Positions 1 through 64,000 of a DNA stretch of 64,000 nucleotides are shown here, one piece after another. The stretch's first letter is position 1. Each line of letters opens with the position of its first letter. The notes beneath the pieces are model-generated. The model saw only the letters and a program-made list of their open reading frames with translations. It did no database searches and was not told where the DNA came from. The position numbers were made by a program, and so were the translations under genes. The DNA is from an uncultured Acidobacteriota bacterium (GTDB taxonomy: Bacteria > Acidobacteriota > Thermoanaerobaculia > Multivoradales > UBA5704), in contig CAVWRJ010000021.1 in NCBI GenBank assembly GCA_963757335.1, positions 256,853-320,852 on the forward strand. The letters run 5' to 3'.

Positions 1-1
1 G

Positions 2-1507
2 CCCTCCACCGTCGTGATCTTCGGCGCCACCGGCGACCTCACCAAGCGGAAGCTCATCCCCGCTCTTTTCAACCTGGCGGCGGGCGGGCTCCTCCCCGAC
101 GAGTTCGCGATCGTCGGTTTCGGTCGCACCGAGATGAGCAGCGAGCAGTTCCGCGATCACCTGCGGGAGGACCTGGCGCGCTTCGCCACCCGCGAGGTCG
201 ACCCCGGCCTCGCGGACTGGCTGCTCGGCCGGATCTACTACACCTCTGGCAACTTCAAGGACTCGGCCTCCTACGAGCGCCTGGAGAGCACGATCCAGAA
301 AGCCGAAACGGAAAAGAAGACGGGCGGCGCGCGCCTCTACTATCTGGCGACGCCGCCCAACTTCTTCGCCGACATCGTCGAGCACCTGGGCGAAGCGAAG
401 ATGGCGAACGAGCCCGAGGGCAGCTTCCGGCGGGTGATCATCGAGAAGCCGTTCGGTCACGACCTCGAATCCGCCGAGCTCCTGAACCACCAGATCCGCG
501 AGGTCCTCTCAGAAAAGCAGATCTACCGGATCGATCACTACCTCGGCAAGGAGACGGTCCAGAACATCATGGCCTTCCGGTTCGCCAACGGCATTTTCGA
601 GCCGATCTGGAACCGGCGCTACATCGATCACGTGCAGATCACCGTCGCCGAGAGCGTCGGCGTCGAGGATCGCGGCACCTACTACGAGAGCGCCGGCGCG
701 CTCCGCGACGTGCTGCAGAACCACGTCTTCCAGCTCCTCGCCTTCGTCGCCATGGAGCCGCCGATCTCGTTCGCCGCCGACATCGTGCGCGACGAACGGG
801 TGAAGGTCTTGAAAGCCTTCCACCCCATGAGCCCCGAGGACGTGCTGCGAAACGCCGTCCGCGGCCAGTATGGCGAAGGGGTGATCGACGGCGAGCGCTC
901 CCGCGCCTACCGCGCCGAGACCGACGTCTCGCCGCACTCGACGACCGAGACCTACGCCGCGCTCAAGGTGTACATCGACAACTGGCGCTGGGCGGACGTA
1001 CCGTTCTACCTGCGGACCGGCAAGCGCATGCCGCGGCGGGTGACCGAGATCGCCATCCAGTTCAAGCGCGCGCCGCACATGCTCTTCCGCGAGACGACGG
1101 TCGAGAGCTTGAACCCCAACCTTCTCGTCCTTCACATTCAACCCGACGAGGGCGTGTCGCTCCGCTTCGACGCCAAGATCCCCGGCCCGAAGATGGCGCT
1201 GGACACGGTGAAAATGGATTTCGAGTACGGGGACTATTTCGGCTCGACGCCGCAGACCGGGTACGAGACGCTCCTCTACGACTGCATGCAGGGCGACTCG
1301 ACGCTCTTCCATCGGAGCGATGTGGTCGAGGCGAGCTGGGAGGCGGTGACGCCGGTCCTGGATGTCTGGAAGACGCTCGTGCCGCGCAACTTCCCCAACT
1401 ACCCCGCGGGGAGTTGGGGCCCCAAGGAGGCCGACGATCTGATCCAGCGCGACGGCCGGCAGTGGCGCACGCCACGGCCGCGACCCAAGAAAGATAAGGA
1501 CTGCTGA
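2..1507 (+). CDS. zwf: glucose-6-phosphate dehydrogenase, 5' end truncated by the window edge
   Basis: Translation contains [13 protein letters not shown] and the RIDHYLGKE motif typical of G6PD. The stop overlaps the pgl start (TGATG). Confidence 0.95.
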
Positions 1508-2277
1508 TGGTACCCGGACGCTCGATCGAAATCTTGGAAGACAAAGAGTCGCTGACCCGCGCGGCGGCGGCCGCTCTTACCGCCCGCGCGGCGACCGCCG
1601 TCGCCGCGCGCGGCGTCTTCACCCTCGTCCTCTCCGGCGGCTCGACCCCGCGCGATCTCTTCGCTCTCCTGGCCGATCCGAACGAACCGTTCCGCACCCG
1701 CCTGCCGTGGCAGAAGATCCACTTTTTCTGGGGCGACGAGCGCCACGTCGCTCCCGATCATCCCGACAGCAACTACCGGATGGCGAAAGAGGCGATGCTC
1801 GATTCTCTGGAGATCCCGGCTGCGAACGTCCATCGCATCCACGGCGAAAACCCCGACGCTGCTGCCGCGGCGGCCGACTACGAGAAAGAGCTGCGGACGT
1901 TCTTCCAACTCGAAGCGGGAGGGAGTGGAATCCTGCCGCGCTTCGATCTCGTGCTTCTCGGTCTCGGCCCCGAGGGCCACACGGCGTCGCTCTTCCCCGG
2001 CTCGCCAGCGCTCCACGAGCGCGAGCATTGGGTCGTCGCGCCGTGGGTCGAAAAGTTCAACACCTTCCGCATCACCCTGACCCCGCCGGTGCTCAACCGC
2101 GCCGCGGCGGTGCTCTTCCTCGCCGCCGGCGACGAGAAGGCCGACGCGCTCCACGCCGTGCTCGAAGAGGTCGGCGACGCCGATCTCTACCCCGCGCGCA
2201 TCGTCCGGCCCGAGGAAGGCGACCTCCTCTGGCTGATCGATCGCGCGGCGGCCAAGAAGCTGTCCGCGAGCGTCTGA
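1507..2277 (+). CDS. pgl: 6-phosphogluconolactonase
   Basis: LSGGSTP and GLGPEGHTASLFPG motifs of the DevB/Pgl family. Translationally coupled to zwf. Confidence 0.9.
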   Translation: MVPGRSIEILEDKESLTRAAAAALTARAATAVAARGVFTLVLSGGSTPRDLFALLADPNEPFRTRLPWQKIHFFWGDERHVAPDHPDSNYRMAKEAMLDSLEIPAANVHRIHGENPDAAAAAADYEKELRTFFQLEAGGSGILPRFDLVLLGLGPEGHTASLFPGSPALHEREHWVVAPWVEKFNTFRITLTPPVLNRAAAVLFLAAGDEKADALHAVLEEVGDADLYPARIVRPEEGDLLWLIDRAAAKKLSASV

Positions 2278-2441
2278 TTCCTTTTTAGTTCCGTTCGGGG
2301 ATGCGCTGCCGACTTTCGCCGGCAAGCTCGTTTCAGGGAGTGGGGTACCGCGGGGAGTTTCTTGTACCGGAGGGCGACACGAAAGGGGCTGCTGGTCTTT
2401 CGAGCCGCCCTCTCTCGAGAGGGCCGCTACTTCCGAGCTAC

Positions 2442-2807
2442 TTACTTGGCGGACTTCTTCGCGGCCGTGGTCTTCTTGGCCGCGGGCTTGGCAGCCACGG
2501 TCTTCTTGGCCGCTGCGGGCTTGGCCGCCGCGGTCTTCTTAGCAGCCGCCGGCTTGGCGGAGCTGGTCTTCTTAGCAGCCGCCTTCGGAGCAGCAGCCTT
2601 CGGAGCAGCAGCCTTCGGAGCAGCGGCCTTGGACGCCGCCGCTTTCGGAGCCGCACTCTTTTTGGCAGCAGCGGCCTTCGGAGCCGCGGTCTTTTTCGCC
2701 GCAGCCTTCGGCGCAGCCTTGGGAGCCGAGGCTTTCTTTGCGGCCGGCTTGGCCGCGGTGGTCTTCTTGGCGGGGGTCTTCGAAGCGCTCTTCGTTGCCG
2801 TAGCCAT
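2442..2807 (-). CDS. histone H1-like / AlgP-like lysine-alanine-rich nucleoid protein
   Basis: 121 aa, almost entirely KAAAPKAAA/AAKK repeats. Encoded by tandem 9-27 bp DNA repeats at 2460-2760. Confidence 0.55.
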   Translation of the reverse strand: MATATKSASKTPAKKTTAAKPAAKKASAPKAAPKAAAKKTAAPKAAAAKKSAAPKAAASKAAAPKAAAPKAAAPKAAAKKTSSAKPAAAKKTAAAKPAAAKKTVAAKPAAKKTTAAKKSAK

Positions 2808-3172
2808 GATCTCTCCTTTCGATCTTTTGCCCAGTCCACTGGGCGATGGGTATGGCGCCGAGGTTACGCCACAAGATCTAGGGTGTCAAGAATTTCCGTA
2901 CTCCAGGAGTGGTATGGCGCAATCGCGCCGCAACATTGGCGGCTACCGCAAGGCGTTGGGTGAGGCATGAGGAGCGAGTCAGCCATCTTGTGGCGAGGGT
3001 GAGGCTGGCCACTCAAGGACGAGGTGAGGTGCGAGAAAAGCGAGGCGGAATGGGGGTTTTGGCGCCGTCGCGGTTCTCGGAAGAGAGGTCCTCGCGAGCG
3101 GCCTCTGGTGCTGAGGCTTCACGAACCGCGCGAGCGTTCTAGACTGGAGGCGAGCTTTTCCGAGGTCCTTTC

Positions 3173-3649
3173 ATGAGAAGCCAATTTTTCTGCCGCACCC
3201 TCTTTTTGGTGGCCGTGACCTTCTCGTGCGCAAGGCTGGGTGCTGCTTTGACGCAGCGCACCGCGGCCTCCGATCGTCAGGCGCTGGTCGCGCTCGAGAC
3301 CGAGTGGGCCGTCGCGCACGACGCCGCGACCCTCGACCGCATCCTCGCACCCGACTTCATCCACCCAGTATCCGCGGGGGTTTTCCTGACCAAGGCGGAG
3401 CATATCGACTGGGTGACGAAGCATCTTCCGTCGGCGGATCGCAAGCTGCGCTTCGACCGCTTGGACGTTCGGCTGTACGGCGATGTCGGGATCGTGACCG
3501 GCATGGTCGTGGCGAGCGATGGAGGAGGCAAGGAGTTGGATCGGAGTGTGTTCACCGACGTCTTCGCCTATCGCGAGGGGCGGTGGGAGGCGGTCAATGC
3601 TCAGGAGAACCGGGTGGAGGGGCGGGGGCGAAGAGAAGGTCCTATCTGA
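3173..3649 (+). CDS. SnoaL-like/DUF4440 (NTF2 fold) protein with signal peptide
   Basis: Hydrophobic N-terminal signal followed by an NTF2-like fold pattern (WAVAHDAATLDRILAPDF...YGDVGIVTG...YREGRWE). Confidence 0.5.
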   Translation: MRSQFFCRTLFLVAVTFSCARLGAALTQRTAASDRQALVALETEWAVAHDAATLDRILAPDFIHPVSAGVFLTKAEHIDWVTKHLPSADRKLRFDRLDVRLYGDVGIVTGMVVASDGGGKELDRSVFTDVFAYREGRWEAVNAQENRVEGRGRREGPI

Positions 3650-5486
3650 CGATTTCCAGATGGGGCAAGCCCTCCACCGGAGAAAAATCGGAAACCCGGG
3701 TTGGGTAGAGGATGAGTCTTTGCAGAGAGCTGAGTCCTGCGAGAGGCGCGAGGTCTGAGACTTCGGTTCCGGAGAGGTAGAGCTGTTGCAGGGAGCTGAG
3801 ACCTGCGAGAGGCGCGAGGTCTGAGACCTCGGTTCCGGAGAGGTAGAGCTGTTGCAGGGAGCTGAGTCCTGCGAGAGGCGTGAGATCTGAGACTTGACGG
3901 GCTAAGAAGAGGTAGAGCTGTTGCAGTGAGGTGAGTCTTGCGAGAGGCGTAAGGTCTGAGACCTCGGTTTCGGCGAGGTAGAGCTGTTGCAGGGAGGTGA
4001 GTCCTGCGAGAGGCGCGAGGTCTGAGACCTGGGTTCCGGAGAGGTCGAGCTGTTGCAGGGAGGTGAGTCCTGCGAGAGGCGCGAGGTCTGAGACCTGAGT
4101 TCCGGCGAGGTCGAGCTGTTGCAGGGAGGTGAGTCCTGCGAGAGGCGCGAGGTCTGAGACCTCGGTTCTGGAGAGGTCGAGCTGTCGCAGGGAGGTGAGT
4201 CCTGCGAGAGGCGCGAGGTCTGAGACCTGGGTAAAGGAGATGCTGAGCTGTTGCAGGGAGGTGAGTCCTGCGAGAGGCGCGAGGTCGGAGACCCCGGTTC
4301 CGGAGAGGTCGAGCTGTTGCAGGGAGCTGAGTCCTGCGAGAGGCGTGAGATCGAAGATCTGCGACCTTATCCCGTCATGCAGGTATCCACCCATCAAAAG
4401 CCTTCTCTGTACTTCGGGTAGGATCAGCGGATTAAATGCCTGCGCCAGCTCCGAGAGTACCGTGACGCGCTTTTCAGAAGAATACCCCTCTAAGGCTAAG
4501 CGCGCCTGAGGCGTTCCGATCAGACGCAGAGCGCGGACGCACGCGGCTGCCTGCCGAGCAGAGAGACCTTTGCTGAGTTGCAGATAAGGCACCATGACAT
4601 CGCCACCAGTCGCAAGGTCTTCAGCATCTCCCATGCTGGTCGGTGGGAAGAGTTCCTGCGCGAGTCCCTCGATCCGCTGTTCGAGATCTGGTCGCAGGAA
4701 GAGGGCCGCAGCGCGGCAGCGAAGGGCGAGGAGTTGCAGAGTACGGCGAGAGGTTGGCGCATTTCCGAGAACGGGTCGTCGCCCTTTCCCCATAGGTGCA
4801 CGATCCTCTGTCGCGAGGAGCCGTTCGACGATATCGCTCGCGAAGCCCTGCTTCTTCGTCGTCACCGCGAACAGGATGACCCTCTGCCACGTCGGATCGA
4901 GCGCCTGCTTAGCCAGCCGGCCCGCATCGCCGGCTTCTGCGAATTTCTCGGCACCAAGGAATTCCTTGAAGGTGTTGTGGATGAAATCAAGCGAGCCAGG
5001 TCGGGCCTCCCGCAGCATGCCGCTGCGCTCGACTAAGCTGCCCAGGACCTCTCTCGATTCCTCTTCGGCATGCCCGGGGAACTGCCGGAGGACCTCAGCA
5101 ACCTTCAGGCGGGCACGTTCGTAGGCCACCGAAGACTCCTCGTTCTCGACCATGTAGTACGCCAACTCCCGCACGATCGCCCTCTTCTGCTCGTAGCTCA
5201 AGCACCGGTAGCTCTCCGGAAATTGACTGAGGTCGAGCCCGCTCTCGCGCTCGCGGCGGTGGAGCAGCATGTGGCAGAGGGCTTCGCACAGCTCGGCTTG
5301 GCTCTCCGGCAGCTTCCGGTGCCGGTCGCGATGGAGGGCGCAGATCATGGCGCAGAGGAGCGGGTTTGTCGCCAGCCGTGCGATGGGCGGGTTCGCGGGC
5401 AGTTGTAGTTTGAGCCTCTTCGGCAAGCTGGCCGAAGTCCTCCGCCTTCTTCCCGATCCGGCGGAGCTCTTCGGCAACGGCTTCAT
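3642..5486 (-). CDS. NLR-like STAND NTPase, C-terminal fragment (NACHT helical module plus leucine-rich repeats); same gene as 5095..6147 and 6041..6784, separated by apparent frameshifts
   Basis: NPLLCAMICAL motif of the post-NACHT helical region, followed by about 10 tandem 22-aa LRR units LSGTEVSDLAPLAGLSSLQQLY. Confidence 0.7.
   Translation of the reverse strand: MKPLPKSSAGSGRRRRTSASLPKRLKLQLPANPPIARLATNPLLCAMICALHRDRHRKLPESQAELCEALCHMLLHRRERESGLDLSQFPESYRCLSYEQKRAIVRELAYYMVENEESSVAYERARLKVAEVLRQFPGHAEEESREVLGSLVERSGMLREARPGSLDFIHNTFKEFLGAEKFAEAGDAGRLAKQALDPTWQRVILFAVTTKKQGFASDIVERLLATEDRAPMGKGRRPVLGNAPTSRRTLQLLALRCRAAALFLRPDLEQRIEGLAQELFPPTSMGDAEDLATGGDVMVPYLQLSKGLSARQAAACVRALRLIGTPQARLALEGYSSEKRVTVLSELAQAFNPLILPEVQRRLLMGGYLHDGIRSQIFDLTPLAGLSSLQQLDLSGTGVSDLAPLAGLTSLQQLSISFTQVSDLAPLAGLTSLRQLDLSRTEVSDLAPLAGLTSLQQLDLAGTQVSDLAPLAGLTSLQQLDLSGTQVSDLAPLAGLTSLQQLYLAETEVSDLTPLARLTSLQQLYLFLARQVSDLTPLAGLSSLQQLYLSGTEVSDLAPLAGLSSLQQLYLSGTEVSDLAPLAGLSSLQRLILYPTRVSDFSPVEGLPHLEIVR
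3712..4345 (-). repeat. about 9.5 near-identical 66-bp tandem repeats encoding the LRR units
   Basis: Direct reading: gagctgttgcagggagctgagtcctgcgagaggcgcgaggtctgagacctcggttccggagaggta recurs with 0-4 substitutions per unit. Confidence 0.9.
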
Positions 5487-6147
5487 GCCACTTTTCGATA
5501 AACCGGGCGCGGTCCAAACCGGACAAGGGATTGACCCGTGCGTCGCGAAAGCCTTCGCTGGCCAACCAGCCCGACGGCACGCCCAAAGGGCGCGTGCTCA
5601 CCAGGAGGTAGTTTCCCGGATAGGCGCGGACGATGGCCGAGATCTCGTTGCCGACCGTAGTGCGGTGGGCATTGGGTACTTCATCTACACCGTCGAAGAG
5701 CAGGAGAGCGCGGCCCGCCCGCAAGACCGAGAGCACCCACTCTGCTGGCGGAGTGCCGATCTCCTGGGCGATGAGTTCGGGGAAGTCGTCAGGCTTCGGG
5801 AGTCTCCCGGCCTGGCAGTCGCGGAGACGGATCAGGAACGGGACACACGAGCGCCAGCTGTGTTCGGCCGTCTCCGATAGGGAGGATCGCCGGTTCTTTC
5901 CTTGAGCCGCCTGGATCGCGATCCAGCGGAACAGTGTGCTCTTGCCGCTTCCGGCCTCGCCGCGAAGCACCAGCCGGCCGGCTCCTGGCGCAAGGCTGTC
6001 CAGCACGGACTCTACGGGTGCGGATTCTCCCTCGCTTTCCTCAGTGTCCTGAGGACCGGTTTCCAACTGAAGCGAGATGGAGGCGACCGTCAGGGCTCTT
6101 GCTCGAATCCGGCTGAATGTCGACACCGAAGAGCTCAAGAAAATCAA
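5095..6147 (-). CDS. NLR-like STAND NTPase, NACHT P-loop fragment
   Basis: Walker A GEAGSGKSTL, Walker B LLLFDGVDEV, then winged-helix-like region. Frame breaks relative to the flanking fragments at about 6041-6147 and 5400-5486. Confidence 0.7.
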   Translation of the reverse strand: MIFLSSSVSTFSRIRARALTVASISLQLETGPQDTEESEGESAPVESVLDSLAPGAGRLVLRGEAGSGKSTLFRWIAIQAAQGKNRRSSLSETAEHSWRSCVPFLIRLRDCQAGRLPKPDDFPELIAQEIGTPPAEWVLSVLRAGRALLLFDGVDEVPNAHRTTVGNEISAIVRAYPGNYLLVSTRPLGVPSGWLASEGFRDARVNPLSGLDRARFIEKWHEAVAEELRRIGKKAEDFGQLAEEAQTTTAREPAHRTAGDKPAPLRHDLRPPSRPAPEAAGEPSRAVRSPLPHAAPPPRARERARPQSISGELPVLELRAEEGDRAGVGVLHGRERGVFGGLRTCPPEGC

Positions 6148-6784
6148 GGTTTCGGATAACCTCCAGCCGGTAGTCGGACTCGTACTTCTGATTCCCGGGA
6201 TCGCGCTCCTGCGTCGCCACCCAGGCTTCGATGTGCTCGACCCGGCGGGCGGTCTGTTCCACGATATCGCCGAGATGGCTGAGGCGCTTCAAGCTCTCGG
6301 CCACGGCAGCCTTCTCGAAGCGGGGGAGCTGGGCCGCGATTTCGACCAAGTAGCGCACGGCTTCCGCCAGCACTCGGTCGTAGAACTCCTCTTCCGCGGC
6401 CGAGAACTGACCCTGGGGAAGGGGGCGCGCGGCGCGTAGCTCGGCAAGAAGCTTTGTCGGATCGAGATCCTTCCCGACGAGAACCTCCGGCGAGATCTTG
6501 CCGTCGAGGGTCGCCTCGACCTCGGCCGTCACGGCCGCGACAACGATACCGCCATGGTTGTCGGCGTCCTCAAAAAGAGGGAGGAGCTGGGCGGCGATGC
6601 GTTCGCCGAGCCCCTCGAAGACTCGGGAGGCGTCACGCCGGGCAAAGAGGCTCTCGATCTGACCCTTACCGATGTCGGTCAGATCGTCGCCGAACACCTC
6701 GCCTGGCCGGCCGAGGTAGGTCTTGAACAGGAACTTGGCGAGGCGCGTCCCTAACTTGACGAGCAGGGTCTCTGAGAAAGCCAC
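6041..6784 (-). CDS. NLR-like STAND NTPase, N-terminal all-alpha domain of unknown type plus pre-NACHT linker
   Basis: Putative GTG start at 6784 preceded by AGGGGGA. C-terminal YRLEVIRNLDFLELFGVDIQ matches the conserved pre-Walker-A segment of NACHT proteins. The ORF track extends to 7258 through the 42-bp repeats, which are probably non-coding. Confidence 0.5.
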   Translation of the reverse strand: MAFSETLLVKLGTRLAKFLFKTYLGRPGEVFGDDLTDIGKGQIESLFARRDASRVFEGLGERIAAQLLPLFEDADNHGGIVVAAVTAEVEATLDGKISPEVLVGKDLDPTKLLAELRAARPLPQGQFSAAEEEFYDRVLAEAVRYLVEIAAQLPRFEKAAVAESLKRLSHLGDIVEQTARRVEHIEAWVATQERDPGNQKYESDYRLEVIRNLDFLELFGVDIQPDSSKSPDGRLHLASVGNRSSGH

Positions 6785-7044
6785 GAATCCCCCTGTACGA
6801 TGACGGGTGTATGCGACTGCGAGCGAGCAGCCCCGCCGTTCCACGATGCCGGACTTGTCAGCCACATTATGTACTGAGATCACTGGAGCGCAGCGAAGGA
6901 CTCGTCGGGGAAGCGCCGCACCCCCGCCCAGATCCTTCGCGGTGCTCAGGATGACGGTAGGAACGGTCGGCGCGAACCACACCGGGATCAGAATCCATCC
7001 GTTGAACACACTACGGTAGCGTTTGGGCGCTGAGCGCCAGGCGG

Positions 7045-7214
7045 CGGTCGCTGTCCCTCGGCTGGCGACGATCGCGAGCTTAGCGGGAATCGCTGCCCTT
7101 CGGCTGGCGACGACCGCGAGCTTAGGGGCAGTCGCTGCCCCTCGGCTGGCGATGATCGTGAGCTTAGGGGGAGTCGCTGCCCTTTGGTTGGCGATGACCG
7201 TGAGCTTAACCCAA
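7045..7214. repeat. 42-bp tandem repeat array, left part (4 units); each unit has a C(UUCG)G-type hairpin
   Basis: Units tcgctgcccttcggctggcgacgaccgcgagcttaggggcag; continues on the far side of the IS at 9214-9345. Confidence 0.85.
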
Positions 7215-7273
7215 CTTCCACGCTTTGCGGCATAAAGTATTGAGCCATAAGGATCCACAGTTGACTTTCGTCA

Positions 7274-8350
7274 CTATTCTGGGTTGGGCAGCCAGGTTTT
7301 GACGGGGGCCATGACCTCGTGGGGAATGCCGAGGGTGTCGTAGATGAGCTGATGCTGCTTCTCCGGATTCGTGCCTTTCCGGATCCGGAGAAGTTGACCA
7401 CATGGCGTCGGCAGCACTGCGGTGACCACCTGGTGGGTGGAGAGCTGCTGGCGCAAGGTCGCCCACGAGGTGTGTATCTTTTTCCGCAGAAAGCTGGTCT
7501 CGATCGAGATCAAGAGGTGATAGGCCAACACGCAGAGAAAGATGTGGGTCTGCACTCGGTTCTGGAGCTGATGGAAGATCGGGCGTTCCCGGAGCGGACT
7601 TTTGAGATCGCGAAACGCATTCTCGACTCGGGTCAATAGAATGTAGATCCGCCAAGCCTCTTCGGTGTCGAGATCCTTACGATCCGTTTTAAGCAGATAG
7701 GCGCCATCCATGCGAAGAGCCCTGGCCTTGGCCTCGGTCTCTTCTTGCCAGATCAGCTTCCAGGGGCCAGGATCGAAGCTGAGCCGGTAATACCGGGCCA
7801 CACGAGGATAGCGCTCCTTCAGGCGGCCGATGGCCTCATAGACTTGCGCTTCCCCGATCCGTTTCTTGGCAACTCGCGCCTGGAGACGATCCAGGTCAGC
7901 CAGGAGGCGCTTCTCCTGTTTTTCGCGAATCGCCCGATCCTTGGCTTGGCGCCCCTCGCTTCGACACAGAATGTAGAGATGATCGGCGGTCTCGAGCCGT
8001 TTGACCCAAACCTGGGACTTTTTCTGCGCCGGGTTGTCGGCGAGGGCTCTCGCAGGACTTCCTGCCAGCCCTGCTCTTGCTCGAGATCGTCGAGCCATTG
8101 CAGGCGCTCCGATTGACGGCAGGCAACCACGTAGTGATGGCCGCAGGCTTGAATCTGCTGGAGATTTTCGTCGAAGGCCATGCCACGGTCCACGATCACC
8201 GTGCCTCCACCCTTGCGCCCAGTACGTTGCTCCAGGATCTGCAGCATCTCGTCGACCGACGATCGGTCTTGGCGATTGCCATCGAAGACCTCGTGGGCCT
8301 TGGGAAAGCCTTCCCGGTCGAGCACTAGGCCGATGACGACCTGTTTGCAA
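7274..8350 (-). CDS. IS1634-family transposase, C-terminal portion; frame differs by a 1-nt indel in a C homopolymer near 8040
   Basis: Sequence after about 8030 (VWVKRLETADHLYILCRSEGRQAKDRAIRE...) continues the transposase. The junction gagccctcgccgacaac needs a 1-nt change to restore the frame. Confidence 0.7.
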   Translation of the reverse strand: MQTGRHRPSARPGRLSQGPRGLRWQSPRPIVGRRDAADPGATYWAQGWRHGDRGPWHGLRRKSPADSSLRPSLRGCLPSIGAPAMARRSRARAGLAGSPARALADNPAQKKSQVWVKRLETADHLYILCRSEGRQAKDRAIREKQEKRLLADLDRLQARVAKKRIGEAQVYEAIGRLKERYPRVARYYRLSFDPGPWKLIWQEETEAKARALRMDGAYLLKTDRKDLDTEEAWRIYILLTRVENAFRDLKSPLRERPIFHQLQNRVQTHIFLCVLAYHLLISIETSFLRKKIHTSWATLRQQLSTHQVVTAVLPTPCGQLLRIRKGTNPEKQHQLIYDTLGIPHEVMAPVKTWLPNPE

Positions 8351-9117
8351 TCAGGTCGCTGATCGCGTGAATAGCCGCGTCGGGCTTGAGGATTGCTCTC
8401 GCATTTGCCCTCGAAGTAGGTCGAGGTCAGATCGTAAAGGTAATAGCTGTCATCCAGATTGAAAAGACTTTTCTCCCGCTTCGCCAGAGCCGCCTCGATC
8501 TTGCCTCGGTTCGGGTGCAGGCGATCCAGATTGCGATAGAGGGCTTCGTCAGTGAGCTCCCGCAGGTCCACCCCCAAAATATCGCCCAGCGCCGTGCGCC
8601 GGACCCAATCCGGCATTGCATGTTCCGAGCACGGAGCCACCAGGCGATTCAAAACCATGACCTCGGTGAGACGCCGAGCCTTGGGCGAAAGGCCCACCTC
8701 AAGCAGAGTGTCGTCGATTCCCAGACGCAGCCACATTTGGTGGCCCACATGGACAGGTCCCGCCTCGCGCGCCTCTTCCTGGCGCAACTGATCCGTGTGC
8801 ACGGACACGAGATCCTGGCGGTTGGTCGCGGTACGGACACGGTTCACAACCTCGGTGACCAACGGGGCCTGAGCCCTCAGCGAGGTTTGCCCCGCAAGCG
8901 CCGCCTCGACTTGGCCGATCAGGCCCGGCCACTTGCTCTTGGGCCCCGGCGACAGGGGACCCTGTGAGCACAGGGTCCGGAGTCGCTGCCCCTGAGGAGT
9001 GGTCACCGTCTCCACTACCAGGTAGTTGGTGTAGGTCTTGTCCTTGTACCGCTTGACGGTCTTGCGGATGAACACAAGGCTTCTATACCAGAAACTCGAA
9101 GGCCCTGGTTTCGTCAC
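7819..9117 (-). CDS. IS1634-family transposase, N-terminal portion
   Basis: KDKTYTNYLVVETV...QRLRTL N-terminus, YDLTSTYFEG (first DDE Asp region), and RGYSRDQRPDCKQVVIGLVLD are typical of IS1634 transposases. Confidence 0.75.
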   Translation of the reverse strand: MTKPGPSSFWYRSLVFIRKTVKRYKDKTYTNYLVVETVTTPQGQRLRTLCSQGPLSPGPKSKWPGLIGQVEAALAGQTSLRAQAPLVTEVVNRVRTATNRQDLVSVHTDQLRQEEAREAGPVHVGHQMWLRLGIDDTLLEVGLSPKARRLTEVMVLNRLVAPCSEHAMPDWVRRTALGDILGVDLRELTDEALYRNLDRLHPNRGKIEAALAKREKSLFNLDDSYYLYDLTSTYFEGKCESNPQARRGYSRDQRPDCKQVVIGLVLDREGFPKAHEVFDGNRQDRSSVDEMLQILEQRTGRKGGGTVIVDRGMAFDENLQQIQACGHHYVVACRQSERLQWLDDLEQEQGWQEVLREPSPTTRRRKSPRFGSNGSRPPIISTFCVEARGAKPRIGRFAKNRRSASWLTWIVSRRELPRNGSGKRKSMRPSAA

Positions 9118-9213
9118 TATTTCCGTGAATCGGCGATCCCGCCTCTCGAAGAATCAACAACTTACAGCCACGAAGCCACCGAAATCGGCCTCCTCGGAAC
9201 CGGAGACTGTGGA

Positions 9214-9345
9214 AGTTGGGTTAAGGGCAGTCGCTGCCCTTCGGCTGGGGACGACCGCGAGCTTAAGGGCAGTCGCTGCCCCTCGGACGGCGACTACCGC
9301 GAGCTTAGGGGGAGTCGCTGCCCTTCGGGTTCGGACGCCCAGGCG
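9214..9345. repeat. 42-bp tandem repeat array, right part (about 3 units)
   Basis: Same unit as 7045-7214; starts immediately after the right-hand TTAA of the IS. Confidence 0.85.
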
Positions 9346-9626
9346 GCTGCACTGGTCGGGCGGTGTGAAGGTTTCGGTGAGTCGTGAGCAGCGCGCGGAG
9401 GTCATCCGGCGCCGCACGGGACGCGTGAAGAGGGCGGCTAGATGAGGGAGGTTTTACTACCGCGAGCTTCCCCCCTCCTTTCCTCCCCCTGACCCAACCG
9501 CCTCCCGCCCAGGGGGGAGAGACGCGAGATCGAGGCGTTCGTGGGCTTGGCCAAGCGGCTGGAAGTGCGAGTGGGCCGGCGCCAGTTCTCCAAGGAAGTG
9601 CAGGGCTTGCTGGTCTCCGGGGGGTT

Positions 9627-9860
9627 CTAGAATTTCGGCAGCAACCCGGACTGGACGAGGTCACGCTGCTCGACGGACATCGTCGGGATCTCCTGGCCGA
9701 GTTGCTGGTACGCCAATACTATCTCGTGGAGGGCGTCCCGGAGCATCGCCCGGCACTCTTCGATCGTGCCCCCCTCCGTGACCACCTCGGGCCATTCGAG
9801 GAGCTGGCCTATGTACCCGGAATCGATCTTCGCGTACCTCGCCGTATAGCTCTGGAGCAC
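9627..9860 (-). CDS. HicB-like (UPF0150) antitoxin-domain protein, no HicA partner found
   Basis: YTARYAKIDSGYIGQLLEWPEVVTEGGTIEECRAMLRDAL fits the HicB N-terminal fold pattern. No HicA-like ORF in any frame of the flanks. Confidence 0.4.
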   Translation of the reverse strand: MLQSYTARYAKIDSGYIGQLLEWPEVVTEGGTIEECRAMLRDALHEIVLAYQQLGQEIPTMSVEQRDLVQSGLLPKF

Positions 9861-9912
9861 CGCTCCTCCCTTCTTGTGCGGAACCGATTGTACTCCGGCG
9901 GAGGGGAGCGTC

Positions 9913-11341
9913 TCAGTACGCGTTCAGCCGCATCGCATGCCGGAAGGTCATCCAGAGGATCTTGAAGTCGAGCCCCAGCGACCAGTTCTCGATGTAGTAG
10001 AGGTCGTACTGGATCCGCTTCTTGATCGAGGTGTTGCCGCGCCAGCCGTGGACCTGGGCCCAGCCGGTGATGCCGGCTTTCACTCGGTGGCGGAGCATGT
10101 ACTGGGGGATCTTGTGCTTGAACTCGCGGACGAAGGTCGGGCGCTCGGGGCGGGGACCGACGATCGACATGTCGCCGACCAGGACGTTCCAGATCTGCGG
10201 CAGCTCGTCGAAGCTCCAGCGGCGGAGGAAGCTTCCCACCCGGGTGCGGCGGGGATCGTCCTTGACCGCCCAGACCGGGCCGGAGCTCGCTTCGGCGTCG
10301 ATCCGCATGGAGCGGAACTTCAGGATCATGAAGCTCTGGCCGTCGAGCCCCATCCGCTCCTGGCGGTAGAAGATCGGCCCGCGATCCTCGAACCAGATGG
10401 CGAAGGCGGCGAAAGGGAAGAAGGGGAGGAGCACGAGGTGCGCGGCGAGGGCGATCGCGATGTCCATCCCCCGCTTCACGAGGCTGTTCCAGCCCTGGAG
10501 GGGGACCTGCGAGAGGTTGATGACCGGCGTGCCGTCCAGATCCTCCAGGGTGGCTTTGAGCGTCGCGTACTGGAGGATGTCCGGCACCAGCTTGGTCTCG
10601 ACGCATTCGCGGGCCATCAGCTGCAGCATCGAGAGGGTCTTCTTGTGCGCCTCGATAGGGAGGGCCATGTAGACCTGGTCGATCCGCGTCTCCGCCAGGA
10701 CCTCCTCGGCCTGCTTGAGAGTCCCGAGGACCGGGACGCCGCAGACGAGGGTGCCGGCCTTGCCGGGGTCGTCGTCGAGGAAGCCCACGACGTCGAAGCC
10801 TGAGACCGCGATGGGCGAGGATCTTCTGGGTGATCTCGCGGCCGAGGGTGCCGGCGCCGATCACCAGGATGCGCTGGAGGTTGAGTCCCAGGAGCCGCGA
10901 GCGGCGGGCGGCGAAGCGCAGGACCATGCGGATCGCGCCGACGGAGAGGAAGTCGGCGAGGGCGAAGATCCCCAGGAAGGCGCGGCTGTAGGTGAAGTAC
11001 TCGGTGCTCCCGGGATAGACCGGCGGCCGGTACCAGGCGATGACCACCGAGAGGAGGACGGTCGCCAAGAGCACCGCCACGAAGAGGGTAAGGATCTCGT
11101 CGACCCGGCTTCGCCCCCTGCGGCTCTGGTAGAGCCCATGAAAGTAGAAGACGACCGGCCACAAAACGAGGACGATCGGCACCAGTCTTAAGTAGGGGGT
11201 GAACTCCGGGACGTTCTTGGTGACCGGGATGATCGCCATCTCGAAACGCAGGAGCCAGGCGCCTAAAAAGGCGGCGAGGGTTCCCAGGAGATCTCCGGCC
11301 AGGTAGAGGCCGGCCGTCATGCGATGGCGTTGGCGGATCAC
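9913..11341 (-). CDS. undecaprenyl-phosphate sugar phosphotransferase (WbaP/EpsB-like bacterial sugar transferase); 1-nt frameshift near 10803
   Basis: N-terminal TM helices and VIGAGTLGREI Rossmann segment in one frame. The FLDDDPGK...catalytic domain (PQIWNVLVGDMSIVGPRPERP) is in a second frame. Removing one a in ctcaggcttc restores GLGFDVVGFLDDDP. Confidence 0.85.
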
Positions 11342-11355
11342 GGGCTAGCGCACCC

Positions 11356-12495
11356 TCAAGATGAAGACGGCTTGCGGGTCAGCAGGGAGCTGAGCCCTTC
11401 AGTGAAGCGCTGGGCGGAGAACTGCTCCGCCCGCTGGCGTAGATCCAGTGGATTGGATCGAATCTGGCGAGTTTTGTCAATCGCCGCCGTCAGTCCGTCC
11501 ACCCCTTCCTCCTCGGGATAGAGGGCGCCGTGCACACCTTCTTCGACCACGTCGAGCACGCCGCCTCGGGAAACGGCTGCAACCGGCGTGCCGCAGGCCA
11601 GCGCCTCGACGCAGGCGATGCCGAAATCCTCCACTCCCGGTTGCAGAAAGCACTGGGCGCCGCGGTAGAGATCGCGCAGGCGCTCCGGCGTCACCCGGCC
11701 CACGAGATGAGTCGTGGGACCCGCCAGGCGGGTCAGCCGCTCGCGCTCCGGGCCTTCGCCGACGATGTAGAGCGGCAGCCCCAGCCGCTCGCAGGCGGCG
11801 ATCCCCACCTCGACCCGCTTGTAGGGGGCGAGAGCGGAGACCATCAGGGCGTGTCCACGGGCGTCGCGCTCTTCCTCTCCAGTCCCTGAAGCAGGGGTGA
11901 AGAAGTCCACGTCGACCGGCGGATGTGCCACTTCGGCATGCCGGCCGTAGTAGCGGCGTACCCTTTCGGCAACAAAGGATGAATTTGCCACGAAGAGGTC
12001 TACGCGCGAGGCCGAGGCGGCGTCCCAGGTGCGGAGCGCCGAAAGAGTGAGCGAGCGTAGGTGAGCGGCGAGGCCGGTGCGCTTCGGGAAGTAGGCGTGC
12101 TCCTGGTCCCAGGCGTAGCGCATGGGCGTGTGGCAGTAGCAGGCGTGAAACGTTCCCGGGTGCGGGATCACCCCCTTGGCCACGCAGTGGGAGGAGGAGA
12201 CGACGAGGTCGAAGCCCTGGAGGTCGAACGCCTCGATGGCGGTGGGGAAGAGGGGGAGATAGCTCCGGTAGTGCCGGCGGAGCCCCGGGGCGCGATTCAG
12301 GAAGCTGGTGTGGATGGGGTGGCTCTCGATCGCCGCGCTGACGCTCCCGGGAAAGTGGAAGAGGGTGAAGATCGGGGCGCCGGGGAAGAGGGCGCAGAGA
12401 TGCTCCAGGACCTTCTCGCCGCCGCGCATGCCGGTCAGCCAGTCGTGGATGAGGGCGACCCGCGCCGGCTGGCCACCGCCGGAGGGGGGCTCCAT
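11356..12495 (-). CDS. glycosyltransferase family 4
   Basis: GT-B fold: C-terminal EDFGIACVEALACGTPVAA (EX7E-like) motif. Confidence 0.8.
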   Translation of the reverse strand: MEPPSGGGQPARVALIHDWLTGMRGGEKVLEHLCALFPGAPIFTLFHFPGSVSAAIESHPIHTSFLNRAPGLRRHYRSYLPLFPTAIEAFDLQGFDLVVSSSHCVAKGVIPHPGTFHACYCHTPMRYAWDQEHAYFPKRTGLAAHLRSLTLSALRTWDAASASRVDLFVANSSFVAERVRRYYGRHAEVAHPPVDVDFFTPASGTGEEERDARGHALMVSALAPYKRVEVGIAACERLGLPLYIVGEGPERERLTRLAGPTTHLVGRVTPERLRDLYRGAQCFLQPGVEDFGIACVEALACGTPVAAVSRGGVLDVVEEGVHGALYPEEEGVDGLTAAIDKTRQIRSNPLDLRQRAEQFSAQRFTEGLSSLLTRKPSSS

Positions 12496-12500
12496 GCGGC

Positions 12501-13685
12501 TCAGGGGGCGTCCTCGCGGGGGCGCACCTGGATCGACTGCGAGCCGGTTCCGGAGAGATCGGGGGCCTCTCCCAGGGCGGCGCGGTAGACGTCCAGGGTG
12601 CGCCGGGCCGTCCTCTCCCAGCGGAAGTCCTCGGCCCGCCTCGTCCCCAGCTTGGCGAGGGCCGTCCGGTGCTCGGGGTCGGCCATGCAGCGGGCGATGG
12701 CCTTCGCCATGCCGTCGACGTCGAGCGGGTCGACGAGATGCGCGTAGCCCTCGGCGATCTCTTTGAGCGCCGAGGTGTTCGAGGTGATCACCGCCACTCC
12801 GGAGGCCATGGCCTCGATCACCGGCAGGCCGAACCCCTCGTAGAGGGTCGGATAGAGGAAGAGCTCCGCCCCCTGGTAGATGGCGGGGAGGGCGTCGTCG
12901 GGGACATGGCCGATCTGCCGTACCCGGTCTTCGAGGCCGAGGTAGAGGGCCCGCTGGCGGACCTTCTCGTCCCCCCCTCCTTGCCGCCGACGCAGAGGAG
13001 CGGCGCGTCGAACTGGGCGATGCGGCGGGCCCGGGCGTAGGCCTGGACGACGTTGTCGAGGTTCTTGTGCGGCTTGGGGTTGCCGACGAAGAGGAGGTAG
13101 GGCCGGCGGATACCGTGCTCGGCGAGCCGGCGCTCGATCTCGTCCTCGGGCAGGCGCTGGCGGAAGCGGTCCTCGACCCCGTTGTAGATCACCTGGATCT
13201 TCTTGCCGTCGACCTCGAAGTACTCCATGAGGTCGGCCTTGGTGTTCTGCGACACGGCGATGACGCGGTCGCCGCGCGACAGGCCCCGCCGGATCATCCC
13301 CTGGGCGTAGAAGAAGGCGAGGCCGCTCGGCAGGAACTCCGGGTAGAGGAGGTGGATGATGTCGTGGATCGTCACCACCACCCGCCCCTTGATGAACCCG
13401 GGGAGGACGTAGTGGGTCGAGTGGTAGAGGTCTAAGTCCAGGCGGTAGAGCTGCCAGGAGAGGGCGAGGATCTCGCGGAGCGAGTAGACCGGCGAGCTCT
13501 CGATGGCGACCTTGAAGTTCTCCGGCAGCTCCGGCAGGAACTCCCGGTCGGCCGGCCGGACGAGCAGCACGTAGCGGTTCTCGCGGTCGAGCGCGGTCAG
13601 CGAGCGGACGAGGTTCCGGACGTAGGTGCCGATCCCGAAGTCCTGGATCTTCCGCGCGTCCAAGCCGATCGTGTAGGGCAAAGGG
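12501..13685 (-). CDS. glycosyltransferase family 4; frameshift between the N-terminal half (frame of ORF 12818..15082) and C-terminal half (frame of ORF 12501..13760)
   Basis: N-terminal IGLDARKIQDFGIGTY. C-terminal LYPTLYEGFGLPVIEAMASGVAVITSNTSALKEIAEGYAHLVDPLDVD...FRWERTARRTLDVYRAAL. Start codon uncertain. Confidence 0.75.
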   Translation of the reverse strand, partial: PFALHDRLGRAEDPGLRDRHLRPEPRPLADRARPREPLRAARPAGRPGVPAGAAGELQGRHRELAGLLAPRDPRPLLAALPPGLRPLPLDPLRPPRVHQGAGGGDDPRHHPPPLPGVPAERPRLLLRPGDDPAGPVARRPRHRRVAEHQGRPHGVLRGRRQEDPGDLQRGRGPLPPAPARGRDRAPARRARYPPALPPLRRQPQAAQEPRQRRPGLRPGPPHRPVRRAAPLRRRQGGGDEKVRQRALYLGLEDRVRQIGHVPDDALPAIYQGAELFLYPTLYEGFGLPVIEAMASGVAVITSNTSALKEIAEGYAHLVDPLDVDGMAKAIARCMADPEHRTALAKLGTRRAEDFRWERTARRTLDVYRAALGEAPDLSGTGSQSIQVRPREDAP

Positions 13686-13691
13686 TCTCCT

Positions 13692-13767
13692 GGCTCCGTT
13701 GGATTCCGAGGACGGGCGACTGGCTGCGCGGAGCGCCCGAAGGTCGCCCGCAGGATCCAACGGAGCC
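13692..13767 (-). repeat. dispersed palindromic element (copy 1 of 4): conserved core ...TGCGGGCG-CTCCTTCGGGCGCTTCGCGC-GCCAGTCGCCCGTCCTCGG... flanked by inverted arms
   Basis: Reverse complement of 13692-13767 aligns with the copies at 16117-16211, 37464-37544 and 43684-43774. Confidence 0.8.
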
Positions 13768-13788
13768 GTGTCCTCCTGGGACGACGAG

Positions 13789-14934
13789 CTAGTCTAGCGC
13801 CTCGGCGAAGACCTCCGCCATCTCCCGCGCCGCCTCTTCCCAGCGGAAGCGGGCGGCGCGGAGGACGCCGCGCCGGGAGAGGTCGGCGGCGCGGGCCGGG
13901 TCGTCGAGGATCTTCTTCAAGCGCGGCGGCCAGGCCGTCGGCGTCGTGGGGGGCGACCTGGAGCGCGGCGTCCCCCACCACCTCGGGCAGGCTCGACGCG
14001 CTGGAGACGACGGTCGGCACCCCGCAGGCGAGGGCTTCTAACGGCGGCAGGCCGAAGCCTTCGTAGAGCGAAGGGTAGGCGAAGGCCCGCGCCCCCTGGA
14101 AGAGCCGGACGAGGCGGTCGTCGTCGACCCGGCCGAGGGAGCGGACGCCGCCGTTCGAGAAGTTCGAGAGCCGCTCGATCCGGGCACGGAGGGCATCGTT
14201 GTGCCAGCCGGCGCCGCCGGCGAGGAGGAGCGGCGGGGTCGCCGGGTCTTCGCGGCGGAGCGCCTCCCAGGCGGAGAGGAGGACCGAGACGTTCTTCCGC
14301 GGCTCTAGGCTCCCGAGATAGAGGATGTAGCCCTCCGGGGTCCCGAGCTCCCGGCGGATCGCCGCCACCTCCTCCGGAGAGCCCGGAGCGAAGACCGGGT
14401 CCACCCCCTCGTAGACCACCCGCACCCGGGAGGCGGAGGCCGGGAAGTGGAAGGCGAGGTCGGCCGCGGTCGCCTGGGAGACGGCGACGATCCGCCGCGC
14501 CCGGTCGAGCGAACGTTCGAGAAAGGGGAGGATGCTCAAGCGGACCTTGACCGTGTGAGTCTCGGGATAGAGGAGGGTCGTCAGGTCGTGGATGGTGACG
14601 ACCGAAGGGAGCGCCCGCACCTTGGCGGCGAGGGGAAGGGTCATCAGGGGCGACCAGAAGAGGTCAACGTCCCCCCGCGCCAGCCGCCGCGGCAGCTGCA
14701 CCTGCTGCCAGATCACCCCCAGTGGCGCCGCTTGCACCTCGATCGCCACCCCCGCCGCCTCCAGCTCCTCTGCTCCTCGGGGAGGCTTGTGGCAGAGCCC
14801 GAGAAGCCGCGGGCCATTCGCCTGCTTGGCGAGAGCGAGGAGGAGATTCCGGGTATAGACGGAGATCCCGGTCGGTTCCGGCACCAGGGCGCGGAGGTCG
14901 ACGGCGAGGGTGGGCCGGGAGGCGCTCGGCATAG
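13789..14934 (-). CDS. glycosyltransferase family 4; frameshift near 13925
   Basis: IHDLTTLLYPE...YPSLYEGFGLPPLEALACGVPTVVSSASSLPEVVGDAALQV. The true C-terminus ...RFRWEEAAREMAEVFAEALD is in a second frame. Confidence 0.8.
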
Positions 14935-15261
14935 GGCGCGTCGGCTCGGCTACGAGAGTGCCGCTTCGAGGTCTTCCGGGGTGAGAATCAGCAGAGTGGC
15001 TTCGCGCAATACATTCGTGCCGAAGAGAGCTTTCAAGAATGCTTCCGCTCAAGGTAGCGGTAGTAATCCCATTCGTCCACATCCTTCAAGGAACCCAGAA
15101 GCTCCCGAGTCTTAGGTGGCAGCTCTTCGGATTCTGTCTCGGAAGGGTGCGCCCAGCGCTTGCCGAAACGGATCAGATCCTCGTCCAGCCGCAATGTGAG
15201 CTTGGATGACATGGGCTTCCTCCTCCAGACGTACCGATCTTAAAGGATTGTACGGCGGAGG

Positions 15262-17520
15262 TCACCCGTTGCTCCGGACCACCCGGTAGATCTCCTCCGC
15301 GCCGTCCCGGTAGATCGGCTGGAAGCGGCCGGGGTGGGAGAGGATCCAGCTCCGTTGCGGCTCCTCGCCGCCGGAGAGCCGGATCACGAGATATTGCACG
15401 TTCAAAACGGTGAGGATGCGCCAGAAGCGGCGGAACTCGGGGTAGTCGAAGGGGAACTCGGCGCTCCCGCCGAAGCGGTAGTACTGCGCGCGGAGGTCCC
15501 AGGTCGTGGGGACGATCTGGACGTCGTTCTGGAGCCGGCTGCCGAAGAAGAGGTAGGGCTGGTTGAAGGCTAGGTAGCCGACCGTGGCGCCCAGTGGACC
15601 CGCCGCCTGCTCCAGGGCGAGGGCGGCCGGCCGGTCGCGGAGCTTCAGGCGCTGGTAGGTGTCGATCCCCCGCGCCAGCCGGGGCGTCAGGAGGAGGAGG
15701 ACGGCGAGTCCGGCGATGGCGAGGACGGTCACCTGTCCTTCGTGGCAGCCGGCGAGCGGCGGCGCGGAGCCGTTCCCGCTGGGTCACGAGGATTGCGGCG
15801 ACGGCTACGAGGGCGAGGGCGAGGAGAGTCTTGCGCCGGTAGTCCAGGCCGATCCAGTTCTCGACCGGCGGGAGGAAGAGGAGGAGGCCGAGGAGGATCG
15901 CACGCACGGCGGCTCCGGCACCCCGGACCCGATCTTCCAGCCGCTCGGTCAGCCAGGCGAGGCCGACGGCGAGGAGGCCGAGGCCGGCGAGCCAGTAGCG
16001 GAGGTCCCGGTGGTCGTCCATCAGCTCCATGAATTCGAGGAAGAAGACGAGGGGGAGGGTGAGGACGATTGCCGCCTCCAGCCGGCTTTCCCGAGCGGGG
16101 GAGCCCTCCCGCCTGGCCGGAACCGGCTCCGTTGGTTCCTGCGGGCGGTCTCCTTCGGGCGCTTCGCGCAGCCAGTCGCCCGTCCTCGGAAGCCAACGGA
16201 GCCGGTCCCGGCCGGGCCCCCCATCCCGGCGCTGCCAGAGGAGCCTCGCGAGGGCGAGGAGAGGCGCCAGGAGAGCGGCCGGGAGCAGGGTGTAGGGGAA
16301 GAGGGGGCCGAAGAGGTCGGCGCGGTGGGTCAGGTAGGTCCAGACGTCGAAACGGAAGCTGTCGCGGGTGCGCCGGTAGGCGAGGGTCGCCGAATCCCAG
16401 CCGGGGAAGATCTCGTGTCCGAGGAGGCGGAGGGGGGCGGGGAAGAGGGGGTTGCCGGCGGTCCAGGCGTTTCGCAGGTAGGTGTAGCCGCCGGCCAGGA
16501 GGGCGACTCCGGCGAGGGTTCCGGCGAGAGCGAGGAGGCGGCGCCGGCCGGCGCCGTCGGCGAAGAGCGCTCTTCCCTCCGGCTGGGCGAGGAGGAGGAC
16601 GAGGAGAGCGAGGACGATCGTCGCGGCGTAGAAGAGGCCGATGTACTTGGTGCCGACGAGGAGCCCGAGGGCGAGGCCGGTGAGGGCGGCGCGGCCGGCG
16701 GTCGGTTTGCGGCTCGTGGCGAGGGCGCCGTCCAGGGCGGCGAGGGTGAGAAAGGCGGTCGTGTGGTCGTTGCCGGCGGTGAAGGCGAGGAGGGGGAGGA
16801 CCCGGAAGATCGAAGCGTAGAAGAGGGGGGCGAGGGTGGCCGCCCGGCGCGACAGACCGAGCCGCCGGCCGAGGGCGGCGAGGGCGAGGAGGGAGGCGAG
16901 GGCGAAGGGGAGCTGGGTCCAGCGGGCGGCGAAGTCGCTGTCTCTAAAGGGCGCGAGGAGCGCCCAGGACCCGATCTCGGCGAGGATGGGATAGAAGGGC
17001 GTGCTCCGGTCGCCGAAGTCAAACTTCATCATCCGCAGGTCGCCGTGCCGCATCCAGGTGGCGACCGCCGCCATGTGGTAGGAGGCGTCGTCCCCCCCGA
17101 AGGCCCCCACCGGCTCGAAGCGCAGCTGCCACGCTATATAGAGGACGGAGACGGCGAGCGCCCCGGCGGCGGCGAGGACGAGCGCGGTCTCCGCCTGCTC
17201 GATCCAGGTGAGGGAGAAGACCCCCTCTTGAGCGGGGGCCTCCGCCTCTCCAGGTTTCGTCCGGAGAAAGGAGGTCGCGAGGGCGATGCCGGCGATCGTC
17301 AAGAGATACCAGGTGGGCCGGAGCAGGCCGAAGTGGCCGAGGAGGATCGCCGGCAGCGACCCCACGGCCACGGCGACCATGAAGCCGGCGACGGCGGTCG
17401 AGAGCGGCCCCTCCCCTCGCCCACCCGCGGCGAGCAGCCGGCGGGCGATCCGCCAGCCGGTGACCCCCAGGGCCAGAAGGAGGGCGAAGAAGACGAGGAG
17501 GTCGAGCCAGCGGGCGGGCA
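15262..17520 (-). CDS. GT-C fold membrane glycosyltransferase (GT39/GT83 ArnT/PMT-like); frameshift near 15735; carries an in-frame copy of the dispersed palindromic element
   Basis: At least 10 predicted TM helices. TGLALGLLVGTKYIGLFYAA is an ArnT/PMT-like segment. The C-terminal soluble domain sits in the frame of ORF 15262..15732. Confidence 0.6.
16117..16211 (+). repeat. dispersed palindromic element (copy 2 of 4), in-frame inside the GT-C gene
   Basis: Arms ccggaaccggctccgttggttcc / ggaagccaacggagccggtcccgg flank the conserved core. In the gene it is translated as ...GPGRDRLRWLPRTGDWLREAPEGDRPQEPTEPVP... Confidence 0.8.
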
Positions 17521-17591
17521 TGCGGGGGGGATTATCGCCGAGCCCCCATTCTCTTGTATCGTTCCCCCTCGACCGGGCCCTCCCAAACCGA

Positions 17592-19355
17592 ATGCGAATC
17601 CGCGCCACCCACGCCGTCTGCCTGTCCGTCGCGCTCCTCGGGCTCGCCCTCTCGCTCTACAAGATCCACTTCCCGCCCGGGCCGATGGCCGACGAGGCCG
17701 CCTACGTCATGATGACGGAGAGCCTCTGGCACGACCACGACCTGACCTACGACCACCGGGATCTCTTCCGCGCCTACGAGCTGTGGGACCAGGGGCCGAA
17801 CGGGGTGGTGCTGTCGACCAACGACGGCGGCAAGACCATGCACTACGGGAAGCCCTTCGTCTACTCGGCGGCGGCGCTGCCGTTCTACGGCCTCTTCGGG
17901 GTGCAGGGGCTGGTCGTCTTCAACATGGCGCTCTTCCTCGCCATGTTCTGGAGCGGCCTCTGGTACTTGAAGGACGAGGAGGGCTATGTCGGCCTCTATG
18001 TGGCCGGCTTCTTCTTCGCCTCGGTCTCTTTCGTCTACGTCTTCTGGATGCAGCCCGAGGTCTTCAACATGGCCTGCATCTTCTTTCCTCTCCTCTTCTG
18101 GCAGCATCTCCGCCGCCGGGGGGGAGAGGAGCGGCCGCGCGACCTCCTGCTCCTGGCGTTCGGCGGGGCGCTCGTCGCCGCCGCCTTCGTCTCCAAGGAG
18201 ACCGCGGTCCTCCTGGGGATACCGATCGGGCTCGACCTCCTCTGGCGCCGGCGCTTCCGTGCCCTCCTCGCCTATGCCGCCCCGGCGCTCCTCGCCCTCG
18301 CCCTCCTGGCCGGCACCCAGCACCGGCTGACCGGCTCCTGGAGCCCCTACCGCGGGGTGCAGCGGCGGTCGTTCGAGAGCCAGTACCCGATCGAGAGCCA
18401 CAAGGACATGTGGGCGCTCTACCGCGGCACGAGCTTCGGCTCCTGGTCGGGCCTCGGCATCCAGGCCACCCCGCGGATGCTCGCCTACGACACCGAGTAC
18501 TTCCTCCTCGGCCGCCACACCGGGCTCCTCCCCTATTTCCCCTTCGCCCTCTTCGCCCTCGGGCTCTACCTGGCGGGCCCGAAGCGGGACCTCGGGCGGA
18601 ACCTCCTCCTGCTCTCGATTTTCGGCTACTGCCTGGCCCTCGTCCTGTTGCGGCCGGACAACTACCACGGCGGGCTGGGGTTCCTGGGGAACCGCTACTT
18701 CGCGAGCATCTACCCGGCCCTCCTCTTCCTTCCCGGCCGGATGCGGGCCCGCAAGAGCCTCGTCCTCCCCTTTGCCGCCGCCGGGCTCTGGACCCTGGCG
18801 GTGATCGCCGTGCCGACCCAGGCGATCACCCCCGAGGCGACCCTCCAGGCGCACGTGCGGGTGAAGGCGTTCCAGGCCCTGCCGCTCGAGCTCACCCTCT
18901 TGAACAAGATCCCCGGCTACTTCCTCCGCGGCTGGGGGGACGGGGTCTGGGTGGTGCCGAAGGAGAACTTCCTCGCCGACGAGAGGAACCCCAACGGCGT
19001 CTGGCTGCGGGGCGCCTCGCGCTCCGAGGTCATCCTGGTGACCGCGGCGCCGGTCTCGGTGATCCGCTTCCGGGTCCACTCGCTCTCGGACGTCAACGTC
19101 TTCACCGCGGAGAGCGGGATCGACCGCATCCGGGTCGCCTTCGACACCGACGCCAAACGCCACGGGACGCCGATCGACCTCCAGGTGAAGCCGGTCGCCC
19201 GGGACCTCGGGTTCTTCGGCGACGCGGCGCCCCACGAGTACTTCTACCGCTTCTACCTGACGACGACCGACGGGGTCGTCCCCGCCCACCGCATGGGGGG
19301 GGACGATCAGCGCTATCTCGGGACGTTCCTCGACTTCACTGGGAAGGGGCCGTAG
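17592..19355 (+). CDS. polytopic membrane protein, putative GT-C-like glycosyltransferase or polysaccharide-assembly protein
   Basis: 588 aa with at least 10 hydrophobic helices and a C-terminal soluble beta-rich region. Divergent from the GT-C gene. Confidence 0.45.
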   Translation: MRIRATHAVCLSVALLGLALSLYKIHFPPGPMADEAAYVMMTESLWHDHDLTYDHRDLFRAYELWDQGPNGVVLSTNDGGKTMHYGKPFVYSAAALPFYGLFGVQGLVVFNMALFLAMFWSGLWYLKDEEGYVGLYVAGFFFASVSFVYVFWMQPEVFNMACIFFPLLFWQHLRRRGGEERPRDLLLLAFGGALVAAAFVSKETAVLLGIPIGLDLLWRRRFRALLAYAAPALLALALLAGTQHRLTGSWSPYRGVQRRSFESQYPIESHKDMWALYRGTSFGSWSGLGIQATPRMLAYDTEYFLLGRHTGLLPYFPFALFALGLYLAGPKRDLGRNLLLLSIFGYCLALVLLRPDNYHGGLGFLGNRYFASIYPALLFLPGRMRARKSLVLPFAAAGLWTLAVIAVPTQAITPEATLQAHVRVKAFQALPLELTLLNKIPGYFLRGWGDGVWVVPKENFLADERNPNGVWLRGASRSEVILVTAAPVSVIRFRVHSLSDVNVFTAESGIDRIRVAFDTDAKRHGTPIDLQVKPVARDLGFFGDAAPHEYFYRFYLTTTDGVVPAHRMGGDDQRYLGTFLDFTGKGP

Positions 19356-19357
19356 GT

Positions 19358-19783
19358 TTGACCGACGATCCGGGGGCGCGAGTCGCCCAGGTCCTCGCTC
19401 AGGTGCGCTCGGGGGTGCGCCAGCGCCAGGCGGAGGTCGCCGCCGCCGGCACCGGGAGCGAGGAGGCGCAGCACAAGCTCCTCGAGCTCAAGACCCGCGA
19501 GTACGTCCAGGAGCCGCTCTGCGTCTCGCCGCGGCCGGTCCTCGGGCGGCTCCTGGTGTTCTCGCGCAAGGCGGTCTTCCACCTGTTTATGAAGTGGTTC
19601 TCCCGTCCGGTTTTAGAGCAGCAGAACCTCTACAACCAGACCGTCGCCCGGCTGCTGGAAGATCTCCTGAAGACCCAGGAGGCCACCGAGCGGCGCCTGC
19701 GCGAGCTCGAAGCCCGGCATGCCGCCGATGCCGCCGATGCCGCCAATGCCGCCGATGCCGCCACGGAGCGCAAGGCACCGTAG
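19358..19783 (+). CDS. hypothetical protein, possible TTG start, C-terminal AADAADAANAADAA repeat
   Basis: Open frame immediately after the membrane protein. Ends with 9-bp tandem repeats gccgatgcc. No recognisable family. Confidence 0.3.
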   Translation: MTDDPGARVAQVLAQVRSGVRQRQAEVAAAGTGSEEAQHKLLELKTREYVQEPLCVSPRPVLGRLLVFSRKAVFHLFMKWFSRPVLEQQNLYNQTVARLLEDLLKTQEATERRLRELEARHAADAADAANAADAATERKAP

Positions 19784-19831
19784 CGAAATGCGTCTTCTAG
19801 AGCCTCTAGAGCCTCCCCCTTCACCCCTACC

Positions 19832-20701
19832 ATGCCCCACCTTCTCCTCACCTATCTCCTCCCGCCGGACTTAGAGGACGCCCTCGTGGCCGATCTCTTC
19901 GAGGCCGGCACCCTGGGGGTGCAGTCGGCTCCCGCCGCGGACGGCCGGCTGCGGCTCTCGGCCTGGTTCCCGGAGGGGGCCTCTCCCGAGATCGATTCCG
20001 ACCGCTGGCGCTCCCGCGGGGTCGAGGCGGTGGGACGGGAGGTCCAGCCCGACACCGACTGGCTCGCCCTCTGGCGGGAGAAGGCCCAGCCCTTTCCGGT
20101 CGCCAGCGGATTCTTCGTCGATCCTCGGGAGCCAGGGGAGCCAGGGGAGCCGGCGGTGCTCCCCGCCGGCCGCCGGCTCCTCCACCTGCCGGCCCGGGGC
20201 GCCTTCGGCACCGGCAGCCATGAGTCGACGAGCCTCGTCCTCTCCCTCCTGGAGGAGGTCGACCTCGCCGGGCAACGGGTTCTGGACGTCGGCACCGGCA
20301 CCGGGGTCCTCTGCTTCGCCTCCCTTCTCCTCGGTGCCCGTGGGGCGGTGGGCTTCGACGTCGACCTGACCGCCCCCTTCCATGGTCTGGAGAACCGGCG
20401 CCTCAACCGCCCAGCGACGGCCGTCGGCCCGGAGCCGGTCTTCTTCGCCGGTACCACCGCCGCCCTCCGCGCGCTGCCCCATTTCGATCTCGCCCTCGTC
20501 AACGTCGTCCCCGAGCAGATCCTCCCCGAGCTCCCCCAGATCGTGCGCTGTCTGAAGTCCGGAGGCGCCGCGATCCTCTCCGGCATCCTCGTCGAGCGCG
20601 GCCGGCAGGTGCTCGAACGGGCGCGGGGGCTGGGGCTCGCCGAGGTGGCGCGGCGGGAGGCGGGGGACTGGGTCGCCTTCCATCTCGCTCTCTCTCGATG
20701 A
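19832..20701 (+). CDS. prmA: ribosomal protein L11 methyltransferase
   Basis: GTGSHESTSL and VLDVGTGTGVL SAM-binding motifs. Confidence 0.85.
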   Translation: MPHLLLTYLLPPDLEDALVADLFEAGTLGVQSAPAADGRLRLSAWFPEGASPEIDSDRWRSRGVEAVGREVQPDTDWLALWREKAQPFPVASGFFVDPREPGEPGEPAVLPAGRRLLHLPARGAFGTGSHESTSLVLSLLEEVDLAGQRVLDVGTGTGVLCFASLLLGARGAVGFDVDLTAPFHGLENRRLNRPATAVGPEPVFFAGTTAALRALPHFDLALVNVVPEQILPELPQIVRCLKSGGAAILSGILVERGRQVLERARGLGLAEVARREAGDWVAFHLALSR

Positions 20702-21399
20702 TCACTCTCCTCGCCGACCCCGCGCGCCTCGCCGGGCCGACCCTGACGATCGAGGGGGAGCCCTACCGGCATCTCTTCCGCGCCCGGCGGGTGGCGGCGG
20801 GCGAGCGGCTGCGGGTGGTCGACGGGGAGGGGAGGGCGCGCTTCGGGGAGGTGGCGCGGGTGGGGAAGGCCGCCGCCACGGTCACCCTGGGCGAGCCGGC
20901 GCCGGATCTGGAGCCGGCGGTGCGGGTCGATCTCCTCGTCACCACTCTCAAACCGGAGCGGGCCGCCTGGCTGGTCGAGAAGGCGACCGAGGTCGGGGTC
21001 TTCGCCATCCGCTTCCTCCACAGCTCCCGCGCCCCCCGCACCTTCGGCGACGGCACGGTCGAGCGCCTGCGGCGGGTGGCGGCGGCGGCGGTCGAGCAGT
21101 GCGGCCGGGCTCGCCTACCTCAGGTCACCGGCACCCATCCCTGGGAAGAGCTGGAAACGCTGACGGCGGGGTTTGCCGACCGCCGGGTGCTGGACACCGC
21201 GGCCGTCCTCCCCGAGATGCCGACCGCCGGAGCCTGCTCGCCGGTGGCCCTTCTCGTCGGTCCCGAGGGCGGCTGGACGGAAGAGGAACGGGCGGAGCTC
21301 TGCGCCACGGGCTGGCGGCCGCTCGGCCTGGGGGCCCGGGTGCTGCGGACCGAGACCGCCGCGGTCGTCGGCGTAGCACGATTCGTGCTGTCCCCGTAG
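20698..21399 (+). CDS. rsmE: 16S rRNA (uracil1498-N3)-methyltransferase
   Basis: PUA-like N-terminus and SPOUT C-terminus (LVEKATEVGV...LLVGPEGGWTEEE). Overlaps the prmA stop. Confidence 0.8.
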   Translation: MITLLADPARLAGPTLTIEGEPYRHLFRARRVAAGERLRVVDGEGRARFGEVARVGKAAATVTLGEPAPDLEPAVRVDLLVTTLKPERAAWLVEKATEVGVFAIRFLHSSRAPRTFGDGTVERLRRVAAAAVEQCGRARLPQVTGTHPWEELETLTAGFADRRVLDTAAVLPEMPTAGACSPVALLVGPEGGWTEEERAELCATGWRPLGLGARVLRTETAAVVGVARFVLSP

Positions 21400-21459
21400 A
21401 CACCGACCCCGGGTCGGGGCTAGCATCGGATCTTTAGAGACCCCCAAAAGGAGGGCGCC

Positions 21460-22419
21460 TTGTCGAGAGAGCTCTATCCCGACGTCCGGTGGATCTGGAT
21501 GAACGGCCGCCTCGTCGAGTTCGAGAAGGCCACGGTCCATGTCATGACCCACGCGCTGCACTACGGCTCGGGGGTCTTCGAAGGTGTCCGCTGCTACAAA
21601 ACGCAGCAGGGCTCGGCGGTCTTCCGCCTCCCCGAGCACACCAAGCGCCTGCGCAACTCGGCCAAGATCTACCGCATGGAGCTGCCGCTCTCCGACCGCG
21701 AGATCGACCAGGCGGTCTTGGAGACGATCCGGGCCAACGAGTTCGACGCCTGCTACATCCGACCGCTCGTCTTCCGCGGCTTCGGCCCCATGGGGGTCAA
21801 CCCGCTCAAGGCACCGGTCGAGATGACGATCGCGGTCTGGCCCTGGGGCCGCTATCTCGGCGAGGATGCCTTAGAGCGCGGGGTCGACGTCTGCGTCTCC
21901 TCCTGGCGCCGGGCGGCACCGAGCACCTTCCCCGCCACGGCGAAAGCCACCGGCAACTACCTGAACGCTCAGCTGATCAAGATGGAGGCGATCGCCAACG
22001 GCTACGCCGAGGGGATCGGCCTCGACATCTCGGGGCACGTCAGCGAGGGCTCGGGGGAGAACCTCTTCCTGGTCAAGGACGGGGTCCTGATCACCCCGCC
22101 GGTCGCCTCGTCGCTCCTCTCCGGCATCACCCGCGACGCGGTGATGAAGATCGCCGAGGACCTGGAGATCCCGGTGCGCGAGAGCCTCGTCCCCCGCGGC
22201 CTCCTCTATACCTGCGACGAGCTGTTCTTCACCGGCACCGCGGTCGAGATCGCCCCCATCTGCTCGGTCGACCGCCTGACCGTCGGCGAGGGGCGGCCGG
22301 GGGAGATCACCCGCCGGATCATGGCCGAGTTCCAGCGCATCGTGACCGGCGAGACCCCCGACCGCCACGGCTGGTTGACCCCGGTCGGGGTCCCGGTGGC
22401 CCGGGAAGCGGTGACCTAA
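21460..22419 (+). CDS. ilvE: branched-chain amino acid aminotransferase
   Basis: Class IV aminotransferase: HALHYGSGVFEGVRCY...EGSGENLFLVKDG. Confidence 0.9.
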   Translation: MSRELYPDVRWIWMNGRLVEFEKATVHVMTHALHYGSGVFEGVRCYKTQQGSAVFRLPEHTKRLRNSAKIYRMELPLSDREIDQAVLETIRANEFDACYIRPLVFRGFGPMGVNPLKAPVEMTIAVWPWGRYLGEDALERGVDVCVSSWRRAAPSTFPATAKATGNYLNAQLIKMEAIANGYAEGIGLDISGHVSEGSGENLFLVKDGVLITPPVASSLLSGITRDAVMKIAEDLEIPVRESLVPRGLLYTCDELFFTGTAVEIAPICSVDRLTVGEGRPGEITRRIMAEFQRIVTGETPDRHGWLTPVGVPVAREAVT

Positions 22420-23601
22420 GTGAACATCAACGACCTGCTGAAGATCGCCGTCGAGCGCAAGGCTTCCGACCTCCACTTGAAGGTGGGGAGCCATCCGGTC
22501 ATCCGCGTCGACGGCGATCTCATGTCGCTCTCCGACCTGAAGCGGCTCATGCAGGAGGACACCATCGCCATGGCGTTCTCGATCATGAACGCCCGCCAGA
22601 AGCAGCGCTTCAAGGAGGAGTACGAGCTCGACATCGCCTACTCGGTGCCGGGGCTCGGCCGTTTCCGCTGCAACGTCTTCCAGCAGCGCGGCGCGGTCGG
22701 CCTCGTCCTCCGGGTCATCCCGGCGCGCATCCAGAGCATCCGCGAGCTGATGCTGCCGACGGTGATGGAGAAGATCTGCGAGGAGCGGCGGGGGCTCATC
22801 CTCTGCACCGGGACGACCGGCTCGGGGAAGTCGACGAGCCTGGCGGCGATGATCGACTACATCAACTCGAACCGCACCGAGCACATCATGACGATCGAGG
22901 ACCCCATCGAGTTCCTCCACCGGGACAAGAAGGCGATCGTCAACCAGCGGGAGATCGACGTCGACACCCGCGCCTTCGCCCCGGCTCTCCGCTCGGCGCT
23001 GCGCCAGGACCCCGACGTCATCCTGGTCGGCGAGATGCGCGACTACGAGACGATCGAGACCGCGCTCCTGGCGGCCGAGACCGGCCACCTCGTCTTCTCG
23101 ACCCTCCACACCCTGGACGCGACGGAGACCATCAACCGCATCATCTCGGTCTTCCCGCCGCACCACCAGAAGCAGATCCGGATCCAGCTCGGCCAGGTGC
23201 TGAAGGCGGTCGTTTCGCTCCGCCTCCTGCCGCGCGCCGACGGCATCGGCCGGGTGCCGGCGGTCGAGGTGCTGATCTCGACCCCCTACATCCGCGACTG
23301 CATCGAGAACAAGGACAAGACCAAGTACATCCGCGAGCAGATCGCCCTCGGGACCTCGCAGTACGGGATGCAGACCTTCGACCAGTCGCTCTACCAGCTC
23401 TACAAGAGCGGCCTCATCACCTTGGACGAAGCCATGCGCCGGGCCTCGAACCCCGACGAGTTCAAGCTCAAGATCCAGGGGGTCCAGTTCACCGCCGACA
23501 TCTCCCGCGACCAGATGGACGAGTCGCTCGAGATCCCCGGCGACGGCGACCTGATGGCGAGCGAGTCGCCGTTCGAGATCGACATGGGGAGCGGGCACTA
23601 G
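22420..23601 (+). CDS. pilT: type IV pilus twitching-motility ATPase PilT, GTG start
   Basis: DLHLKVGSHPVIRVDG; Walker A GTTGSGKSTSLAAMIDYIN; AIRQDPDVILVGEMRD. Confidence 0.9.
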   Translation: MNINDLLKIAVERKASDLHLKVGSHPVIRVDGDLMSLSDLKRLMQEDTIAMAFSIMNARQKQRFKEEYELDIAYSVPGLGRFRCNVFQQRGAVGLVLRVIPARIQSIRELMLPTVMEKICEERRGLILCTGTTGSGKSTSLAAMIDYINSNRTEHIMTIEDPIEFLHRDKKAIVNQREIDVDTRAFAPALRSALRQDPDVILVGEMRDYETIETALLAAETGHLVFSTLHTLDATETINRIISVFPPHHQKQIRIQLGQVLKAVVSLRLLPRADGIGRVPAVEVLISTPYIRDCIENKDKTKYIREQIALGTSQYGMQTFDQSLYQLYKSGLITLDEAMRRASNPDEFKLKIQGVQFTADISRDQMDESLEIPGDGDLMASESPFEIDMGSGH

Positions 23602-23885
23602 GCTCCTGAGAGCAGCAGGTCCTCAGCCTGATTGGGATCGGCGGCATCGGCGGGATCAACCCGCCTGGAAGCCCCGAAGGGGCAAAGGCATGTAGCCTGG
23701 GGCGCAAGCCCCAGGTGAGAGACAAAAGAGATCCAGCCCCGAAGGGGCGACGGAAAGCCCGCCACTGCCGTCGCCCCTTCGGGGCTTTGAATTCAATAGG
23801 TGGATCCTGTCCAGGGGCTTGCGCCCCTGGCTACATGCCGTCGCCCCCTCCGGGGCTACTACTGTTGGCTACCCGCCACCGAGAC

Positions 23886-24344
23886 ATGCCCACCGCCTAC
23901 GAGAAAGCCGTCCAGCTCCTCGCCTCCCGCCCGCACTTTAGGCGGGAGATCGAGCAGAAGCTCGCCACCCGCAGCTTTCCGAAGGACGAGATCGCGGCGG
24001 CGCTCGACCGGCTGACCTCGGAGGGGTATCTCGACGACCGGGCGGCGGCGGAGGGGTTCCTCCGTGGCCGGCTGTCGCGGGGGGAGGGGCGGCTGCGGCT
24101 CGCCGCCGAGCTGGCGCGGCGGGGGGCGCCCGCCGAGATCGCCGCGGCGGCGCTCACCGCCCTCCTTCCCGAGGACGACCTGCCGGCGACCCGCGAGGCG
24201 GCGGCCCGCTGGGCCCGGCGCGGGGGGAAGGAGCCGGCGGCGCTCGCCCGGCACCTGGCGCGCAAGGGGTTCTCCCGCCGTGCTATCGTCCAGGTTTTGA
24301 GGGAAGAGGGGAGCGAGGCCGTAGGCGAGGGGATGGACGACTAG
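23886..24344 (+). CDS. recX: regulatory protein RecX
   Basis: Three-helix-repeat RecX pattern ([28 protein letters not shown]...). Confidence 0.75.
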
Positions 24345-24398
24345 CCCCGCGCCCCGGTCTCCCGTCCCTCCCGTTCCCCCCTCGACTCCACCGACGAT

Positions 24399-27068
<2,670 letters not shown>

Positions 27069-27116
27069 GGCTGGGGCTGGGCAAATGAAATGGATCGGAA
27101 CTTCTAGGATGAGAAC

Positions 27117-27536
27117 ATGAAAAAGTCGGACGCGAGCCAAGACCAGTCGGCATCGGAGCTCATCTCGAAAAGAATCGCCGAGCTCGGGGACTGGCGCGGG
27201 GAAACCCTCGGCAGAATGCGCAAGCTCATCAAGGAAGCAGACCCGGATGTCGTCGAGGAGTGGAAGTGGATGGGCACTCCGGTCTGGTCGCACGACGGCA
27301 TCCTCTGCACTGGCGAATCCTACAAGAATGTCGTGAAGCTTACCTTCGCCAAGGGCGCGTCGCTGAACGATCCGGCCCGTCTCTTCAACTCGAGTCTCGA
27401 CGGAAACGTACGCCGCGCGATCGACATCCACGAAGGAGAAGAGGTTGACGAGTCCGCCTTCAAGGCGCTCATTCGCCAAGCGGTCGGCGTCAACAGTTCT
27501 GGCAAGTCGAAACCTGCGAAGAAGGCGAAGTCCTGA
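27117..27536 (+). CDS. DUF1801 (YdhG-like) domain protein
   Basis: [43 protein letters not shown] pattern. Confidence 0.6.
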
Positions 27537-27730
27537 GGGATTCCGCCCCTGAACAGGTTCGACATCGGCGTGGCGGAGGTGGGCCTGAGAGCATGCCACC
27601 CCTAGCGTCCGCCCTACCCCCCGCTGCTCCCAATATTTAGCCCCCCTTGAATATCTCCTCCGGGCGCGCTACTATCCACGCCAGTAGTCCTTACTTAGTT
27701 CGGCAGCTCGTTTTTCGTTTCGAAGAAGCG

Positions 27731-28387
27731 ATGAAGACTCGAGTCCTCACGGCGCTAGCCGTCTTTCTCTGCCCGCTCTTAGCGGCGGCGCAGGTCCGGG
27801 TCACCATCGGCCAGAACGGCCGGAAGGTGATCTGCAACGAGTCGGTCGACCAGCACGAGCGGCGGGTCTCCGACCGGCTCGTCCCCATCCCCGACTCCCG
27901 GATCGAGCCGCTCATCGCCCGCCACGCCGACCGCCAGCAGCTCGATCCCCGGCTGGTGCGAGCGGTCGTCCAGGTGGAATCGGGGTACAACGTCCGCGCC
28001 CGCTCGCCCAAGGGGGCCATGGGGCTGATGCAGCTGATGCCGGACACCGCCGTCGAGCTGGCGGTCTCCGATCCGTACGATCCGGACCAGAACCTGCGCG
28101 GCGGCACCACCTACCTGCGGCGGATGATCGACCGCTTCAAGGGGCAGGTCGAGCTCGCCGTGGCGGCCTACGACGCCGGTCCCGAGGCGGTGGCGAAGCA
28201 CAACGGCATCCCGCCCTACGCCGAGACCCGCGACTACGTGAGGCGGGTGCTCGCCCTCTACCATGGGGGGGGCAGCGGACCGCTGCCGCGGCTGGGGATC
28301 ATCGGCCCCGGCGGGGTCAAGACCTACCTTACCCGCGAAGGCAACAACCGCCTGCTGCTGACCTCGACCTTCAACGGCGGCCGATAG
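27731..28387 (+). CDS. secreted lytic transglycosylase (SLT domain)
   Basis: Signal peptide; VESGYNVRARSPKGAMGLMQLMPDTA...AYDAGPEAV. Confidence 0.75.
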   Translation: MKTRVLTALAVFLCPLLAAAQVRVTIGQNGRKVICNESVDQHERRVSDRLVPIPDSRIEPLIARHADRQQLDPRLVRAVVQVESGYNVRARSPKGAMGLMQLMPDTAVELAVSDPYDPDQNLRGGTTYLRRMIDRFKGQVELAVAAYDAGPEAVAKHNGIPPYAETRDYVRRVLALYHGGGSGPLPRLGIIGPGGVKTYLTREGNNRLLLTSTFNGGR

Positions 28388-28515
28388 GCCGGTTCTCGCC
28401 GGTTTCACGCTGGCTTCACGCTGGTTTCACGCTGGTATCAAAAACTCGCGAACGTTCGGCGGCGGAGAGCGTGGCATACAATGCCCCGGGCGAGATCCGT
28501 CCGCCCGCTTCCGCG

Positions 28516-29097
28516 ATGCTCAACGTCCCGAACGTCCTCACGATCTGCAGGATTCTGCTGGTGCCGCCCCTCGTGGTGGTGCTGCTCACCAAGTTCCCCG
28601 GCAAGGAGTTCGTCGGCCTGGGGCTCTTCCTCCTCGCCGCCCTGATGGACTTCCTGGACGGCTTCCTCGCCCGGCGGCGCAACCAGGTCACCCGGCTGGG
28701 GACCCTCCTCGATCCCGCGGCCGACAAGATCCTCATCTCCGCCGCCTTCATCTCGCTGGTCGAGCTCGATCACCAGCTGGTGCCGGCGTGGATCGTCGTC
28801 GTCATCATCGCCCGCGAGTTCGCCGTCTCGTCTCTCCGCAGCTTCGCCGCCGCCGAGAACCTCATCATCCCCTCGGGGATGTCGGGGAAGGTCAAGACGT
28901 TCGTTCAGATCGTCTCGATCGCCCTCCTCATCATCTACCAGCAGCTCGACCAGTTCCGCCACCTGGCGCCCATCTCGCTGTGGGCGGCCCTCCTCGTCAC
29001 GGTCTACTCCGGAGTCGAGTACTTCATCCGTTTCGGCCGGCTCATCCTGCACGGCGAGACCCCGGCGTCCATGCAGCGCCCGTCGTCCCGGCGATGA
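28516..29097 (+). CDS. pgsA: CDP-diacylglycerol--glycerol-3-phosphate 3-phosphatidyltransferase
   Basis: CDP-alcohol phosphatidyltransferase motif region (DFLDGFLARRRNQVTRLGTLLDPAADK). Confidence 0.8.
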   Translation: MLNVPNVLTICRILLVPPLVVVLLTKFPGKEFVGLGLFLLAALMDFLDGFLARRRNQVTRLGTLLDPAADKILISAAFISLVELDHQLVPAWIVVVIIAREFAVSSLRSFAAAENLIIPSGMSGKVKTFVQIVSIALLIIYQQLDQFRHLAPISLWAALLVTVYSGVEYFIRFGRLILHGETPASMQRPSSRR

Positions 29098-29142
29098 GGC
29101 CCAAAAGCGCGGGCCGGATCTCCAGCTGAGGACGGAGAAAGA

Positions 29143-30357
29143 ATGAAACCGCGGATCTTCATCGCCTGTTCGAGAGAAGCGCTGGACGTGGCCTATGCGA
29201 TCCAGGAGAACGTGTCCAGGGAGGCCGAGGCCACGGTCTGGGACCAGGACGTCTTCCAACCGTCCAGCTACACCCTGGAAGATCTGGTCAAGCAGCTCGA
29301 CCGGGTGGACTCCGGGATCTTCATCTTTTCTCCCGAGGACACCGTGAAGCTGCGCGACGCGACCTACGCGGCGGTGCGCGACAACGTGCTCTTCGAGCTC
29401 GGGCTCTTCATCGGCCGGCTGGGTCGAGAGCGGAACTTCATCATCAAGCCGACCGGCGTCCAGGACTTCCGATTGCCGACCGATCTCATGGGCCTGGGGC
29501 TCCTCGAGTTCGACCCCGATCGCCAGGATGGGAATCTGAACGCGGCTTTGAGCCCCGCCTGCCGCAAGATCCTGAAGCGCCTGCAGCAGCTGCCGCCGAA
29601 CCGTGGCCGGGAGATCGCGGCCCCTCCGGAGCCCGAAGCCGCCCCGGCGCCGCTCCAGATCAACATTCCCGACCAGATCCTGCTCGGCCATTTCATGGGG
29701 AGCCTGCAGGCGATCGTCTTCGTGGACCTCTTCAACCCCGGCCGGGAGGTCGCCAATCTATCGCGGCTCCGGTGCGTGCTCCGCGGCCCCACGGGGGTGA
29801 TCTACGATCTTCCGGCGCGGAACACCCTCTCCCGGCAGCCGCCTCCGCCGGGCCAGTTTGCGGTCGAGTACCCCCTCATCCGCGTCGTCCTCAAGGCGAA
29901 CGAGGACTGGGGAGAGAGCATCCGTTTCTGTGAGCGGTGGATCGGGGACCAGCAGGAGCAGGTCGACCGGATCTTGATGAAGGTCAGGGACAGCATCAGC
30001 GCCAGGCAGTCGGCGAATCCTGGCGGCAGCCTGGTCGAGGCGGACCCGGAGATCGTCGACGAGGCCCGGGCCTTCTTCGCGAGCACGTTCACCCTCACCC
30101 CGGGAGAGTACCAAGGGTTCCTCGTCGTCGAGGGCGAGCGGCTCTTAGGGGTGAAAGGATTCGTGCTGACTCTCTCCGAGAGCTTGATCGAGAGCCTGAA
30201 GCTGGTGACGACCCGGGGCTACAAGTATGGCTACGGCATCTGTTTTCCCAACAACGACCCCCAGTACAGCCCCTGGCCAGGCATCCGGGTGATCGATGAC
30301 GAGAAGGCCAGGGCCGCCTATCAGGAGCTGAGGAAAGGCTCGACCGCCAGCCCGTAG
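29143..30357 (+). CDS. TIR-like (COG4271-type) nucleotide-binding domain protein with a roughly 250-aa C-terminal domain of unknown function
   Basis: N-terminal 135 aa: RIFIACSRE...VWDQDVF...GIFIFSPED...RDNVLFELGLFIGRLGRERNFII matches the TIR-like signature (NV-FE-G-F-G-LGRER). The remainder matches no family I recognise. Confidence 0.55.
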   Translation: MKPRIFIACSREALDVAYAIQENVSREAEATVWDQDVFQPSSYTLEDLVKQLDRVDSGIFIFSPEDTVKLRDATYAAVRDNVLFELGLFIGRLGRERNFIIKPTGVQDFRLPTDLMGLGLLEFDPDRQDGNLNAALSPACRKILKRLQQLPPNRGREIAAPPEPEAAPAPLQINIPDQILLGHFMGSLQAIVFVDLFNPGREVANLSRLRCVLRGPTGVIYDLPARNTLSRQPPPPGQFAVEYPLIRVVLKANEDWGESIRFCERWIGDQQEQVDRILMKVRDSISARQSANPGGSLVEADPEIVDEARAFFASTFTLTPGEYQGFLVVEGERLLGVKGFVLTLSESLIESLKLVTTRGYKYGYGICFPNNDPQYSPWPGIRVIDDEKARAAYQELRKGSTASP

Positions 30358-31310
30358 GTTGGATTGATCCTGGGGCCTGTACCGATCCGGCCGGCCACCT
30401 CCCGGATCGCCTCGGCGACCGCCTCCGGCACCTCTTCCTGAAGGAAGTGCCCCGCCGTCTCGACGCGGGTGACCTGGGCCCGGGGGAGGGCGCGCTCGTG
30501 GCGGGAGAGCGCCCGGCCGAGGATCGGATCGCGCATCCCCCAGACGAGGGCGGAGGGCCCGGCGAAGGAGCGCACCCACTCCTCGCCCCGCCGGATCGCC
30601 GGCACGCTGGGGTGCCCGGGGCCGTCCGGCACCATCCGGGCGAGGGCGAGCGGCGCCACCCGCTCCGCCCAGCTACGGAGCGGAAACCGGTAGGCGCGGG
30701 CGACCTCGCCGCTTAAGGACTGCCGGTCGCCCTGGACCCGGTTTAAGACGTTCATGGGCAGCCCGAGACCCCGGAACGCCAGGTTGGAGACGCCGGGCAT
30801 CCGGGAGAAGCGGTGAAACCAGGTACCCCCGAACCGCTCCGGCACGAGCACCGCGGTGTTGGCGAGCACGAGCCCCGCGATCCGCTCCGGGCAACGCGCC
30901 CCCACCTGCGCCGCGATCGGCCCGCCCCAATCCTGTCCGACGAGGACGATCCCCTTGAGATCGAGCGCCGTCACCAGCTCCGCGATCGCCGCCCCATGCC
31001 GTTCGAGCGAGTGGTCCGCGAGATGCTGTGGCTTGGAGGAGAAGCCCAGTCCCAGGAGGTCGGGGGCCACGCAGTGGAATTCCGGCAGGAGGGCGATAAC
31101 CCGCCGCCAGAGGAAGCTCCAGGTAGGGTTGCCATGAAGGAGGAGCACCGGGCGGGCAGTCGGGTGCCCCGGATCGAGGAAGTGCAGAAGGCGGCCGGAA
31201 TCCGGCCCGGACGCGAGCCGGTAGGCTCGCCGGGGAAAGGGGAGGAGAGCCTCCAGGAACTCGGGGAGGGGCGGGGGCGGGGGGAAGGGCATGGAGGTAA
31301 AGTCCTCCAT
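30321..31310 (-). CDS. alpha/beta-fold hydrolase (haloalkane dehalogenase-like)
   Basis: VLLLHGNPTWSFLWRRVI...LVGQDWGGPIA nucleophile elbow; convergent 36-bp overlap with the TIR-like gene. Confidence 0.7.
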   Translation of the reverse strand: MEDFTSMPFPPPPPLPEFLEALLPFPRRAYRLASGPDSGRLLHFLDPGHPTARPVLLLHGNPTWSFLWRRVIALLPEFHCVAPDLLGLGFSSKPQHLADHSLERHGAAIAELVTALDLKGIVLVGQDWGGPIAAQVGARCPERIAGLVLANTAVLVPERFGGTWFHRFSRMPGVSNLAFRGLGLPMNVLNRVQGDRQSLSGEVARAYRFPLRSWAERVAPLALARMVPDGPGHPSVPAIRRGEEWVRSFAGPSALVWGMRDPILGRALSRHERALPRAQVTRVETAGHFLQEEVPEAVAEAIREVAGRIGTGPRINPTYGLAVEPFLSS

Positions 31311-31390
31311 CTATGATAGCGGCTGTGCCCTGGGGAGGCTCTGCTTCGAAAGACTCCCGAAAGAGCGATGACGCAGGTCACCTGCAGGCG

Positions 31391-31700
31391 TTAGAGACGC
31401 GAGCTCCCCATTTCGGACGCTACACTCCTCTTTTCAGACGCGAAACACCTCTTTTCGGACGCAGAAATGAACGCTTCGGCGTCCAGAGTGAGCTTTTTAG
31501 CGTCCGAAAGAAGCTCTCCAGCGTCCGGAAAGCTCTTTTCGGAGTCCGGAAGATTCATTTCTGCGTCCGAAGTCCTCCTTTCGGCGTCCAGAATGAGCAT
31601 TTCTGAGTCCGAAGTCCTCTTTTCCACGTCCGAAATGAGCATTTATGCGTCCAGAAAGATCTCGTAGCGTCCAGAAGACGTGACTTTAGCGTCCGAAGCC
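31391..31700. repeat. array of about 15 degenerate 20-23 bp repeats with a conserved 9-bp core TTCGGACGC: 3 units in one orientation, then about 11 in the inverse orientation (GCGTCCGAA)
   Basis: Direct reading of the sequence: units such as tcggacgcagaaatgaacgct, then agcgtccgaaagaagctctcc, tgcgtccgaagtcctccttt and so on. Confidence 0.85.
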
Positions 31701-31983
31701 CTGCGTTTCGGTCGTTCCGAGAGGCTGTTCGCTCTCTGTCAGGGCACTAAGGCTTCAAGTGGCCTCAGTAATTAGCCTGAATAGAATGAGTGGTTTGCCG
31801 CTGCGGTCAGGAAGAAGGCGAGCCAACGTAGGGTTGGGAGACGAAAGCTAGCGTCCGAAAGAGTAGACGCAAGGCGGACCGGACTCTAGATCTGGACGCT
31901 AGCGCTCGGGCAGCTGGTGCCGTAGTAAGATTCTCTGCACTCTTCCAGCCGAATCGGACGGAAGGACGGGAGAGAACGCCGCC

Positions 31984-32676
31984 ATGGATGGACAACGCGC
32001 CATCGTTCTCGGAGCCACGGGAGCCGTGGGTTCGAGCCTGGTGCGCGAGCTGCTCGCCTCGCCGCGCTGGGCCGAGGTCACCGCGCTCACCCGCCGGCCA
32101 GTCGAGATCTTCGCGGGGGCCGCGGGTCGCGAGAAGCTGAAGCTTCGGGTTGTCGATCTGGATCGACTGGAGCCCGAGACGGTAGCGGCGGCGCGCGGCT
32201 GCGACGCGGCCTTCTGCACGATGGGCGTCGGCCAGCCGCGGAAGCTGGCGCGGGAGGAAGTTCTCAAGGTGGACGTCCAGTACCCGGCCGCCTTTGCGCG
32301 CGGCGCCCATGCGGCGGGGGTGCGGCACATCTCGCTTCTCTCCTCGGCGGGGGCCGACGCCGGGGCGCGCAACTTCTATCTCCGCTTGAAGGGCTCGGCC
32401 GAGGCGGGCATCTCTTCGGCGGGCATCCCACGAACCAGCCTCTTCCGCCCGAGCCTCCTCGTCACCCGGGAGATCCGCTACGGGCTGCAGGACCGTCTGA
32501 CGCAGTCCCTCTTTCCGCTCCTCTCGTCCATCCTCCCCAGCCGGTTCCACGAGATCCGCGTCGAGGATCTCGGCCGCGCGATGCGGATCAACGCCGAGCT
32601 TCCGGGAAAGGATGGCGTCGAGATTCTCTATTACGCGGATTTCATCGCTCTGCTACGAGTGGAGACCCGTCCATGA
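31984..32676 (+). CDS. NAD(P)H-binding oxidoreductase (TIP30/NmrA-like Rossmann protein)
   Basis: N-terminal AIVLGATGAVGSSLVREL Rossmann motif. Confidence 0.6.
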   Translation: MDGQRAIVLGATGAVGSSLVRELLASPRWAEVTALTRRPVEIFAGAAGREKLKLRVVDLDRLEPETVAAARGCDAAFCTMGVGQPRKLAREEVLKVDVQYPAAFARGAHAAGVRHISLLSSAGADAGARNFYLRLKGSAEAGISSAGIPRTSLFRPSLLVTREIRYGLQDRLTQSLFPLLSSILPSRFHEIRVEDLGRAMRINAELPGKDGVEILYYADFIALLRVETRP

Positions 32677-33816
32677 CCGACCAGCTCAACCGCCGTGATT
32701 TCCTCGTCGTTGGCGCCACCGCCGCCGCCGCCGGCCTGGCCGCCGCCGCTCCGCGGACGCTCTTCGGCGAGTCTCCGGCTGCCCCGGCGCCGGCGGTGAT
32801 CGCGCCGAAAGGCGGCGGGGTCAGGCCGGTCGTCATCTCCTCGGCGAACGGCAACGTGTTCAAGAACGGCGGCGAGATGACCGGGGTCCAGAAGGCGTTC
32901 ACCCTGATGACCCAGGGGTTCGACGTGCTCGACGCCCTGGTCGCCGGGGTTAACATCCTGGAGCTCGATCCCGGAGGAGGACAGCGTCGGCTACGGCGGA
33001 CTGCCGAACGCCGAAGGGGTCGTCCAGCTCGACTCCTGCTGCATGCACGGCCCACGCAAGCAGGCGGGCGGGGTGGCTTCGCTCGAAGGGATACGGACCC
33101 CCTCGCTCCTCGCCAAGGCGGTTTTGGAGCAGACCGATCACCATCTCCTGGTCGGCAGGGGAGCGCAGGAGTTCGCCCGCGGCCTGGGGTGGAAGATCGA
33201 GGACGATCTGAACACCGAGCACTCCCGCCACCTCTGGATCGAGTGGAAGCGCCGCACCGACCCCGATCACTACCTCGATCCCAAGAAGCGCGCCGAGGCC
33301 GGGTTCGCCACCGCGCTCCAGATGGCGAGCGAGGGGCTCCTCCGCCGCGAGCACCTGTGGGGGACGATCAACTGCGACGGCGTCAACGCCCGGGGCGAGG
33401 TCTGCGGGGTGACGACGACCTCGGGTCTCGCCTGGAAGATCCCCGGCCGGGTGGGCGACTCGCCGATCCTCGGCGCCGGCCTCTATGTGGACGGCGAGGT
33501 CGGCGCGGCGGGCTCGACCGGGCGGGGCGAGGCGAACCTCTACAACCTCTCCTCGTTCTTCATCGTCGAGGAGATGCGCCGCGGCGCCCACCCCAAGGAC
33601 GCCGGCATGGCAGCGCTCAAACGGGTGGCGGCGAACACGGTCGAGAAGCGGCTGAGGAACGATCGCGGGCAGCCGAACTTCGGGCTCAACTTCTACATCC
33701 TGAACCGGAAGGGCGAGCACGCGGGGGTTTCGATGTACCCCTCGAAGTACGCGGTCTGCACGGAGAACGGACCGCAGACGCTGCCGACCGAGGCGCTCTA
33801 TCCTGGGCAGCCGTAG
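32673..33816 (+). CDS. Ntn-hydrolase isoaspartyl peptidase / glycosylasparaginase with Tat signal; 1-nt frameshift near 32975
   Basis: RRDFLVVGATAAAAG Tat motif. Second frame carries GTINCDGVNARGEVCGVTTTSGLAWKIPGRVGDSPILGAGLYVD (Thr nucleophile). Removing one g in cccggagg restores DPEEDSVGYGGLPN. Confidence 0.8.
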
Positions 33817-34346
33817 GTTCGGGGGAGAGGCAGCTCAGCCGAGGGTGCTGCCTACGCGGCTGTAGAGCTTGTCTTTAAGCGACTCCCGCGATGTATCCTC
33901 TGAGCTTCTTCGCGAGTCCGGCCCCGGGATGAGCTGCTCTCGAGCGCTGGGTAGTGGGCGACGACGATCCCGTCTTCACCGGCCGTTCGCAGGCAGCCAG
34001 ATACTCGAGATACCATGGCGGCTCCTTCCTGAGAGCAGGCTATCCCGCCCAGAGCTTCGCAGGTCCTCGGAATGATCGGTAGAGGCTTCTCGTCGCTGGG
34101 GCTCCCGCAGAGCTTCTGTGCAGCATTAATGCTCTCGTAAAGTGCCGGCTTGAGAAGAGTCCTCGCCGAAGCGTCCCTCCCCCCATCCCCTTCCACCCGC
34201 CCGCCCAGGGGGAGGAACCCTTCGGCGAGGATTCTTCTCAAGCCGAGGCCCTTCTGAACGAGTCTTTCTGCGGAAGCCCTGCGGGACCAGGCGATGCGAA
34301 AGACCCTGCCTATCATTCCAAGGCTGACGAACCACTAAGGCCTCCG

Positions 34347-35861
34347 TCAACGTTCCTCCTCCACCTCCCCGACCTCCACCACCGCCCAGGTCGGTGGGCA
34401 CCAGAAGCGGATGGGGAGGAGCGAGGTGCCGATCCCCTGGTTGACGAAGAGCGTCGTCCAGCCGGGCCGGTTGGGGGCGGCGAAGGGGAAGACGCCGTGG
34501 CCGTAGTAGGCGCCGATCCGGGAGCGGGTGGTGAGCGCGCCGACGAAGGGGAGCCGCACCTGGCCGCCGTGGGTGTGGCCGGCGAGCACCACCTCGATGC
34601 CGCGGTAGGCGGCCTCGGGGGCCGCGTCGGGGACGTGGGAGAGGACCACTCGCGGAGTGCCGGGGGGGACCGCGGGGCTCCTCGCGAGAGCCAGGGCGAG
34701 GCGGGTGCCGCGGGCCCCCTGGCGCCAGCCGAGGGGGCTTTTGGGACCGGCGAAGGGTTCGTCGAGGAGCACCCTGCCGTCCGCCGCCGTCACCTTGAGG
34801 TTCCGGTAGAGGACGTCCCCACCCCCCCAGGCGCCGAGGCCCACCGTGCCGGCCTCGATGCGGAGCGGGCTTCTGTCCTCCCCCCAGGCCTGCCAGCGCT
34901 TCGGCTCCGGCGCGCCGGCCAGCCAGACCCGGGCGAAGAAGCGCACCACCCCCGGCTCGACGACCGTCCGCATTCGCAGCCGGTACCAGCGCCGGGGCAG
35001 AGGATCGACCCCGGTGTCCGGATGGCCCTCGAAGGTCGTCCCCTGGGCGATCAGCCAGAAGCTCCCCGGCCGGCCGTCCTCGGACTTCACCCGGCGGAGC
35101 CGGAGCATCCGGTCCTCGCCGAGGACGTAGCGGCTGTGGACGGCGATCCCGGCGCCGACGTCGGCGTTCTCGATCCAGGTGTCGCAGAGCATCTCGTAGC
35201 CGCTCCAGGCGAGGGGGCCGCCCTCGTCGCCGAGGCTCAAGGGCGGGGGATCGTAGTGCAGATAGAAATCCTTGTAGGGCAGGCCCCGGCCGCCGGAGAG
35301 GTGCCAGGGACCTCGTCCCGGCCGCCGGGTCAGCCGGAACGGTGGGTGGAAGTGGGGCACGAAGTCGTCCTCGCCCACCTGCTGGTTCAAGCCGAGGAGG
35401 AGGATCGGCCGTTCCCTGCCGATCCGCACCCCCTGGTTCGAGACCCAATGGACCCCGGCGTCGGCGAGCGACGAGACGATCAGCCCCTGGTACTCGCTGT
35501 GCCCCTGGACGGCGTAGATCGCGGGGGTGATGGCGCGGAGCTGGGAGAGAAAGGCAGTGGCTGCCGCGGTGTGGCGGGCGAAGGGCTCGAGGTCGGGGAC
35601 ATCGCGGACCAGGTCGCCGGAGAGGAGGATGACGTCGGGGTGCGCCGCGGCGACGTTCCGGAGCAGCCGGCGAAGGAGCGGCTCCTCGCGGGCGATGTGG
35701 AGGTCCGAGAGGTGGACGATGCGGAGCGGCGCCGCGGCGAGGGGGATCCGCACGTCGTCCCTGAAGAGCAGGAGGTGGGGCTCGACGACCCAGGCGTCGA
35801 TGGCGCAGAGCGCCGCCGCGAGGAGGAGGGCGCGGAGGCGCCGGCGGCTGAAGAGTCTCAC
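34347..35861 (-). CDS. calcineurin-like metallophosphoesterase with C-terminal beta-rich (DUF1080/LamG-like) domain
   Basis: VHLSDLHI...ILLSGDLV...VVLAGHTHGGQ motifs; N-terminal signal/TM. Confidence 0.7.
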   Translation of the reverse strand: MRLFSRRRLRALLLAAALCAIDAWVVEPHLLLFRDDVRIPLAAAPLRIVHLSDLHIAREEPLLRRLLRNVAAAHPDVILLSGDLVRDVPDLEPFARHTAAATAFLSQLRAITPAIYAVQGHSEYQGLIVSSLADAGVHWVSNQGVRIGRERPILLLGLNQQVGEDDFVPHFHPPFRLTRRPGRGPWHLSGGRGLPYKDFYLHYDPPPLSLGDEGGPLAWSGYEMLCDTWIENADVGAGIAVHSRYVLGEDRMLRLRRVKSEDGRPGSFWLIAQGTTFEGHPDTGVDPLPRRWYRLRMRTVVEPGVVRFFARVWLAGAPEPKRWQAWGEDRSPLRIEAGTVGLGAWGGGDVLYRNLKVTAADGRVLLDEPFAGPKSPLGWRQGARGTRLALALARSPAVPPGTPRVVLSHVPDAAPEAAYRGIEVVLAGHTHGGQVRLPFVGALTTRSRIGAYYGHGVFPFAAPNRPGWTTLFVNQGIGTSLLPIRFWCPPTWAVVEVGEVEEER

Positions 35862-35874
35862 CGGCGGAGCGGGA

Positions 35875-37440
35875 TCATGCGGGGGTGAGGCGGGGCCGGG
35901 TCCGCTCCCACTCCTCGACCGAGCGGACCCGGTGGACCCGCATCAGGTTGGTGAGCGGCCGCTCGCGGATGGGATGGCCCATGAGGACGATGATGCGGTC
36001 GCCGGCCGCCGCCAGGCCGGCCGCCTGGAGCTCGCGGTCGACGGCCTGCATGACGCCGTCCAGATGCTCGACCTCGCCGGTCGCCACCAGGGGCCGCACC
36101 CCCCAGACCAGCTGGAGCTGACGCGCCACCTCGGCGCTCGGGGTGAGGGCGACGAGCGAGGCGTCGGGCCGGTAGCGGGCGGCGAGGCGGGCGGTGAAGC
36201 CGCTCTGGGTCCAGGCGACGATCCGCGTCACCCCGAGCTCGCCCGCGGCGTAGACCGCGGCGGCGGAGACGATGTCGGGGACGTCGGGGGAGAGGTCGAT
36301 CCCCGGCCGGTCGCTGCCGAGGCTCGCCATCTCTTCACCGATATTGAGGTCGAAGGCGCGCCGGGCCTCGGCGGTCGCCAGGGGGCGGAGGAGGGCGCGC
36401 GGGCCGGCCTGGTTCTGCCGCCCGTAGCATTCGGCCTCCAGGATGATCTGGGCCATGGTGGCGACGACCGCCACGGCGTGCCGGCCGACCGCGGTCTCGC
36501 CCGAGAGCATGAGGGCATCGGCGCCGTCGAAGACCGCGTTGGCCACGTCGGTCGCCTCGGCGCGAGTGGGGCGCGGCTGCTCGATCATCGATTCGAGCAT
36601 CTGGGTGGCGACGATCACCGGCTTGCCCGCCCGGCGGCCGGCGGCGACGATCTTCTTCTGCAGCACCGGCACGGTGTAGAGCGGCACCTCGACCCCGAGG
36701 TCGCCGCGCGCCACCATGACCCCGTCGGAACAGGCGATGATCTCCTCCAAGTGCTCGATCGCGGTCGCCCGTTCGAGCTTGGCGATGATCGGGAGCGTCG
36801 GCCGCGAGCCGCCGCAGGCCTGCCGCACGGCGCTCCGGATGGCCTCGACGTGCGCCGCCTCGCCGACGTAGGAGGCGGCGATGAAGTCGGCCCCTGCGGA
36901 GACGGCGAAGGCGATGTCGGCGCGGTCCTTGTCGGAGATGGTGAAGGGGAGGTCGGTGTCGGGGAGGTTGATCCCCTTGCGGGTCGAGACCGGGCCGGGA
37001 TTGACGACCCGCGCCCGGACGAGCGCCCCCTCCTTGCCAAGGACCCGGAGCTCGACTAAGCCGCTGTCGATCAGCATCCGCTCACCGGGCTTCAAGTGGC
37101 GGAGGAACTCCGGGTCGTCGACCGGGAGATCGACGCCGCCGCCATTGGCGCCATTGGCTCCAAAGCAGACTTCCTCGCCGGCCGCGAGCGTCCGGGTGCC
37201 GCCGGGCAGCTGGCCGAGCCGGTAGCGGGGGCCCATCAGGTCGGCGACGATCGGCAGATGGCAGCCGAGGGAAGCCTCGACCCGCCGCACCCGGGCGATC
37301 CGCTCCGCGTGCTCCTCATGACTGCCGTGAGAGAGGTTCAAGCGGACGAGGTCGACCCCCGCCTCGACCAGAGCGGCGAGGCCGGCCTCGTCGGACGAGG
37401 CGGGACCGAGGGTGGCGACGATCTTGGCCCGGCGTTCCAT
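35875..37440 (-). CDS. pyk: pyruvate kinase
   Basis: KIVATLGPAS...MVARGDLGVE...and the C-terminal regulatory domain. Confidence 0.9.
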   Translation of the reverse strand: MERRAKIVATLGPASSDEAGLAALVEAGVDLVRLNLSHGSHEEHAERIARVRRVEASLGCHLPIVADLMGPRYRLGQLPGGTRTLAAGEEVCFGANGANGGGVDLPVDDPEFLRHLKPGERMLIDSGLVELRVLGKEGALVRARVVNPGPVSTRKGINLPDTDLPFTISDKDRADIAFAVSAGADFIAASYVGEAAHVEAIRSAVRQACGGSRPTLPIIAKLERATAIEHLEEIIACSDGVMVARGDLGVEVPLYTVPVLQKKIVAAGRRAGKPVIVATQMLESMIEQPRPTRAEATDVANAVFDGADALMLSGETAVGRHAVAVVATMAQIILEAECYGRQNQAGPRALLRPLATAEARRAFDLNIGEEMASLGSDRPGIDLSPDVPDIVSAAAVYAAGELGVTRIVAWTQSGFTARLAARYRPDASLVALTPSAEVARQLQLVWGVRPLVATGEVEHLDGVMQAVDRELQAAGLAAAGDRIIVLMGHPIRERPLTNLMRVHRVRSVEEWERTRPRLTPA

Positions 37441-37463
37441 GGCGGGGAGTATATGGTGGCGGG

Positions 37464-37544
37464 AGGCTCAGTTGGCTCTTGCGGGCGGGCTCCTTCGGGC
37501 GCTTCGCGGAGCCAGTCGCCCGTCCTCGGAGCCCAACGGAGCCA
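37464..37544 (+). repeat. dispersed palindromic element (copy 3 of 4)
   Basis: gctcagttggctc-TGCGGGCGGGCTCCTTCGGGCGCTTCGCGGAGCCAGTCGCCCGTCCTCGG-agcccaacggagcc. Confidence 0.8.
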
Positions 37545-37630
37545 GTACCGGGAAGGGGCGGCGATCGGCGCGGAGTGAAGAGGCCGGGCCGGCGGGAGCC
37601 GGCCGGGCCTGACGCGCCGAAGGCTTGCGA

Positions 37631-38184
37631 TCAGCGGACCGGCGGACGCGGGTCGCGGTCGTGATCCTTGTCGTGATCCCGGTCGTGATCCCGATTGTCG
37701 CCGTCGTCATGATAGCCGTGGCGCTCGCGGAAATCGGCGTTCCGGCCGTAGTACGGCGACAGCTCGTCCATCAGCCGGGCGATGTGGGCCATGCCGCGAT
37801 CGACATAGGGGCGGCGGTTGGTCGTGCGGAGGGCATCCGCGGTGGCGTCGAAGGTGGAGACCAGGGCCTGGAAGTCGTCCGCGGTGCGCTCGGGGCTCTG
37901 CCGGAACTGCTCGACCCCGGTCTCGAAGTGCTTGGTACGGCTGGCGAGCTCGTGCAGGCGGTCGAGCATCGCCGCCTCTTCATCTTTCGGCTTGCGGTTG
38001 TTGCGATCCGCCTGATGGCTCATGGAAGCGGCGGTCCTCGACATGTCCTGGGCGACTCCGATCACGCGCTCGATGTGGGCGGCATCCGGATAGCGGTGTT
38101 CGGGCGCATCGTTCTGGGCCCAGACCGCGGGGGCGGTACCCAGCAGAGTGAGGCTGGCGGCGAGAAGGAAAGTTTTGGTATGCA
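37631..38184 (-). CDS. secreted helical protein with His/Asp-rich C-terminus (CpxP/ZraP-like periplasmic or metal-binding protein?)
   Basis: Signal peptide MHTKTFLLAASLTLLGTAPAVWA; C-terminal HGYHDDGDNRDHDRDHDKDHDRD. Confidence 0.4.
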
Positions 38185-38269
38185 TGACAAGTCTCCTTTT
38201 AGGTGCTTCTGGAGAGGGGAGAAGCAACGTTGATGCCATGCGGGGGGAAGACCTCCGGGAGAAGACTCC

Positions 38270-38400
38270 TGTCGTAGGGGCACCCCCCTGTGGGTGCCCT
38301 GGGAGGGCGGGCGGCCACGGGGGGGCCGCCCCTACGCTCCAAGCCCTGGGAGGGAGGGCGGCCACGGGGGGCCGCCCCTACGCTGACGAGGCCCTGGCGC
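38270..38400. repeat. two tandem direct repeats of about 45 bp, each with a GC-rich hairpin (ggcggccac-ggggggcc-gcc)
   Basis: gccctgggagggcgggcggccacgggggggccgcccctacgct occurs twice in succession. Confidence 0.8.
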
Positions 38401-38456
38401 GCGCCGGGCTACCAACCTTTCCCCCTTCGGGGCCGGGTGGTAGTCTCAGGAGCCCT

Positions 38457-38753
38457 ATGAAATCGAACTACCAGCTCTTCAAGCTGTGGTGGGTTTCGGT
38501 CCTCCCCCTGACCAAGGACGCCATCCACATCTACATCGGCTTCCTCTGCCTCCTGGGAGCGGTCATCGTCCTTAAGCGCCGGCTCAGCTCCTTCTGGGCT
38601 CTCCTCCCCGGGTTCCTGCTCTCGCTCCTCATGGAGTACTTCGACCTGCGCGACGGCTTCGGCTGGCCGGCGAGCCTGCACGACATCGTCAACACCAACC
38701 TGATGCCGCTGGTGCTGGTCCTCCTCGCGCGCTGGGAGGTCCTACGCCTTTGA
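38457..38753 (+). CDS. small membrane protein (98 aa, 3 predicted TM helices)
   Basis: ORF with ATG at 38457; hydrophobic segments; no family recognised. Confidence 0.35.
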   Translation: MKSNYQLFKLWWVSVLPLTKDAIHIYIGFLCLLGAVIVLKRRLSSFWALLPGFLLSLLMEYFDLRDGFGWPASLHDIVNTNLMPLVLVLLARWEVLRL

Positions 38754-40313
38754 CAGCGTGTGGCCGTGCTCGCAGACCTCGGAGAGGAGCCGGGAGAGGG
38801 TCTCGGGGTCGACCGGCTTCACCAGATAGGTATTGAACCCCGCCTCCATGGCCCGGCCGCGGTCCTCCGGCTGGCCGTAGCCGGTCATCGCGATGAGGCA
38901 GGGGGAGTTACCGTTCAGGTTGGCGCGGATACGGCGCGCCACCTCGTTGCCGTCGAGACCGGGGAGGCCGATGTCGATGAGCGCCACGTCGGGCGGCGAG
39001 GTCAGGGCTCGTTCGAGCCCGATCGGGCCGTCCTCGGCGACCTCCACCCGGTAGCCCCAGATCTCCAGCAGGTCGCGGAGCGACTCCCGGCCGTCCTGGT
39101 TGTCCTCGATGACGAGGATGCGCAGGCCCTGGCCGGAGGCGGTCCCGGCCGCCGTCAGCTGGGGGAAGGCGCAGGGGTGAGAGGTCTCGGCGCCGCCCTG
39201 GCGCCGCGGCAGGCGGACGGTGAACTCGCTGCCCCCTCCCGGGCCGGGGGAGGCCGCCGACACCCGCCCGCCGTGCAGCTCGACCAGGCTGCGGACCAGG
39301 GGGAGACCGAGCCCCAGGCCACCCTGCGAGCGTGGGATCGAGCTCTCGACCTGGGTGAAGAGGTCGAAGACCCGCGGCAGCATGTCGGTCGGGATGCCGA
39401 TGCCGCTGTCGGTCACCCGGATCACCGCCTCCCCCCCCACCGTCCCCGCCGAGATGGCGATCTGGCCGCCCGGCGGCGTGTACTTGATGGCGTTGTGGAG
39501 CAGGTTCGAGACGATCTGCTCCAGCCGCACCGGGTCGCCTTCGACCTCGACCGGCTGGGTCGTGACCTCCAGGGTCAGGTGCTGGCGCTCGGCCTGCGCC
39601 GCCGTGCCGAGCTCGCGCAGGCAGCGCTCGACGACCTCCTGGAGGTCGACCGCCTGGGCTTTCAAGGTGATCTTCCCCAGGGTGACCCGGGAGATGTCGA
39701 GGAGGTCGTCCACCATCCGCGCCAGGTGCCGGGTCTGGCGGTCGATGACCCCGCGCTGGCGGACCTCCGATTCGTCCGCCGAGCCGATCCGCTCGAGGAC
39801 CGAGTGGGCGTTGCGGATGGCCGCCAGCGGATTTCTGAGCTCGTGGCCGAGCATGGCGAGGAACTCGTCCTTCCGGCGGTCGGCCTGGGCCTGGCTGCGC
39901 AGGAGGTCGCGCACCTCGTACTGGCGGCGGCGGGCGCGCAGCGCCGCGTGGCAGGCCGAGACCAGGGTCTTGACCCGCACCGGCCGTTCGAGGATCGTCG
40001 AGTTGCCGAGCGGTTCGAGCGTCGCGAGGACGTCGTCGGTCGAGTCGCGGCGGGTGAAGACGACGAGCGGCAGGTCCGACCACGGCCCCTCGCTGCCGAG
40101 GACGTCCAGGAGGTGGTTCACGGTCTGCGGCGACAGGGCCTCGTCGGCGAGCACTGCCATGCCGGCGCCGCTCGGGACCTCGCGGCAGAGCCCGTTCAAG
40201 TCCTCGCAGGGGATCGCCGTGAAGCCGGCGCGGACGAGCACCTCGCAGGTGAGCACCGCGTCCCGGCCGGTGGGGGCGAAGACGAGGACCCTCTCTTCGG
40301 AGCGATCCGTCAT
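38742..40313 (-). CDS. hybrid sensor histidine kinase (REC-like N-term, HisKA, HATPase_c, C-terminal REC)
   Basis: H-box FLAMLGHELRNPL; N, G1 and G2 boxes (HNAIKYTPPGG, DSGIGIP, GGLGLGL); C-terminal REC with D in ALIDIGLPGLDG. Confidence 0.85.
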   Translation of the reverse strand: MTDRSEERVLVFAPTGRDAVLTCEVLVRAGFTAIPCEDLNGLCREVPSGAGMAVLADEALSPQTVNHLLDVLGSEGPWSDLPLVVFTRRDSTDDVLATLEPLGNSTILERPVRVKTLVSACHAALRARRRQYEVRDLLRSQAQADRRKDEFLAMLGHELRNPLAAIRNAHSVLERIGSADESEVRQRGVIDRQTRHLARMVDDLLDISRVTLGKITLKAQAVDLQEVVERCLRELGTAAQAERQHLTLEVTTQPVEVEGDPVRLEQIVSNLLHNAIKYTPPGGQIAISAGTVGGEAVIRVTDSGIGIPTDMLPRVFDLFTQVESSIPRSQGGLGLGLPLVRSLVELHGGRVSAASPGPGGGSEFTVRLPRRQGGAETSHPCAFPQLTAAGTASGQGLRILVIEDNQDGRESLRDLLEIWGYRVEVAEDGPIGLERALTSPPDVALIDIGLPGLDGNEVARRIRANLNGNSPCLIAMTGYGQPEDRGRAMEAGFNTYLVKPVDPETLSRLLSEVCEHGHTLSKA

Positions 40314-41875
40314 GCGAGGGTACCCGCAGTCTCCTCGATCGGTGGGTCGAGCGGCGGGATGGCCTCGCCGGTGTAGACCGGCTGGCCGGTCAGGATTCCG
40401 TTGAAATCGCGCAGCTGCCGCCCGACCTGAAATCCGGGCGGGTGGATGCGGCACTCGCGCACCGCCTTCTCGTGGGCGCCGGTGCGTTTCTTGACCACCG
40501 AGATCGCATGGCGGACCTCGCCGAAGGACTCGAAGTAGCGGAGCAGAATGACGTTGTCGGCGAGGTACGAGAGATCGACCGGCGATTCGAGCCCCTGCCC
40601 GACGAGCCCGTTCTGGGCCATGATGAGGAGCGTCACCGCTCCCTGCTGGGCGAGGAAGGAGAGCATCTCGTGCAGGTGGAGGGTCAAGAAGCGCTCCTCC
40701 GGCATGGCGTTCCTATAGCCGTTCAGGCTGTCGAGCACGACCAGTCGGGTGCCCTGGACGACCCCCTGGCAGACCTCCTGCGAGAACTCGCCGGGCGACA
40801 TCTGGGCGGGATCGAACTGGCGCAGGATCACCCGGCCGCTCTTTAGGTGCTCCTCGAACTTCATCTCCAGCCCCTCGGCGCGGAGCAGCCAGTTCTCCGG
40901 CGTCTCGTCGAAGGCGTAGATGGCGACCCGCTCGCCGCGCTCGGCGGCGGCCAAGGCATACTGCATGGCGAGAGTCGACTTGCCGACCCCCGAGGGGCCG
41001 AGGAGCATCGTGCTCGTGCCGCGCTCGAGCCCGCCGCCGACGAGCGAATCGAGCGCCGGCACGCCGGAGGAGATCGCCTCGCGGACGAACTGCCGTTTCT
41101 GGCCCGCCGCGATCAGTCGGGGGTAGACGACCAGGCCCCCGGGCTCGATGTTGAAGTCGTGGTAGCCGTCGTGAAAGTGGATGCCGCGCACCTTCTGCAC
41201 CTTGAGCCGCCGGCGCTGACCGCCATACTCGGGGGCGAGGTGCTCCAGGGTGAGCACGCCGTGGGTCAGGCTCTGGAGCTGGAACTCGGTTCCCGGCAAG
41301 GTGCGGTAGTCGAGGAGGAGCACCGTGCAATGCCGGCCGGTGAAGTAGTGCTTCAAGGCGAGGACCTGCCGCCGGTAGCGGAGCGAATCGCGGGCCAGCA
41401 TGCGGATCTCGGAGAGCGAATCGAACACCACCCGCCGGGGTTTGACCGCCTCGACCGCTTCGAGCACCGTCCGGGTGGTCTCCGAGAGCTCGATCTCGGA
41501 GGGGTGGAAGAGGGTGTACTGGGAATCCGCCTTCAAGCTCTCCTCGGCGGTCTGCAGGTCGCAGATGGTGATGCCGTCGAGATCCCAGCCGTGGGAATGC
41601 GCGACATCGCGCAACTCCTCCTCAGTCTCCGAAAGAGTGGCGTAGACGCCGGTCTCGCCCTTCCTCACCCCTTCGAGTAGAAATTGCATGGCGAGGGTGG
41701 TCTTCCCCGCCCCCGGATCGCCTTCGATCATGTACATCCGGTTGTGCGGCAGCCCGCCGCCCAGCACCGCATCCAGGCCGGCGATCCCGGTTGCGGCCCT
41801 CGGCAGCTGGTCGCTCTTCGGCCGCTTCCTATAGGTCGCTACGCCCGCGGCCACCGTGCTCTGTTCGCCGGTCAT
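40310..41875 (-). CDS. KaiC-like double RecA-domain ATPase
   Basis: Two Walker A motifs (GDPGAGKTTLAMQF and GPSGVGKSTLAMQY). ATG at 41875 preceded by GGGGGAGGAG. ATGA overlap with the downstream kinase gene. Confidence 0.85.
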   Translation of the reverse strand: MTGEQSTVAAGVATYRKRPKSDQLPRAATGIAGLDAVLGGGLPHNRMYMIEGDPGAGKTTLAMQFLLEGVRKGETGVYATLSETEEELRDVAHSHGWDLDGITICDLQTAEESLKADSQYTLFHPSEIELSETTRTVLEAVEAVKPRRVVFDSLSEIRMLARDSLRYRRQVLALKHYFTGRHCTVLLLDYRTLPGTEFQLQSLTHGVLTLEHLAPEYGGQRRRLKVQKVRGIHFHDGYHDFNIEPGGLVVYPRLIAAGQKRQFVREAISSGVPALDSLVGGGLERGTSTMLLGPSGVGKSTLAMQYALAAAERGERVAIYAFDETPENWLLRAEGLEMKFEEHLKSGRVILRQFDPAQMSPGEFSQEVCQGVVQGTRLVVLDSLNGYRNAMPEERFLTLHLHEMLSFLAQQGAVTLLIMAQNGLVGQGLESPVDLSYLADNVILLRYFESFGEVRHAISVVKKRTGAHEKAVRECRIHPPGFQVGRQLRDFNGILTGQPVYTGEAIPPLDPPIEETAGTLA

Positions 41876-42008
41876 GCTGACACTCCTCCCCCCAGAAGAT
41901 GACCGCACAATCCGAGGTGGGCGGACCTCGGGCCTATGCGGCTGAGTCTATCGCTTTCCGGCTATGCAAATCGGGTGCCGGAGATGCCGGCGAGGCATGA
42001 GCCGGGTT

Positions 42009-42902
42009 TCAGGCGGGTCCGAAGAATTCAAGCAGCTGGCGGTTGACCTCCTCCGGCTCCTCGTGATGAAGCCAGTGGGTGGCCGTTTCGAGGAAGACGA
42101 GCCGGCCGTCGTCGCAGCGGTCGATCGACGGCAGGGCCATCTCACGGCCGAGGAAGCGGTCGCGGGCGCCCCAGAGGAGGAGAGTGGGGACGCGGACCCG
42201 CTGGTCCAGGGGCTGTTTCGGTGGGGAACGGAGGGCGGCGCGGTAGTAGTCGATCATCGCGATCATCGCCCCCGGCCGTTCCCAGGCCTCGCGGTAGCGG
42301 GCGAGGTCGGCCGCGGAGAAGGTGCCCGGCCGGGCCGATTCGCGGAGGCCGCGGACGGCGAGCGCCCAGTCGTTCCGGCGCAGCAGGCGTTCGGGCAGCC
42401 AGGGGAGCTGGAAGGCGAAGATGTAGGAGCTCCTGGCGAGCTGGGCGGGGCTCCTCCGGAGGTGCTTTCTAAAGACCCCGAGGTGGGGCATGTTGAGGAT
42501 GGCGAGTTTCGCCACCCGCTCCGGGTGGGTGATCGCCGTCCACCAGGCCACGGCGCCGCCCCAGTCGTGGCCGGCGAGGAAGGCCCGCTCGCGGCCGGCT
42601 GCGGCGATCAGCCCGAGGACGTCCCCCACCAGGCGGTCGAGACCGTAGGCGCAGACCCCCTTCGGCTTGTCGCTTCGGTCATACCCCCGCTGGTCGGGGG
42701 CGAGGACGCGGAAGCCGGCCGCGGCCAGGGGGCCGATCTGCGCCTTCAAGGCGAAGGCGGGCTCGGGGAAACCGTGGAGGAGGATCAAGAGCGGTCCGTC
42801 CACCGGGCCCGCCTCGAACGCATGGAGGTGGATGCCGTGGGTCGCGATCGTCCGCTCGCTCGGGGTTTCCACTTCTTCGAGCACATGGCGCGAGGGATGC
42901 AA
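42009..42902 (-). CDS. alpha/beta hydrolase (epoxide hydrolase-like)
   Basis: LLILLHGFPE...LAGHDWGGAVAWW. Confidence 0.7.
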   Translation of the reverse strand: MHPSRHVLEEVETPSERTIATHGIHLHAFEAGPVDGPLLILLHGFPEPAFALKAQIGPLAAAGFRVLAPDQRGYDRSDKPKGVCAYGLDRLVGDVLGLIAAAGRERAFLAGHDWGGAVAWWTAITHPERVAKLAILNMPHLGVFRKHLRRSPAQLARSSYIFAFQLPWLPERLLRRNDWALAVRGLRESARPGTFSAADLARYREAWERPGAMIAMIDYYRAALRSPPKQPLDQRVRVPTLLLWGARDRFLGREMALPSIDRCDDGRLVFLETATHWLHHEEPEEVNRQLLEFFGPA

Positions 42903-42940
42903 CGATCGATCCCGGGAGGAGAGGCGCGGGGTCCTGGGAG

Positions 42941-43675
42941 GTGAGGATGCGGTTCGAGGGTAAGGTTTGCATCGTTTCGGGCGGCGGATCGGGGATCGGC
43001 CGCGCCTGCTGCGAACGCTTCGTCAAAGAGGGCGGCAAAGCCGTCGTCGTCGACTTGAACCCGGAGCACGGCGACGACACCGTCAAGGCCCTGGTCAAGG
43101 CCGGCGGCCAGGCGATCTTCGCCCAGGCCGACGTCGAGGACGAGGGCCAGGTGGCGGCGGCGGTCCAGGCAGCGCTCGACAAGTGGGGGCGGATCGACGT
43201 GATCGTCAACGACGCCGCCATGATGACGTTCAAGAGCGTCGTCGATCTTTCGGTCACGGAGTGGGACCACGTGCTGGCGGTCAACCTGCGTTCGGTCTTC
43301 CTCTTCTGTCACTACGCGCTCCCCCACATGAAGCGTGGGGCGGTGGTCAACATCAGCTCGGTCCACGCTCACGAGACCGAGGCCGGCGTGGCGCCCTATG
43401 CCGCCTCGAAGGGCGCCATGGAGGCGTTCACCCGCGCCTTGGCCATCGAGCAGGAGAAGAACAAGAACCGGATCAACTGCGTGGCCCCGGGCGCCGTCGA
43501 CACGCCCATGCTGTGGAACAACCCGAACGTCAAGAGCGGTAAGGAAAAGGTCGAGGGCGCCGTGGGCAAGCCCGAGGACATCGCCGCGGCGGTGGCGTTT
43601 TTGGCCTCCGACGAGGCCCGCTTCATCACCGGCACCCTCTTGGTGGTCGACGGCGGCCGGCTCGACATTCTTTGA
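42941..43675 (+). CDS. SDR family oxidoreductase
   Basis: VSGGGSGIGRA Rossmann motif and the NISSVHAHE...YAASK catalytic tetrad region. Confidence 0.85.
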   Translation: MRMRFEGKVCIVSGGGSGIGRACCERFVKEGGKAVVVDLNPEHGDDTVKALVKAGGQAIFAQADVEDEGQVAAAVQAALDKWGRIDVIVNDAAMMTFKSVVDLSVTEWDHVLAVNLRSVFLFCHYALPHMKRGAVVNISSVHAHETEAGVAPYAASKGAMEAFTRALAIEQEKNKNRINCVAPGAVDTPMLWNNPNVKSGKEKVEGAVGKPEDIAAAVAFLASDEARFITGTLLVVDGGRLDIL

Positions 43676-43683
43676 CGAGAGTC

Positions 43684-43774
43684 GGTACCGGGCCCGTTCG
43701 AACCTGCGGGCGGGCTCCTTCGGGCGCTTCGCGCGGCCAGTCGCCCGTCCTCGGATTCAAACGGACCCGGTACC
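43684..43774 (+). repeat. dispersed palindromic element (copy 4 of 4)
   Basis: ggtaccgggcccgttcgaacc-core-attcaaacggacccggtacc. Confidence 0.8.
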
Positions 43775-43800
43775 GAGATTTGAAGGGAAGGGAGGGAGGA

Positions 43801-45066
43801 TGGCCCGGTTCCTCTTCGCCACCGGCATCGAGAACAGCTACCCCACGATCGAATGGCAGGGCAAGACCGTCCGCCAGGACGAGATGGCGAAGTGCGATCA
43901 CTACGGGCGCTGGCGCGACGATTTCCGGCTGCTTGCCGAGCTCGGCATTCACTATCTGCGCTACGGCCCGCCCTACTTCTCGACCCACCAGGGGCCGGGA
44001 AAATATGACTGGTCGTTCGCCGACGAGACCTTCGCCGCCCTCCGCGCGCAGAAAGTCACCCCGATCGCCGACCTCTGCCACTTCGGGGTTCCCGACTGGA
44101 TCGGCAACTTTCAAAATCCGGACTGGCCGAAGCTCTTTGCCGAGTACGCGCGGGCCTTCGCCCAGCGCTTCCCCTGGGTGCGTTTCTACACCCCGGTCAA
44201 CGAGATCTACGTCGCCGCCACCTTCTCGGCCAACTTCGGCTGGTGGAACGAGCGGCTGCGGAGCGACCGGGCGTTCGTCAACGCGCTTAAAGCACCTCTG
44301 CCAGGCGAACCTCCTCGCCATGCACGCCATCCTCGAAGTGCGGCCCGACGCCATTTTCATCCAGAGCGAGTCGTCCCAGTACTTCCACCCCGAGAGCCCG
44401 GATTGCGAGGAACTGGCGCGGATCAACAACGAGAAGCGGTTCCTCTCGCTCGACCTCACCTACGGGGTGCATGTCAACGTGACGATGTACGAGTACCTCC
44501 TCGACAACGGCATGACCCGGGAGGAGTACCACTGGTTCAACCACAACCACCTCCGCGCCCACTGCGTCATGGGTACCGACTACTACACGACCAACGAGAA
44601 CCTCGTGCACGAAAACGGCAGCCTGTCGGCCTCGGGGGAGATCTTCGGCTACTACGTGATCACCCACCAGTACTTCGACCGCTACCGGCTGCCGGTCATG
44701 CACACCGAGACCAACATCGACACCGATTCGGTCAAGTGGCTGCAAAAGGAGTGGGCGAACGTCCATCGCCTCCGCGAGGACGGGGTGCCGATCGTCGGCT
44801 TCACCTGGTACAGCCTGACCCACCAGGTCGACTGGGACAGCGCTCTCCGCGACGACAAGGGGACGGTCAACCCTCTCGGTCTCGCCGACCTCGACCGCAA
44901 CCTCCAGCCGGTCGGCGAGGCCTACCGGGACCTGGTCGCCAGGTGGCGCAAGATCCTCCCCACCCAGAGCACCGTGCTCGACATCTGCCCCGGGGCGAGC
45001 GCCGACGACGAAGCGGACAAGGACCCCGAGGAGGAGAAGAAGGACGGTCAGCCGGAGGCGCGCTAG
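43801..45066 (+). CDS. glycoside hydrolase family 1-like protein; frameshift near 44285
   Basis: N-terminal FLFATGIENSYPTI...HYLRYGPPY; the C-terminal half (TNENLVHENG...VGFTWYSL) is in a second frame. Confidence 0.65.
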   Translation, partial: WPGSSSPPASRTATPRSNGRARPSARTRWRSAITTGAGATISGCLPSSAFTICATARPTSRPTRGRENMTGRSPTRPSPPSARRKSPRSPTSATSGFPTGSATFKIRTGRSSLPSTRGPSPSASPGCVSTPRSTRSTSPPPSRPTSAGGTSGCGATGRSSTRLKHLCQANLLAMHAILEVRPDAIFIQSESSQYFHPESPDCEELARINNEKRFLSLDLTYGVHVNVTMYEYLLDNGMTREEYHWFNHNHLRAHCVMGTDYYTTNENLVHENGSLSASGEIFGYYVITHQYFDRYRLPVMHTETNIDTDSVKWLQKEWANVHRLREDGVPIVGFTWYSLTHQVDWDSALRDDKGTVNPLGLADLDRNLQPVGEAYRDLVARWRKILPTQSTVLDICPGASADDEADKDPEEEKKDGQPEAR

Positions 45067-45078
45067 CTTCTTCCCTTA

Positions 45079-47106
45079 TTAACGGGTGCCCCGGGCCGGG
45101 ATCCTGCCCGCGCTCCACACCCGGCGGAACGCCTCGTAGCCGAGCACCGGCCGGCCGCCCTTGAAGTTGTCCTCGCAATCGACGACGACGCAGGTCGCGG
45201 TACCGCCGAAGCGCGGACCGCGCAGGCCGCGGCCGACGATCTGCTCGTAGAGGACGCGGCTGACCGTGGGGCGCGCCATGATGACGTGGCTCACCCGCGG
45301 GGCGTCGAAACCGGTCGTCAGCACCTCGCAGTTGCACAAGACCCGGAGGGCACCCTGTTTGAACTCGGTCACGATCTGCCGCCTCGTGACGTCGCGGGTG
45401 GTGCCCGAGAGCACGGCGGCGGGGATGCCGTGCTGGCGCAGAAGAAAGGCCATGCACTCGGCGTCCCGCACGCTGGGGCCGAAGTAGAGGATGGAGGCGC
45501 CGGGATCGCGGGCGAGGGGGAGGAGCCGTTCGAGGATCGCCAGGCGCCGGGGGGTGTTGTCGGTGCGGATGGCGAGCACCCGGTCGAGCCGTTCGAGCTC
45601 CTGCTCGGTGAGGAGGGGGAGGGTCGGCGGGCCGGGGATGCGGATGGTCGTCGGGGTCTGGATGACCTCGAAGATGGGCTCGGCCAGGACCCCGATCTCC
45701 TGCAAGCGCTGGCGCGGGTTCTCCCCGAGAGTGCGGAGCGGCTCGACCAGGCGGTGGAAGATCTCCTTGAGCTCGCGCGTCCCCTCCTCGGGGTCGTCGC
45801 CCAGGTACTCCATGCGGAACGGGGTGGCGGTCAGGCCGACGACGGAGACCGGCTGCTCCGGCCGCGCCAGGGCGTCCAGGATGCGGCGGTAGGAGGGGGC
45901 GGCGGCGCGGTGGGCCTCGTCGATGACGAGCAGGCCGAGCGCCGGCAGGAGCTCGCCGAGGATCGCCGCTCCCCCCGTGGACTTGCCGTCCAGGAGGTGG
46001 ACGAGGCGGTGCGGCGTCGTCACCAGCACGCTCGGCCGGGAGAGGATCTGCTGCAGGGTGCCGTGATGCGCCAGGAGGTCCTGGGTGTAGCCGCCCCAGA
46101 AGCGGACGAGGGAGACCGGGCAGACCTCCTCCGACGACTCCCAGACCTGGCGAAAGCAGGTGCAGGCCTGCTCGCAGAGCTCCTCGGTGTGGGCGAGCCA
46201 GAGGACGGTCCCCTGGGTGGCGAGATCGCGCTCGCGGTCGTAGCGGTCGAAGAGCCAGAAGGAGATGCTCTCGACCGCCACCCGGGTCTTGCCGCCGCCG
46301 GTGGGGAGGGCCACGATGCAGCGCCGGCCGAGCGGCTCCTGAAGAGTTTCGAGGAGTCCGCGCTGCACCTCGCGCTGGAACGGCTCCAGCGGTTTCAGCC
46401 GGAAGCGCCCCTCCAGGTACTCGACGTCCGGCAGCGCCTCGGGTGCCGGGATGCCGGCGAGCTCCCCGGGGAAGCCGGCCTGGAGGACGAAGTCGGAGGC
46501 CGAGGACTTCCCCGGATGCCACCGCTTGGGGAAATGCACCGCGGTCGCCCGCGCCACCGCCTCGCGGACGGGGACGGCGCCGAAGAGGTCGATGCCATGC
46601 TGGAGGACGAGGGCGGTGGCGAGCTCGCGCTTGGTCCCCCGCCGGTCGGCGCCCTCGGTCCGCAGCCGGACCTGGCGCAGGGTATAGAGGAGGTCGGCGA
46701 GGAGATCCTCGAGCACCGCATGGGGGAGGAGGTCGACGAGCCGCTCGACGGCGCTCCGCTCCCACCCCTCGCGGAGGAGGAGAGGCCCGGTCGCCGCCTC
46801 GTCCGGGAACCGGCCCCGCCGGTGCCGCGCAGTGAACCCGCCGGTTCCCGGCGCCCCCGGCTCGATGTCCGGATCGCGCGAGAAGCGCGCCTGGATCTCC
46901 CGGTACTCCTCCTCCCCGAGCCCCCAGGCCTCCATCACCTCGGCCTTCGAAAGGGCGCCCTGATCCTGGACGGCGCTGGCGATTTCTGTGAGGAAAGAGA
47001 GCTCCACGGCGTGACCCGGGAGAAATTTTACTCTATCTCGGTGTTCCGGCCCGAGCTCGCGGGGTAAGATCCTGTAGACTGCCCCGCCGGGAGCATCCGG
47101 GAGCAC
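45079..47106 (-). CDS. SF2 DEAH-box helicase (ResIII-like core) with a roughly 270-aa N-terminal domain of unknown function
   Basis: Motif I ALPTGGGKT, motif II VIDEAH, motif III GLTATP, motif VI QIVGRGLRG. The true start may be internal. Confidence 0.75.
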   Translation of the reverse strand: MLPDAPGGAVYRILPRELGPEHRDRVKFLPGHAVELSFLTEIASAVQDQGALSKAEVMEAWGLGEEEYREIQARFSRDPDIEPGAPGTGGFTARHRRGRFPDEAATGPLLLREGWERSAVERLVDLLPHAVLEDLLADLLYTLRQVRLRTEGADRRGTKRELATALVLQHGIDLFGAVPVREAVARATAVHFPKRWHPGKSSASDFVLQAGFPGELAGIPAPEALPDVEYLEGRFRLKPLEPFQREVQRGLLETLQEPLGRRCIVALPTGGGKTRVAVESISFWLFDRYDRERDLATQGTVLWLAHTEELCEQACTCFRQVWESSEEVCPVSLVRFWGGYTQDLLAHHGTLQQILSRPSVLVTTPHRLVHLLDGKSTGGAAILGELLPALGLLVIDEAHRAAAPSYRRILDALARPEQPVSVVGLTATPFRMEYLGDDPEEGTRELKEIFHRLVEPLRTLGENPRQRLQEIGVLAEPIFEVIQTPTTIRIPGPPTLPLLTEQELERLDRVLAIRTDNTPRRLAILERLLPLARDPGASILYFGPSVRDAECMAFLLRQHGIPAAVLSGTTRDVTRRQIVTEFKQGALRVLCNCEVLTTGFDAPRVSHVIMARPTVSRVLYEQIVGRGLRGPRFGGTATCVVVDCEDNFKGGRPVLGYEAFRRVWSAGRIPARGTR

Positions 47107-47114
47107 CGCCGACC

Positions 47115-48270
47115 ATGAAGATCGTCCACACCAGCGACTGGCATGTCGGCCGCCGATGGAAGGGGATCCAGCGCTTGGACGAGCTGGAGGCGGTGCTCGA
47201 ACATTTAGCGGCCTTCATCGAAGAGCACTCCATCGACCTCGTCCTTCACACCGGGGACGTCTTCGAAAGCCGGAATCCCCCTGCCGAGGCGGAGCAGCTG
47301 GTGAACCGGTTCCTCGTCCGCGTGGGCCGATCCGGCGCGCAGATGCTCGTCATCGCCGGCAACCACGACGATCCGCTCCGGCTGGACGCCCGTTCGTTGC
47401 TCACCGAGTTCGTCAACGTCCAGATGCTCGGCCGCCCGCGCCCCGCCTCCCGGGGCGGGACCCTGACCCTCTCGACCCGCTGTGGAGAGAAGGCGGTCGT
47501 CGCGGCGCTGCCGTTCGCCTCCCCTGGAGCCTGGGTGTCGGCGCTGGACGTCGCCGGCGAGGAGGCGAGCGCCCGGGTGAAATACGCTCGCATGTTCGAG
47601 CGCGCGGTTCAGGATCTCTGCGGCGCCTTCAGGCCGGACGCCGTCAACCTCCTCATGGCGCATACGCACCTCGAAGGAGCCCTCTTCGGCGAATCGGAGC
47701 GCCGCGTTCACATCGGCGAGGACTGGGCGGGCTCGCCGGAGGCGCTGCCGTCGACGGCGAGCTACATCGCTCTCGGACACCTTCACAAGCCGCAGAAAAT
47801 CGAGGGGCCGGTGCCCACCTACTATGCCGGCTCGCTTCTCCAGCTGGACTTCGGCGAGGCCGGGGAGGAAAAAACCTTTATCGTCGTCACGGCGTCGCCC
47901 GGCAAGCTCTCGACCGTCGAGCATGTACCTTACGAGGGGGGGCTGCCGCTCGTCGACCTCCGGGCCTCGCTCGCGGATCTCGAGGAGACCGCGGACCGGC
48001 ATCGCACGGGTTGGTTGCGGGTGACGGTCCCACTGACGGCTAAAGATCCCGATCTCAATCGAAAAGTTCGCGAGCTGCTCCCCAACGCGCTCGTCGTCCG
48101 CGCCGAGCTCCCCGAGGCCGAGGAGCCGTCCGACCTCCGGTTGGAGACCGGACTGCCGCCGGTCCGGACACTACGCCGCCTACCATCTCCGGGTGCACCA
48201 GCACGCGGCGAAGGTGGCCGTCCTCGACACCTTTCAGGATCTCTACGACCAGGCCTCCGGGGAGGATTGA
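47115..48270 (+). CDS. sbcD: exonuclease SbcD (Mre11-like nuclease); frameshift near 48175
   Basis: KIVHTSDWHVG, LVLHTGDVF, IAGNHD and AHTHLEG phosphoesterase motifs. The true C-terminus ...FQDLYDQASGED is in another frame. Confidence 0.85.
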
Positions 48271-48273
48271 GCG

Positions 48274-51200
48274 CTGCGTCCCGTCCATCTCACCGTCGAG
48301 GGTCTCGCGTGCTTCCGGGAGAAGCAGGAGATCGACTTCCGCACGCTCGAGCTCTTCGCCATCTCGGGGCCGACGGGAGCCGGTAAATCGACTCTCCTGG
48401 ACGCGATCACCTTTGCGCTCTATGGCGAGATCCCCCGGGTCAACCATCAGAATCGGACCGAGATGATCTCGGCGGCCCGCGACCGGGTCACCGTGGTGCT
48501 GGATTTCGACGTCGGCGCGAGCCGCTACCGGATCGCACGGACCCTCAAACGCAATGGGGCGCAGATGGTTCGCCTGGAGGAGCACGACGGGGTTGGCGGC
48601 AAGGGCTCCAGGAAGAATCTGGCCGACCAGGTTCGTACCGCGACCGATCAGATGGTGCGGATCCTCGGGCTCGGTGCGCCGGCGTTCCTGCAAGCCGTGG
48701 TTCTGCCGCAAGGCGAGTTCGCGAGGTTCCTCCGAGCGCAACCGAGAGACCGGCGCAGCATGCTCCGCACGCTGCTTCGACTCGACGTCTACGAGCGGAT
48801 GCGGGAACGGGCGCAGCGTTCGGCGGCGGCAAAGAAGGGCACGGTCGATTCGCTTCTGAAGCTCCTTGCGGACGAGTACGCCGGCATCGACGAGGCCGCT
48901 GTTGCCGACCTTGAGACGGAGCACGCCCGGGTCGCCCGGTCGCTCGAAGCCGCGAGAAAGAAACGGGACGACATCCAGGCGACACTCGCCCGGCAGCGCG
49001 GCCAGCACGCGAAAACTCGCGAGCTTCGAGAGGTCGAAGAGAGGCGAGCCGCCCTAGAGAAGCAGGCCGAGCAGGTGAGCCGTGAGCGAGCGAGGATCGA
49101 GGCGGCGGCCCGGGCGGTGCCCCTGTTGCCTCTGCTCCAGGAAGCGGCCCGCGCCGCCGCCGCCGCGAAGACGGCGACCCAGGCGGCAGACGTTGCCAAG
49201 GCCCACCATGACTCAGGAGAGATGGATTGGCAGAAGAAGGCTGGCGCCCAGAAGTCAGCGGAAAAGGCCGCCCAAGCGATCCCGACGATTCGTGAGCAGG
49301 TGGCTCGCCTCAACCAGGTGCTCGGTCGGCTTCCTGAACGAGAGCAGCTCCAAGCGGCGATCGAGCGACAGACGCAGGGTGTCAAGGCTCTCGAAGTCGA
49401 GCTGTCCGCGCTCGCTTCGACGGTTGAATCGGCGAAGGCCGTGCAAGCGCAACAGCAGAGAGCCGTCGATTCGGCTCGGCAAGCCGCGGCGGCCGCCGGC
49501 TATGACCCGGAGCTGGACGCGCTCTTCGGAGAGTGTCCGCGACCGAGCGGTCGAGCTTGGCGCTCTGCGCCGGAGCGCTGCCGAGCGCGGCCTTCCGCTC
49601 GCTCGGCAGCGTAAAGCGGTGGAAGAGCAGGCTGGGGAGATCGAGCTGCGGAAGGAGAAGGCGGAGTCTGCCAGGAGGTCCGCGGAGGAGGCCCAGCGCG
49701 GCTTCGAGGCAGCAGAGGAGGCGCTCTCTCTCGCCCACCGCCTGAACGAGGCCCATCACCTCCGCCAGGGGTTGGTTCCCGGCGAACCCTGCCCGGTGTG
49801 CGAACAGCTCGTGGAAACACCCCCTCCGGCCGATCCGGTGCCCGAGCTCGAAGCTGCCAGTGCCGCGCTCCAAGGGGCGCGGGAGAAGCGGAAAGCGGCC
49901 GACGCGCTCGCCCGGCAGATCGAGGCTCTCTGGACGGGCGAACAGGCGAGGCTCCAGGCCGCTCGGCAGAGCCTCGCCGAGCTGGAGGAGCGCTGCGCCG
50001 AGCTGCAAGCTCGCGTCGCCGCCGGCGAGGAAGGGATCTATCGAACGCTCGGCGACCGCGCTCCAGCCGGGGATGCGCTCATCGAGATCGGGATCGAGGC
50101 CTGGATCGAAACCCGCATCGCGGCGCTCGCCAGGAGCCGCAAGGCGAACGACGAAGCGAAGGCGCAACTGGCGACGGCGGAACGGACCCTGGAGAGAGCC
50201 AGGGCCGAGGAGGCCACCGCGCGGGATCGGCTCGGCGAGAGGGAAGCGTCGCTCAAGCGGTTGGAAGAGGAGCGCGGCAGGAGCCTCCTACGGCTCACGA
50301 CGTTGGAGGCCGAGATCCATGCCGTCACCGAGTCTGCCGATCCGGCTGCCGAGGCGAGAAGCTTGGAGGAGCAGATCCGGCAACTGGAAGCGGCCCTCAA
50401 GGCGGCCAACGAGGAGGCGGCAGCCTCCCAGAACCGACGGATGGCGGCCCAGGAGGCGCAACGGCTGACCGCCGAAGCTGCCAGGGCCGCTCGTGAGGAC
50501 GCCACAGAGAGAGCGGAGAGCCGGGATTTGGGAATTGCGCGCGCCGGCTTTGCCGACGAGGCCGCCGTCCGCGGGGCCCTCTTGGACGATGCCACCGCCA
50601 CCCGGCTCCAGGAGCAGGTCCACAGGTATGCGCAGGACCGCCACGCCGCCGAGGCGCGTGCGGCTACGCTGCGAACCGAGTTGGGGGAGGAGCGAGTGTC
50701 CGACGAACAGTTGGCGGCCGCCGAGACGCTCGCGGCGGAATGGACCACCGAAGTGGAGACCGCGCTCGGTCAGGAAAAGAAGCTCGAAGAGCAGATCGGG
50801 CGGATGAAAGAGCGGCTCGAACGGGGAAAAGAGCTCCGCCTCAAGCTGGAAGTCGAGGCGGCGGCTCTCCGCGTCTACGACCTCCTGGCCGGCGACCTGC
50901 GAAGCGACAAGTTCCAGGCGTATGTCTTAGAGGAGGTGTTCACCGAGCTGGTAGCGGGCGCCTCGGCCCGGCTGCTCAAGTTGACCGGGGAGCGTTACTC
51001 CCTGGAGTTCAACGCCGACGAAATCAAAGTCGTCGATCACGACAACGCCGACGAAACGCGGATCAGCGATACCTTGAGCGGCGGAGAGACCTTCCTGACC
51101 TCGCTGGCTCTCGCCCTGGAGCTCAGCGATCAGGTGCAGCGTGCCGTCGGCGCGGTGAATCTCGACAGCCTGTTCATCGACGAGGGTTTCGGCACTCTCG

Positions 51201-51364
51201 ATCCCGACACTCTCGCGCTGGTCGCCGAGACCCTCCAGGGGCTGCGGGTGGGGGGGCGGATGGTCGGCATCATCACCCACATCCCGGAGCTGCGAGACGA
51301 ATTCGCCCAGCAGGTGATCGTGACCAAGCGCCAGGGCTACTCGACCGTCGAGGTCCGCGGGTAG
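48274..51364 (+). CDS. sbcC: exonuclease SbcC (Rad50-like ATPase with CxxC zinc hook); at least one frameshift near 49535; start codon uncertain (CTG directly after the sbcD stop)
   Basis: Walker A GPTGAGKSTLLDAI, long coiled coil, zinc hook GEPCPVCEQ, C-terminal signature LSGGETF and D-loop LFIDEGFGTLD. Confidence 0.85.
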
Positions 51365-51407
51365 GCGGAGACGGTGGAGATAGGCGCTGTGCCGTGAAAA
51401 GCTCGCG

Positions 51408-54400
51408 TCACACTTGGAGGAGCTTCCGCAGCTGCTCTAAGCTCGCCGGGTGCGAGAAGTAGCTGATGTGGTCGCACGCCACCTCCCGTGTGTCCGGCAT
51501 CTGCTTCCACTTCGCGCCCAGACTGCCGATGCTCTTCACGCTCACCGCGATGTCGTTGGGCTCGAAGAGGAACGCCACGGATGTCGTCTTGTGGAGGACC
51601 TTCTTGAGCAGCCGCTCCACGCGCGGCCCGTCCGCGGCCGTGGCGAGCGAGGTGTTCCCCGCGAGCACCACGTAGGGGATACCGGGATCGTCGAGGCTCC
51701 CGAGCGAGGTCAGGAACGCCGAAGCGGGCCTCATCTCATCGAGCGAGTTGTCGATCTTCTCCAGGCCGGCAAAGAGCGACGCAATCGCCGACGCCTCCCA
51801 CGAAATCTTCGTCAGGCCGTTCAAGGCCAGCGAGGCCGCGCCGGTGAGCCAGTCCTCGATCGTCGACCAGCTCGATCCGGCGTTCGGAGTGCCACAAAGA
51901 ATGACGCGCGAGACGATCTCCCGGCCGCCGAGCTTCTCCATGAACCAGCGCGACACGAGCCCGCCCATGGAGTGCGCCACCAGCACGACCTGCTTGCCGT
52001 GCCCAGGGGCGAGGCCGCATGCCGCGAGACGCTCCTGCAAACCCTCGGCGTTTTCCTCGATCGTCGTGTTCAGGTTCTCATAGTCGAACGCAAGGTAGAG
52101 GTCGCCTGGCGCCGGCGCAAGGCGCGCCCCCATCGCTCGCGTGTCCCCGATGATCCCGTGGACGAAGACGACGATACGCCGCGCCTTCGCCACCTTCGCC
52201 TGGAGGTGCGCGAGGTCCGTGTCGTAGGTCACCTTCCCCTGCTCGTCCCATGCCGCCTCGGCGAGCAGCGGGTACCTGTAATCCTTCCCGAGCAGCGGCG
52301 AGGTGAACTTCTGGAAGAGGATCCGGATCGAGCCGCCCAGAGACCGCGAGCGGTTCTTCATCGGGTATGGGAGGCGGGAGATCGTCACCATCGTCTTCCC
52401 TCTCCGGGCACCGCCGCTGCCGAGGATGAGATAGTCCTCCCCGTCGTACGAGACGGCGAGGACGATGTCGCCGTCGGCGGCGACGCTGGGAAGGGTCACT
52501 TCGAGCGGCTGGTCGGGTGTGACGACGGTGGGGTCGACGACCTCGCTCAGCTCGAGGACCGAGAGCGGCGCCGAGGAGCCCCGGCCCGCCGAGAAGACGA
52601 TCGTCTCGCCGGAGTCGGGGGTGCGGAAGAGGGGCGGCAGTATCGCGGCGCCGACGTCACCCCGCGTCTCCGAGAGCGTCGTCAGGCGCGCACGAGAGCG
52701 CAGCGTCGGGTGCGCCCCGATGGCGACTCCCGCCCCGACCTCCGCCGTCGTCGCCGCATTCACTTTGACCCCCGCCGCCGGCTCCACCGTCGTCACAAAG
52801 AGGGTCGTCGTCTGGAAGTCGCGGATCTCGTCGTCGTCGGAGGCCGCCGAGATCGTTCGCCTGCAGCCGCGGGCCAGCAGTCGCTCAAGGGTGTTGGCGA
52901 TCGACTGCGGAGCGGCCCGCCTCATCGGCGCGCCGAGCGCGGAGAGCGCCGCGGGGCTGATGTCGAAGGGAGCCGTGCTGACGATCACCTTCAGGATGTC
53001 CTGCGACTCCGTCCTCCCTTCCCGTCGTAAAGGCCCCGGAATCTGCGCCTTGAGCGCCCTCCCGTCGAGCGCCCACCCCGCGGCGTCGCCGGGCCGCAGC
53101 TTCAACACGCCGCCCTTGACCAGCCCCGGGTCGCACGCGTACAACTCGTCAAGCGCCAGCATGCCGAAGTGCAGGTCTCGCTGTCCGCGGTTCCTGAAGC
53201 GCACGCGGAACTTCGGCGCCACGAGCCCCTTGTCGGTGCGGGTGGCCGTGAGCCGGAGGCTCGGGCCGCCCAACTCGCGCTCCCCCACCTGGTCGGCGAG
53301 CACCGTCACCTCGAATTCGGACGGGTCGATCGCGCTGACCGAATTCTCCAGGTCCCGGAAGTGCAGCCACTGTGCGATGTGCTCCGCGTTCTTCACCCCC
53401 TCCTCGGCGGTCGAGGCCGGCGCCACCAGTTCCCGTCCGTCCGCGCCCCGGAGCAGGCGAAAGCTCCCTGCGGCACATTCGAGGATGAAGTCGGCGCGCT
53501 CCGTGGCCTCCGCCACGTAGGGGCTGCCGGTCAGCGCCCCGCGCGCCGCCGCCACCTCTCCCGCGTCTCCGGTCAACCGGACGGAGTGGGACGACAGGGG
53601 CGTTGTCGTGAGCAACGCCTTGTAGGTTTCACCGCTCTTCACCGTGCCGCGCGTGACGCACAGCCGGCTTCTCGCCCCCTGCACCTCCACGACATCCGCC
53701 ACCGCGACCGCGTCGCTTGCCTTCGCCGTCGCCTTGAGCTCGCCGAGCGCGTCGAAGAGCGCGACGGTGGCGGATTCTCCGGCGACCGGCGCGGGGACGC
53801 CGTGGATCGTCCCGCCGTCCATCCACCAGTCGCCGTCCGACTCCGCCGTGTAGAACGCCTTCGCACGCGACTGGATTGCCCCCTCGATGAACGAACGATC
53901 GAGGTCGGCATCCGTCGTCGCCTCGACCTGCGGCTCCTGCCCCGGGACGTTAGCGATCACCCTCGCGCGCACTCTCGCCGCCAGGTCGCGATAGGTCGGC
54001 GTGCCGGGGCTCTGGCGGAGCGCCTCGAGCAGGAACCACGAGAACGCACCGCGGTGCACTCCCCCGCTGTAGTACTCGGTCGCCTCCTGATCGTCGCAGC
54101 AGGCCGCGAGGAGGACGTGCCGGCCGTCGTCGCCCAAGTCCCAACCGCTCTCGCTCGCGCGCGCCGAGGCGATCGCCTGCACCTCGGGGAGGAACGATGC
54201 AAGCGGCCGGTCGCGCACGTCGAGGGGGAAGCGGCGGACCTTCGCGCCACTCGCCAGCGCCCGCGTGCCGGACCCCGAGTGACACGAATCGAGAATGACG
54301 ACGACGTGCGCGCCCGTCGCCGCGAGCGGCCGGAGGAGCGCCGCGAGTTCCTTGTCGGCGAGGTCCCATCCGCCGGGCTGCCGGCTGTCCCAGAGGACGA

Positions 54401-54716
54401 GCGTCTCGTCGAGCCGATCGGGCTCGACGGTCCAGAAGATCTCGGGGGATCGCTCGCGCGAGCCGTGGCCCGCGTAGTAGAAGAGCGCTGTGTCCGCGGC
54501 GGTCACCTTTCCCAGGTGCGCGCGGAAGGCGGCGATGACGCTCTCGCGCGTCGCCTGCTCGTCGACCAGGGTACGCAGCCGCAGGCGCTCCGGCCTCACC
54601 CGCAGCGTGAGGAGCTCCGCGAACGCCGCCACGTCATTGCGACAGCCCGCCAGCCGGTGCGCAGGATCGAGGTACTTGTCGATCCCCACGAGAAAAGCGT
54701 GAAGGACTTCAGACAT
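51408..54716 (-). CDS. 1102-aa multidomain protein: N-terminal caspase-like peptidase C14 domain, about 600-aa middle region of unknown fold, C-terminal alpha/beta-hydrolase (lipase/esterase-like)
   Basis: Caspase His in LFYYAGHGS and Cys in VVILDSCHSGSG. C-terminal VVFVHGIIGD plus nucleophile elbow LVAHSMGGL. RBS GGGAGG 6 nt before the ATG. Confidence 0.7.
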   Translation of the reverse strand: MSEVLHAFLVGIDKYLDPAHRLAGCRNDVAAFAELLTLRVRPERLRLRTLVDEQATRESVIAAFRAHLGKVTAADTALFYYAGHGSRERSPEIFWTVEPDRLDETLVLWDSRQPGGWDLADKELAALLRPLAATGAHVVVILDSCHSGSGTRALASGAKVRRFPLDVRDRPLASFLPEVQAIASARASESGWDLGDDGRHVLLAACCDDQEATEYYSGGVHRGAFSWFLLEALRQSPGTPTYRDLAARVRARVIANVPGQEPQVEATTDADLDRSFIEGAIQSRAKAFYTAESDGDWWMDGGTIHGVPAPVAGESATVALFDALGELKATAKASDAVAVADVVEVQGARSRLCVTRGTVKSGETYKALLTTTPLSSHSVRLTGDAGEVAAARGALTGSPYVAEATERADFILECAAGSFRLLRGADGRELVAPASTAEEGVKNAEHIAQWLHFRDLENSVSAIDPSEFEVTVLADQVGERELGGPSLRLTATRTDKGLVAPKFRVRFRNRGQRDLHFGMLALDELYACDPGLVKGGVLKLRPGDAAGWALDGRALKAQIPGPLRREGRTESQDILKVIVSTAPFDISPAALSALGAPMRRAAPQSIANTLERLLARGCRRTISAASDDDEIRDFQTTTLFVTTVEPAAGVKVNAATTAEVGAGVAIGAHPTLRSRARLTTLSETRGDVGAAILPPLFRTPDSGETIVFSAGRGSSAPLSVLELSEVVDPTVVTPDQPLEVTLPSVAADGDIVLAVSYDGEDYLILGSGGARRGKTMVTISRLPYPMKNRSRSLGGSIRILFQKFTSPLLGKDYRYPLLAEAAWDEQGKVTYDTDLAHLQAKVAKARRIVVFVHGIIGDTRAMGARLAPAPGDLYLAFDYENLNTTIEENAEGLQERLAACGLAPGHGKQVVLVAHSMGGLVSRWFMEKLGGREIVSRVILCGTPNAGSSWSTIEDWLTGAASLALNGLTKISWEASAIASLFAGLEKIDNSLDEMRPASAFLTSLGSLDDPGIPYVVLAGNTSLATAADGPRVERLLKKVLHKTTSVAFLFEPNDIAVSVKSIGSLGAKWKQMPDTREVACDHISYFSHPASLEQLRKLLQV

Positions 54717-54773
54717 CGTCGACCTCCCGAGATGCCGCCGGGCGCCCTCGCGACCCTACGGAGGGATGTTATT
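54717..54773. promoter_or_regulatory. 57-bp divergent intergenic region between the caspase-hydrolase gene and the CHAT operon
   Basis: Both start codons have strong Shine-Dalgarno sequences (GGGAGG / GGAGGGA). The promoters must lie within or overlap this segment. Confidence 0.3.
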
Positions 54774-56063
54774 ATGCCTCTTATCATGAATATTGGTAGA
54801 TCCGGGGCAGGTATCGACGAGCTTACAGTCGACATCCAGAGCCAAGGCGACCGCACGTTCGTCAAGGTCGAGGATCAGAGTCTCGAATTTGAGGTTCCGT
54901 TCTCGCGCGAGGAGGTCGAGAACGCGCTGGCCGCCGCCTCCCCAAACCACGCCTCAGCTCAGGGGTTACCGTCGCTCGGCTCGACACTCTTCAGCACCCT
55001 GTTCTCGGGCGACCTCGGTCGCGCGCTCTGGCAACGGATGGCGGAGGTGGAGCGTCTTGACCGCGGGCTGCGGCTCCGCATCCTGTCGAACTCGGAGCGC
55101 GCGCAGCACCTGCCCTGGGAGCTCCTGTTCGACCCGTCGCGCGGCGATTTCATGGCGCTCTCCGGCCGCATCGCTCTTGTGCGCACGCGCCCCGAGGGGT
55201 ACAAGCACGAGGAGTCGCCCACGCCGCTCGCGCAGCTGCGCATCCTGGCCGTCGAGGCCGACACGACCGGTGGCAGCCTACGCACGAACGATGACATCGA
55301 GACGCTCGAGCAACTCGCGAGCATGTCCGGCTTGGTCGACTTGACGGTTCTCCGCAGCGCGACGACAGCAGCCCTCGAGCAGGCACTCGAGAAGGGTCCG
55401 TTCCACGTCTTTCACTTCGCAGGGACGGGCGAGGTGCTACCGAAAACGTCCAGGAAGGGTGGCCTCAAGCAGGCGCTCCGGCTGATCGGGTCGACGCCCT
55501 CTGGAACGACATCCTCCGGGGTGCTGCTCAACCGGCACGAGCTCGGCGAAATGCTGCGGCGAGCCAACGTCCGTCTCGCCGTGCTGAATGCCTGCCGCTC
55601 TGACTGGATCGCGCGCAGCGTGGCGCGGTACGTCCCTGCGGTCATCGGGCTGAGGGAGGACGCAGAGATCGAGTCTTGCTTGCTGCTCTGCCGGTCCCTG
55701 TACCAGTCACTCCTGCTGCAGCGGCAGCCGCTCGACCTCGCCGTGACGGCGGCTCGCCAGGCGATGAATCTCGGCGCGCGGCCGGGGATCGCCGACTGGT
55801 GCAAGCTGATCTTTTACCTGCAGCAGAAGGACGGGACTTTCCTTGCGGCGGAGGAGTCGGCACGGCTGGCGGCGGCGAGTCACTCCGCGTCGCCGAAGAG
55901 CAAGGAGTACGCGAAGCTCGCGCGCCTGCTCGATGTCCACGAGGCCAACCTCAACGCCCTGACGAAGGGAGTCGGCGTCGGTGCGACCAACGCACCGAGC
56001 GAGCTCGTGGCCTCGCTGCAGCAGAAGATAGACGAGATTAAACGGCAGCTCGGGGAGGCGTAG
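54774..56063 (+). CDS. CHAT-domain protein with degenerate catalytic histidine (HxAxHG becomes FHFAGTG), Cys retained
   Basis: FHVFHFAGTGEV and LAVLNACRSD in the CHAT fold order. RBS GGAGGGA. Confidence 0.6.
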   Translation: MPLIMNIGRSGAGIDELTVDIQSQGDRTFVKVEDQSLEFEVPFSREEVENALAAASPNHASAQGLPSLGSTLFSTLFSGDLGRALWQRMAEVERLDRGLRLRILSNSERAQHLPWELLFDPSRGDFMALSGRIALVRTRPEGYKHEESPTPLAQLRILAVEADTTGGSLRTNDDIETLEQLASMSGLVDLTVLRSATTAALEQALEKGPFHVFHFAGTGEVLPKTSRKGGLKQALRLIGSTPSGTTSSGVLLNRHELGEMLRRANVRLAVLNACRSDWIARSVARYVPAVIGLREDAEIESCLLLCRSLYQSLLLQRQPLDLAVTAARQAMNLGARPGIADWCKLIFYLQQKDGTFLAAEESARLAAASHSASPKSKEYAKLARLLDVHEANLNALTKGVGVGATNAPSELVASLQQKIDEIKRQLGEA

Positions 56064-56070
56064 GGGAGCC

Positions 56071-57864
56071 ATGACGGAAGGCGATGCGGTAACGCGACTC
56101 CGGTTGCTGACCGGACGGCTCGCCGAACGGAGCGCGCAGCTGCTGGCGATGCGCAGGCTTGTGGAACCGTTGCGCGCCGGAGGGCTCGAGCCGGTCGAGG
56201 GGGAGATTGGTCTTCTCGGCGAGATGGAGGAAAAGCTGCAAGCAGCCGTCGCCCTCCTGGCGAAGACGGAAGACGACCAGCCGCTCGACGCGCTGAACGA
56301 GCAGCTCGACGAGCTGCTGAATGACGTCAGCTGGGAGCTGGAAGAGGACTTGCGGCCCGACCTCACGCGGAAGCACCAGCGGCAGGAGGATCTGCTCCGC
56401 GAAGTCGGCCTGGACCTAAAGACGTGGGAGGGGCGCGTCACGGAGCTCGCGAAGAAGATCGAGACCGCGCGCTTCGAGGGGGCGCCGTTCTCCGCCTTGG
56501 AGGGGGACCTGGAGCGCGCGCGCCGGCTCCTCGCCAGCATCCGCTCGGCGATCTCCGATCGGCTGTACCGCGGCCTTCCCGAGATCCAGGAGTCGGCGAA
56601 GGAGGCGATGCGGCTTCTTGAGGAGAACGTCGCCAAGGCTCAGCCGCAGGTCGAGAAGGTGAAGAAACTGGTGAAGCAGGCCGACCTCCTGATCATGCAG
56701 GTGGGCCTCGCGGATGGCGACTACGAGTATCGCGTGCTGCTGCGGTCGGCCGACCGGATCCAGACCCGCGGGATCAACATCATCCAGGCCGTACGGCGGT
56801 TGAGCCAGGCGGACCGCAACTACATGAAGGACCTGTTGGCGCAGCTCACCAGCAGGATGAACGAGGAGATCCGGGCCGTACACGCCGCTGCCCACCCCGA
56901 GTCACCCAGCCAGTTGCGGACCATCCTCCCCGCCGAAGATTCCTCTGGCGCTCCGGCGCGCAATACGACCGAAACGCTCGCCGTGCTCGGCGAGTTCATG
57001 TACCGGCTGGTGATCCCCGGAGAGATGCAGCGATATTTGCAACGCGAGGCTTGGTCGTTCAGCATCACGACGAACGACCTCGAGCTTCCGTGGGAGCTGA
57101 TTTCGTTCGAGCGACCGGAGGAGGAATCGAACGCCCCGGCGTATCTCTGCCTCGAGCGCTGCATCTCGCGCATGCCGCTGGGCGGCGTCTTCCCGCCGCC
57201 GCCCCGCCGCCGCTCGGCGGGGGCGCCACGGAAGCGACGGATGCTGCTCATTCACTCCGACCCTAAGGGGGACCTACCGGCCGCGGCTCGGGAGGCGGAC
57301 GCCATCGCTAACGCGCTGTCGGACGAGTTGGAGATCGACCGCGTCGATCCCGATAGGGCGACTAACGCGAACCTCAACGACATCCTGATGGGGACGCCGT
57401 TCGACTTCCTCCACTACGCGGGGCACGCCTACTTCGACAAGAAGGACCCGAACCTATCCGGGCTACAGCTCAAGGATGGCCTGCTCACGGCGGAGAAGAT
57501 CCGGCGGCTGAACAAGGGAGGCTCGCTGGTCTTCCTCAACGCCTGCGAGTCGGGGACGGTGGCGCGCGACAGCGAGGCGCAGCAAGTGTCGTACCTGCTG
57601 ACCAACCCTGAGCCCGTGGTCGGGCTGGCGTCGGCTTTCGTCTACAGCGGGGCCCTCGGGTGCGTCGGATCGCTGTGGCCCGTGTACGATCGCCCGGCAG
57701 CGGAGCTGGCGGTGAAGTTCTACGAGCACGTGCTGTTAGGCGAGCCGACCGGCGAGGCGCTGCGCAAGGCACGCAATGACATCCGGGCCGCGTATCCGCG
57801 GGAGGTGACGTGGGCGGGGTACGTCCTGTACGGGGATCCGACGTTCCGTATCACCGAGACATGA
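56071..57864 (+). CDS. CHAT-domain peptidase with a roughly 350-aa N-terminal coiled-coil/helical domain
   Basis: DFLHYAGHAYF (His-His pair) and LVFLNACESG (Cys). 7-bp gap after the upstream gene. Confidence 0.75.
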   Translation: MTEGDAVTRLRLLTGRLAERSAQLLAMRRLVEPLRAGGLEPVEGEIGLLGEMEEKLQAAVALLAKTEDDQPLDALNEQLDELLNDVSWELEEDLRPDLTRKHQRQEDLLREVGLDLKTWEGRVTELAKKIETARFEGAPFSALEGDLERARRLLASIRSAISDRLYRGLPEIQESAKEAMRLLEENVAKAQPQVEKVKKLVKQADLLIMQVGLADGDYEYRVLLRSADRIQTRGINIIQAVRRLSQADRNYMKDLLAQLTSRMNEEIRAVHAAAHPESPSQLRTILPAEDSSGAPARNTTETLAVLGEFMYRLVIPGEMQRYLQREAWSFSITTNDLELPWELISFERPEEESNAPAYLCLERCISRMPLGGVFPPPPRRRSAGAPRKRRMLLIHSDPKGDLPAAAREADAIANALSDELEIDRVDPDRATNANLNDILMGTPFDFLHYAGHAYFDKKDPNLSGLQLKDGLLTAEKIRRLNKGGSLVFLNACESGTVARDSEAQQVSYLLTNPEPVVGLASAFVYSGALGCVGSLWPVYDRPAAELAVKFYEHVLLGEPTGEALRKARNDIRAAYPREVTWAGYVLYGDPTFRITET

Positions 57865-57992
57865 ACTGCAGGCGACGCCTCCCGGCGTTCGCGACAGTGC
57901 TCTTTTCGAGTCGTCACCCCAATCCAGCGCCGCCGCAGCTCTCTAGCAATGATCGCCATCGCCGCTGAATTAGGGTGTAACTGCTGTCCCGT

Positions 57993-58411
57993 CAGCCTCG
58001 GCCCGGCTGCTCAAGTTGATCGCGGAGCGTTACTCCCTAGAGTTCAACGCCGACGAAATCAGGGTCGTCGATCACGACAACGCCGACGAAACGCGGATCA
58101 GCGATACCTTGAGCGGCGGAGAAACCTTCCTGACCTCGCTGGCTCTCGCCCTGGAGCTCAGCGACCAGGTGCAGCGTGCCGTCGGCGCGGTGAATCTCGA
58201 CAGCCTGTTCATCGACGAGGGTTTCGGCACTCTCGATCCCGACACTCTCGCGCTGGTCTCCGAGACCCTCCAGGGGCTCCGGGTAGGGGGCCGGATGGTC
58301 GGCATCATCACCCACATCCCGGAGCTGCGAGACGAATTCGCCCAGCAGGTGATCGTGACCAAGCGCCAGGGCTACTCGACCGTCGAGGTCCGCGGCGCCT
58401 CTGATTCGTAG
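57993..58411 (+). pseudogene. duplicated 3' fragment of sbcC, about 97% identical to 50979-51364
   Basis: Alignment of the two segments shows about 10 substitutions in 420 bp. Encodes ...RYSLEFNADEIRVVDHDNADETRISDTLSGGETF...VEVRG with no N-terminal part. Confidence 0.8.
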
Positions 58412-58448
58412 GTTCTGGAGACGGCGTGATTGGGCCCGAGCCGTACCT

Positions 58449-59339
58449 CTAAGCGACCGGGGCGCTGAGGCAGCGCTGCAGCAGGCGAGCGTCTCCGAGC
58501 CGCTCCGCGTAGGCAGCGAAGGCGGGGGTGAGGCCGCGCCAACGGAGCTCGTCGACATCGCGGAAGAGGAGCGCGTCGGTCCGGAGCGTCGCCAGATCCT
58601 TGAACCGCAGCGCCAGATCGCGGTCCCGCAAGACCTCGGGAGGGAAGCTCTCGAGGATGCCGTAGCGGTTGAGGAGCCGTGCCGCCGTCTTGGGGCCGAT
58701 TCCAGGAATGCCTGGATAGCCATCCGCGGCGTCGCCGACGAGAGCAAGAAAATCGGGGATCAGAACGGGGTCGATCCCGAACTTCTCGCGGACTCCTTGT
58801 GCGGTGAAGATCTTGTTCCCTCGGCGGTCGACCTGCACCACCCGGTCCTCGCGGACGCACTGCGCCAAGTCCTTGTCAGGTGTCCAGATGCAGACCTTCT
58901 GCACTCTTTTGTCGGCTGCGGCGATGCGGGCGGCGGAGGCAAGCGCGTCGTCCGCCTCGAGCTCGACCATGGGCCAGACAGCGACGCCCATGGCGGTGAG
59001 AGCCTCTTCCAGCGGGTGGAACTGCGCGAGGAGCGCGCGCTCAACTCCCTCTGCCGTCTTGTAGCCGGGCCAGAGACGGTTCCGGAAGGACAGGATGACG
59101 TGGTCGGTCGCCACGCCGAGGTGCGTCGCCCCCTTCTCGATCATTTCCAACACCGTATGGAGGACGCCGGTTACGGCCCCGAACGGCGCATTCTTTCCCT
59201 GATTAAAGCGGCGCCGGCCGTAGTAATGGCGGAACAGCTCGTACGTGCCGTCGAGAAGATGAACCATCATGGCGTCACTCGGTTCGTCGGCAGGCAGATC
59301 ATGAGCTCCGAAGTCTACGACGCGAGTCAAGGAGTCCAC
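58449..59339 (-). CDS. FEN-like 5'-3' exonuclease (Xni/ExoIX-like, PIN plus H3TH)
   Basis: H3TH motif GYPGIPGIGPKTAARLL and an acidic-residue PIN region. Confidence 0.8.
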   Translation of the reverse strand: MDSLTRVVDFGAHDLPADEPSDAMMVHLLDGTYELFRHYYGRRRFNQGKNAPFGAVTGVLHTVLEMIEKGATHLGVATDHVILSFRNRLWPGYKTAEGVERALLAQFHPLEEALTAMGVAVWPMVELEADDALASAARIAAADKRVQKVCIWTPDKDLAQCVREDRVVQVDRRGNKIFTAQGVREKFGIDPVLIPDFLALVGDAADGYPGIPGIGPKTAARLLNRYGILESFPPEVLRDRDLALRFKDLATLRTDALLFRDVDELRWRGLTPAFAAYAERLGDARLLQRCLSAPVA

Positions 59340-59407
59340 GCCCCTGAGGAGCTCACGTGGCGAGAGGAGGGAGAGAGGCGGGGTGGGGACGCTGGTAAGA
59401 TGAGCCG

Positions 59408-59809
59408 ATGCTGGAGCTTTTACGAGAACGGCTCGCAGAGCTCCCCGAGGTGCGCCTCGCCGCCGCCTTCGGCTCGGTCGCCCGGAGCGAGGAGAGACCG
59501 GGGAGCGATCTCGACCTTGCTCTCCTCCTTGAGACTGTCTCCATCCCTCGGCGGTGGGAGATCGAAGCGGCCCTCGGGCGCGCGGCTGGCCGGGAGGTCG
59601 ATTTCGTCTACCTGAACGAGGCGCCCCCTCTGCTGCGCTTCGAGATCGCGAGGGATGGCGTGCTCCTGCTCGAGCGGAACCCGGGCGACTGGTCCGATTT
59701 CCGCGCCCGAGCCATGATCGACTGGTGGGACTGGGCGCCGACGGCGAAGGTGATTACCGACACGATCCTGCGCCGGCAGAAGGAGAAGCTGGAACGTGGT
59801 CAAGCCTGA
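59408..59809 (+). CDS. nucleotidyltransferase-domain protein (MNT/MntA-like), no HepT partner found
   Basis: GSVARSEERPGSDLDLALLL (GS...SDxD) motif. Confidence 0.6.
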   Translation: MLELLRERLAELPEVRLAAAFGSVARSEERPGSDLDLALLLETVSIPRRWEIEAALGRAAGREVDFVYLNEAPPLLRFEIARDGVLLLERNPGDWSDFRARAMIDWWDWAPTAKVITDTILRRQKEKLERGQA

Positions 59810-59818
59810 GGTCGCCTC

Positions 59819-61225
59819 CTATCTCCGCGCTCCGGCCCGCACCCGCCGCCTCGAGAGCACCGCGCCGGACGCCGCCAAGAGGATCACCAGGATCACCATG
59901 CCCACCGGCCCGAGCGCCGGGACGGCGACGGCCGGGAGCGGCGCGAAGACGTGGACGGCGCCGCAGGCCCGGCCGCTCGAGGGGGGCGGGCAGGGCTCGA
60001 AGTTGGCGCCCGCGAGGGCGAGGTCGCCGCTGTTCGCGAGGGCGACCGAGGTCCCGAGCTGAGAGGAGTCGACCGGGGCTGCGGCGGTCAGCTCCTGCCT
60101 CTGGGTCCAGGTCCCGGCAGCGTTGGCGAAGACGAAAACCGCCCCGCACTGGCCAGCGCCGCAGGGCTCTCCCGAAGCACTGATGAGGGCGGTTCCGGCA
60201 TCGTCGGTCAAGGCGACGGAGATGCCGAATTCGGCGAACGCTGCCTCAGTTGTGGGGGCGAGCCGTGCCACCTGGCTCCAGGCGGAGGCGCGGGTGAAGA
60301 CGTGCGCCGTGCCGCAGTCCTGCCCCGCGGCGCAGTCGAAGGAGGCCCGGCCGACGAGGGCGTAGCCGCCGTCCCCGGAGAGGGCGACCGACCAGCCGAA
60401 ATCGGAGTGGGCCTGGGGATCGGCGGCGGTGAGCTTCTTAATCTGGAGCCAGCTCGCGCCGCCCCCCATGTAGAGGTAGGCCGCCCCGCAGCCGAACCCC
60501 AGGCCGCAGGTGTCGGCGGGCTTGCCGACGAGCGCTGTCGTGCCGTCGGCGGAGAGGGCCACCGACTCGCCGAAATTGTCGGCGGCGGCGAGGTCCAGGG
60601 GCGTCAGCTGGACGTCCTGCGTCCAACTGGCACCGCCGCCGGTGAAGACGTAGGCGGTGCCGCAGAAGATGCCGGCCGGGCAGCCGGCGAAAGGCGCCCC
60701 GACGAGCGCCTCGGTGCCGTCGGCCGAGAGGGCGACGGCAGAGCCGAATTGGGCGTTGGTCGAGGCGTCGGCGGCGGTGAGCTTTGCCGCCTGGCTCCAG
60801 ACGCCGCCGGAGCGGGTGAAGACGTAGACCGCGCCGCATCCCGTACCCGCGAGGCAGCTTTTGCCGGGCGCCCCGATGAGGGCGGTCGAGCCGTCCGCCG
60901 AGAGGGCGATCGCCCTGCCGAAGCCGTCATTCTGGGCCGCGTCGGCGGCGATGAGCTTGGTGCCGCCGCTAAAAGTGCCGCCGTTGCCGAAGTAGACGTA
61001 GACCGCGCCGCAGTCGAGGCCGGCGGCACAGCTCGCCTGGGTCGCCCCGGCGAGGGCGATAGCGCCGTCGCGCGACAGCGCCACCCCGACGCCCAACTCA
61101 TCGAGAGGCATGGCGTCCGGAGCGGTCAAGACCTCGCGCTCGACCAGGGGCAGCCCGGCGCTCAAGAGGGGCGACGTTACGGCGAGCAGCAGGGCGAAAA
61201 CGTACGCGGCCGTCCGAATCTGCAT
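59819..61225 (-). CDS. FG-GAP repeat (integrin-alpha-like beta-propeller) protein with signal peptide and C-terminal TM anchor
   Basis: At least 7 repeats of the form FG-SVALS-DG-TALVGAP...CGAVYVF. Confidence 0.75.
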   Translation of the reverse strand: MQIRTAAYVFALLLAVTSPLLSAGLPLVEREVLTAPDAMPLDELGVGVALSRDGAIALAGATQASCAAGLDCGAVYVYFGNGGTFSGGTKLIAADAAQNDGFGRAIALSADGSTALIGAPGKSCLAGTGCGAVYVFTRSGGVWSQAAKLTAADASTNAQFGSAVALSADGTEALVGAPFAGCPAGIFCGTAYVFTGGGASWTQDVQLTPLDLAAADNFGESVALSADGTTALVGKPADTCGLGFGCGAAYLYMGGGASWLQIKKLTAADPQAHSDFGWSVALSGDGGYALVGRASFDCAAGQDCGTAHVFTRASAWSQVARLAPTTEAAFAEFGISVALTDDAGTALISASGEPCGAGQCGAVFVFANAAGTWTQRQELTAAAPVDSSQLGTSVALANSGDLALAGANFEPCPPPSSGRACGAVHVFAPLPAVAVPALGPVGMVILVILLAASGAVLSRRRVRAGARR

Positions 61226-61332
61226 TCAATTGTCTCCCGGAAAGATGCTAATATATCATAAATTATCCCAGCGCCGCATCCTCCTCTCGTCCCCTGCCGC
61301 TCCTATCGCGATATCGTTCTCCTTCGGCGACG

Positions 61333-62886
61333 ATGCCGACGCTTCCCGGAGACTGCTCGATGCGCCGTACCGCTCTCCCTCTCGCCCTCTCTCTCACCCT
61401 TCTCGCCGGGCCTGCCGGTTCCGCCGGCCTGCCGGCCGTCCCCGGCCCGCTGCCCCATCCTGCCACGGCGCCTGCCACGGGGCTGCCGCCGGGGGTTCAC
61501 CCCCTGGCGCCGAAGCTCGCCCGGCGGATGGACAAGTTGGTGCAGGCGGCGGAGCGGGCGCGGGGGCTGAAGCTCAAGCATCCGGTACCCTACGGCGCAC
61601 TCGACGAGAAGGGATTGAAGGCCAAGGTGGCCGAGACCCTGGCGGAGGACCTGCCGCCCGAGCAGATGCGCGCCTTGGAAGTGAGCCTCCGGGCGTTCGG
61701 GCTCCTGCCGGAGGGGGAGAGCGCGGGGAAGGTCTACCGCGACCTCCTCGGCCAGCAGGTCGCCGCCTTCTACGATCCGGAGAAGAAATACCTCGCCATG
61801 GTCGAGCGCCCGGGGAAGAGCGGCGAGGCCGAGCTGGACAAGACCTTCGGCGCCGATCTCGCCCGCCGGGCCCAGGAGGGGATCGTCGTCCACGAGCTGA
61901 CCCACGCCATCGACGACCAGAGCTTCGATCTCGGCCGGATGGCGAAGAGCGACCCCTTGTCGGACGGCGCCGCCGCCTTCCTCGGCCTGGTCGAGGGGGA
62001 CGCGACCCTCACCATGTTCGACTTCGTCCTCGGCAAAAGGGTCGCCGAGGTCCCCGGTTTCGGCTTGAGCGTGAGCGAGATGATGAAGGACCCCGGCCAG
62101 CTCGCCGCCATGTCCCCCGACCTCCCGGGGAGCGCCGGGCTCGCCGACGCCCCGGTCTGGTTCCGCGACACCCTCCTGTTCAGCTATCTCCAGGGGTTCG
62201 CCTTCTGCCTCCACCTGGAGCGCCGGGGCGGCAGCAAGCTCCTCGACTACGCCTTCGCCAAGGACCCGCCGCGCTCGACCGAGCAGATCCTCCACCCCGA
62301 AAAGTGGCTCGACCGGAGAGACGACCCGATCGAGCTCGCCTGGCCCGACCTGACCGCCGCCCTGCCGGGCTGGAAGAAGGCCGCCGAGGGGCAAATGGGG
62401 GAGGAGGGGATGCTCATCCTTCTCCGCCAGGCGGGGAAGGGGCCGGAGGTGGCGGTAGCTTCGGCAACGCCAGCCGCGCCAGCGACTCCAGCGCCCCCGG
62501 CACCTCCGGCGGCTCTGGTGACCCCGGCGGCCGCCGCGGCCGGCTGGGGGGGCGACCGTTTCGCCGTCTACGAGAAGGCGGGCCAACGCCTGCTCCTCTG
62601 GCTCACCGAGTGGGACGGCGAGTCCGACGCCACCGAGTTCCAGACCGCCGCGGCCCGGCTGGGGGAGGACTGGCAGGTGGTGCGCTCCGCTCCCACCCGG
62701 GTCGTTCTCTCCCGGAGTCCGAAGGGCGCCCTGGCGCCGGAGCCGCTGGCCGCGGCCGAGGCGGCGCTCGCCGCGGTTCAGGCCGTCCGGCCGGCGAACA
62801 AAAACATCGATCTGAAGGAGCTGGGGATCGCCCCGACGCCGGCATCGCCGACATCGGACGGAAGCGAAAGCCGCCCCGGACCTTAG
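61333..62886 (+). CDS. secreted protein with HExxH motif (putative zinc metallopeptidase) and Pro/Ala-rich linker
   Basis: Signal peptide; VVHELTHAIDDQ; no family assigned. Confidence 0.45.
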   Translation: MPTLPGDCSMRRTALPLALSLTLLAGPAGSAGLPAVPGPLPHPATAPATGLPPGVHPLAPKLARRMDKLVQAAERARGLKLKHPVPYGALDEKGLKAKVAETLAEDLPPEQMRALEVSLRAFGLLPEGESAGKVYRDLLGQQVAAFYDPEKKYLAMVERPGKSGEAELDKTFGADLARRAQEGIVVHELTHAIDDQSFDLGRMAKSDPLSDGAAAFLGLVEGDATLTMFDFVLGKRVAEVPGFGLSVSEMMKDPGQLAAMSPDLPGSAGLADAPVWFRDTLLFSYLQGFAFCLHLERRGGSKLLDYAFAKDPPRSTEQILHPEKWLDRRDDPIELAWPDLTAALPGWKKAAEGQMGEEGMLILLRQAGKGPEVAVASATPAAPATPAPPAPPAALVTPAAAAAGWGGDRFAVYEKAGQRLLLWLTEWDGESDATEFQTAAARLGEDWQVVRSAPTRVVLSRSPKGALAPEPLAAAEAALAAVQAVRPANKNIDLKELGIAPTPASPTSDGSESRPGP

Positions 62887-62937
62887 AGGGTCGCGGGGCG
62901 GCAGGGGATCTTCAGCGAAAGAGGCGTACCGGCAGTC

Positions 62938-64000
62938 TTAGATCGCCCGCGTCATGAGCTCGGCGACGGCGCGGTTGAACTTGACCGGCTCGGGAAGCTC
63001 GCCGCCCTCGGCCAGGAGACCGGCGCCGAAGAGGAGCTGGGCGTACTCTTCGAGGACCGGATCGTTCTGATCCTGCTCGTAGCGCGCCTTGAGCTTGGCG
63101 ACGATCTCGTGCTTGGGGTTGAGCTCCATGATCCGGCGCTGCTTGGGGCCGCCGCCCTTCCCCTTCTGGAGGAGCTTTTCGAGCTGCGGGCTGTAGTCGT
63201 GCTCGGCGCCGACGAGGCAGACCGGCGAGTTGGTGAGCCGGTTGGTGAGGCGCACCTGCTTGACCCACTCGTCGAGCTTCTTCTGGAGAGTGTCTAAGAG
63301 CGGCTTCATCTCCTCTTCCTTCGCCTTCAGCTCTTCTTCGGTCTGCTTTTTCTCCTCTTCGTTGCCGAGGTTGACCGTGCCCTTGCCGACCGACTTCAAT
63401 TTCTTGCCGTCATACTCGTTGAGCGACTGGGTCAAAAGCTCGTCGACCGTGTCGACCAGGTAGAGCACCTCGTAACCCTTGTCCCGGATCGCCTCCAGGT
63501 GCGGCGAGGTCTCGACCTGGGCCCGCGACTCGCCGGGGAGATAGAAGATCTCCTTCTGATCCTCCTTCATCCGCGAGACGTAGTCCTTGAGCGAGGTGAG
63601 CTTCTCGGGATCGGCGGACGACTCGAAGACCAGGAGCTCTAAGAGCTTCTCCTTGTTCTCATAGTCGGCGCTCACCCCCTCCTTGATGGCGCGGCCGAAC
63701 TCCTTCCAGAACTTCAAGTACTCGTCGTACTCCTTCTCCTTCATCTCGGTCAGGACGTCCAAGATCTTCTTGGTCAGACCCTTCCGGATGAGGGTGATGA
63801 AGCGGTCCTGCTGGAGCATCTCGCGGGAGACGTTCAAGGCGAGATCCGGCGAATCGACGACGCCGCGGATGAAGCGCAGGTAGCGCGGCAGCAGGTCCTC
63901 GCACTTCTCCAGGATCTGGATGCGCTTGACGTAGAGCTGGAGGCCGACTTTCGAGGCGACGTAATAGAGGTCGTAGGGCGCCGCCGCCGGGATGAAGAGG
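62938..64000 (-). CDS. htpG: molecular chaperone HtpG (Hsp90), C-terminal part; the gene continues beyond the window end
   Basis: ...LYVKRIQILEKCEDLLPRYLRFIRGVVDSPDLALNVSREMLQQDR... and the C-terminal dimerisation domain. Confidence 0.95.
   Translation of the reverse strand, partial: LFIPAAAPYDLYYVASKVGLQLYVKRIQILEKCEDLLPRYLRFIRGVVDSPDLALNVSREMLQQDRFITLIRKGLTKKILDVLTEMKEKEYDEYLKFWKEFGRAIKEGVSADYENKEKLLELLVFESSADPEKLTSLKDYVSRMKEDQKEIFYLPGESRAQVETSPHLEAIRDKGYEVLYLVDTVDELLTQSLNEYDGKKLKSVGKGTVNLGNEEEKKQTEEELKAKEEEMKPLLDTLQKKLDEWVKQVRLTNRLTNSPVCLVGAEHDYSPQLEKLLQKGKGGGPKQRRIMELNPKHEIVAKLKARYEQDQNDPVLEEYAQLLFGAGLLAEGGELPEPVKFNRAVAELMTRAI

Follow-up and report, generated by a model that had tools for sequence, protein, structure and literature searches.

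The question raised by this locus is whether an NLR-related gene that lies in three pieces is a decayed gene, a naturally divided one or an intact gene disrupted by errors in the assembled sequence, and what its product does. The window, i.e. the whole stretch of 64,000 nucleotides analysed, holds three overlapping consecutive ORFs on the minus strand (6041..7258, 5095..6147 and 3642..5486). In three-frame translation the coding frame moved from 0 to 1 and then to 2 along the protein. When the two frame changes were allowed and the pieces were joined (6098|6096 and 5416|5414), positions 6784..3642 of the minus strand gave one protein of 1046 aa, with a GTG start at 6784 and the stop codon at 3644..3642; the source gene calls P0121 (247 aa, start 6784) and P0080 (568 aa) are fragments of this gene. 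The reconstruction was free of in-frame stops and could be aligned end to end with the intact homologues, without gaps at the joins. It kept 156 of the 162 family-conserved residues (at least 90% conserved), a proportion also seen among intact homologues. An earlier note had described, at 3642-6784, a single NACHT-LRR STAND NTPase gene with a helical N-terminal domain, in three ORFs by two frame changes; the ORFs and the translation, together with the Pfam matches and the AlphaFold2 model given below, agree with that description.

At the first break two bases are missing at 6096/6097 (6095..6098, minus strand), within the strand that runs into the NACHT core, and the window reads AAG--AGCCC. 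Two other assemblies of the locus were compared: L001, which is the same strain (flanks of about 700 bp upstream and 570 bp downstream show zero differences), and L082, which comes from a sister assembly and is a syntenic sister strain with the intact state at both breaks. Both have AAGCAGGCCC at this position, encoding K-Q-A-L. Restoring the two bases gives DSSKQALTVAYISL in the protein, in agreement with the family consensus, and in L001, where both bases are present, the consensus KQALTVAYISL is read. The break sits in a 127-bp patch (6036..6162) with six substitutions relative to L001; since three of these are synonymous, part of the patch could be real strain variation. On the DNA level, the window reads AAGAGCCC at 6096/6097, while the intact-state sequence there is AAGCAGGCC.

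The second break is one extra G at 5416 (5415..5418, minus strand; GAAGAG[G]CTCAAA), inside a conserved helix, where the window reads GAGGCTC and the intact-state reading without the extra G is GAGCTC. L082 has GAAGATCTCAAA (AEDLK) and is in frame. Removal of the G from the window sequence gave AEELKLQLPANP, which aligned without gaps to AEELKRQLPENP of the homologues. The extra G is common to the window and L001. These two are identical from 5463 to 3271, therefore they are not independent witnesses at this position, and the intact state is presumably that of the window's own strain as well.

Similar disruptions were found outside the NLR gene. At least four other genes of the window are split likewise, two of which are in one piece in L082. 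A gene with a CoA_binding_3 domain is split within the domain (model positions 3-113 and 108-175 on the two parts) and a GT4 gene is also split; L082 shows neither of the window indels at 10801 (+A) and 12977 (G7 vs G8) and has intact copies of the genes concerned. Its zwf, in turn, is broken, and four private indels are present elsewhere in its NLR gene; the private indels differ between L001 and L082. As judged from these comparisons, the frameshifts are much more likely consensus errors than the outcome of pseudogenisation, the metagenome assembly being noisy and probably based on long reads, and the gene is most likely intact in the organism. Since at least six frame errors occur in 64 kb, the gene calls of this assembly are unreliable, and split or truncated genes elsewhere in the window should be taken as biology only where the reads support them.

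A genuine, very recent pseudogene, in which one or both of the changes are real, was weighed against this. The change most plausibly real would be the extra G at 5416, as it was found in both the window and L001, but the lack of independence of these two sequences at the second break weakens the point, and the first break is intact in L001. The event might be linked to an IS element with 26-nt terminal inverted repeats, which lies outside the gene about 420 bp upstream of its start (7205..9225, minus strand) and is missing from the sister strain, where the alignment jumps from window position 9221 to 7209. The transposase of this element is itself frame-split (7819..9117 and 7274..8350), with the DDE_Tnp_1 model divided between the two ORFs (18-113 and 105-198). 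Immune genes are often lost, and L082 is without the entire LRR part of the gene, thus the NLR gene may be dispensable in this lineage. Against decay stand the one-nucleotide indels in unrelated genes of the window, one of them in a G7 run, which are repaired in L082, the own errors of L082 in zwf, and the lack of in-frame stops in a reconstruction that retained nearly all of the conserved residues. Signs of relaxed selection were not seen either: dN/dS between the window and L082 was 0.13 over 6784..5125, with 84 of the 123 differences at third codon positions. Nor were the frame disruptions reproduced in independent sequence, the first being absent from L001 and L082 and the second from L082. 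A recent pseudogene is thus considered unlikely. The earlier note had also preferred sequencing errors to pseudogenisation, and the intact states in L001 and L082, the other split genes and the dN/dS value bear it out.

Programmed ribosomal frameshifting, or separate polypeptides that together form a naturally split NLR, would likewise account for three overlapping consecutive ORFs on the same strand, an arrangement which is the sole point in its favour. No slippery heptamer is present at either site (AAGAGCCC and GAGGCTC), the breaks differ among assemblies of the same locus, and they are located within the strand before the NACHT core and within a conserved helix, respectively. Hundreds of homologues are single ORFs, at all of the 80 genomic loci compared the homologue is one long ORF, and the same two shifts were not seen conserved in independent accurate genomes. 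This explanation is regarded as extremely improbable.

The domains of the corrected protein were assigned from residue 1 onwards. The first 195 residues (6200..6784, minus strand) form the all-alpha NNH1 domain, Pfam PF22733, matched with E 3.8e-27 and 96 bits (cutoff 27) at model positions 2-174 of 177; the match itself spans residues 9-177 (6760..6254). The AlphaFold2 model (pLDDT 82, pTM 0.79) has 10 helices in an all-alpha region of about 210 aa. The N-terminal domain had previously been taken as unrecognised, which does not hold because of this Pfam match. The NACHT NTPase core follows at residues 271-435 (5479..5973, minus strand; PF05729, E 7.9e-17, 62 bits, cutoff 26.7). Walker A (GEAGSGKST, 5961..5935), Walker B (LLLFDGVDE, 5706..5680) and sensor-1 (LVSTRP, 5604..5587) are all present on the minus strand. 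Alignment to homologues delimited the part of the NACHT module that comprises its helical, winged-helix and spacer segments (4368..5414, minus strand). It contains NPLLCAMICAL (5366..5334) and the winged-helix motif FIH602NT604FKEF (4985..4959), also on the minus strand. In an alignment of 92 sequences the H and N columns of FIHN were nearly invariant. H602 and T604 would be the counterparts of H443 and S445 of NLRC4, as judged from the conserved motif and not from a structural alignment; the equivalent positions of bNACHT16 were those mutated by Kibby et al. (bioRxiv 10.1101/2022.07.19.500537).

A HEAT-like stretch precedes the LRR sensor domain (3645..4367, minus strand), in which Pfam LRR_4 was matched in six stretches (E 4.6e-41). 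Ten units of 22 residues, of the type LxxLxxLxLxxTxVSDLxPLAGL, were counted, and internalin-type LRR models of NCBIfam matched the region as well. At the DNA level TRF detected a 66-nt tandem repeat of 9.5 copies, 89% matching, at 3720..4349. The Walker A, Walker B and NPLLCAMICAL motifs, the about 10 LRRs and the effector-NTPase-sensor layout, as in bacterial NLR-related proteins, had all been read from the sequence by the earlier note, and each of them was recovered here.

The gene product is thus an NLR-related bacterial protein with NNH1-NACHT-LRR architecture and belongs to bacterial NACHT clade 4, which includes bNACHT16. The architecture has already been catalogued: in the source paper of bNACHT16, 'Bacterial NLR-related proteins protect against phage' (Kibby et al., bioRxiv 10.1101/2022.07.19.500537), Table S1 places NNH1+NACHT+Imm-LRR in clade 4, with bNACHT16 as the tested example. 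Within this large class the window gene is ordinary. A full-length search returned 898 homologues at E ≤ 1e-10, the best with 58% identity over 100% of the 801-aa query; intact full-length homologues, 900-1250 aa long and covering 100% of the query, are plentiful. NNH1 alone matched in 851 clusters (clustered at 50% identity), and began at residue 1-10 in nearly all of the top 150 representatives. The nearest relatives were found in Thermoanaerobaculia MAGs. The bacteria with complex lifestyles in which the family is most frequent include Myxococcota, Actinomycetes, Planctomycetota and Ktedonobacter. An all-against-all ORF comparison of the 80 genomic loci revealed no conserved neighbour gene, the sharing of neighbour families being confined to related actinomycete genomes (12 of the 80 loci). 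Judged by these neighbourhoods, the protein appears to act alone.

bNACHT16 of Vibrio campbellii (WP_005534681) has the same domain order (950 vs 1046 aa), with NNH1 at the extreme N-terminus, Walker A and B, the winged-helix His-x-Thr and bacterial LRRs, and both are single-gene systems. Against the first 399 aa of bNACHT16, the only part given in the supplement of Kibby et al., BLASTP yielded E 2e-37 and 26% identity over 366 residues across NNH1 and the NACHT core. The two differ in host phylum, the identity is only 26%, and the internalin-like repeat unit of the window protein (22 residues, 10 units) is unlike that of bNACHT16. Animal NLRs (NLRC4/NAIP, NOD2) share the N-terminal output, central NACHT and C-terminal LRR sensor, and mutation of the conserved winged-helix His hyperactivates both NLRC4 and bNACHT16. 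In contrast to animal NLRs the window protein is without CARD, PYD or BIR, has NNH1 at its N-terminus and carries another type of LRR. A phmmer search of its NACHT part against PDB sequences gave no match at E ≤ 0.01.

The gene had also been called Avs-like. The analogy of layout stands, since Avs1-5 are likewise single polypeptides composed of effector, STAND NTPase and repeat sensor, with an abortive-infection output. As a family assignment the term fails: the NTPases of Avs1-5 are not of the NACHT clade and their sensors are mostly TPR-like, no Avs model of PADLOC-DB 2.0 matched at E ≤ 0.1, and the sole match was to a PtuA P-loop fragment (E 4e-4). Membership in Avs types 1-5 was therefore rejected and, since its NTPase is of the NACHT type, the protein is properly placed in the bNACHT family. 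The antiphage EruA model of NCBIfam scored 13 bits, the cutoff being 1000.

The putative effector is the N-terminal domain. In the homologue P0100, whose NACHT-LRR part is near-identical, residues 1-195 are swapped for AlbA_2/Schlafen plus HTH, and enzyme fusions that retain only the C-terminal part of NNH1 appear in Table S1 of Kibby et al. (bioRxiv 10.1101/2022.07.19.500537). Because of these swaps and fusions NNH1 appears to occupy an exchangeable effector slot. In another relative (P0099) an NNH1-like N-terminus could be aligned and PNP_UDP_1 is located elsewhere in the protein; since some relatives have NNH1 together with an enzymatic domain, NNH1 might be an adaptor rather than a killing module. 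The conserved first helix is basic (consensus MxxxxxLxxxLGxxLAKxLLKxYLG). Plant CC-NLRs of the ZAR1 type, HeLo/HET-S and MLKL also have an all-helical N-terminal output from residue 1, but NNH1 differs from them: its first helix is no more amphipathic than its other helices, there is no evident transmembrane segment, and Foldseek similarity was nil. A pore-forming bundle fold (plant CC/MADA, HeLo or MLKL 4HB) was rejected on the last of these grounds. Foldseek against PDB and BFVD gave no structural analogue, the best PDB match having E 0.8 and TM ≤ 0.24. We consider it doubtful that NNH1 is a new cell-killing executioner, toxic when clustered by NACHT oligomerisation, e.g. by membrane attack. 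If it were, NNH1 would be an independently reached bacterial analogue of the plant CC and fungal HeLo outputs, and this locus one intact example of a widespread effector. With a domain so common, in the effector position and without a structural relative, the question is one for the family rather than for the window.

Taken together, one NNH1-NACHT-LRR gene with artefactual frame errors, working by the NLR-switch mechanism, is very probably the best explanation of the locus. On the pattern of established NLR biology, the LRR solenoid would hold the ADP-bound NACHT module autoinhibited, until an invader-derived ligand or an infection-altered host factor binds and lifts the autoinhibition. Nucleotide exchange by the NACHT, whose Walker A, Walker B and sensor-1 motifs and winged-helix His are intact in the sequence, would then be followed by oligomerisation. 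By analogy, the clustered NNH1 domains could give a growth-arresting or lethal output, and abortive infection would protect the population. The hyperactivating His/Thr alleles of bNACHT16 are toxic and inhibit the growth of E. coli; for NNH1-NACHT-LRR proteins the part of Kibby et al. used here (bioRxiv 10.1101/2022.07.19.500537) states this toxicity alone and no anti-phage activity.

An intact gene could also serve a role other than anti-phage defence, as a STAND switch for kin or self recognition, development or a non-viral cue, with NNH1 as an adaptor. No PADLOC defence model matched, and the locus is flanked by zwf-pgl and an exopolysaccharide cluster, a neighbourhood without a recognisable defence island. 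The concentration of the family in bacteria with complex lifestyles and the relatives that have NNH1 beside a separate enzymatic domain would fit such a role, and non-enzymatic N-terminal domains are classed as possible adaptors by Kibby et al. (bioRxiv 10.1101/2022.07.19.500537). On the other hand, according to that preprint, the bacterial NACHT proteins tested to date defend against phage and toxicity of hyperactive bNACHT16 was seen in a heterologous host, and an adaptor would have no conserved partner gene to recruit. A role outside defence is for these reasons judged improbable. The comparison of strains also points to defence: the LRR region varies between them in presence and content, and the NLR gene is 91.7% identical between the window and L082 vs 95-98% in the flanks, as would fit an arms-race sensor.

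Translation of the minus strand recovered three long open reading frames in three frames between 7258 and 3642 (6041..7258, 5095..6147 and 3642..5486), so the previous description of the NLR gene as three ORFs with frame changes between them proved accurate. In the three-frame translation the protein sequence leaves frame 0 for frame 1 near 6100 and continues in frame 2 from about 5415. The motifs listed in the earlier note were located (GEAGSGKST at 5961..5935, LLLFDGVDE at 5706..5680 and NPLLCAMICAL at 5366..5334), and the match of that description to the NLR sequence is far beyond chance. When the GTG codon at 6784 was taken as the start and the frames were joined at 6098/6096 and 5416/5414, an NLR protein of 1046 amino acids was obtained. 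The gene call of the source itself (P0121) likewise begins at GTG 6784.

The domain order of the reconstructed protein is NNH1 (Pfam PF22733, residues 9-177, E 3.8e-27), NACHT (PF05729, residues 271-435, E 7.9e-17) and leucine-rich repeats (LRR_4, residues about 806-1040, E 4.6e-41 in six stretches), all encoded on the minus strand, and its catalytic and regulatory motifs are intact. The LRR region consists of ten 22-residue units, seen in the DNA as a 66-nt tandem repeat at 3720..4349. Only internalin-type LRRs were matched in NCBIfam, the PADLOC scan of the protein returned no defence model except for the P-loop fragment of PtuA, and phmmer detected no PDB relative of the NACHT-to-spacer part at E <= 0.01. 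When residues 1-801 were compared with 5.8 billion proteins, 898 matches were obtained at E <= 1e-10. The best homologues are intact NNH1+NACHT+LRR proteins of 900-1250 amino acids with up to 58% identity and 100% query coverage, mostly from MAGs of Thermoanaerobaculia, Myxococcota and Planctomycetota; the scan of species-representative genomes also placed the family in Thermoanaerobaculia, Phycisphaerae, Planctomycetaceae, myxobacteria, many actinomycetes and Ktedonobacter. With NNH1 alone, 851 clusters (50% identity) were matched at E <= 1e-3; among the top 150, the domain starts at one of residues 1-10 in nearly every protein. The homologue was carried on one long ORF in all 80 genomic loci returned, across which no conserved neighbour gene was found; the NLR gene stands alone in its genomic setting.

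The N-terminal domain had been described as unrecognised and the gene as Avs-like. NNH domains have been defined by Kibby et al. (bioRxiv 10.1101/2022.07.19.500537), and clade 4 in Table S1 of that work includes the NNH1+NACHT+Imm-LRR architecture, with the Vibrio campbellii protein bNACHT16 as the cloned example. Over the 399 N-terminal residues of bNACHT16 that were compared, the NLR protein aligned with E 2e-37 and 26% identity. Mutation of the winged-helix His of bNACHT16 (the equivalent of NLRC4 H443) or of the Thr two positions further on is reported to inhibit the growth of E. coli (bioRxiv 10.1101/2022.07.19.500537), and the same winged-helix motif is present here as FIH602-N-T604. The published class, the alignment and the shared motif together mean that the N-terminal domain is recognised and that the family is bNACHT rather than Avs. 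Thus the NLR gene is a further member of an already described class; from the previous interpretation the gene type largely holds, as does the attribution of the frame changes to sequencing error, while the unrecognised domain and the Avs assignment have to be given up. A search of one literature library for work after 2023 on bNACHT16 or NNH1 found none.

Five lines of evidence say that neither frameshift of the NLR gene, the two missing bases at 6096/6097 (break 1) or the extra G at 5416 (break 2), is real. Several unrelated genes in the window are also split, some of them within single Pfam domains. An extra A at 10801 divides a sugar transferase (CoA_binding_3/Bac_transf), with CoA_binding_3 broken into positions 3-113 and 108-175 on consecutive ORFs, and the IS transposase (7819..9117 and 7274..8350) carries DDE_Tnp_1 positions 18-113 and 105-198 on two ORFs. 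The halves of a GT4 glycosyltransferase lie in two frames with the junction at a G7 run (12977; G8 in the syntenic sister-strain contig L082), and in a further glycosyltransferase two compensating indels (13918 and 13767) leave the final part garbled. Probable splits of this kind also affect a GH1 hydrolase, an SbcC-like ATPase and a large membrane protein, the sites listed with them being about 44290, about 49100-49600 and 15262-15783 against 15173-17608. Split genes in this window are not reliable without read-level support.

Break 1 could be compared with L001, a same-strain contig of 5,967 bp (ENA assembly ERZ25039475) spanning 9249..3271 of the window. Around this break no difference was observed for about 700 bp upstream and about 570 bp downstream. 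At the break itself L001 reads AAGCAGGCCCTG and the window reads AAGAGCCCTG; the product of L001 is a single NNH1+NACHT protein of 480 amino acids with DSSKQALTVAYISL, the exact family consensus; in the window version this Q is missing and a Y that is at least 90% conserved is replaced by S. The second comparison was with L082, a 98-kb contig of the sister assembly ERZ25039523, in which the order zwf, pgl, DUF4440, NLR, UPF0150, sugar transferase and glycosyltransferases is syntenic with the window. L082 is intact both at break 1 (AAGCAGGCC) and at break 2 (GAAGATCTCAAA, AEDLK), and its NLR gene has four private indels of its own, away from both breaks. The indels of the window at 10801 (+A) and 12977 (G7 vs G8) are absent from L082, where those genes are intact, and zwf is split in L082 and whole in the window. 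When housekeeping genes carry single-base indels that are reciprocal and assembly-specific, this pattern is the mark of consensus noise. The coding sequence itself is under purifying selection: between the window and L082 (6784..5125) 84 of the 123 substitutions fall on third codon positions, with dN/dS 0.13 and dS 0.24. The reconstruction retains 156 of the 162 positions that are at least 90% conserved in 108 full-length homologues, inside the range of intact proteins.

A real, very recent mutation at one break or the other would find its best footing at break 2, where the extra G is common to the window and L001. Since these two sequences are identical from 5463 to 3271, they are not independent at this site, and the intact state was seen only in the more distant strain (L082). 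We consider it improbable that at least one break is such a mutation, and error at both is the preferred reading. GAGCTC hexamers hold or adjoin break 2 and the private extra T of L001 (window 5464; L001 3773). Basecalling trouble at a methylated GAGCTC palindrome was considered and dropped as unproven, the window having 64 intact GAGCTC sites and the indels at 10801 and 12977 lying elsewhere.

A patch of 127 bp (6036-6162) differs from L001 by six substitutions and the two missing bases, between the unchanged flanks. Three of the six substitutions are synonymous; of the three non-synonymous ones, two (RLAV to RLEV, VAYIS to VASIS) lead away from the consensus of the family. The patch would be either a locally erroneous stretch or a consensus in which two haplotypes were mixed.

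The question touched by this gene is what NNH1 does, and it belongs to the whole family. The AlphaFold2 model of the domain (92 sequences; pLDDT 82, pTM 0.79) has ten helices. Foldseek found no analogue among PDB and viral models (best E-values 0.7-0.8, TM-scores <= 0.24), and a PDB search with a profile of 22 sequences gave only coiled-coil noise. Domain swaps place residues 1-195 in the effector slot. In the homologue P0100, whose NACHT-LRR part is 53% identical, an AlbA_2/Schlafen + HTH module stands in place of exactly residues 1-195, with the swap junction at the conserved YExDYR...LELFG segment. In entries of the Kibby et al. table (bioRxiv 10.1101/2022.07.19.500537) calcineurin-like and PNP_UDP_1 enzymes are fused before only the C-terminal part of NNH1. 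Some relatives, such as P0099, have the full NNH1 plus an enzyme domain elsewhere in the protein, and because of this pairing NNH1 may possibly act as an adaptor. The first helix of NNH1 is conserved and basic but not unusually amphipathic in the manner of membrane-inserting N-terminal helices: with a hydrophobic moment of 0.32 it resembles the other helices and differs from them only in net charge (+3), which was not counted as evidence. The only functional hint to the NNH1 output is that activated bNACHT16 is reported to be toxic in a heterologous host.

Most likely, the NLR protein is a single-polypeptide NLR-type switch. A ligand would be sensed by the LRR domain, the NACHT module would then undergo nucleotide exchange followed by oligomerisation, and the clustered NNH1 domains would cause growth arrest. 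For autoinhibition, the identity of the ligand, oligomerisation and the kind of output that NNH1 gives, this scheme leans on NLR biology and on bNACHT16.

The sensor may not be common to both strains. In L082 the LRR array and the segment leading into it are missing (L082 7340-8110 vs window 5081-3628); the NLR gene there stops shortly after the ELFPP motif, and the rest is replaced by a frame-broken sequence of about 655 bp that matches poorly. Either the sensor domain was truly deleted in that strain or the 66-nt repeats collapsed during assembly; barring such a collapse, the presence of the sensor varies between strains. Within the array of the window one odd unit (3932-3864) has 23 residues instead of 22, with LYLFLARQVSDL where the other units read LYLSGTEVSDL and several substitutions at variable, ligand-facing positions; it is in frame and the same in L001. 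Its explanation as a patch of three homopolymer insertions is not borne out by the DNA, and it may be a real variant.

The NLR gene is flanked on one side by zwf, pgl, a histone-H1-like protein and a DUF4440 protein, and on the other by a UPF0150 (HicB-like) protein and an exopolysaccharide cluster, which is not a typical defence island. The G+C content is 61-64% in the stretch 2001-10000 vs 66-72% for most of the window, and the stretch with the NLR, IS and HicB-like genes is compatible with a horizontally acquired islet; no tRNA gene to mark an integration site was found in the 64-kb window. The small UPF0150 gene (9627-9860; HicB-like antitoxin fold), with the IS/repeat array on one side and the exopolysaccharide cluster on the other, has a conserved counterpart in L082. 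The gene for the histone-H1-like protein (2442-2807; 121 amino acids, Lys/Ala-rich, with a weak HC2 match) is built of tandem repeats of 15 and 33 nt and shows a 15-nt in-frame indel at 2610-2624 vs L082.

About 420 bp upstream of the NLR start lies an IS element of about 2 kb (7205-9225) with 26-nt terminal inverted repeats (7205-7230 and 9200-9225), which is absent from L082. In this stretch the divergence between L001 and the window is far above that of the flanks; admixture of reads from other copies of the IS may be the cause. The element sits inside a 42-bp tandem repeat array, dividing it into 7047..7208 and 9221..9328; the array separates the start of the NLR gene from the gene of the HicB-like protein. 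Without spacers, the array is not CRISPR-like; it has 3.9 plus 2.6 copies with 86-87% matching, and the repeat holds a short internal palindrome, GTCGC...GCGAC.

Follow-up and report, generated by a model that had tools for sequence, protein, structure and literature searches.

The window analysed here is a 64-kb stretch of an Acidobacteriota genome in which an NLR-type gene, an array of 42-bp tandem repeats and an insertion sequence lodged within that array lie side by side (Table 1). The likely start of the NLR gene is the GTG at 6784 on the minus strand, and the Pfam NNH1 domain begins nine residues later. The array thus ends up about 263 bp upstream of the gene, in agreement with the initial annotation, which had assigned it to the 5' region. 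Exact look-ups of the glycosyltransferase encoded in the window, of the UPF0150 protein and of the 100%-identical N-terminal NLR fragment P0121 returned no record. For comparison we used the syntenic contig L006, whose flanks are 95-98% identical to the window.

Table 1. Features at the array locus, with positions counted from the first letter of the window.
Feature	Position	Strand	Basis
NLR-type gene (NNH1, NACHT, LRR), downstream of the array	3642..6784	-	Pfam; translations
Array, left part next to the NLR gene: four units, of which the first is degenerate	7043..7209	.	Tandem Repeats Finder; units in register; orthologous to L006:9174-9482
TTAA, left copy of the target-site duplication, also part of array unit 4	7206..7209	.	
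IS1634-family insertion sequence, 2,011 bp	7210..9220	-	perfect 12-bp inverted ends CCCAACTTCCAC at 7210-7221 and 9209-9220; full-length alignments
Subterminal 13-nt motif AATAGTGACGAAA (orientation of the insertion sequence), right-end copy, overlapping the transposase stop codon	7266..7278	-	
Transposase gene, probable GTG start at 9078, stop at 7274-7276, broken by a 1-nt deletion at 8036/8037	7274..9078	-	
Left-end copy of the subterminal 13-nt motif, some 30 nt upstream of the start of the transposase gene	9109..9121	-	
TTAA, right copy of the target-site duplication	9221..9224	.	
Array, right part away from the NLR gene: two full units and a truncated terminal one	9225..9335	.	Tandem Repeats Finder; register
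Small UPF0150 (HicB-like) gene, nearest upstream of the array on the NLR strand	9627..9860	-	Pfam PF21748; called as a gene in L006

Tandem Repeats Finder reports the array in two parts, at 7047-7208 (3.9 copies) and 9221-9328 (2.6 copies). A 23-nt core of the unit has six matches in the 64-kb window, all of them at this array, against 0.01 expected by chance, and no second array of the 42-bp type is present in the window. Removal of the insertion sequence together with one TTAA restores the 42-bp register exactly. The earlier view of an array that was continuous before the insertion therefore holds, and so does its period; its count of seven units, on the other hand, becomes six full units and a truncated seventh, and its junction positions, although they describe the correct anatomy, lie one base too low. 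In L006 the array is found at the same place, uninterrupted and without the insertion sequence, in 7.4 copies, so that these close relatives differ in copy number, with six full units in the window and seven in L006. Because of this empty-site allele we conclude that the array is host DNA and that the insertion is recent. Absence of the array from relatives had been named as a sign that the repeats travel with the element, and L006 provides the opposite case. Adjacency alone speaks for repeats that belong to the insertion sequence or were made by it, a reading that is already refuted and has a negligible probability: besides the array in L006, five other copies of the element have no such repeats at their flanks, and the GC content of the array (67.5%) is host-like (67.8% for the window), whereas that of the insertion sequence is not (59.4%).

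The assignment of the element to the IS1634 family is well founded. Both pieces of the transposase match the NCBIfam model NF033559 (IS1634), with 130.4 and 179.3 bits at a cut-off of 100 bits, and the repaired protein of 600 aa matches intact 600-aa proteins from elsewhere at 98% identity along 100% of its length; these carry the NCBI name IS1634 family transposase. Comparison with three other copies places the frameshift at a CC dinucleotide that has lost one base (GACC to GAC on the plus strand); a single-base indel had been predicted correctly, but it does not lie in the CCC run. As several neighbouring genes are also frameshifted, the deletion may be an assembly error. Five further copies align over the full length (98.7% identity for L001, 94.7% for L002 and 87% for L003-L005), and all have identical termini; copies with different ends, which would have pointed to misassigned boundaries, did not appear. 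The 13-nt direct repeat inside both ends, already noticed in the initial annotation, is invariant in all four copies compared, down to 87% identity.

The other copies are flanked by the 4-bp pairs CTAG/CTAG, CTAA/CTAA and TTAG/CTAG. Given these shared ends and flanks, the duplicated TTAA, correctly recognised before, is a normal YTAR target duplication. TTAA or TTAG, both matching this target, occurs in every unit of the array, so an insertion exactly at a unit boundary, as first described, has no special meaning; the boundary is a matter of phase only, and the TTAA sits inside a palindrome arm. Published descriptions of the IS1634 family give a length of 1.5-2 kb, one transposase gene, the end consensus C-----YT and target duplications of 5-6 bp that are AT-rich (PMC2266710). 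The element agrees with these in its transposase, which passes the NCBIfam equivalog model, and in its ends CCCAACTT, which fit the consensus; its length, just over the upper end of the range, is in keeping with the family as well. It differs in its 4-bp YTAR duplication and in the conserved 13-nt subterminal direct repeat. The shorter duplication is a variation in a secondary trait and not in the transposase.

Each unit of the array consists of a 39-nt imperfect palindrome and a 3-nt linker. Its core is the invariant hairpin GGGCAG-N3-CTGCCC, and a second symmetry centre lies at CGAYGAC. A stem closed by a C(UUCG)G tetraloop had been suggested, but predicted folds place the TTCG in a stem arm, and the conserved hairpin is GGGCAG-TCR-CTGCCC. 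The interior of the unit adds pairing beyond that of a shuffled interior in 21 of 23 sub-family units (mean z of -1.76). Across 24 distinct consensus units, a structure of 17 pairs has 79.9% of its cells paired, compared with 71.8 +/- 1.3% after shuffling, and a covariation score of 0.285 compared with 0.164 (for each, 0 of 500 shuffles); slid controls reach 35-50%. The palindrome is maintained across sub-families through compensatory changes. The core stem shows one-sided variants only and yields no covariation evidence; among them G:T (20) and A:C (15) reveal no strand-specific wobble preference. Models with the hairpin within a unit or between units are indistinguishable, because each period of a tandem palindrome contains two centres of symmetry and both models share the same set of pairs. 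A search of Rfam 15 placed no family on the arrays and gave only sub-threshold chance matches to microRNA hairpins.

The repeat is not confined to this locus. A degenerate 33-nt pattern of the unit had 0 matches in the GTDB species representatives or the JGI metagenomes, and the family was detected only with a looser pattern of the core hairpin. This pattern recurs at a period of 42 bp, rarely 41, in 40 soil-metagenome stretches, nearly all of them 42-bp arrays of 2.5-9.4 copies, and at 42-bp spacing in the Acidobacteriota MAG loci L021 and L008; in viral contigs it had no match. As the core hairpin is fixed by the search pattern, its invariance across metagenome loci is partly circular. The 42-bp period, in turn, is retained while the interiors of the units diverge. 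Hosts are soil Acidobacteriota, with MAGs of Thermoanaerobaculia and Holophagales. The same type of unit occurs at no fewer than six loci with unrelated flanks, and two arrays share one 72-kb contig (one metagenome, many contigs). At all loci examined the arrays lie between ORFs, as called with a crude GC3-based filter, and in any arrangement of the flanking genes; the central motif is co-oriented with them at seven loci and opposite at five. Eleven arrays begin no more than 25 bp from a stop codon, while in the window the nearest upstream stop codon is about 300 bp away and thus not adjacent. Three ORFs that seemed to span arrays are open-frame artefacts, and those at L091 and L122 are homologous only via the translated repeats. 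No paper on the core sequence, or on tandem repeats in Thermoanaerobaculia, came up in a literature search, and the repeats apparently form a widespread REP-like family that is undescribed.

Since 42 is divisible by three and four of the six frames are open, the array might be thought to encode a 14-aa repeat, either as a small separate protein or as extra sequence at the N-terminus of the NLR protein. This reading was attractive for the perfectly conserved repeat peptide of L006, where all differences between units are synonymous in one minus-strand frame and EGQRLPLSSRSSPA is repeated six times, and at the window locus the variable sites fall preferentially in one phase of the codon (9 of 15 and 7 of 11). 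However, in this very frame both alleles lack any start codon (ATG, GTG or TTG) in the interval that separates the array from the stop upstream of it, and unit 6 of the window allele, read from its sequence, is interrupted by a TAG. In L006 the frame that runs on into the NLR gene contains a stop codon. After correction the phase bias does not reach significance (p about 0.09-0.12), and over 29 arrays there is none (129:113:104); the family also includes members with 41-bp units, and arrays occur in either orientation relative to neighbouring genes. A protein search with all four open frames of the array concatenated found no match in 5.8 billion sequences. On this family-wide evidence we rejected the coding reading, which is strongly disfavoured and extremely improbable, in line with its lower rank in the initial annotation. 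The ORF track that appeared to read through the array is likewise an artefact of four stop-free unit frames, and in L006 it meets a stop before the NLR start. Such arrays can confound gene calling, as spurious ORFs run through the four open frames.

The position of the array raises the question of its relation to the NLR gene. It could be a dedicated cis-regulatory 5' element, such as a structured leader or the spacer of a phase-variable promoter, in which case the insertion would be a change in the regulation of an active defence gene. The distance to the NLR start, the difference in copy number to L006 and a transposase that points toward the NLR gene are compatible with this. Nevertheless, we regard it as very unlikely. 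Arrays of the same kind lie beside unrelated genes at dozens of loci and more often at 3' ends, and the gene itself is in poor condition. It reads in three different frames in the window, which implies at least two frameshifts, in zones at about 6041-6147 and 5095-5486; between the window and L006 it is 8% divergent with 16 indel events, four times the divergence of the flanks (about 2%), and the L006 copy is truncated and frameshifted, with the LRR part absent. PADLOC left the NLR pieces unclassified. A scan for sigma-70 promoters from the array to the NLR gene found none, and terminator-like sites are at chance level. The gene looks decayed or mis-assembled and is probably not functional. 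The insertion is a routine event and, with a gene in this state, probably without consequence for a working defence gene.

A different view of the array starts from its geometry. GGGCAG-N3-CTGCCC repeated every 42 bp, or four helical turns, could be a phased and cooperative site for a dimeric DNA-binding protein, similar to an operator or a centromere. A period kept despite diverging interiors, arrays in either orientation and core-stem variants free of a strand-specific wobble preference all point in this direction, and the strict period and the invariant 15-bp palindrome fit phased binding equally well. In addition, an unannotated protein of about 120 aa, coiled-coil and basic-tailed, is encoded just upstream of about one quarter of the arrays, at 7-8 independent loci with a gap of 8-111 bp between its 3' end and the array, and might be the binder; it had no match in Pfam, NCBIfam, PHROGs or the PDB. 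Against this stand the dispersal over many unrelated loci, the 41-bp variants, the absence of the small protein from the window and from L006, and the absence of a ParA-like partner, the genes upstream of the small protein differing between loci when read by eye. Moreover, the compensatory changes span the whole 39-nt palindrome, far past a 15-bp site. We consider phased binding unlikely.

In this context the F-plasmid centromere sopC is instructive, with its 12 units of 43 bp, each with a short inverted repeat, directly downstream of sopB. The period of about 42-43 bp, one short palindrome per unit and, at one quarter of the loci, an array directly after a small gene are similar; here, however, the arrays are chromosomal and occur at many loci, ParA and ParB homologues did not turn up, and the palindrome fills the unit. 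By analogy, the arrays might serve as cis-acting sites for a chromosomal nucleoprotein system that is so far undescribed, with the protein of about 120 aa as candidate partner in a sopB-sopC-like arrangement, and would then differ from passive REP-like hairpins; we hold this to be less probable still. Should the arrays prove to be bound by protein, or linked to the small protein encoded upstream, they would point to a new piece of chromosome biology.

Taken together, the two-part explanation of a non-coding REP/BIME-like array of 42-bp units and a recent insertion of an IS1634-family element at a YTAR target is the one we consider probable. A REP/BIME-like element is the best reading of the array, and the non-coding structured repeat preferred in the initial annotation fits the evidence. 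Like REPs, the arrays are intergenic, occur in either orientation, differ in copy number among close relatives and frequently begin just after a stop codon. The observations establish the anatomy of the locus, its empty-site allele, the ends and target of the insertion sequence, the existence of the repeat family and the upkeep of its palindrome, whereas any function of the array and any effect on the NLR gene are inferred. In transcripts or single-stranded DNA the units would fold into GC-rich hairpins, which may act as 3'-end, insulating or mRNA-stabilising structures or may simply be tolerated selfish repeats. Slippage or unequal exchange would lengthen and shorten the arrays. The insertion sequence landed at the TTAA within an arm of unit 4, as each unit has a suitable TTAA or TTAG. 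The event leaves four units beside the NLR gene and shifts the rest of the array and everything upstream by 2 kb, and read-through from the transposase, which has the same direction, could reach the NLR gene.

The useful result is thus the repeat family and not the insertion. GGGCAG-N3-CTGCCC every 42 bp inside a 39-nt palindrome is a searchable definition that marks a REP/BIME-like class in the Acidobacteriota, a phylum that is dominant in soil but poorly studied and in which we found no description of such an element. The arrays also mark variable regions, and their copy number varies between strains.

Tandem repeats of comparable size are known from other bacteria. The pneumococcal BOX element consists of tandem 45-nt boxB units with flanking boxA and boxC modules, and mycobacterial MIRU-VNTRs contain small ORFs coupled to the flanking genes. 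Intergenic tandem units of about 40-50 bp, the potential for secondary structure and a copy number that varies between strains are shared with the 42-bp arrays, whereas sequences and hosts are unrelated and boxA and boxC or coupled small ORFs are absent.

Among REPs, the CGTC-tagged families are a class without a known dedicated transposase; they have stems of 8-9 bp that start with A:T pairs, loops of 4-5 nt, a CCA tail and mostly head-to-head dimers (PMC3733652). The central GAYGAC of the 42-bp unit reads GTCRTC on the other strand and in many sub-families contains CGTC beside the palindrome. Its position and the stem and loop geometry are unlike those described (PMC3733652), and the units match none of the stem, loop, tail and dimer features, which makes this a resemblance only. 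The REPs and BIMEs of Enterobacteria and Pseudomonas consist of palindromic units at regular spacing whose orientation alternates (PMC2817692, PMC3333891) and are known targets of insertion sequences (PMC1525189). Unlike them, the arrays described here run head-to-tail with up to about nine units at a nearly fixed period, whereas head-to-tail dimers are absent or rare in a survey of REPs (PMC3733652); the units have no conserved terminal GTAG tag, the host phylum is a different one, and the insertion sequence targets YTAR and not the hairpin itself. Common to both are GC-rich imperfect palindromes of 20-40 nt that are able to form stem-loops, here with predicted folds and with pair counts that include compensatory changes, and that are extragenic, regularly spaced and often found just downstream of genes. 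Dispersal is apparently shared as well, here over six or more loci with unrelated flanks. Formally, a tandem palindromic unit is equivalent to the arrangement of BIME-2, with arms that alternate in orientation and two linkers.

An IS1634-family insertion sequence (the IS) splits a tandem array of 42-bp palindromic repeats beside the minus-strand NNH1/NACHT/LRR (NLR) gene, in what we read as a routine, recent insertion into a member of an apparently undescribed REP-like array family. The 23-nt unit core has six matches with up to three mismatches in the 64-kb window, all in the array, against a chance expectation of 0.01. Deleting the IS and one TTAA in silico restores the exact 42-bp register, in which six units are complete and the seventh is truncated. 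The initial annotation was therefore right that the array had been continuous and accurate in general about the insertion, although its coordinates were one base low and it counted seven units. Positions 9456-9469 hold a stray partial unit (ACTACCGCGAGCTT).

A search with the NLR N-terminus led, through a 95% identical protein, to an ENA contig (L006) that is syntenic with the window locus, has flanks 95-98% identical and carries an uninterrupted array at the same position. This empty-site allele, of the kind the initial annotation proposed to seek in relatives, shows that the array is host DNA, that the insertion is recent and that copy number varies between relatives, with six full units in the window and seven in L006. 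Both loci fall in Acidobacteriota, class Thermoanaerobaculia, by a sugar-transferase search. A polysaccharide gene cluster lies upstream of the array on the strand of the NLR gene. A short open segment at 9480-9629 (+), ending in RREIEAFVGLAKRLEVRVGRRQFSKEVQGLLVSGGF and a stop, is conserved in L006 and converges with the UPF0150 gene, the two sharing TTCTAGAA, and is perhaps the remnant of a gene. Gene content downstream of the sugar transferase differs among L006, L007, L008 and L009, and in L009, from a related MAG, an unrelated array (4993-5301; 42 bp x 7.4 copies, 21-bp sub-period, GGTCAYCGCSGCRCTGYACRC) sits directly 3' of the same gene. This spot is a variable junction, repeatedly home to 42-bp arrays.

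Both transposase ORFs pass the IS1634 equivalog model (179 bits for 7819-9117 and 130 bits for 7274-8350; cut-off 100 bits), in agreement with the earlier family assignment. Transposase relatives number in the thousands in a protein search, and after one-base repair the protein has 600 aa and matches intact metagenome proteins, also of 600 aa, at 98% identity along its whole length. The single-base frameshift proposed initially is borne out, but alignment with other copies locates it to a C missing from GACC at plus-strand 8036/8037 and not to the suspected CCC run. GC content is 59.4% in the IS against 67.8% in the window, and no second copy was found in the 64-kb window. Mis-assigned ends had been raised as a concern; five copies fetched from elsewhere (nucleotide identity 98.7% for L001, 94.7% for L002, 87% for L003-L005) align end to end with identical termini. 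Flanks of other copies (CTAG/CTAG, CTAA/CTAA, TTAG/CTAG) indicate that the IS duplicates a 4-bp YTAR target, of which the TTAA duplication first noticed is an ordinary instance. Since those copies occupy ordinary YTAR sites and each array unit offers TTAA or TTAG, the hairpin was not what the IS sought. The CCC...GGG termini adjoin the 4-bp duplication (7206-7213, 9217-9224), a pairing of end and TTAA/YTAR target that recalls piggyBac and IS5-type targets. The 13-nt direct repeat reported just inside both ends, invariant at both subterminal sites in 4/4 copies compared, with neighbouring bases variable, and unchanged down to 87% identity, is a genuine feature of the IS. At 7266-7278 it overlaps the transposase stop codon, and at 9109-9121 it lies in the 5' leader, about 30 nt ahead of the transposase start. 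Save for its 4-bp duplication, the IS fits the description of its family, which comprises elements of 1.5-2 kb with ends C-----YT and AT-rich duplications of 5-6 bp (PMC2266710).

Coordinates of the split array, the IS, neighbouring genes and related loci (window positions unless a locus is named)
Feature	Location	Strand	Details
Split 42-bp tandem array	7043-9335		split by a 2,011-bp element
Left array part	7047-7208		3.9 copies (Tandem Repeats Finder)
Right array part	9221-9328		2.6 copies (Tandem Repeats Finder)
The IS	7210-9220		perfect 12-bp inverted repeats CCCAACTTCCAC at ends
TTAA flanks of the IS	7206-7209 and 9221-9224
Transposase ORFs, overlapping	7819-9117 and 7274-8350	minus	NCBIfam IS1634 equivalog model
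13-nt direct repeat AATAGTGACGAAA	7266-7278 and 9109-9121		IS positions 1943-1955 and 100-112
NNH1 part of NLR gene	ORF 6041-7258	minus	domain match
NACHT part of NLR gene	5095-6147	minus	domain match
LRR part of NLR gene	3642-5486	minus	domain match
UPF0150/HicB-like gene	9627-9860	minus	same strand as NLR gene; upstream of array
Uninterrupted array, no IS	L006:9174-9482		7.4 copies; between same UPF0150 gene and NLR start
Array in L021 (Holophagales)	L021		8.6 units of 42 bp; contains GGGCAGTCRCTGCCCTTCG
Core hairpins in L008	L008		two, 42 bp apart
~120-aa protein genes	L021:2620-2991, L092:1843-2196, L096:88-477, L108:3-131, L109:3713-4033, L117:5457-5822, L125:909-1271

The NNH1 match starts nine residues past a GTG at 6784, itself preceded by AGGGGGA; with this likely start the array is upstream of the NLR gene, at a distance of about 263 bp, and not within it. 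The NNH1, NACHT and LRR parts are in three different frames, with at least two frameshifts. These (5095-6147, twice) share a stretch of about 12 kb with the transposase lesion at 8036/8037, a T at 10801 that L006 lacks and that puts the sugar transferase out of frame past about 178 residues, and two fused and frameshifted glycosyltransferases (12501-15082). This unusual density reflects either error-prone long-read assembly or local gene decay; 'contig_N' names and related 'MFD' MAGs point to long-read assembly, so some frameshifts may be assembly errors. In L006 the G6PD gene is split and the NLR gene is truncated, its LRR part being absent (window 3629-5021 versus L006:11517-12107). Between the loci 8% of bases differ across the NLR region, where 16 indel events also occur; in flanking genes the figure is about 2% of bases. 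This faster divergence and the deletion argue that the gene is decaying in both lineages; with a GC content of 62.8%, below the 67.8% of the window, it looks like an acquired gene in decay.

All between-unit differences in L006 are synonymous in one minus-strand frame, which reads EGQRLPLSSRSSPA six times, and nearly all are in the opposite-strand frame sharing those third positions. A coding 14-aa repeat was nevertheless rejected: the candidate frame lacks ATG, GTG or TTG past the upstream stop in either allele, the NLR-continuous frame holds a stop codon in L006, the window allele carries TAG in unit 6, and units of 41 bp occur in some relatives. After correction the phase bias falls short of significance (p about 0.1), and across 29 family arrays it vanishes (129:113:104). 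No match to any of the four open frames was found among 5.8 billion proteins.

Each unit combines an imperfect palindrome of 39 nt with a TCG linker, with predicted pairs CTGCCCYT/ARGGGCAG, GGCT/AGCT and GCG/CGC and the loop ACGAC; the C(UUCG)G tetraloop stem of the initial annotation does not appear in the predicted folds. An alternative hairpin, GGGCAG-TCG-CTGCCC, spans the unit junction and draws on the same complementary positions, since any palindrome repeated in tandem has two centres of symmetry in each period. In the L006 array, either strand folds far better than shuffled sequences do (z -6.1 and -9.5).

The exact unit pattern is absent from GTDB representatives and JGI metagenomes, and two MAG loci fetched for synteny (L021, L008) share the core. 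Metagenomes were scanned for pairs of core hairpins separated by 15-45 nt, a pattern that itself imposes core invariance; of the 40 stretches found, nearly all are 42-bp arrays with 2.5-9.4 copies, and a few are 41-bp arrays. Unit interiors diverge widely between sub-families, the central CGAYGAC (GCGACGACCGC in the window array) usually being kept, and add pairing beyond shuffled interiors in 21/23 of them. Among 24 distinct consensus units, 79.9% of cells of a 17-pair palindrome are paired versus 71.8 +/- 1.3% when shuffled (0/500), and the covariation score is 0.285 versus 0.164 (0/500), figures that are supportive and not formal probabilities because the sequences are mutually related. Slid controls give 35-50% pairing, and several pairs alternate A:U, G:C and U:A. 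These comparisons support a palindrome maintained through compensatory change. One unit type is shared by six or more loci whose flanks are unrelated, and one 72-kb contig holds two arrays. No Rfam family matches the arrays, and viral contigs yielded none of the family. One array contig also carries an Acido-Lenti-1 RNA (L102:330-375 (-); Rfam RF01687, 49.3 bits, gathering score 37), consistent with acidobacterial origin.

Other repeats occur in the window. An intergenic array at 31396-31700 (21-bp period, 42-bp super-period), in which a GCGTCCGRAA-containing unit with small hairpins recurs about 14 times, differs in kind from the 42-bp array and resembles an array of iterons or operators. At 38296-38384 lies a GC-rich 47-bp direct repeat (1.9 copies, 95% match) with the palindrome GGCGGCCACGGGGGGCCGCC inside.

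By a crude GC3-based ORF filter, arrays of the family are intergenic, among convergent, tandem or divergent genes, and 11 start no more than 25 bp from a stop codon; the distance to the next gene start downstream is mostly 75-500 bp. Relative to flanking genes, the central motif has the same orientation in seven loci and the opposite one in five. Neighbours include ParE, a weak PIN match, an HTH_66 protein, Uma2, Mrr, an nSTAND1 NTPase, GNAT and a BlaI-type repressor, an accessory-type content without a single constant partner. At 7-8 independent loci, about a quarter of all independent array loci, the array directly follows the gene of an unannotated ~120-aa protein, whose 3' end lies 8-111 bp away. 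The copies are 35-74% identical to one another and, in alignment A2, share a coiled coil, a basic C-terminal tail and the N-terminus MPKxALADT. Genes upstream of it vary by locus, searches of Pfam, NCBIfam, PHROGs and PDB gave it no match, and neither the window nor L006 encodes it. The main live alternative to a REP-like element is a phased protein-binding array. The position of the coiled-coil protein gene beside arrays is the basis of a bolder reading, in which the arrays would be cis-sites bound by a dedicated protein, with this protein as the candidate; we consider that reading improbable.

As REP-like elements, the units might form hairpins in transcripts and serve as 3'-end or insulating structures; alternatively, the arrays could be merely tolerated selfish repeats. 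No published report of the core sequence was found in the literature searched. REP/BIME elements consist of GC-rich palindromes that lie outside genes, frequently 3' of them, at regular spacing and in dispersed positions (PMC2817692, PMC3333891, PMC3733652), and are known insertion-sequence targets (PMC1525189). The arrays match them in being extragenic, GC-rich, palindromic, regularly spaced and often close behind a stop codon, and appear to be dispersed as well, in line with the non-coding REP-like structured repeat suggested initially. They differ in lacking the GTAG tag, in host phylum, and in being arranged head to tail with a near-constant 42-bp period, whereas head-to-tail REP dimers are reported to be rare (PMC3733652).

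Follow-up and report, generated by a model that had tools for sequence, protein, structure and literature searches.

A TIR protein of an uncultured Acidobacteriota bacterium carries a previously undescribed, widely distributed C-terminal domain and is a candidate one-gene anti-phage switch

The window analyzed here is a stretch of 64,000 nucleotides from the genome of an uncultured Acidobacteriota bacterium (GCA_963757335.1, contig CAVWRJ010000021.1, positions 256,853 to 320,852). It carries a gene for a protein with an N-terminal TIR module and a C-terminal domain, here called X, and the gene and its product are referred to as TIR-X. The open reading frame proposed for it in the initial annotation proved exact. 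The features of the locus are as follows, with positions counted from the first nucleotide of the window:

29134..29137, + strand: GGAG, a Shine-Dalgarno-like sequence 5 nt before the ATG, read from the sequence
29143..30357, + strand: TIR-X coding sequence, 404 aa, with ATG start and TAG stop in the list of open reading frames; GC3 0.88
29143..29592, + strand: TIR module, residues 1-150 (PF10137, PADLOC and PDB matches)
29152-29514, + strand: Pfam core of the TIR module, residues 4-124, after which the conserved C-terminal helix 'RQDGNLNAALSPACRKI' follows
29395..29397, + strand: codon of Glu85 in the motif RDNVLFELG, equivalent to the catalytic Glu84 of SfSTING in the alignment to 7un8
29482..29484, + strand: codon of Asp114 in the motif PTDL, equivalent to Asp110 of SfSTING in the same alignment
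29593..29652, + strand: inter-domain linker, residues ~151-170, Pro/Ala/Glu-rich, with low pLDDT in both models and poor conservation in alignment A1
29656..29931, + strand: X subdomain 1, a beta-sandwich, residues 172-263 (AF2 model mc96d3c7f8f86 and conservation in alignment A4)
29947..30339, + strand: X subdomain 2, alpha/beta, residues 269-399 (AF2 model and conservation)
30321..31310, − strand: hydrolase open reading frame, convergent with the TIR-X gene

The GC3 of the TIR-X gene is like that of genuine genes of this high-GC window, and an identical protein (P0001) is present in the public collection on a 580 kb NCBI contig. Neither a sigma-70-like promoter nor an intrinsic terminator was found in 28300-31500 around the gene, and the window contains no tRNAs. 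The ten flanking genes, covering about ±8 kb, are of housekeeping types according to Pfam (recX-like, alaS, DUF1801, SLT, CDP-alcohol phosphatidyltransferase, alpha/beta hydrolase, NAD-binding, asparaginase and metallophosphoesterase) and gave no CBASS match in PADLOC. As had been noted from the sequence, none of them was a cyclase, a SAVED protein or any other defence partner known to PADLOC, and pyrimidine cyclases and effector-like neighbours of the ThsA type were likewise absent. No mobile-element hallmark was seen at the locus, and the gene sits amid housekeeping genes, not in a defence island. The CDP-alcohol phosphatidyltransferase gene lies on the same strand, 45 bp upstream. The convergent arrangement with the hydrolase gene had been recognized correctly, but the overlap is 37 bp including both stop codons and not 36 bp. 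Housekeeping and envelope-lipid flanks, together with the host-like codon composition, would suit an ordinary acidobacterial chromosomal gene outside immunity, in which case TIR-X could be a stress- or physiology-linked protein that processes or binds NAD(P) or nucleotides, with X serving localization or regulation, its paralogues being membrane-anchored.

The N-terminal part was matched by PF10137 (‘CAP12/Pycsar effector protein, TIR domain’) over residues 4-124 with an E-value of 2.4e-28 and 99 bits, where the gathering score is 24.7 bits, and profile positions 1-118 of 119 were covered. PADLOC models for CBASS TIR effectors (up to 1e-46) and PycTIR (2e-33) also matched, as did the PDB sequences of Cap12 (9lmq, 1.6e-22), PycTIR (8jsj, 1.4e-16) and SfSTING (7un8, 1e-14). 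The JGI name of the homologues, ‘Predicted nucleotide-binding protein containing TIR-like domain’, agrees with the COG4271 label. The profile matches strongly support the proposed TIR-like fold. The conserved helix that follows the TIR core is shared with TIR proteins of ~250 aa, e.g., P0006.

The NAD+ pocket of SfSTING is formed by F6, S10, W33, F37, L47, R78, N80, E84 and the trans-acting D110 (PMC9402430). In the alignment to 7un8 the equivalents in the window protein are F6, S10, W33, F38, L48, R79, N81, E85 and D114, so that 9/9 active-site residues are kept, and they are invariant across the five known TIR-X proteins. The catalytic glutamate, for which an alignment had been suggested, is consequently present together with the whole pocket. 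Residues P112-T113-D114-L115 are likewise invariant in the TIR-X alignment A1. In SfSTING, Asp110 comes from the adjacent TIR and completes the active site, and it is filament formation that places this residue in the site of the neighbour (PMC9402430). Judged by its sequence, the window TIR is of the Cap12/PycTIR class of NAD-depleting domains and not of the Thoeris ThsB class, and NADase activity is predicted from this class and the intact active site. Of the CBASS-, Pycsar- and Thoeris-type affinities first suggested, only the Thoeris one has to be given up, as none of the ThsB models in PADLOC matched the protein at E<=1.

It is generally known that a TIR domain whose Glu is intact can act as a cyclase or produce a signal (Thoeris types are reviewed in 10.64898/2025.12.03.692087). 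The TIR of the window protein might likewise make a cADPR-type molecule for an effector encoded elsewhere, with X sensing infection. We consider such a ThsB-like role very improbable: ThsB models gave no match where those of NAD-depleting CBASS and Pycsar TIRs reached 1e-46 to 1e-33, no effector adjoins the gene, and in the commonest relatives, described below, a membrane helix takes the place of the TIR, which suits an effector and not a signal synthase.

The C-terminal ~235 residues matched nothing in Pfam, NCBIfam, PADLOC, PHROGs or the PDB sequences. A full-length AF2 model from the 5-sequence alignment reached a pLDDT of 58, with the TIR below 50, and its Foldseek matches were uninformative. 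When the C-terminal part was modeled alone with a 47-sequence MSA, the resulting AF2 model (mc96d3c7f8f86) had a pLDDT of 92.3 and a pTM of 0.85. It consists of a beta-sandwich with the conserved residues H183, G186, N198, G200 and W256 (alignment A4), followed by a second subdomain modeled as two long helices and then a beta-hairpin/helix/strand/helix alpha-beta unit, in which G321, Y323 and Y360-x2-G363 within a ‘GYKYGxG’ loop are conserved. Foldseek returned no significant match for this model; the sole likenesses were of subdomain 1 to generic Ig/FnIII-like sandwiches with E-values of at least 6e-3. X also had no detectable similarity to validated sensor domains.

A word-index search with the C-terminus alone retrieved only the protein itself and a homologue with 80% identity, and it was an exhaustive profile search that revealed the family. 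The profile, built from the C-termini of the five TIR-X proteins, retrieved 435 clusters among 1.84 billion representatives (224/435 at E<1e-10), with typical matches spanning profile positions 5-235 of 241. Members without a TIR matched X over its full length with E-values down to 6e-59, and a reciprocal HMM from 47 family members scored the window protein at 1.6e-60. Because of the confident model and these 435 clusters, X (residues ~171-399) is a real, folded and widely distributed domain family without known relative, and it was previously undescribed. The description of the C-terminal domain as unassigned therefore stands with regard to the databases, but the domain is not unique to this protein. 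The family is distributed patchily over at least nine phyla.

Nearly all complete members (151/164, ~92%) share one layout of ~250 aa, in which a single N-terminal hydrophobic helix precedes X; these proteins are called TM-X in the following. The helix was defined as a hydrophobic 17-mer directly before X with a Kyte-Doolittle (KD) hydropathy >=1.6. Lys and Arg together averaged 0.9 in the 15 residues preceding it and 3.0 after it, which places X on the cytoplasmic side. No hydrophobic segment precedes X in the window protein, where the best 17-mer (KD 1.55) falls inside X itself. The only other recognizable N-terminal domain in the family is the TIR of the five TIR-X clusters, and TM and TIR N-termini are mutually exclusive. 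Longer members have no Pfam domain in their N-terminal extensions, and several of them look like over-extended ORF calls. TM-X proteins, such as P0285 (Aliivibrio fischeri MJ11), P0292 (Rhodanobacter) and those of 42 genome loci (L018-L059), are not covered by any Pfam, PADLOC or NCBIfam model and are all annotated as ‘hypothetical’. The motif ‘LQQLPP’ in the linker of the window protein resembles ‘LSQLPP’ of TM-X; it is restricted to the lineage of the window protein and P0002, and the likeness is possibly due to chance.

Among known systems, Cap12 of CBASS (TIR-STING; Sphingobacterium faecium SfSTING 7UN8; Cap12 9LMQ) has a TIR of the same PF10137 subfamily, and both proteins start with it and continue with a C-terminal regulatory domain. 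By analogy, the activation logic is likely similar, with the C-terminal domain driving TIR-TIR packing. However, this domain is not STING in the window protein, as no STING was among the Foldseek PDB matches, and the NCBIfam Cap12 equivalogs NF050172 and NF050171 reached 115 and 80 bits, the cut-off being 450, and covered the TIR part only (positions 1-147 of 312 for the 115-bit match). Cap12 furthermore sits in an operon with a CD-NTase, whereas neither a cyclase nor a CD-NTase was found at the five TIR-X loci, that of the window included. PycTIR of Pycsar (8JSJ) belongs to the same TIR subfamily (E 1.4e-16), and PycTIR and PycTM are paired effectors in which one sensor domain carries either a TIR or a TM part, a swap like that of the X family. 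The domain order of PycTIR is the reverse, with an N-terminal cNMP-binding domain, unrelated to X, and a C-terminal TIR, and the PADLOC PycTIR model accordingly matched the window protein with positions 151-285 of 288 only, i.e., its TIR part. Thoeris differs in that ThsB is a TIR protein beside a ThsA-type effector, and X has neither the SAVED nor the CARF sensor fold of TIR-SAVED and CARF-TIR (Cat1) proteins.

The alternative of TM helix or TIR on one sensor domain is a hallmark of the CBASS and Pycsar effector families. That X is as a rule joined to one TM helix and exchanges it for a TIR is, by analogy, indirect support for X being a sensor, but its role may differ and could be anchoring, regulation or that of the effector itself. 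If X is a sensor, it could be a new nucleotide-binding one, functionally like STING, SAVED, CARF or cNMP-binding domains. TIR-X and TM-X would then be orphan effectors that respond to a cyclic nucleotide or an ADPR-derived signal, and the CBASS, Pycsar, type III CRISPR or Thoeris enzyme producing this signal would be encoded at another site of the genome or on a separate element. All characterized relatives of the TIR subfamily (Cap12, PycTIR) are indeed signal-activated effectors, and the His, Asn, Trp, two Tyr and several Gly conserved throughout the family would fit a small-molecule pocket as well, so that the second-messenger model stays alive. We nevertheless regard it as unlikely, since no cyclase or conserved gene is adjacent at the 5 TIR-X and 44 TM-X loci, members occur as single integron-like cassettes and lone phage morons with which a partner would be expected to travel, and X has no likeness in sequence or Foldseek to STING, SAVED, CARF or cNMP-binding folds.

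A partner-less arrangement is known from DSR2 (defence-associated sirtuin 2) and similar single-protein systems that combine NADase and sensor. In DSR2, the enzyme that depletes NAD+ is N-terminal, and the phage tail tube protein is directly recognized by the C-terminal domain (PMC10981675). The likeness lies in one polypeptide that would combine NADase and sensor without a signaling partner. The parts are different: DSR2 has a SIR2 enzyme and a large alpha-solenoid sensor without homology to TIR-X, which consists of a TIR and a 230-aa beta-sandwich/alpha-beta domain.

Four other full-length TIR-X homologues were found, with 80, 43, 41 and 43% identity to the window protein, and together with it they make up 5 clusters in 5.8 billion. 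Related-locus searches with alignment A2 gave no TIR-X among genome contigs, and in metagenomes they gave the known P0003 contig as the sole TIR-X, plus seven TM-X; TIR-X is thus genuinely rare. The neighbours of the five loci are unrelated. In the 80% relative (L004), DNA homology with the window starts ~18 nt before the ATG in a pairwise alignment, and the gene upstream encodes an HpnN-like RND transporter instead of the CDP-alcohol phosphatidyltransferase. The pair of TIR-X and hydrolase genes is kept there. The hydrolase was nevertheless rejected as functional partner, because the remaining TIR-X loci lack it or have an unrelated gene in its place and alpha/beta-hydrolases are not enriched among 141 TM-X neighbours. 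P0004 is surrounded by IS110, IS91 and ISAzo13 transposases, an integrase and a DUF433/DUF5615 pair. The closest relatives of the TIR carry it at the N-terminus in 112/120 cases, followed by diverse C-terminal domains, with X in five only. Such a multitude of C-terminal partners on one TIR is the sensor-shuffling pattern of conflict systems.

The surroundings of TM-X were also variable. No neighbour family was common to more than 5 of the 44 loci, small ORFs upstream of some of them (126 aa, 144 aa) did not cluster across loci, and identical X-family proteins occurred beside different neighbours. In Aliivibrio fischeri MJ11, TM-X lies in an integron-like array with repeats of 130-180 nt between the cassettes and a ParE/Phd pair. 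One member was located inside a Mu-like phage on the opposite strand, and another adjoins an integrase and a repressor. The nearest neighbours at 39 genome-scan loci, a subset of the 44, included integrases (three), DDE transposases, ParE (three), AbiLi (two), a cytosine methylase and matches to NsnA, PD-T4-2_A and SoFic. The PADLOC matches among them are to single HMMs, without system logic or background control, and the defence-island signal near TM-X is only suggestive. Curated collections contained one megaplasmid match to TM-X, and the GenBank phages none. ‘Brigantia’, a validated anti-phage cassette of a Vibrio cholerae chromosomal integron, has been described as one protein whose only recognizable domain is a transmembrane one (10.1101/2024.07.02.601686); its resemblance to the A. 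fischeri TM-X cassette is one of description only.

These observations bear on the role outside immunity that the flanks of the window gene would suit. The hydrolase pair retained in the 80% relative and the ordinary metabolic neighbours seen at many TM-X loci fit it as well. It is, however, a rather improbable explanation, as the protein has the active site of NAD-depleting immune effectors, TIR-X is extremely rare, the family is patchy across phyla and has no conserved operon partner, its members are found on an integron-like array, in a Mu-like phage and in IS-rich islands, and the upstream neighbour changes between close relatives. The inspection of neighbourhoods that had been recommended showed that the homologues are not embedded in metabolic operons.

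From the architecture and the genomic context, we infer an anti-phage function for TIR-X, and likewise a sensor role of X, the nature of its trigger and an activation that depends on oligomerization. Accounting best for the findings is a self-contained, two-module immunity protein of the abortive-infection type, a TIR NADase with X as a trigger-sensing and self-associating module, to which we give about an even chance. In the resting state, the TIR domains would be kept apart and inactive. X would bind a cue that arises when a phage infects the cell; as no signal-generating enzyme accompanies the gene, this cue would most likely be a phage protein or some change induced by infection. X would then oligomerize. 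This assembly would pack the TIRs in such a way that the Glu85 active site of each is completed by Asp114 from an adjacent one; NAD+ would be hydrolyzed, and the infected cell would halt growth ahead of the release of phage progeny. In the far commoner TM-X paralogues, clustering driven by X may join the single N-terminal TM helices and breach the membrane, although this helix may also be a mere anchor and not a killing device. The wider proposal, that X is a new partner-less, infection-sensing and self-assembling domain carried on either a TM helix or a TIR, with TM-X as an unrecognized widespread abortive-infection family and the window protein as its rare NAD-depleting variant, is made tentatively.

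In the most recent systematic survey of TIR-based immunity in bacteria, standalone TIR proteins were deliberately omitted (10.64898/2025.12.03.692087), so that the cues sensed by these proteins are largely unexplored. The locus described here joins a well-understood NADase module to a new domain of 230 residues, confidently modeled and without known relative, in a family that shows a natural swap of TM and TIR effectors. TIR-X is a good candidate for a new anti-phage suicide switch encoded by one gene. If this is true, it would represent a compact one-gene defence family that PADLOC, NCBIfam and Pfam miss, with a new sensor fold whose trigger could be found through phage-escaper genetics. It would also be a second, independent case, besides STING and SAVED, of an unrelated domain driving TIR assembly, and hundreds of membrane proteins now annotated as ‘hypothetical’ would gain a function, among them morons of integron cassettes and prophages.

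The gene encoding the TIR-X protein, a TIR module fused to a C-terminal domain here called X, was recovered exactly where the initial annotation had placed it:

29143..30357, + strand: TIR-X coding sequence in the ORF list, ATG to TAG, 404 aa

In the sequence, GGAG lies 5 nt upstream of the ATG, and the codon-position GC of the ORF (0.64/0.42/0.88) is what real genes of the window, itself ~68% GC, typically show. An identical protein (P0001) is encoded on a 580 kb NCBI contig of the public collection. The convergent overlap with a hydrolase gene was also found, although it measures 37 bp rather than the 36 bp first given (alpha/beta-hydrolase ORF 30321..31310, - strand).

The N-terminus had been described as TIR-like, and PF10137 (CAP12/Pycsar effector TIR) indeed spans residues 4-124 end to end (E 2.4e-28). 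The top solved-structure matches were Cap12 (9LMQ, 1.6e-22), PycTIR (8JSJ, 1.4e-16) and SfSTING, the TIR-STING of Sphingobacterium faecium (7UN8, 1e-14). Among the proposed kinships, those with CBASS and Pycsar were borne out by PADLOC models (CBASS TIR effectors, 1e-46 to 2e-36; PycTIR, 2e-33), whereas the one with Thoeris was not, as no ThsB model matched even at E<=1; the same result speaks against a ThsB-like signal producer, which we regard as highly improbable. The NADase pocket of SfSTING, as seen by cryo-EM, comprises F6, W33, F37, L47, S10, R78, N80 and the catalytic E84, plus D110 from the opposite TIR (PMC9402430). Numbering the HMMER alignment against this residue list gave F6, W33, F38, L48, S10, R79, N81, E85 and D114 as the equivalents in the window protein. 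The five full-length TIR-X homologues share all nine without exception, including the catalytic glutamate (E85) that the initial annotation had proposed to look for, and on this basis the TIR enzyme looks catalytically competent; like SfSTING, it would probably be active only with two TIRs packed together. Profile and active site alike place the window protein in the PF10137 TIR family.

The X domain (residues ~171-399) had been called unassigned and stayed so: it matched nothing in Pfam, NCBIfam, PADLOC, PHROGs or PDB sequences, whether searched as a single sequence, a 5-sequence profile or a 47-sequence profile, and Pfam, NCBIfam 20.0 and PADLOC 2.0 hold no model of the family. Only five clusters in a 5.8-billion-protein index covered the full length (identities 100, 80, 43, 41 and 43%), and the 80% homologue shares a cluster with a protein that the annotation assigns to a Thermoanaerobaculia bacterium (Acidobacteriota). 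An exhaustive search of 1.84 billion representatives with a profile built from the five TIR-X C-termini returned 435 clusters at E<=1e-3, including 224 at <=1e-10. The members without TIR are ~250-280 aa long, with X beginning at about residue 35, and a hydrophobic 17-mer (Kyte-Doolittle hydropathy at least 1.6) precedes X directly in 151 of 164 family members with a complete N-terminus. The helix of these TM-X proteins usually begins at residue 14, and a conserved "...ALVLSQLPP" motif marks its end. Lysine and arginine average 0.9 in the 15 residues before it vs 3.0 after, so that X is predicted by the positive-inside rule to be cytoplasmic. TIR was the sole alternative N-terminal domain detected, and longer variants contained no Pfam domain. 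The residues conserved family-wide (H183, G186, N198, G200, W256, G321, Y323, L352, Y360 and G363) are more suggestive of a binding surface or interface than of a hydrolytic centre. In the window and the lineage of its 80% relative P0002 only, the linker ILKRLQQLPPNRGRE (29566-29610, residues 142-157) is akin to the conserved TM-X post-helix motif ALILSQLPPIRELLRG, which may be a domain-swap relic or chance.

The window TIR-X gene ends a same-strand run of recX-like, alaS, DUF1801, SLT transglycosylase and CDP-alcohol phosphatidyltransferase genes and converges on the hydrolase gene; NAD-binding, asparaginase, metallophosphoesterase and pyruvate kinase genes are also present. As noted initially, no cyclase, SAVED or other known partner is nearby: the ten flanking proteins gave no defence-model match except one weak generic mad8. 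Other features of the window are:

23670-23715, - strand: Acido-Lenti-1 sRNA motif (Rfam 43.6 bits vs gathering score 37), immediately upstream of the recX-like/alaS run, which favours an Acidobacteriota origin of the window
32673-33878 and 33043-33816, + strand: asparaginase/isoaspartyl-peptidase gene

A frameshift appears to divide the latter gene. In its first ORF, an N-terminus resembling asparaginase and beginning with a TAT-type signal gives way to Arg-rich sequence; in the second, the match to Pfam Asparaginase_2 begins only at profile position 81. Between the hydrolase and NAD-binding genes, a low-GC (0.60) intergenic region carries ~20 copies of a GCGTCCGRA-like 9-mer at ~21 bp spacing (31396-31860; TRF periods 21 and 42), without any Rfam family match, which could be a protein-binding-site array or a degenerate repeat element.

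The other four TIR-X loci have nothing in common with each other. P0004 is flanked by IS110, IS91 with an integrase, a DUF433/DUF5615 pair and an ISAzo13 transposase, and the P0005 gene is divergent from every neighbour. The P0002 locus retains the downstream hydrolase (84% amino acid identity), has a different upstream gene (HpnN-like RND transporter), and shares nucleotide homology with the window only from ~18 nt before the ATG. Between its TIR-X and hydrolase genes lie ~600 additional bp that include a 154-aa ORF (L004:2387-2851, - strand; no PDB sequence match); this segment is missing from the window (cf. 30361-30390), where the two genes overlap instead, and the last ~20 hydrolase codons are thus not conserved between the two.

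For TM-X, 44 loci were compared, 39 of the 42 from a one-genome-per-species scan and five from exact-protein look-ups. Scan hosts include Gamma- and Betaproteobacteria, Planctomycetota, Acidobacteriota, Bacteroidota, Nitrospirota, Elusimicrobiota, Myxococcota, Zixibacteria and Desulfobacterota. When all ORFs within 5 kb were clustered all against all, no neighbour family occurred in more than five of the 44 loci, so that TM-X genes behave as autonomous single genes. Some TM-X genes are preceded by a small co-oriented ORF (L009:9621-10001 in Rhodanobacter, 126 aa, overlapping the start codon; L006:9366-9800, 144 aa), and these ORFs cluster neither mutually nor across loci. Integron-like, viral and transposon contexts point to mobility, as do identical proteins beside differing neighbours:

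L005:1-20765 (Aliivibrio fischeri MJ11 chromosome II, CP001133.1 738747-759511): integron-like array
L005:10001-10765: TM-X cassette of this array
L069:7983-8714 (IMGVR_UViG_2728369613_000001), opposite strand: TM-X moron inside a Mu-like transposable phage

The first looks like a chromosomal-integron cassette array, a long unidirectional series of small same-strand ORFs separated by several direct-repeat families (130-180 or 130-300 nt), with ParE/Phd (adjoining TM-X), two ASCH, DUF3800 and GIY-YIG cassettes. Six IMG/VR viral contigs carry TM-X; in L069, which encodes transposases A and B, terminase and portal, it sits between a Mor-like late activator and packaging/late genes, and in L072 downstream of an integrase/repressor pair. 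Among the 141 nearest neighbours at the 39 scan loci, the top Pfam families were phage integrase (3), DDE transposase (3+2) and ParE toxin (3), and PADLOC single-model matches included AbiLi (2), cytosine methyltransferase, NsnA, PD-T4-2_A and SoFic. Since ordinary metabolic genes surround many other loci and the counts lack a background control, this defence-island signal is suggestive only. That the protein is instead a physiological NADase or nucleotide-binding protein outside immunity is considered quite unlikely. Homologues consistently embedded in metabolic operons, which the initial annotation had named as contrary evidence, were not seen.

CBASS and Pycsar effector families offer TM or TIR as alternatives on one sensor domain (TIR-STING/TM-STING, PycTIR/PycTM). 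In them the activating ligand is bound by the C-terminal domain, which makes the protein oligomerise and thereby switches on either effector type. As X likewise carries a mutually exclusive TM or TIR N-terminus, we propose it as a trigger-binding, self-associating module. X-driven assembly would place D114 into the E85 site of the neighbouring TIR, much as filaments activate TIR-STING (PMC9402430), and the assembled TIR-X would deplete NAD+. Family members are nowhere accompanied by a signal-generating gene, which makes direct sensing of a phage component or infection-induced state likelier than a second messenger and counts against the main rival, an orphan second-messenger effector, which we deem unlikely. 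The joint reading, direct sensing and self-association by X followed by NAD+ depletion, is given about an even chance.

The effector end of TIR-X would work like those of Cap12, PycTIR, ThsB, TIR-SAVED and CARF-TIR; assignment to any of these was rejected on sensor domain and partner gene. DSR2 senses a phage component directly (PMC10981675), and TIR-X probably resembles it in having no partner gene. A recent systematic survey of TIR proteins expressly set the standalone ones aside (10.64898/2025.12.03.692087). "Brigantia", a validated V. cholerae integron cassette encoding a TM protein without known domain (10.1101/2024.07.02.601686), might be a TM-X, comparing descriptions only. The biological role is one we infer, and the principle of a TIR effector joined to a sensor is already known; new are the sensor domain X, the TM-X/TIR-X family and its partner-less organisation.

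Follow-up and report, generated by a model that had tools for sequence, protein, structure and literature searches.

Analysis of the window, by which we mean the whole stretch of 64,000 nucleotides under study, indicated that it carries four dispersed copies of one palindromic repeat, all of them at the sites given in an initial annotation made from the sequence (Table 1). A 37-base pattern of the core matched four times in the window against an expectation of 0.00 (none in 100 shuffles), and the final copy coordinates were obtained with a covariance model built later (R1). The focal copy, copy 4, is located in the spacer between the stop codon of an SDR gene (43675) and the start codon of a GH1 gene (43800), and copy 1 in the gap between two GT4 genes; both placements had been given before and hold. 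Copy 3 had been described as lying downstream of pyk; in fact it precedes this gene, 19 nt separating it from the start codon (37440, minus strand), and it follows the preceding 244-aa gene at a distance of 82 nt. Beyond these three intergenic copies, the fourth (16119) lies inside the reading frame of a membrane protein. A size of 76-95 bp had been proposed for the element; the full element measures about 91 nt, and the outer arms of copies 1 and 3 are truncated or decayed, those of copy 1 being shortened and its core carrying a 3-nt deletion.

Table 1. Coordinates of the element copies, their parts and the associated sites in the window.
Feature	Position	Strand	Remarks
Copy 1	13684-13773	-	Covariance model; gap between two co-directional GT4 glycosyltransferase genes; sense orientation
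Copy 2	16119-16209	+	Covariance model; inside a minus-strand ORF encoding a membrane protein of about 720 aa; antisense
Long form of copy 2	16097-16222	+	Palindrome arms extend to about 29 bp or more; entire block absent from homolog
Copy 3	37459-37549	+	Covariance model; antisense to transcription; left arm decayed
Copy 4 (focal), complete 91-nt element	43684-43774	+	Covariance model, 107.5 bits; hairpin z = -5
Copy 4, left arm (GGTACCGGGCCCGTTCGAACC)	43684-43704	+	Pairs with 43754-43774, three C.A mismatches remaining
Copy 4, asymmetric 49-nt core	43705-43753	+	8-bp inner stem P2 (GGGCGGGC/GCCCGTCC) and 27-nt apical region
Copy 4, right arm (GATTCAAACGGACCCGGTACC)	43754-43774	+	Pairs with left arm 43684-43704
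Target-site duplication of copy 4, probable decayed left half GAGAGTC	43677-43683		5/7 match, imperfect
Target-site duplication of copy 4, right half GAGATTT	43775-43781		Comparison with the empty site in L066
Unoccupied site	22417-22420		Occupied in L063 3700-3813 (other strain, same species)

Three further copies were found on L063, a 98-kb contig from another strain of the species to which the window belongs, which is 97-99% identical to window positions 2884-26405. The 10-mer CTCGTCGTCC directly adjoins two different copies, namely copy 1 (window 13779-13788) and the strain-specific copy of L063 (3800-3809); beside both it is upstream in gene sense, yet it has the opposite orientation, and it may be a chance match or a piece of a longer form. 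The reading frame changes in mid-gene at about 12900-13000, 13800-13900, 15740-15790 and 44330, affecting both GT4 genes, the copy-2 membrane protein and the GH1 gene, and the relatives P0059, L063 and L066 read straight through these four points. The changes are probably indel errors, because the naming of the sister-strain contig suggests a long-read metagenome assembly; real pseudogenes are also possible.

The consensus element consists of a 21-bp left arm GGTACTGGGTCCGTTTGAWCC, an asymmetric 49-nt core and a 21-bp right arm, and amounts to about 91 nt; long forms reach up to about 126 nt, and no transposase gene is present within the element. Folding indicated that each copy in the window forms a single long hairpin on either strand, with z-scores of -5 to -7 for three copies and of -2 to -3 for the decayed copy at 37459. 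Mean pairwise identity was 97% in the core (over 27 copies), 74% in the inner arms, 46% in the outer arms and 28% in the flanks. The loop is thus better conserved than the arms, which is an unusual pattern for a MITE-like palindrome. Some departures from perfect pairing are themselves conserved: 25 of 27 copies keep a C.A mismatch (or bulged A) beside the core, and two plus-strand G.T pairs, kept in every copy in which both columns are present (27/27 and 26/26), offset it. On the strand antisense to the core the apex reads GCGCG[A/G/C]AGCGC, and the sole commonly variable core column is the N of GCGNAGC, a DNA mini-hairpin motif (PMC13037366), to which a second c[GAA]g is adjoined; on the sense strand the neighbouring CCTTCGGG would form a c(UUCG)g RNA tetraloop. 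The two readings of the apex, DNA mini-hairpin and RNA tetraloop, are both suggestive and are not separable in these data.

Alignment of 27 copies revealed that the covariation between the arms, previously claimed from the window copies, is borne out and much stronger in the larger set. Changes on both sides were found in 16 of the 30 proposed pairs of the arms and inner stem (P2), and the observed covariation score was reached by none of 500 shuffles. In the proposed register 79% of positions were paired, against 34-50% when the register was slid by 1-3 columns, and across arms and inner stem of the 27 copies 88% of cells were paired. Pair 28/82 occurred as A-T in 11 copies and T-A in 11, pair 18/92 as G-C (13), C-G (8) and T-A (3), and pair 25/85 as T-A (15), C-G (4) and G-C (3). 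One subfamily forms a stepwise series, in which the left arm reads CATTTTG and the right arm CAAACGG, CAAACTG or CAAAATG depending on the copy, and in L061 one T/A pair has been deleted on both arms. The diverged copy of L063 (3720-3798) carries TCTGC/GCAGA in place of CGGGC/GCCCG, that is three compensated P2 pairs with the fold unchanged, and in L006 (1969-2059) the neighbouring P2 pair has changed from G-C to A-T. Because the arms covary and P2 shows compensated changes in these two copies, it is complementarity that is maintained, beyond mere end sequence. The arm differences are mostly compensated; therefore the pairing, or a templating of one arm by the other, is real, and the selection for pairing proposed in the initial annotation was rightly read in that arms and inner stem keep their complementarity.

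The covariation supports a conserved secondary structure, which could equally well be that of a DNA hairpin. G-U cells are rare, and most compensated changes replace one Watson-Crick pair directly by another, with many transversions among them. It had been pointed out that the arm mismatches of copy 4 become G-U wobbles only if the minus strand is transcribed; this is true for the three C.A mismatches of that copy and is not a property of the family, in which the inner-arm mismatches (A.C 11, G.T 7, other 25) have no strand bias. Mismatch asymmetry as a sign of a minus-strand RNA consequently holds for copy 4 and fails across the family.

Analyses of the flanking sequences revealed target-site duplications. 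Among the four complete copies of the subfamily whose outer arms are intact, three lie between perfect direct repeats (CACCACC, GCAGGAT and GAGGCGCG), while only 2 of 650 mismatched flank pairs used as a control reach 7 bp or more. Perfect repeats of 7-8 bp were found at L053, L054 and L059 and also at L040, where the copy is flanked by GAGGCGTG; the repeats, a feature of young copies, are clean in only these 4 of about 26 complete copies, and most older ones have no clean repeats. Three intragenic copies have flanks that are inverted rather than direct. For the L059 copy, which has a perfect 8-bp duplication, the empty site was identified in the orthologous L069/L070 spacer of a related genome (neighbour protein 89% identical), which contains a single GAG(A)GCGC and no element.

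Empty sites were also found for copies of the window. Copy 4 is absent from L066, of 95.5% DNA identity, and from L067, where the SDR-GH1 spacers measure 28 bp and 18 bp, respectively, as compared to 124 bp in the window. Its junction is untidy, since GAGAGTC on the left and GAGATTT on the right in the window stand against one GAGATTT(T) in L066. Empty-site DNA for copy 2 is present in L065, and its sequence suggests that copy 2 may be flanked by a decayed 8-bp duplication. At L063 3700-3813 a diverged copy together with about 30 nt lies between an aminotransferase gene and a T2SSE ATPase gene, and the upstream ORF gains 38 codons; in the window the two genes abut (22417-22420), although the strains are 97-99% identical, and the direction of this event is not settable without an outgroup. 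A clean reconstruction of the junctions was tried for this copy and for copy 4 and was abandoned, 4-19 bases being extra or missing at the junctions. Taken together, the target duplications, the empty sites and the polymorphism within the species demonstrate that the element moves.

Once in place the copies decay. Between the two strains, orthologous copies have diverged about as fast as the genome: the copy 2 orthologues of the window and L063 differ by two core substitutions, and the copy 1 orthologue (L063 12813-12903) is without the 3-nt core deletion of the window. Because orthologues diverge at about the genomic rate and the arms of copies 1 and 3 are eroded, individual copies are not visibly protected in place, so the conservation of core and complementarity has to be exerted on those lineages from which new copies arise. 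Neither an autonomous element or transposase with matching ends nor solo arms were found in the window and related loci (about 220 kb). In the flank of copy 2, L063 10100-10160 lacks 17 nt relative to window 16085-16118, and 3 of 15 outer-arm bases differ, on one arm only; with this change in L063 the membrane-protein gene is split and an ORF (P0059) is called from inside the element. The palindrome flank at copy 2 looks unstable, or difficult to assemble.

At least 6 of the 34 copies known are located in frame within genes, where they add about 33-41 residues in permissive protein loops. Six homologs of the protein that hosts copy 2 (P0003-P0008, 45-68% identity) align on both sides of the insert and are without about 41 residues exactly there. 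The NRPS of L006 contains two copies, in opposite orientations and in consecutive modules, in the variable loop that immediately precedes the A2 motif (NLAY..TSGSTG), and L009 and L031 each contain one copy in the same pre-A2 variable loop of an NRPS adenylation domain, while the single copy of L008 lies in the AMP-binding_C region. The Pfam AMP-binding and AMP-binding_C matches span the inserts, and alignment to Txo1 likewise placed the insert in the variable loop before motif A2.

In Thermoanaerobaculia/Acidobacteriota MAGs and in metagenomes from soil, the family numbers 34 copies or more. MAG BP_61 contributed 12 loci, the Thermoanaerobaculia MAG SMAG_U10817 two loci and MAG MFD09368 two copies, and a metagenome scan added 11 soil contigs; the proteins beside one metagenome copy are labelled Thermoanaerobaculia by their sources. 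When one genome per species was scanned with a 19-mer from the core, true copies were found only in Acidobacteriota, and the remaining matches were chance matches in GC-rich genomes. Plasmid and viral collections gave no match to the element. Four copies per 64 kb, and a further three within 21 kb, would by extrapolation amount to hundreds of copies per genome. The contig L069 (ERZ25039523 contig_23787, 20.8 kb), from the metagenome of the sister strain, carries NRPS genes and zero copies of the element; the family does not reach the density of the window in all related genomes or regions.

A comparison with Rfam, proposed in the initial annotation, was run against Rfam 15 and matched no known riboswitch, terminator or other family; permissive thresholds gave only generic hairpin (miRNA-type) matches far below the gathering score. 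A protein-database search with the in-frame peptide (PRTGDWLREAPEG...) returned two small matches only and no distribution data, and no earlier description of the family was found in Rfam or in the literature searched. An origin from tRNA or tmRNA was considered, as the arms resemble a T-loop (GTTCGAWCC), and rejected, as ARAGORN finds nothing tRNA-like.

The window contains other structured or repeated sequences. An Acido-Lenti-1 RNA motif at 23670-23715 on the minus strand (43.6 bits, above the gathering score) and a second one at 23811-23857 on the plus strand (32.1 bits, below the gathering score) face apart and flank a perfect 19-bp hairpin (23735-23786) sharing the CCCCGAAGGGG motif. Positions 34146-34245 form an unrelated, apparently non-coding long inverted repeat with 38-nt arms that are 92% complementary and a 24-nt spacer, which the element model matches only as a generic hairpin (28 bits); it may represent another palindromic element family. 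Window segments 7043-7209 and 9221-9328 match overlapping, staggered parts of L063 17267-17500 at 90-94% identity with offsets of about 42 nt, which suggests a short tandem or dispersed repeat, possibly coding.

The intergenic copies occupy short spacers, in many cases with only 0-20 nt between the copy and a stop or start codon, and occur between co-directional, convergent and divergent genes. With respect to transcription about 7 of them are forward and 6 reverse, and copies inside genes likewise face either way. The genes beside them have no relation to each other, and no gene family is linked to the element. Promoter- or terminator-like sites were not found in the element, and the sequence after the right arm is not T-rich in the four window copies; the candidate of an intrinsic terminator was rejected on these grounds.

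These data bear on the proposal of the initial annotation that the repeat is a structured RNA serving the host. According to it the element would act as a hairpin in cis or as a small RNA; a factor would bind the conserved 49-nt core, the arms would need only to pair, and its multiplicity would derive from function (mRNA stabilisation, processing or translational coupling) and not from selfish spread. Structured RNAs typically show stems that covary around a near-invariant apical region, as found here; the fold is highly stable, the sense strand offers the c(UUCG)g tetraloop, and many copies lie in operons close to stop or start codons. Nevertheless, we regard this explanation as quite improbable: the nearly even orientation, the scarcity of G-U among Watson-Crick swaps and transversions, the mismatches without strand bias and the lack of an associated gene family, Rfam match, promoter or terminator all count against it, as do the in-frame copies inside coding regions, the presence or absence of copies between near-identical strains and their decay in place. 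From the sequences nothing indicates a strand-specific or dedicated regulatory RNA. The initial annotation had also set a structured element against a MITE; the 7-8-bp duplications, empty sites, strain polymorphism and in-frame insertions are evidence of a transposable element.

We consider it probable that the four repeats are copies of an undescribed non-autonomous, MITE-like palindromic transposable element of Thermoanaerobaculia/Acidobacteriota. Small size, terminal inverted repeats, target-site duplications and dispersed, polymorphic copies, as expected of a MITE, were all found. New copies land in short spacers near stop or start codons, or in frame in permissive loops, and then decay in place. 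A putative transposase acting in trans would make a staggered cut of 7-8 bp, and the lineages that spawn copies would have to keep the core sequence and the complementarity of arms and inner stem. Duplications of 8 bp and GG termini fit IS1, IS6, IS66, IS256, ISL3 or IS1595, which is to be taken as a lead only. When transcribed, the element would act on its host like any stable hairpin in an operon, in either orientation, rather than as a dedicated riboregulator.

In a classical MITE the terminal repeats are expected to be best conserved, whereas here it is the loop, and the arms change in a compensated way. Because of these compensated changes, a transposase that reads the element end by end does not explain the pattern. 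The need to keep core and complementarity points to an element that is recognised as a folded strand or as a cruciform, or whose arms serve each other as repair templates; recognition of this kind and template switching from arm to arm are non-exclusive explanations of a frozen loop with covarying ends. Template switching would keep quasi-palindromes perfect without selection, and the frozen core would still have to be explained.

A mobile element need not depend on a cut-and-paste DDE enzyme that reads its ends. It may instead be recognised as a folded single strand, either of DNA, as for REPIN/RAYT or IS200/IS605-type HUH systems, or of an RNA intermediate, with the core as the recognition module and the arms as a sequence-independent stem. 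HUH/RAYT and IS200/IS605 systems are not known to make target-site duplications, so the 7-8-bp duplications seen here set the element apart from them; moreover, the element lacks the GTAG/CGTC tag by which most REPs are defined (PMC3733652), no enzyme emerged as a candidate, and template switching within the palindrome could keep the arms complementary without selection. On these grounds we hold such a replacement of the DDE route to be unlikely, even though the loop is far better conserved than the arms, arms and P2 stay complementary through double changes, the stem, perfect in other respects, conserves one mismatch or bulge together with two G.T pairs, and no solo ends of the transposase type were found in about 220 kb. 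The antisense apex also speaks for it, as it matches the GCGNAGC mini-hairpin motif (PMC13037366) with N as the only commonly variable core column and the second c[GAA]g adjoining. Propagation through a folded single DNA or RNA strand, by an enzyme that reads the 49-nt apical module, this module being perhaps nucleated by the antisense GCGNAGC/c[GNA]g mini-hairpins, is offered as a speculative and rather doubtful extension of this thought. If true, the element would be recognised as a hairpin and yet make 7-8-bp target duplications, a combination undescribed for REPIN/RAYT, IS200/IS605 and classical MITEs.

The MITE-like element favoured here provides a defined and searchable mobile repeat for uncultured soil Acidobacteriota (Thermoanaerobaculia) that is usable as a strain marker. 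Such a repeat can create spurious ORFs, split or extend genes, and confuse gene calling and assembly. Its recurrent in-frame landing in the loops of NRPS adenylation domains constitutes a natural experiment on permissive insertion sites, and the frozen loop with covarying arms and inner stem gives a handle on transposition that requires a hairpin shape rather than an end sequence.

Comparison with known systems indicated that the closest parallel in behaviour to the in-frame copies is given by the Rickettsia palindromic elements (RPEs), which are likewise short palindromes located between genes and, with unusual frequency, in frame in unrelated coding genes. In-frame RPEs add a peptide in a tolerated loop of unrelated proteins (PMC10969869), and in-frame insertion in unrelated coding genes without breaking the domain was also found here. 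The two are unrelated in sequence and differ in size (about 150 bp for RPEs and about 91 bp here), and the present element is GC-rich, belongs to a free-living soil phylum and shows 7-8-bp target duplications and recent insertion polymorphism. Its repeated in-frame landing extends to a GC-rich phylum of free-living bacteria the phenomenon of selfish DNA within coding genes known from Rickettsia.

The bacterial MITEs with hairpin transcripts (Coxiella QMITE2, Neisseria Correia/NEMIS, enterobacterial ERIC and pneumococcal RUP) are similar in being small, with terminal inverted repeats and direct repeats at young copies, in forming a stable stem-loop if transcribed, and in their intergenic location in operons in both orientations; QMITE2 has repeats of 7-9 bp and inverted ends of 23-29 bp (PMC10969869). 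Unlike in these families, the centre of the present element is nearly invariant while the inverted ends vary and covary, and the element is GC-rich, does not target AT-rich DNA and has no known parent insertion sequence.

Integron attC sites resemble the element as imperfect palindromes that are read by structure and have conserved unpaired stem bases. They have conserved ends (RYYYAAC/GTTRRRY) and a variable centre, and form arrays of the same orientation between cassettes, whereas here the centre is conserved and the copies are scattered in both orientations among housekeeping genes with flanking duplications; the attC reading was rejected on this anatomy. The REP/REPIN repeats, mobilised by RAYT tyrosine HUH transposases, share hairpins with complementary stems, and their stem complementarity is thought to reflect recognition of folded single-stranded DNA. 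REPs have a length of 20-40 bp, with a GTAG or CGTC tag on one of their ends (PMC3733652). An assignment to REP/REPIN was rejected, as the unit here measures 91 nt, ends in GGTAC, contains GTAG in two copies only and is flanked by duplications; REPINs have conserved arms, a variable spacer and no target duplication, features that do not agree with the element described here.
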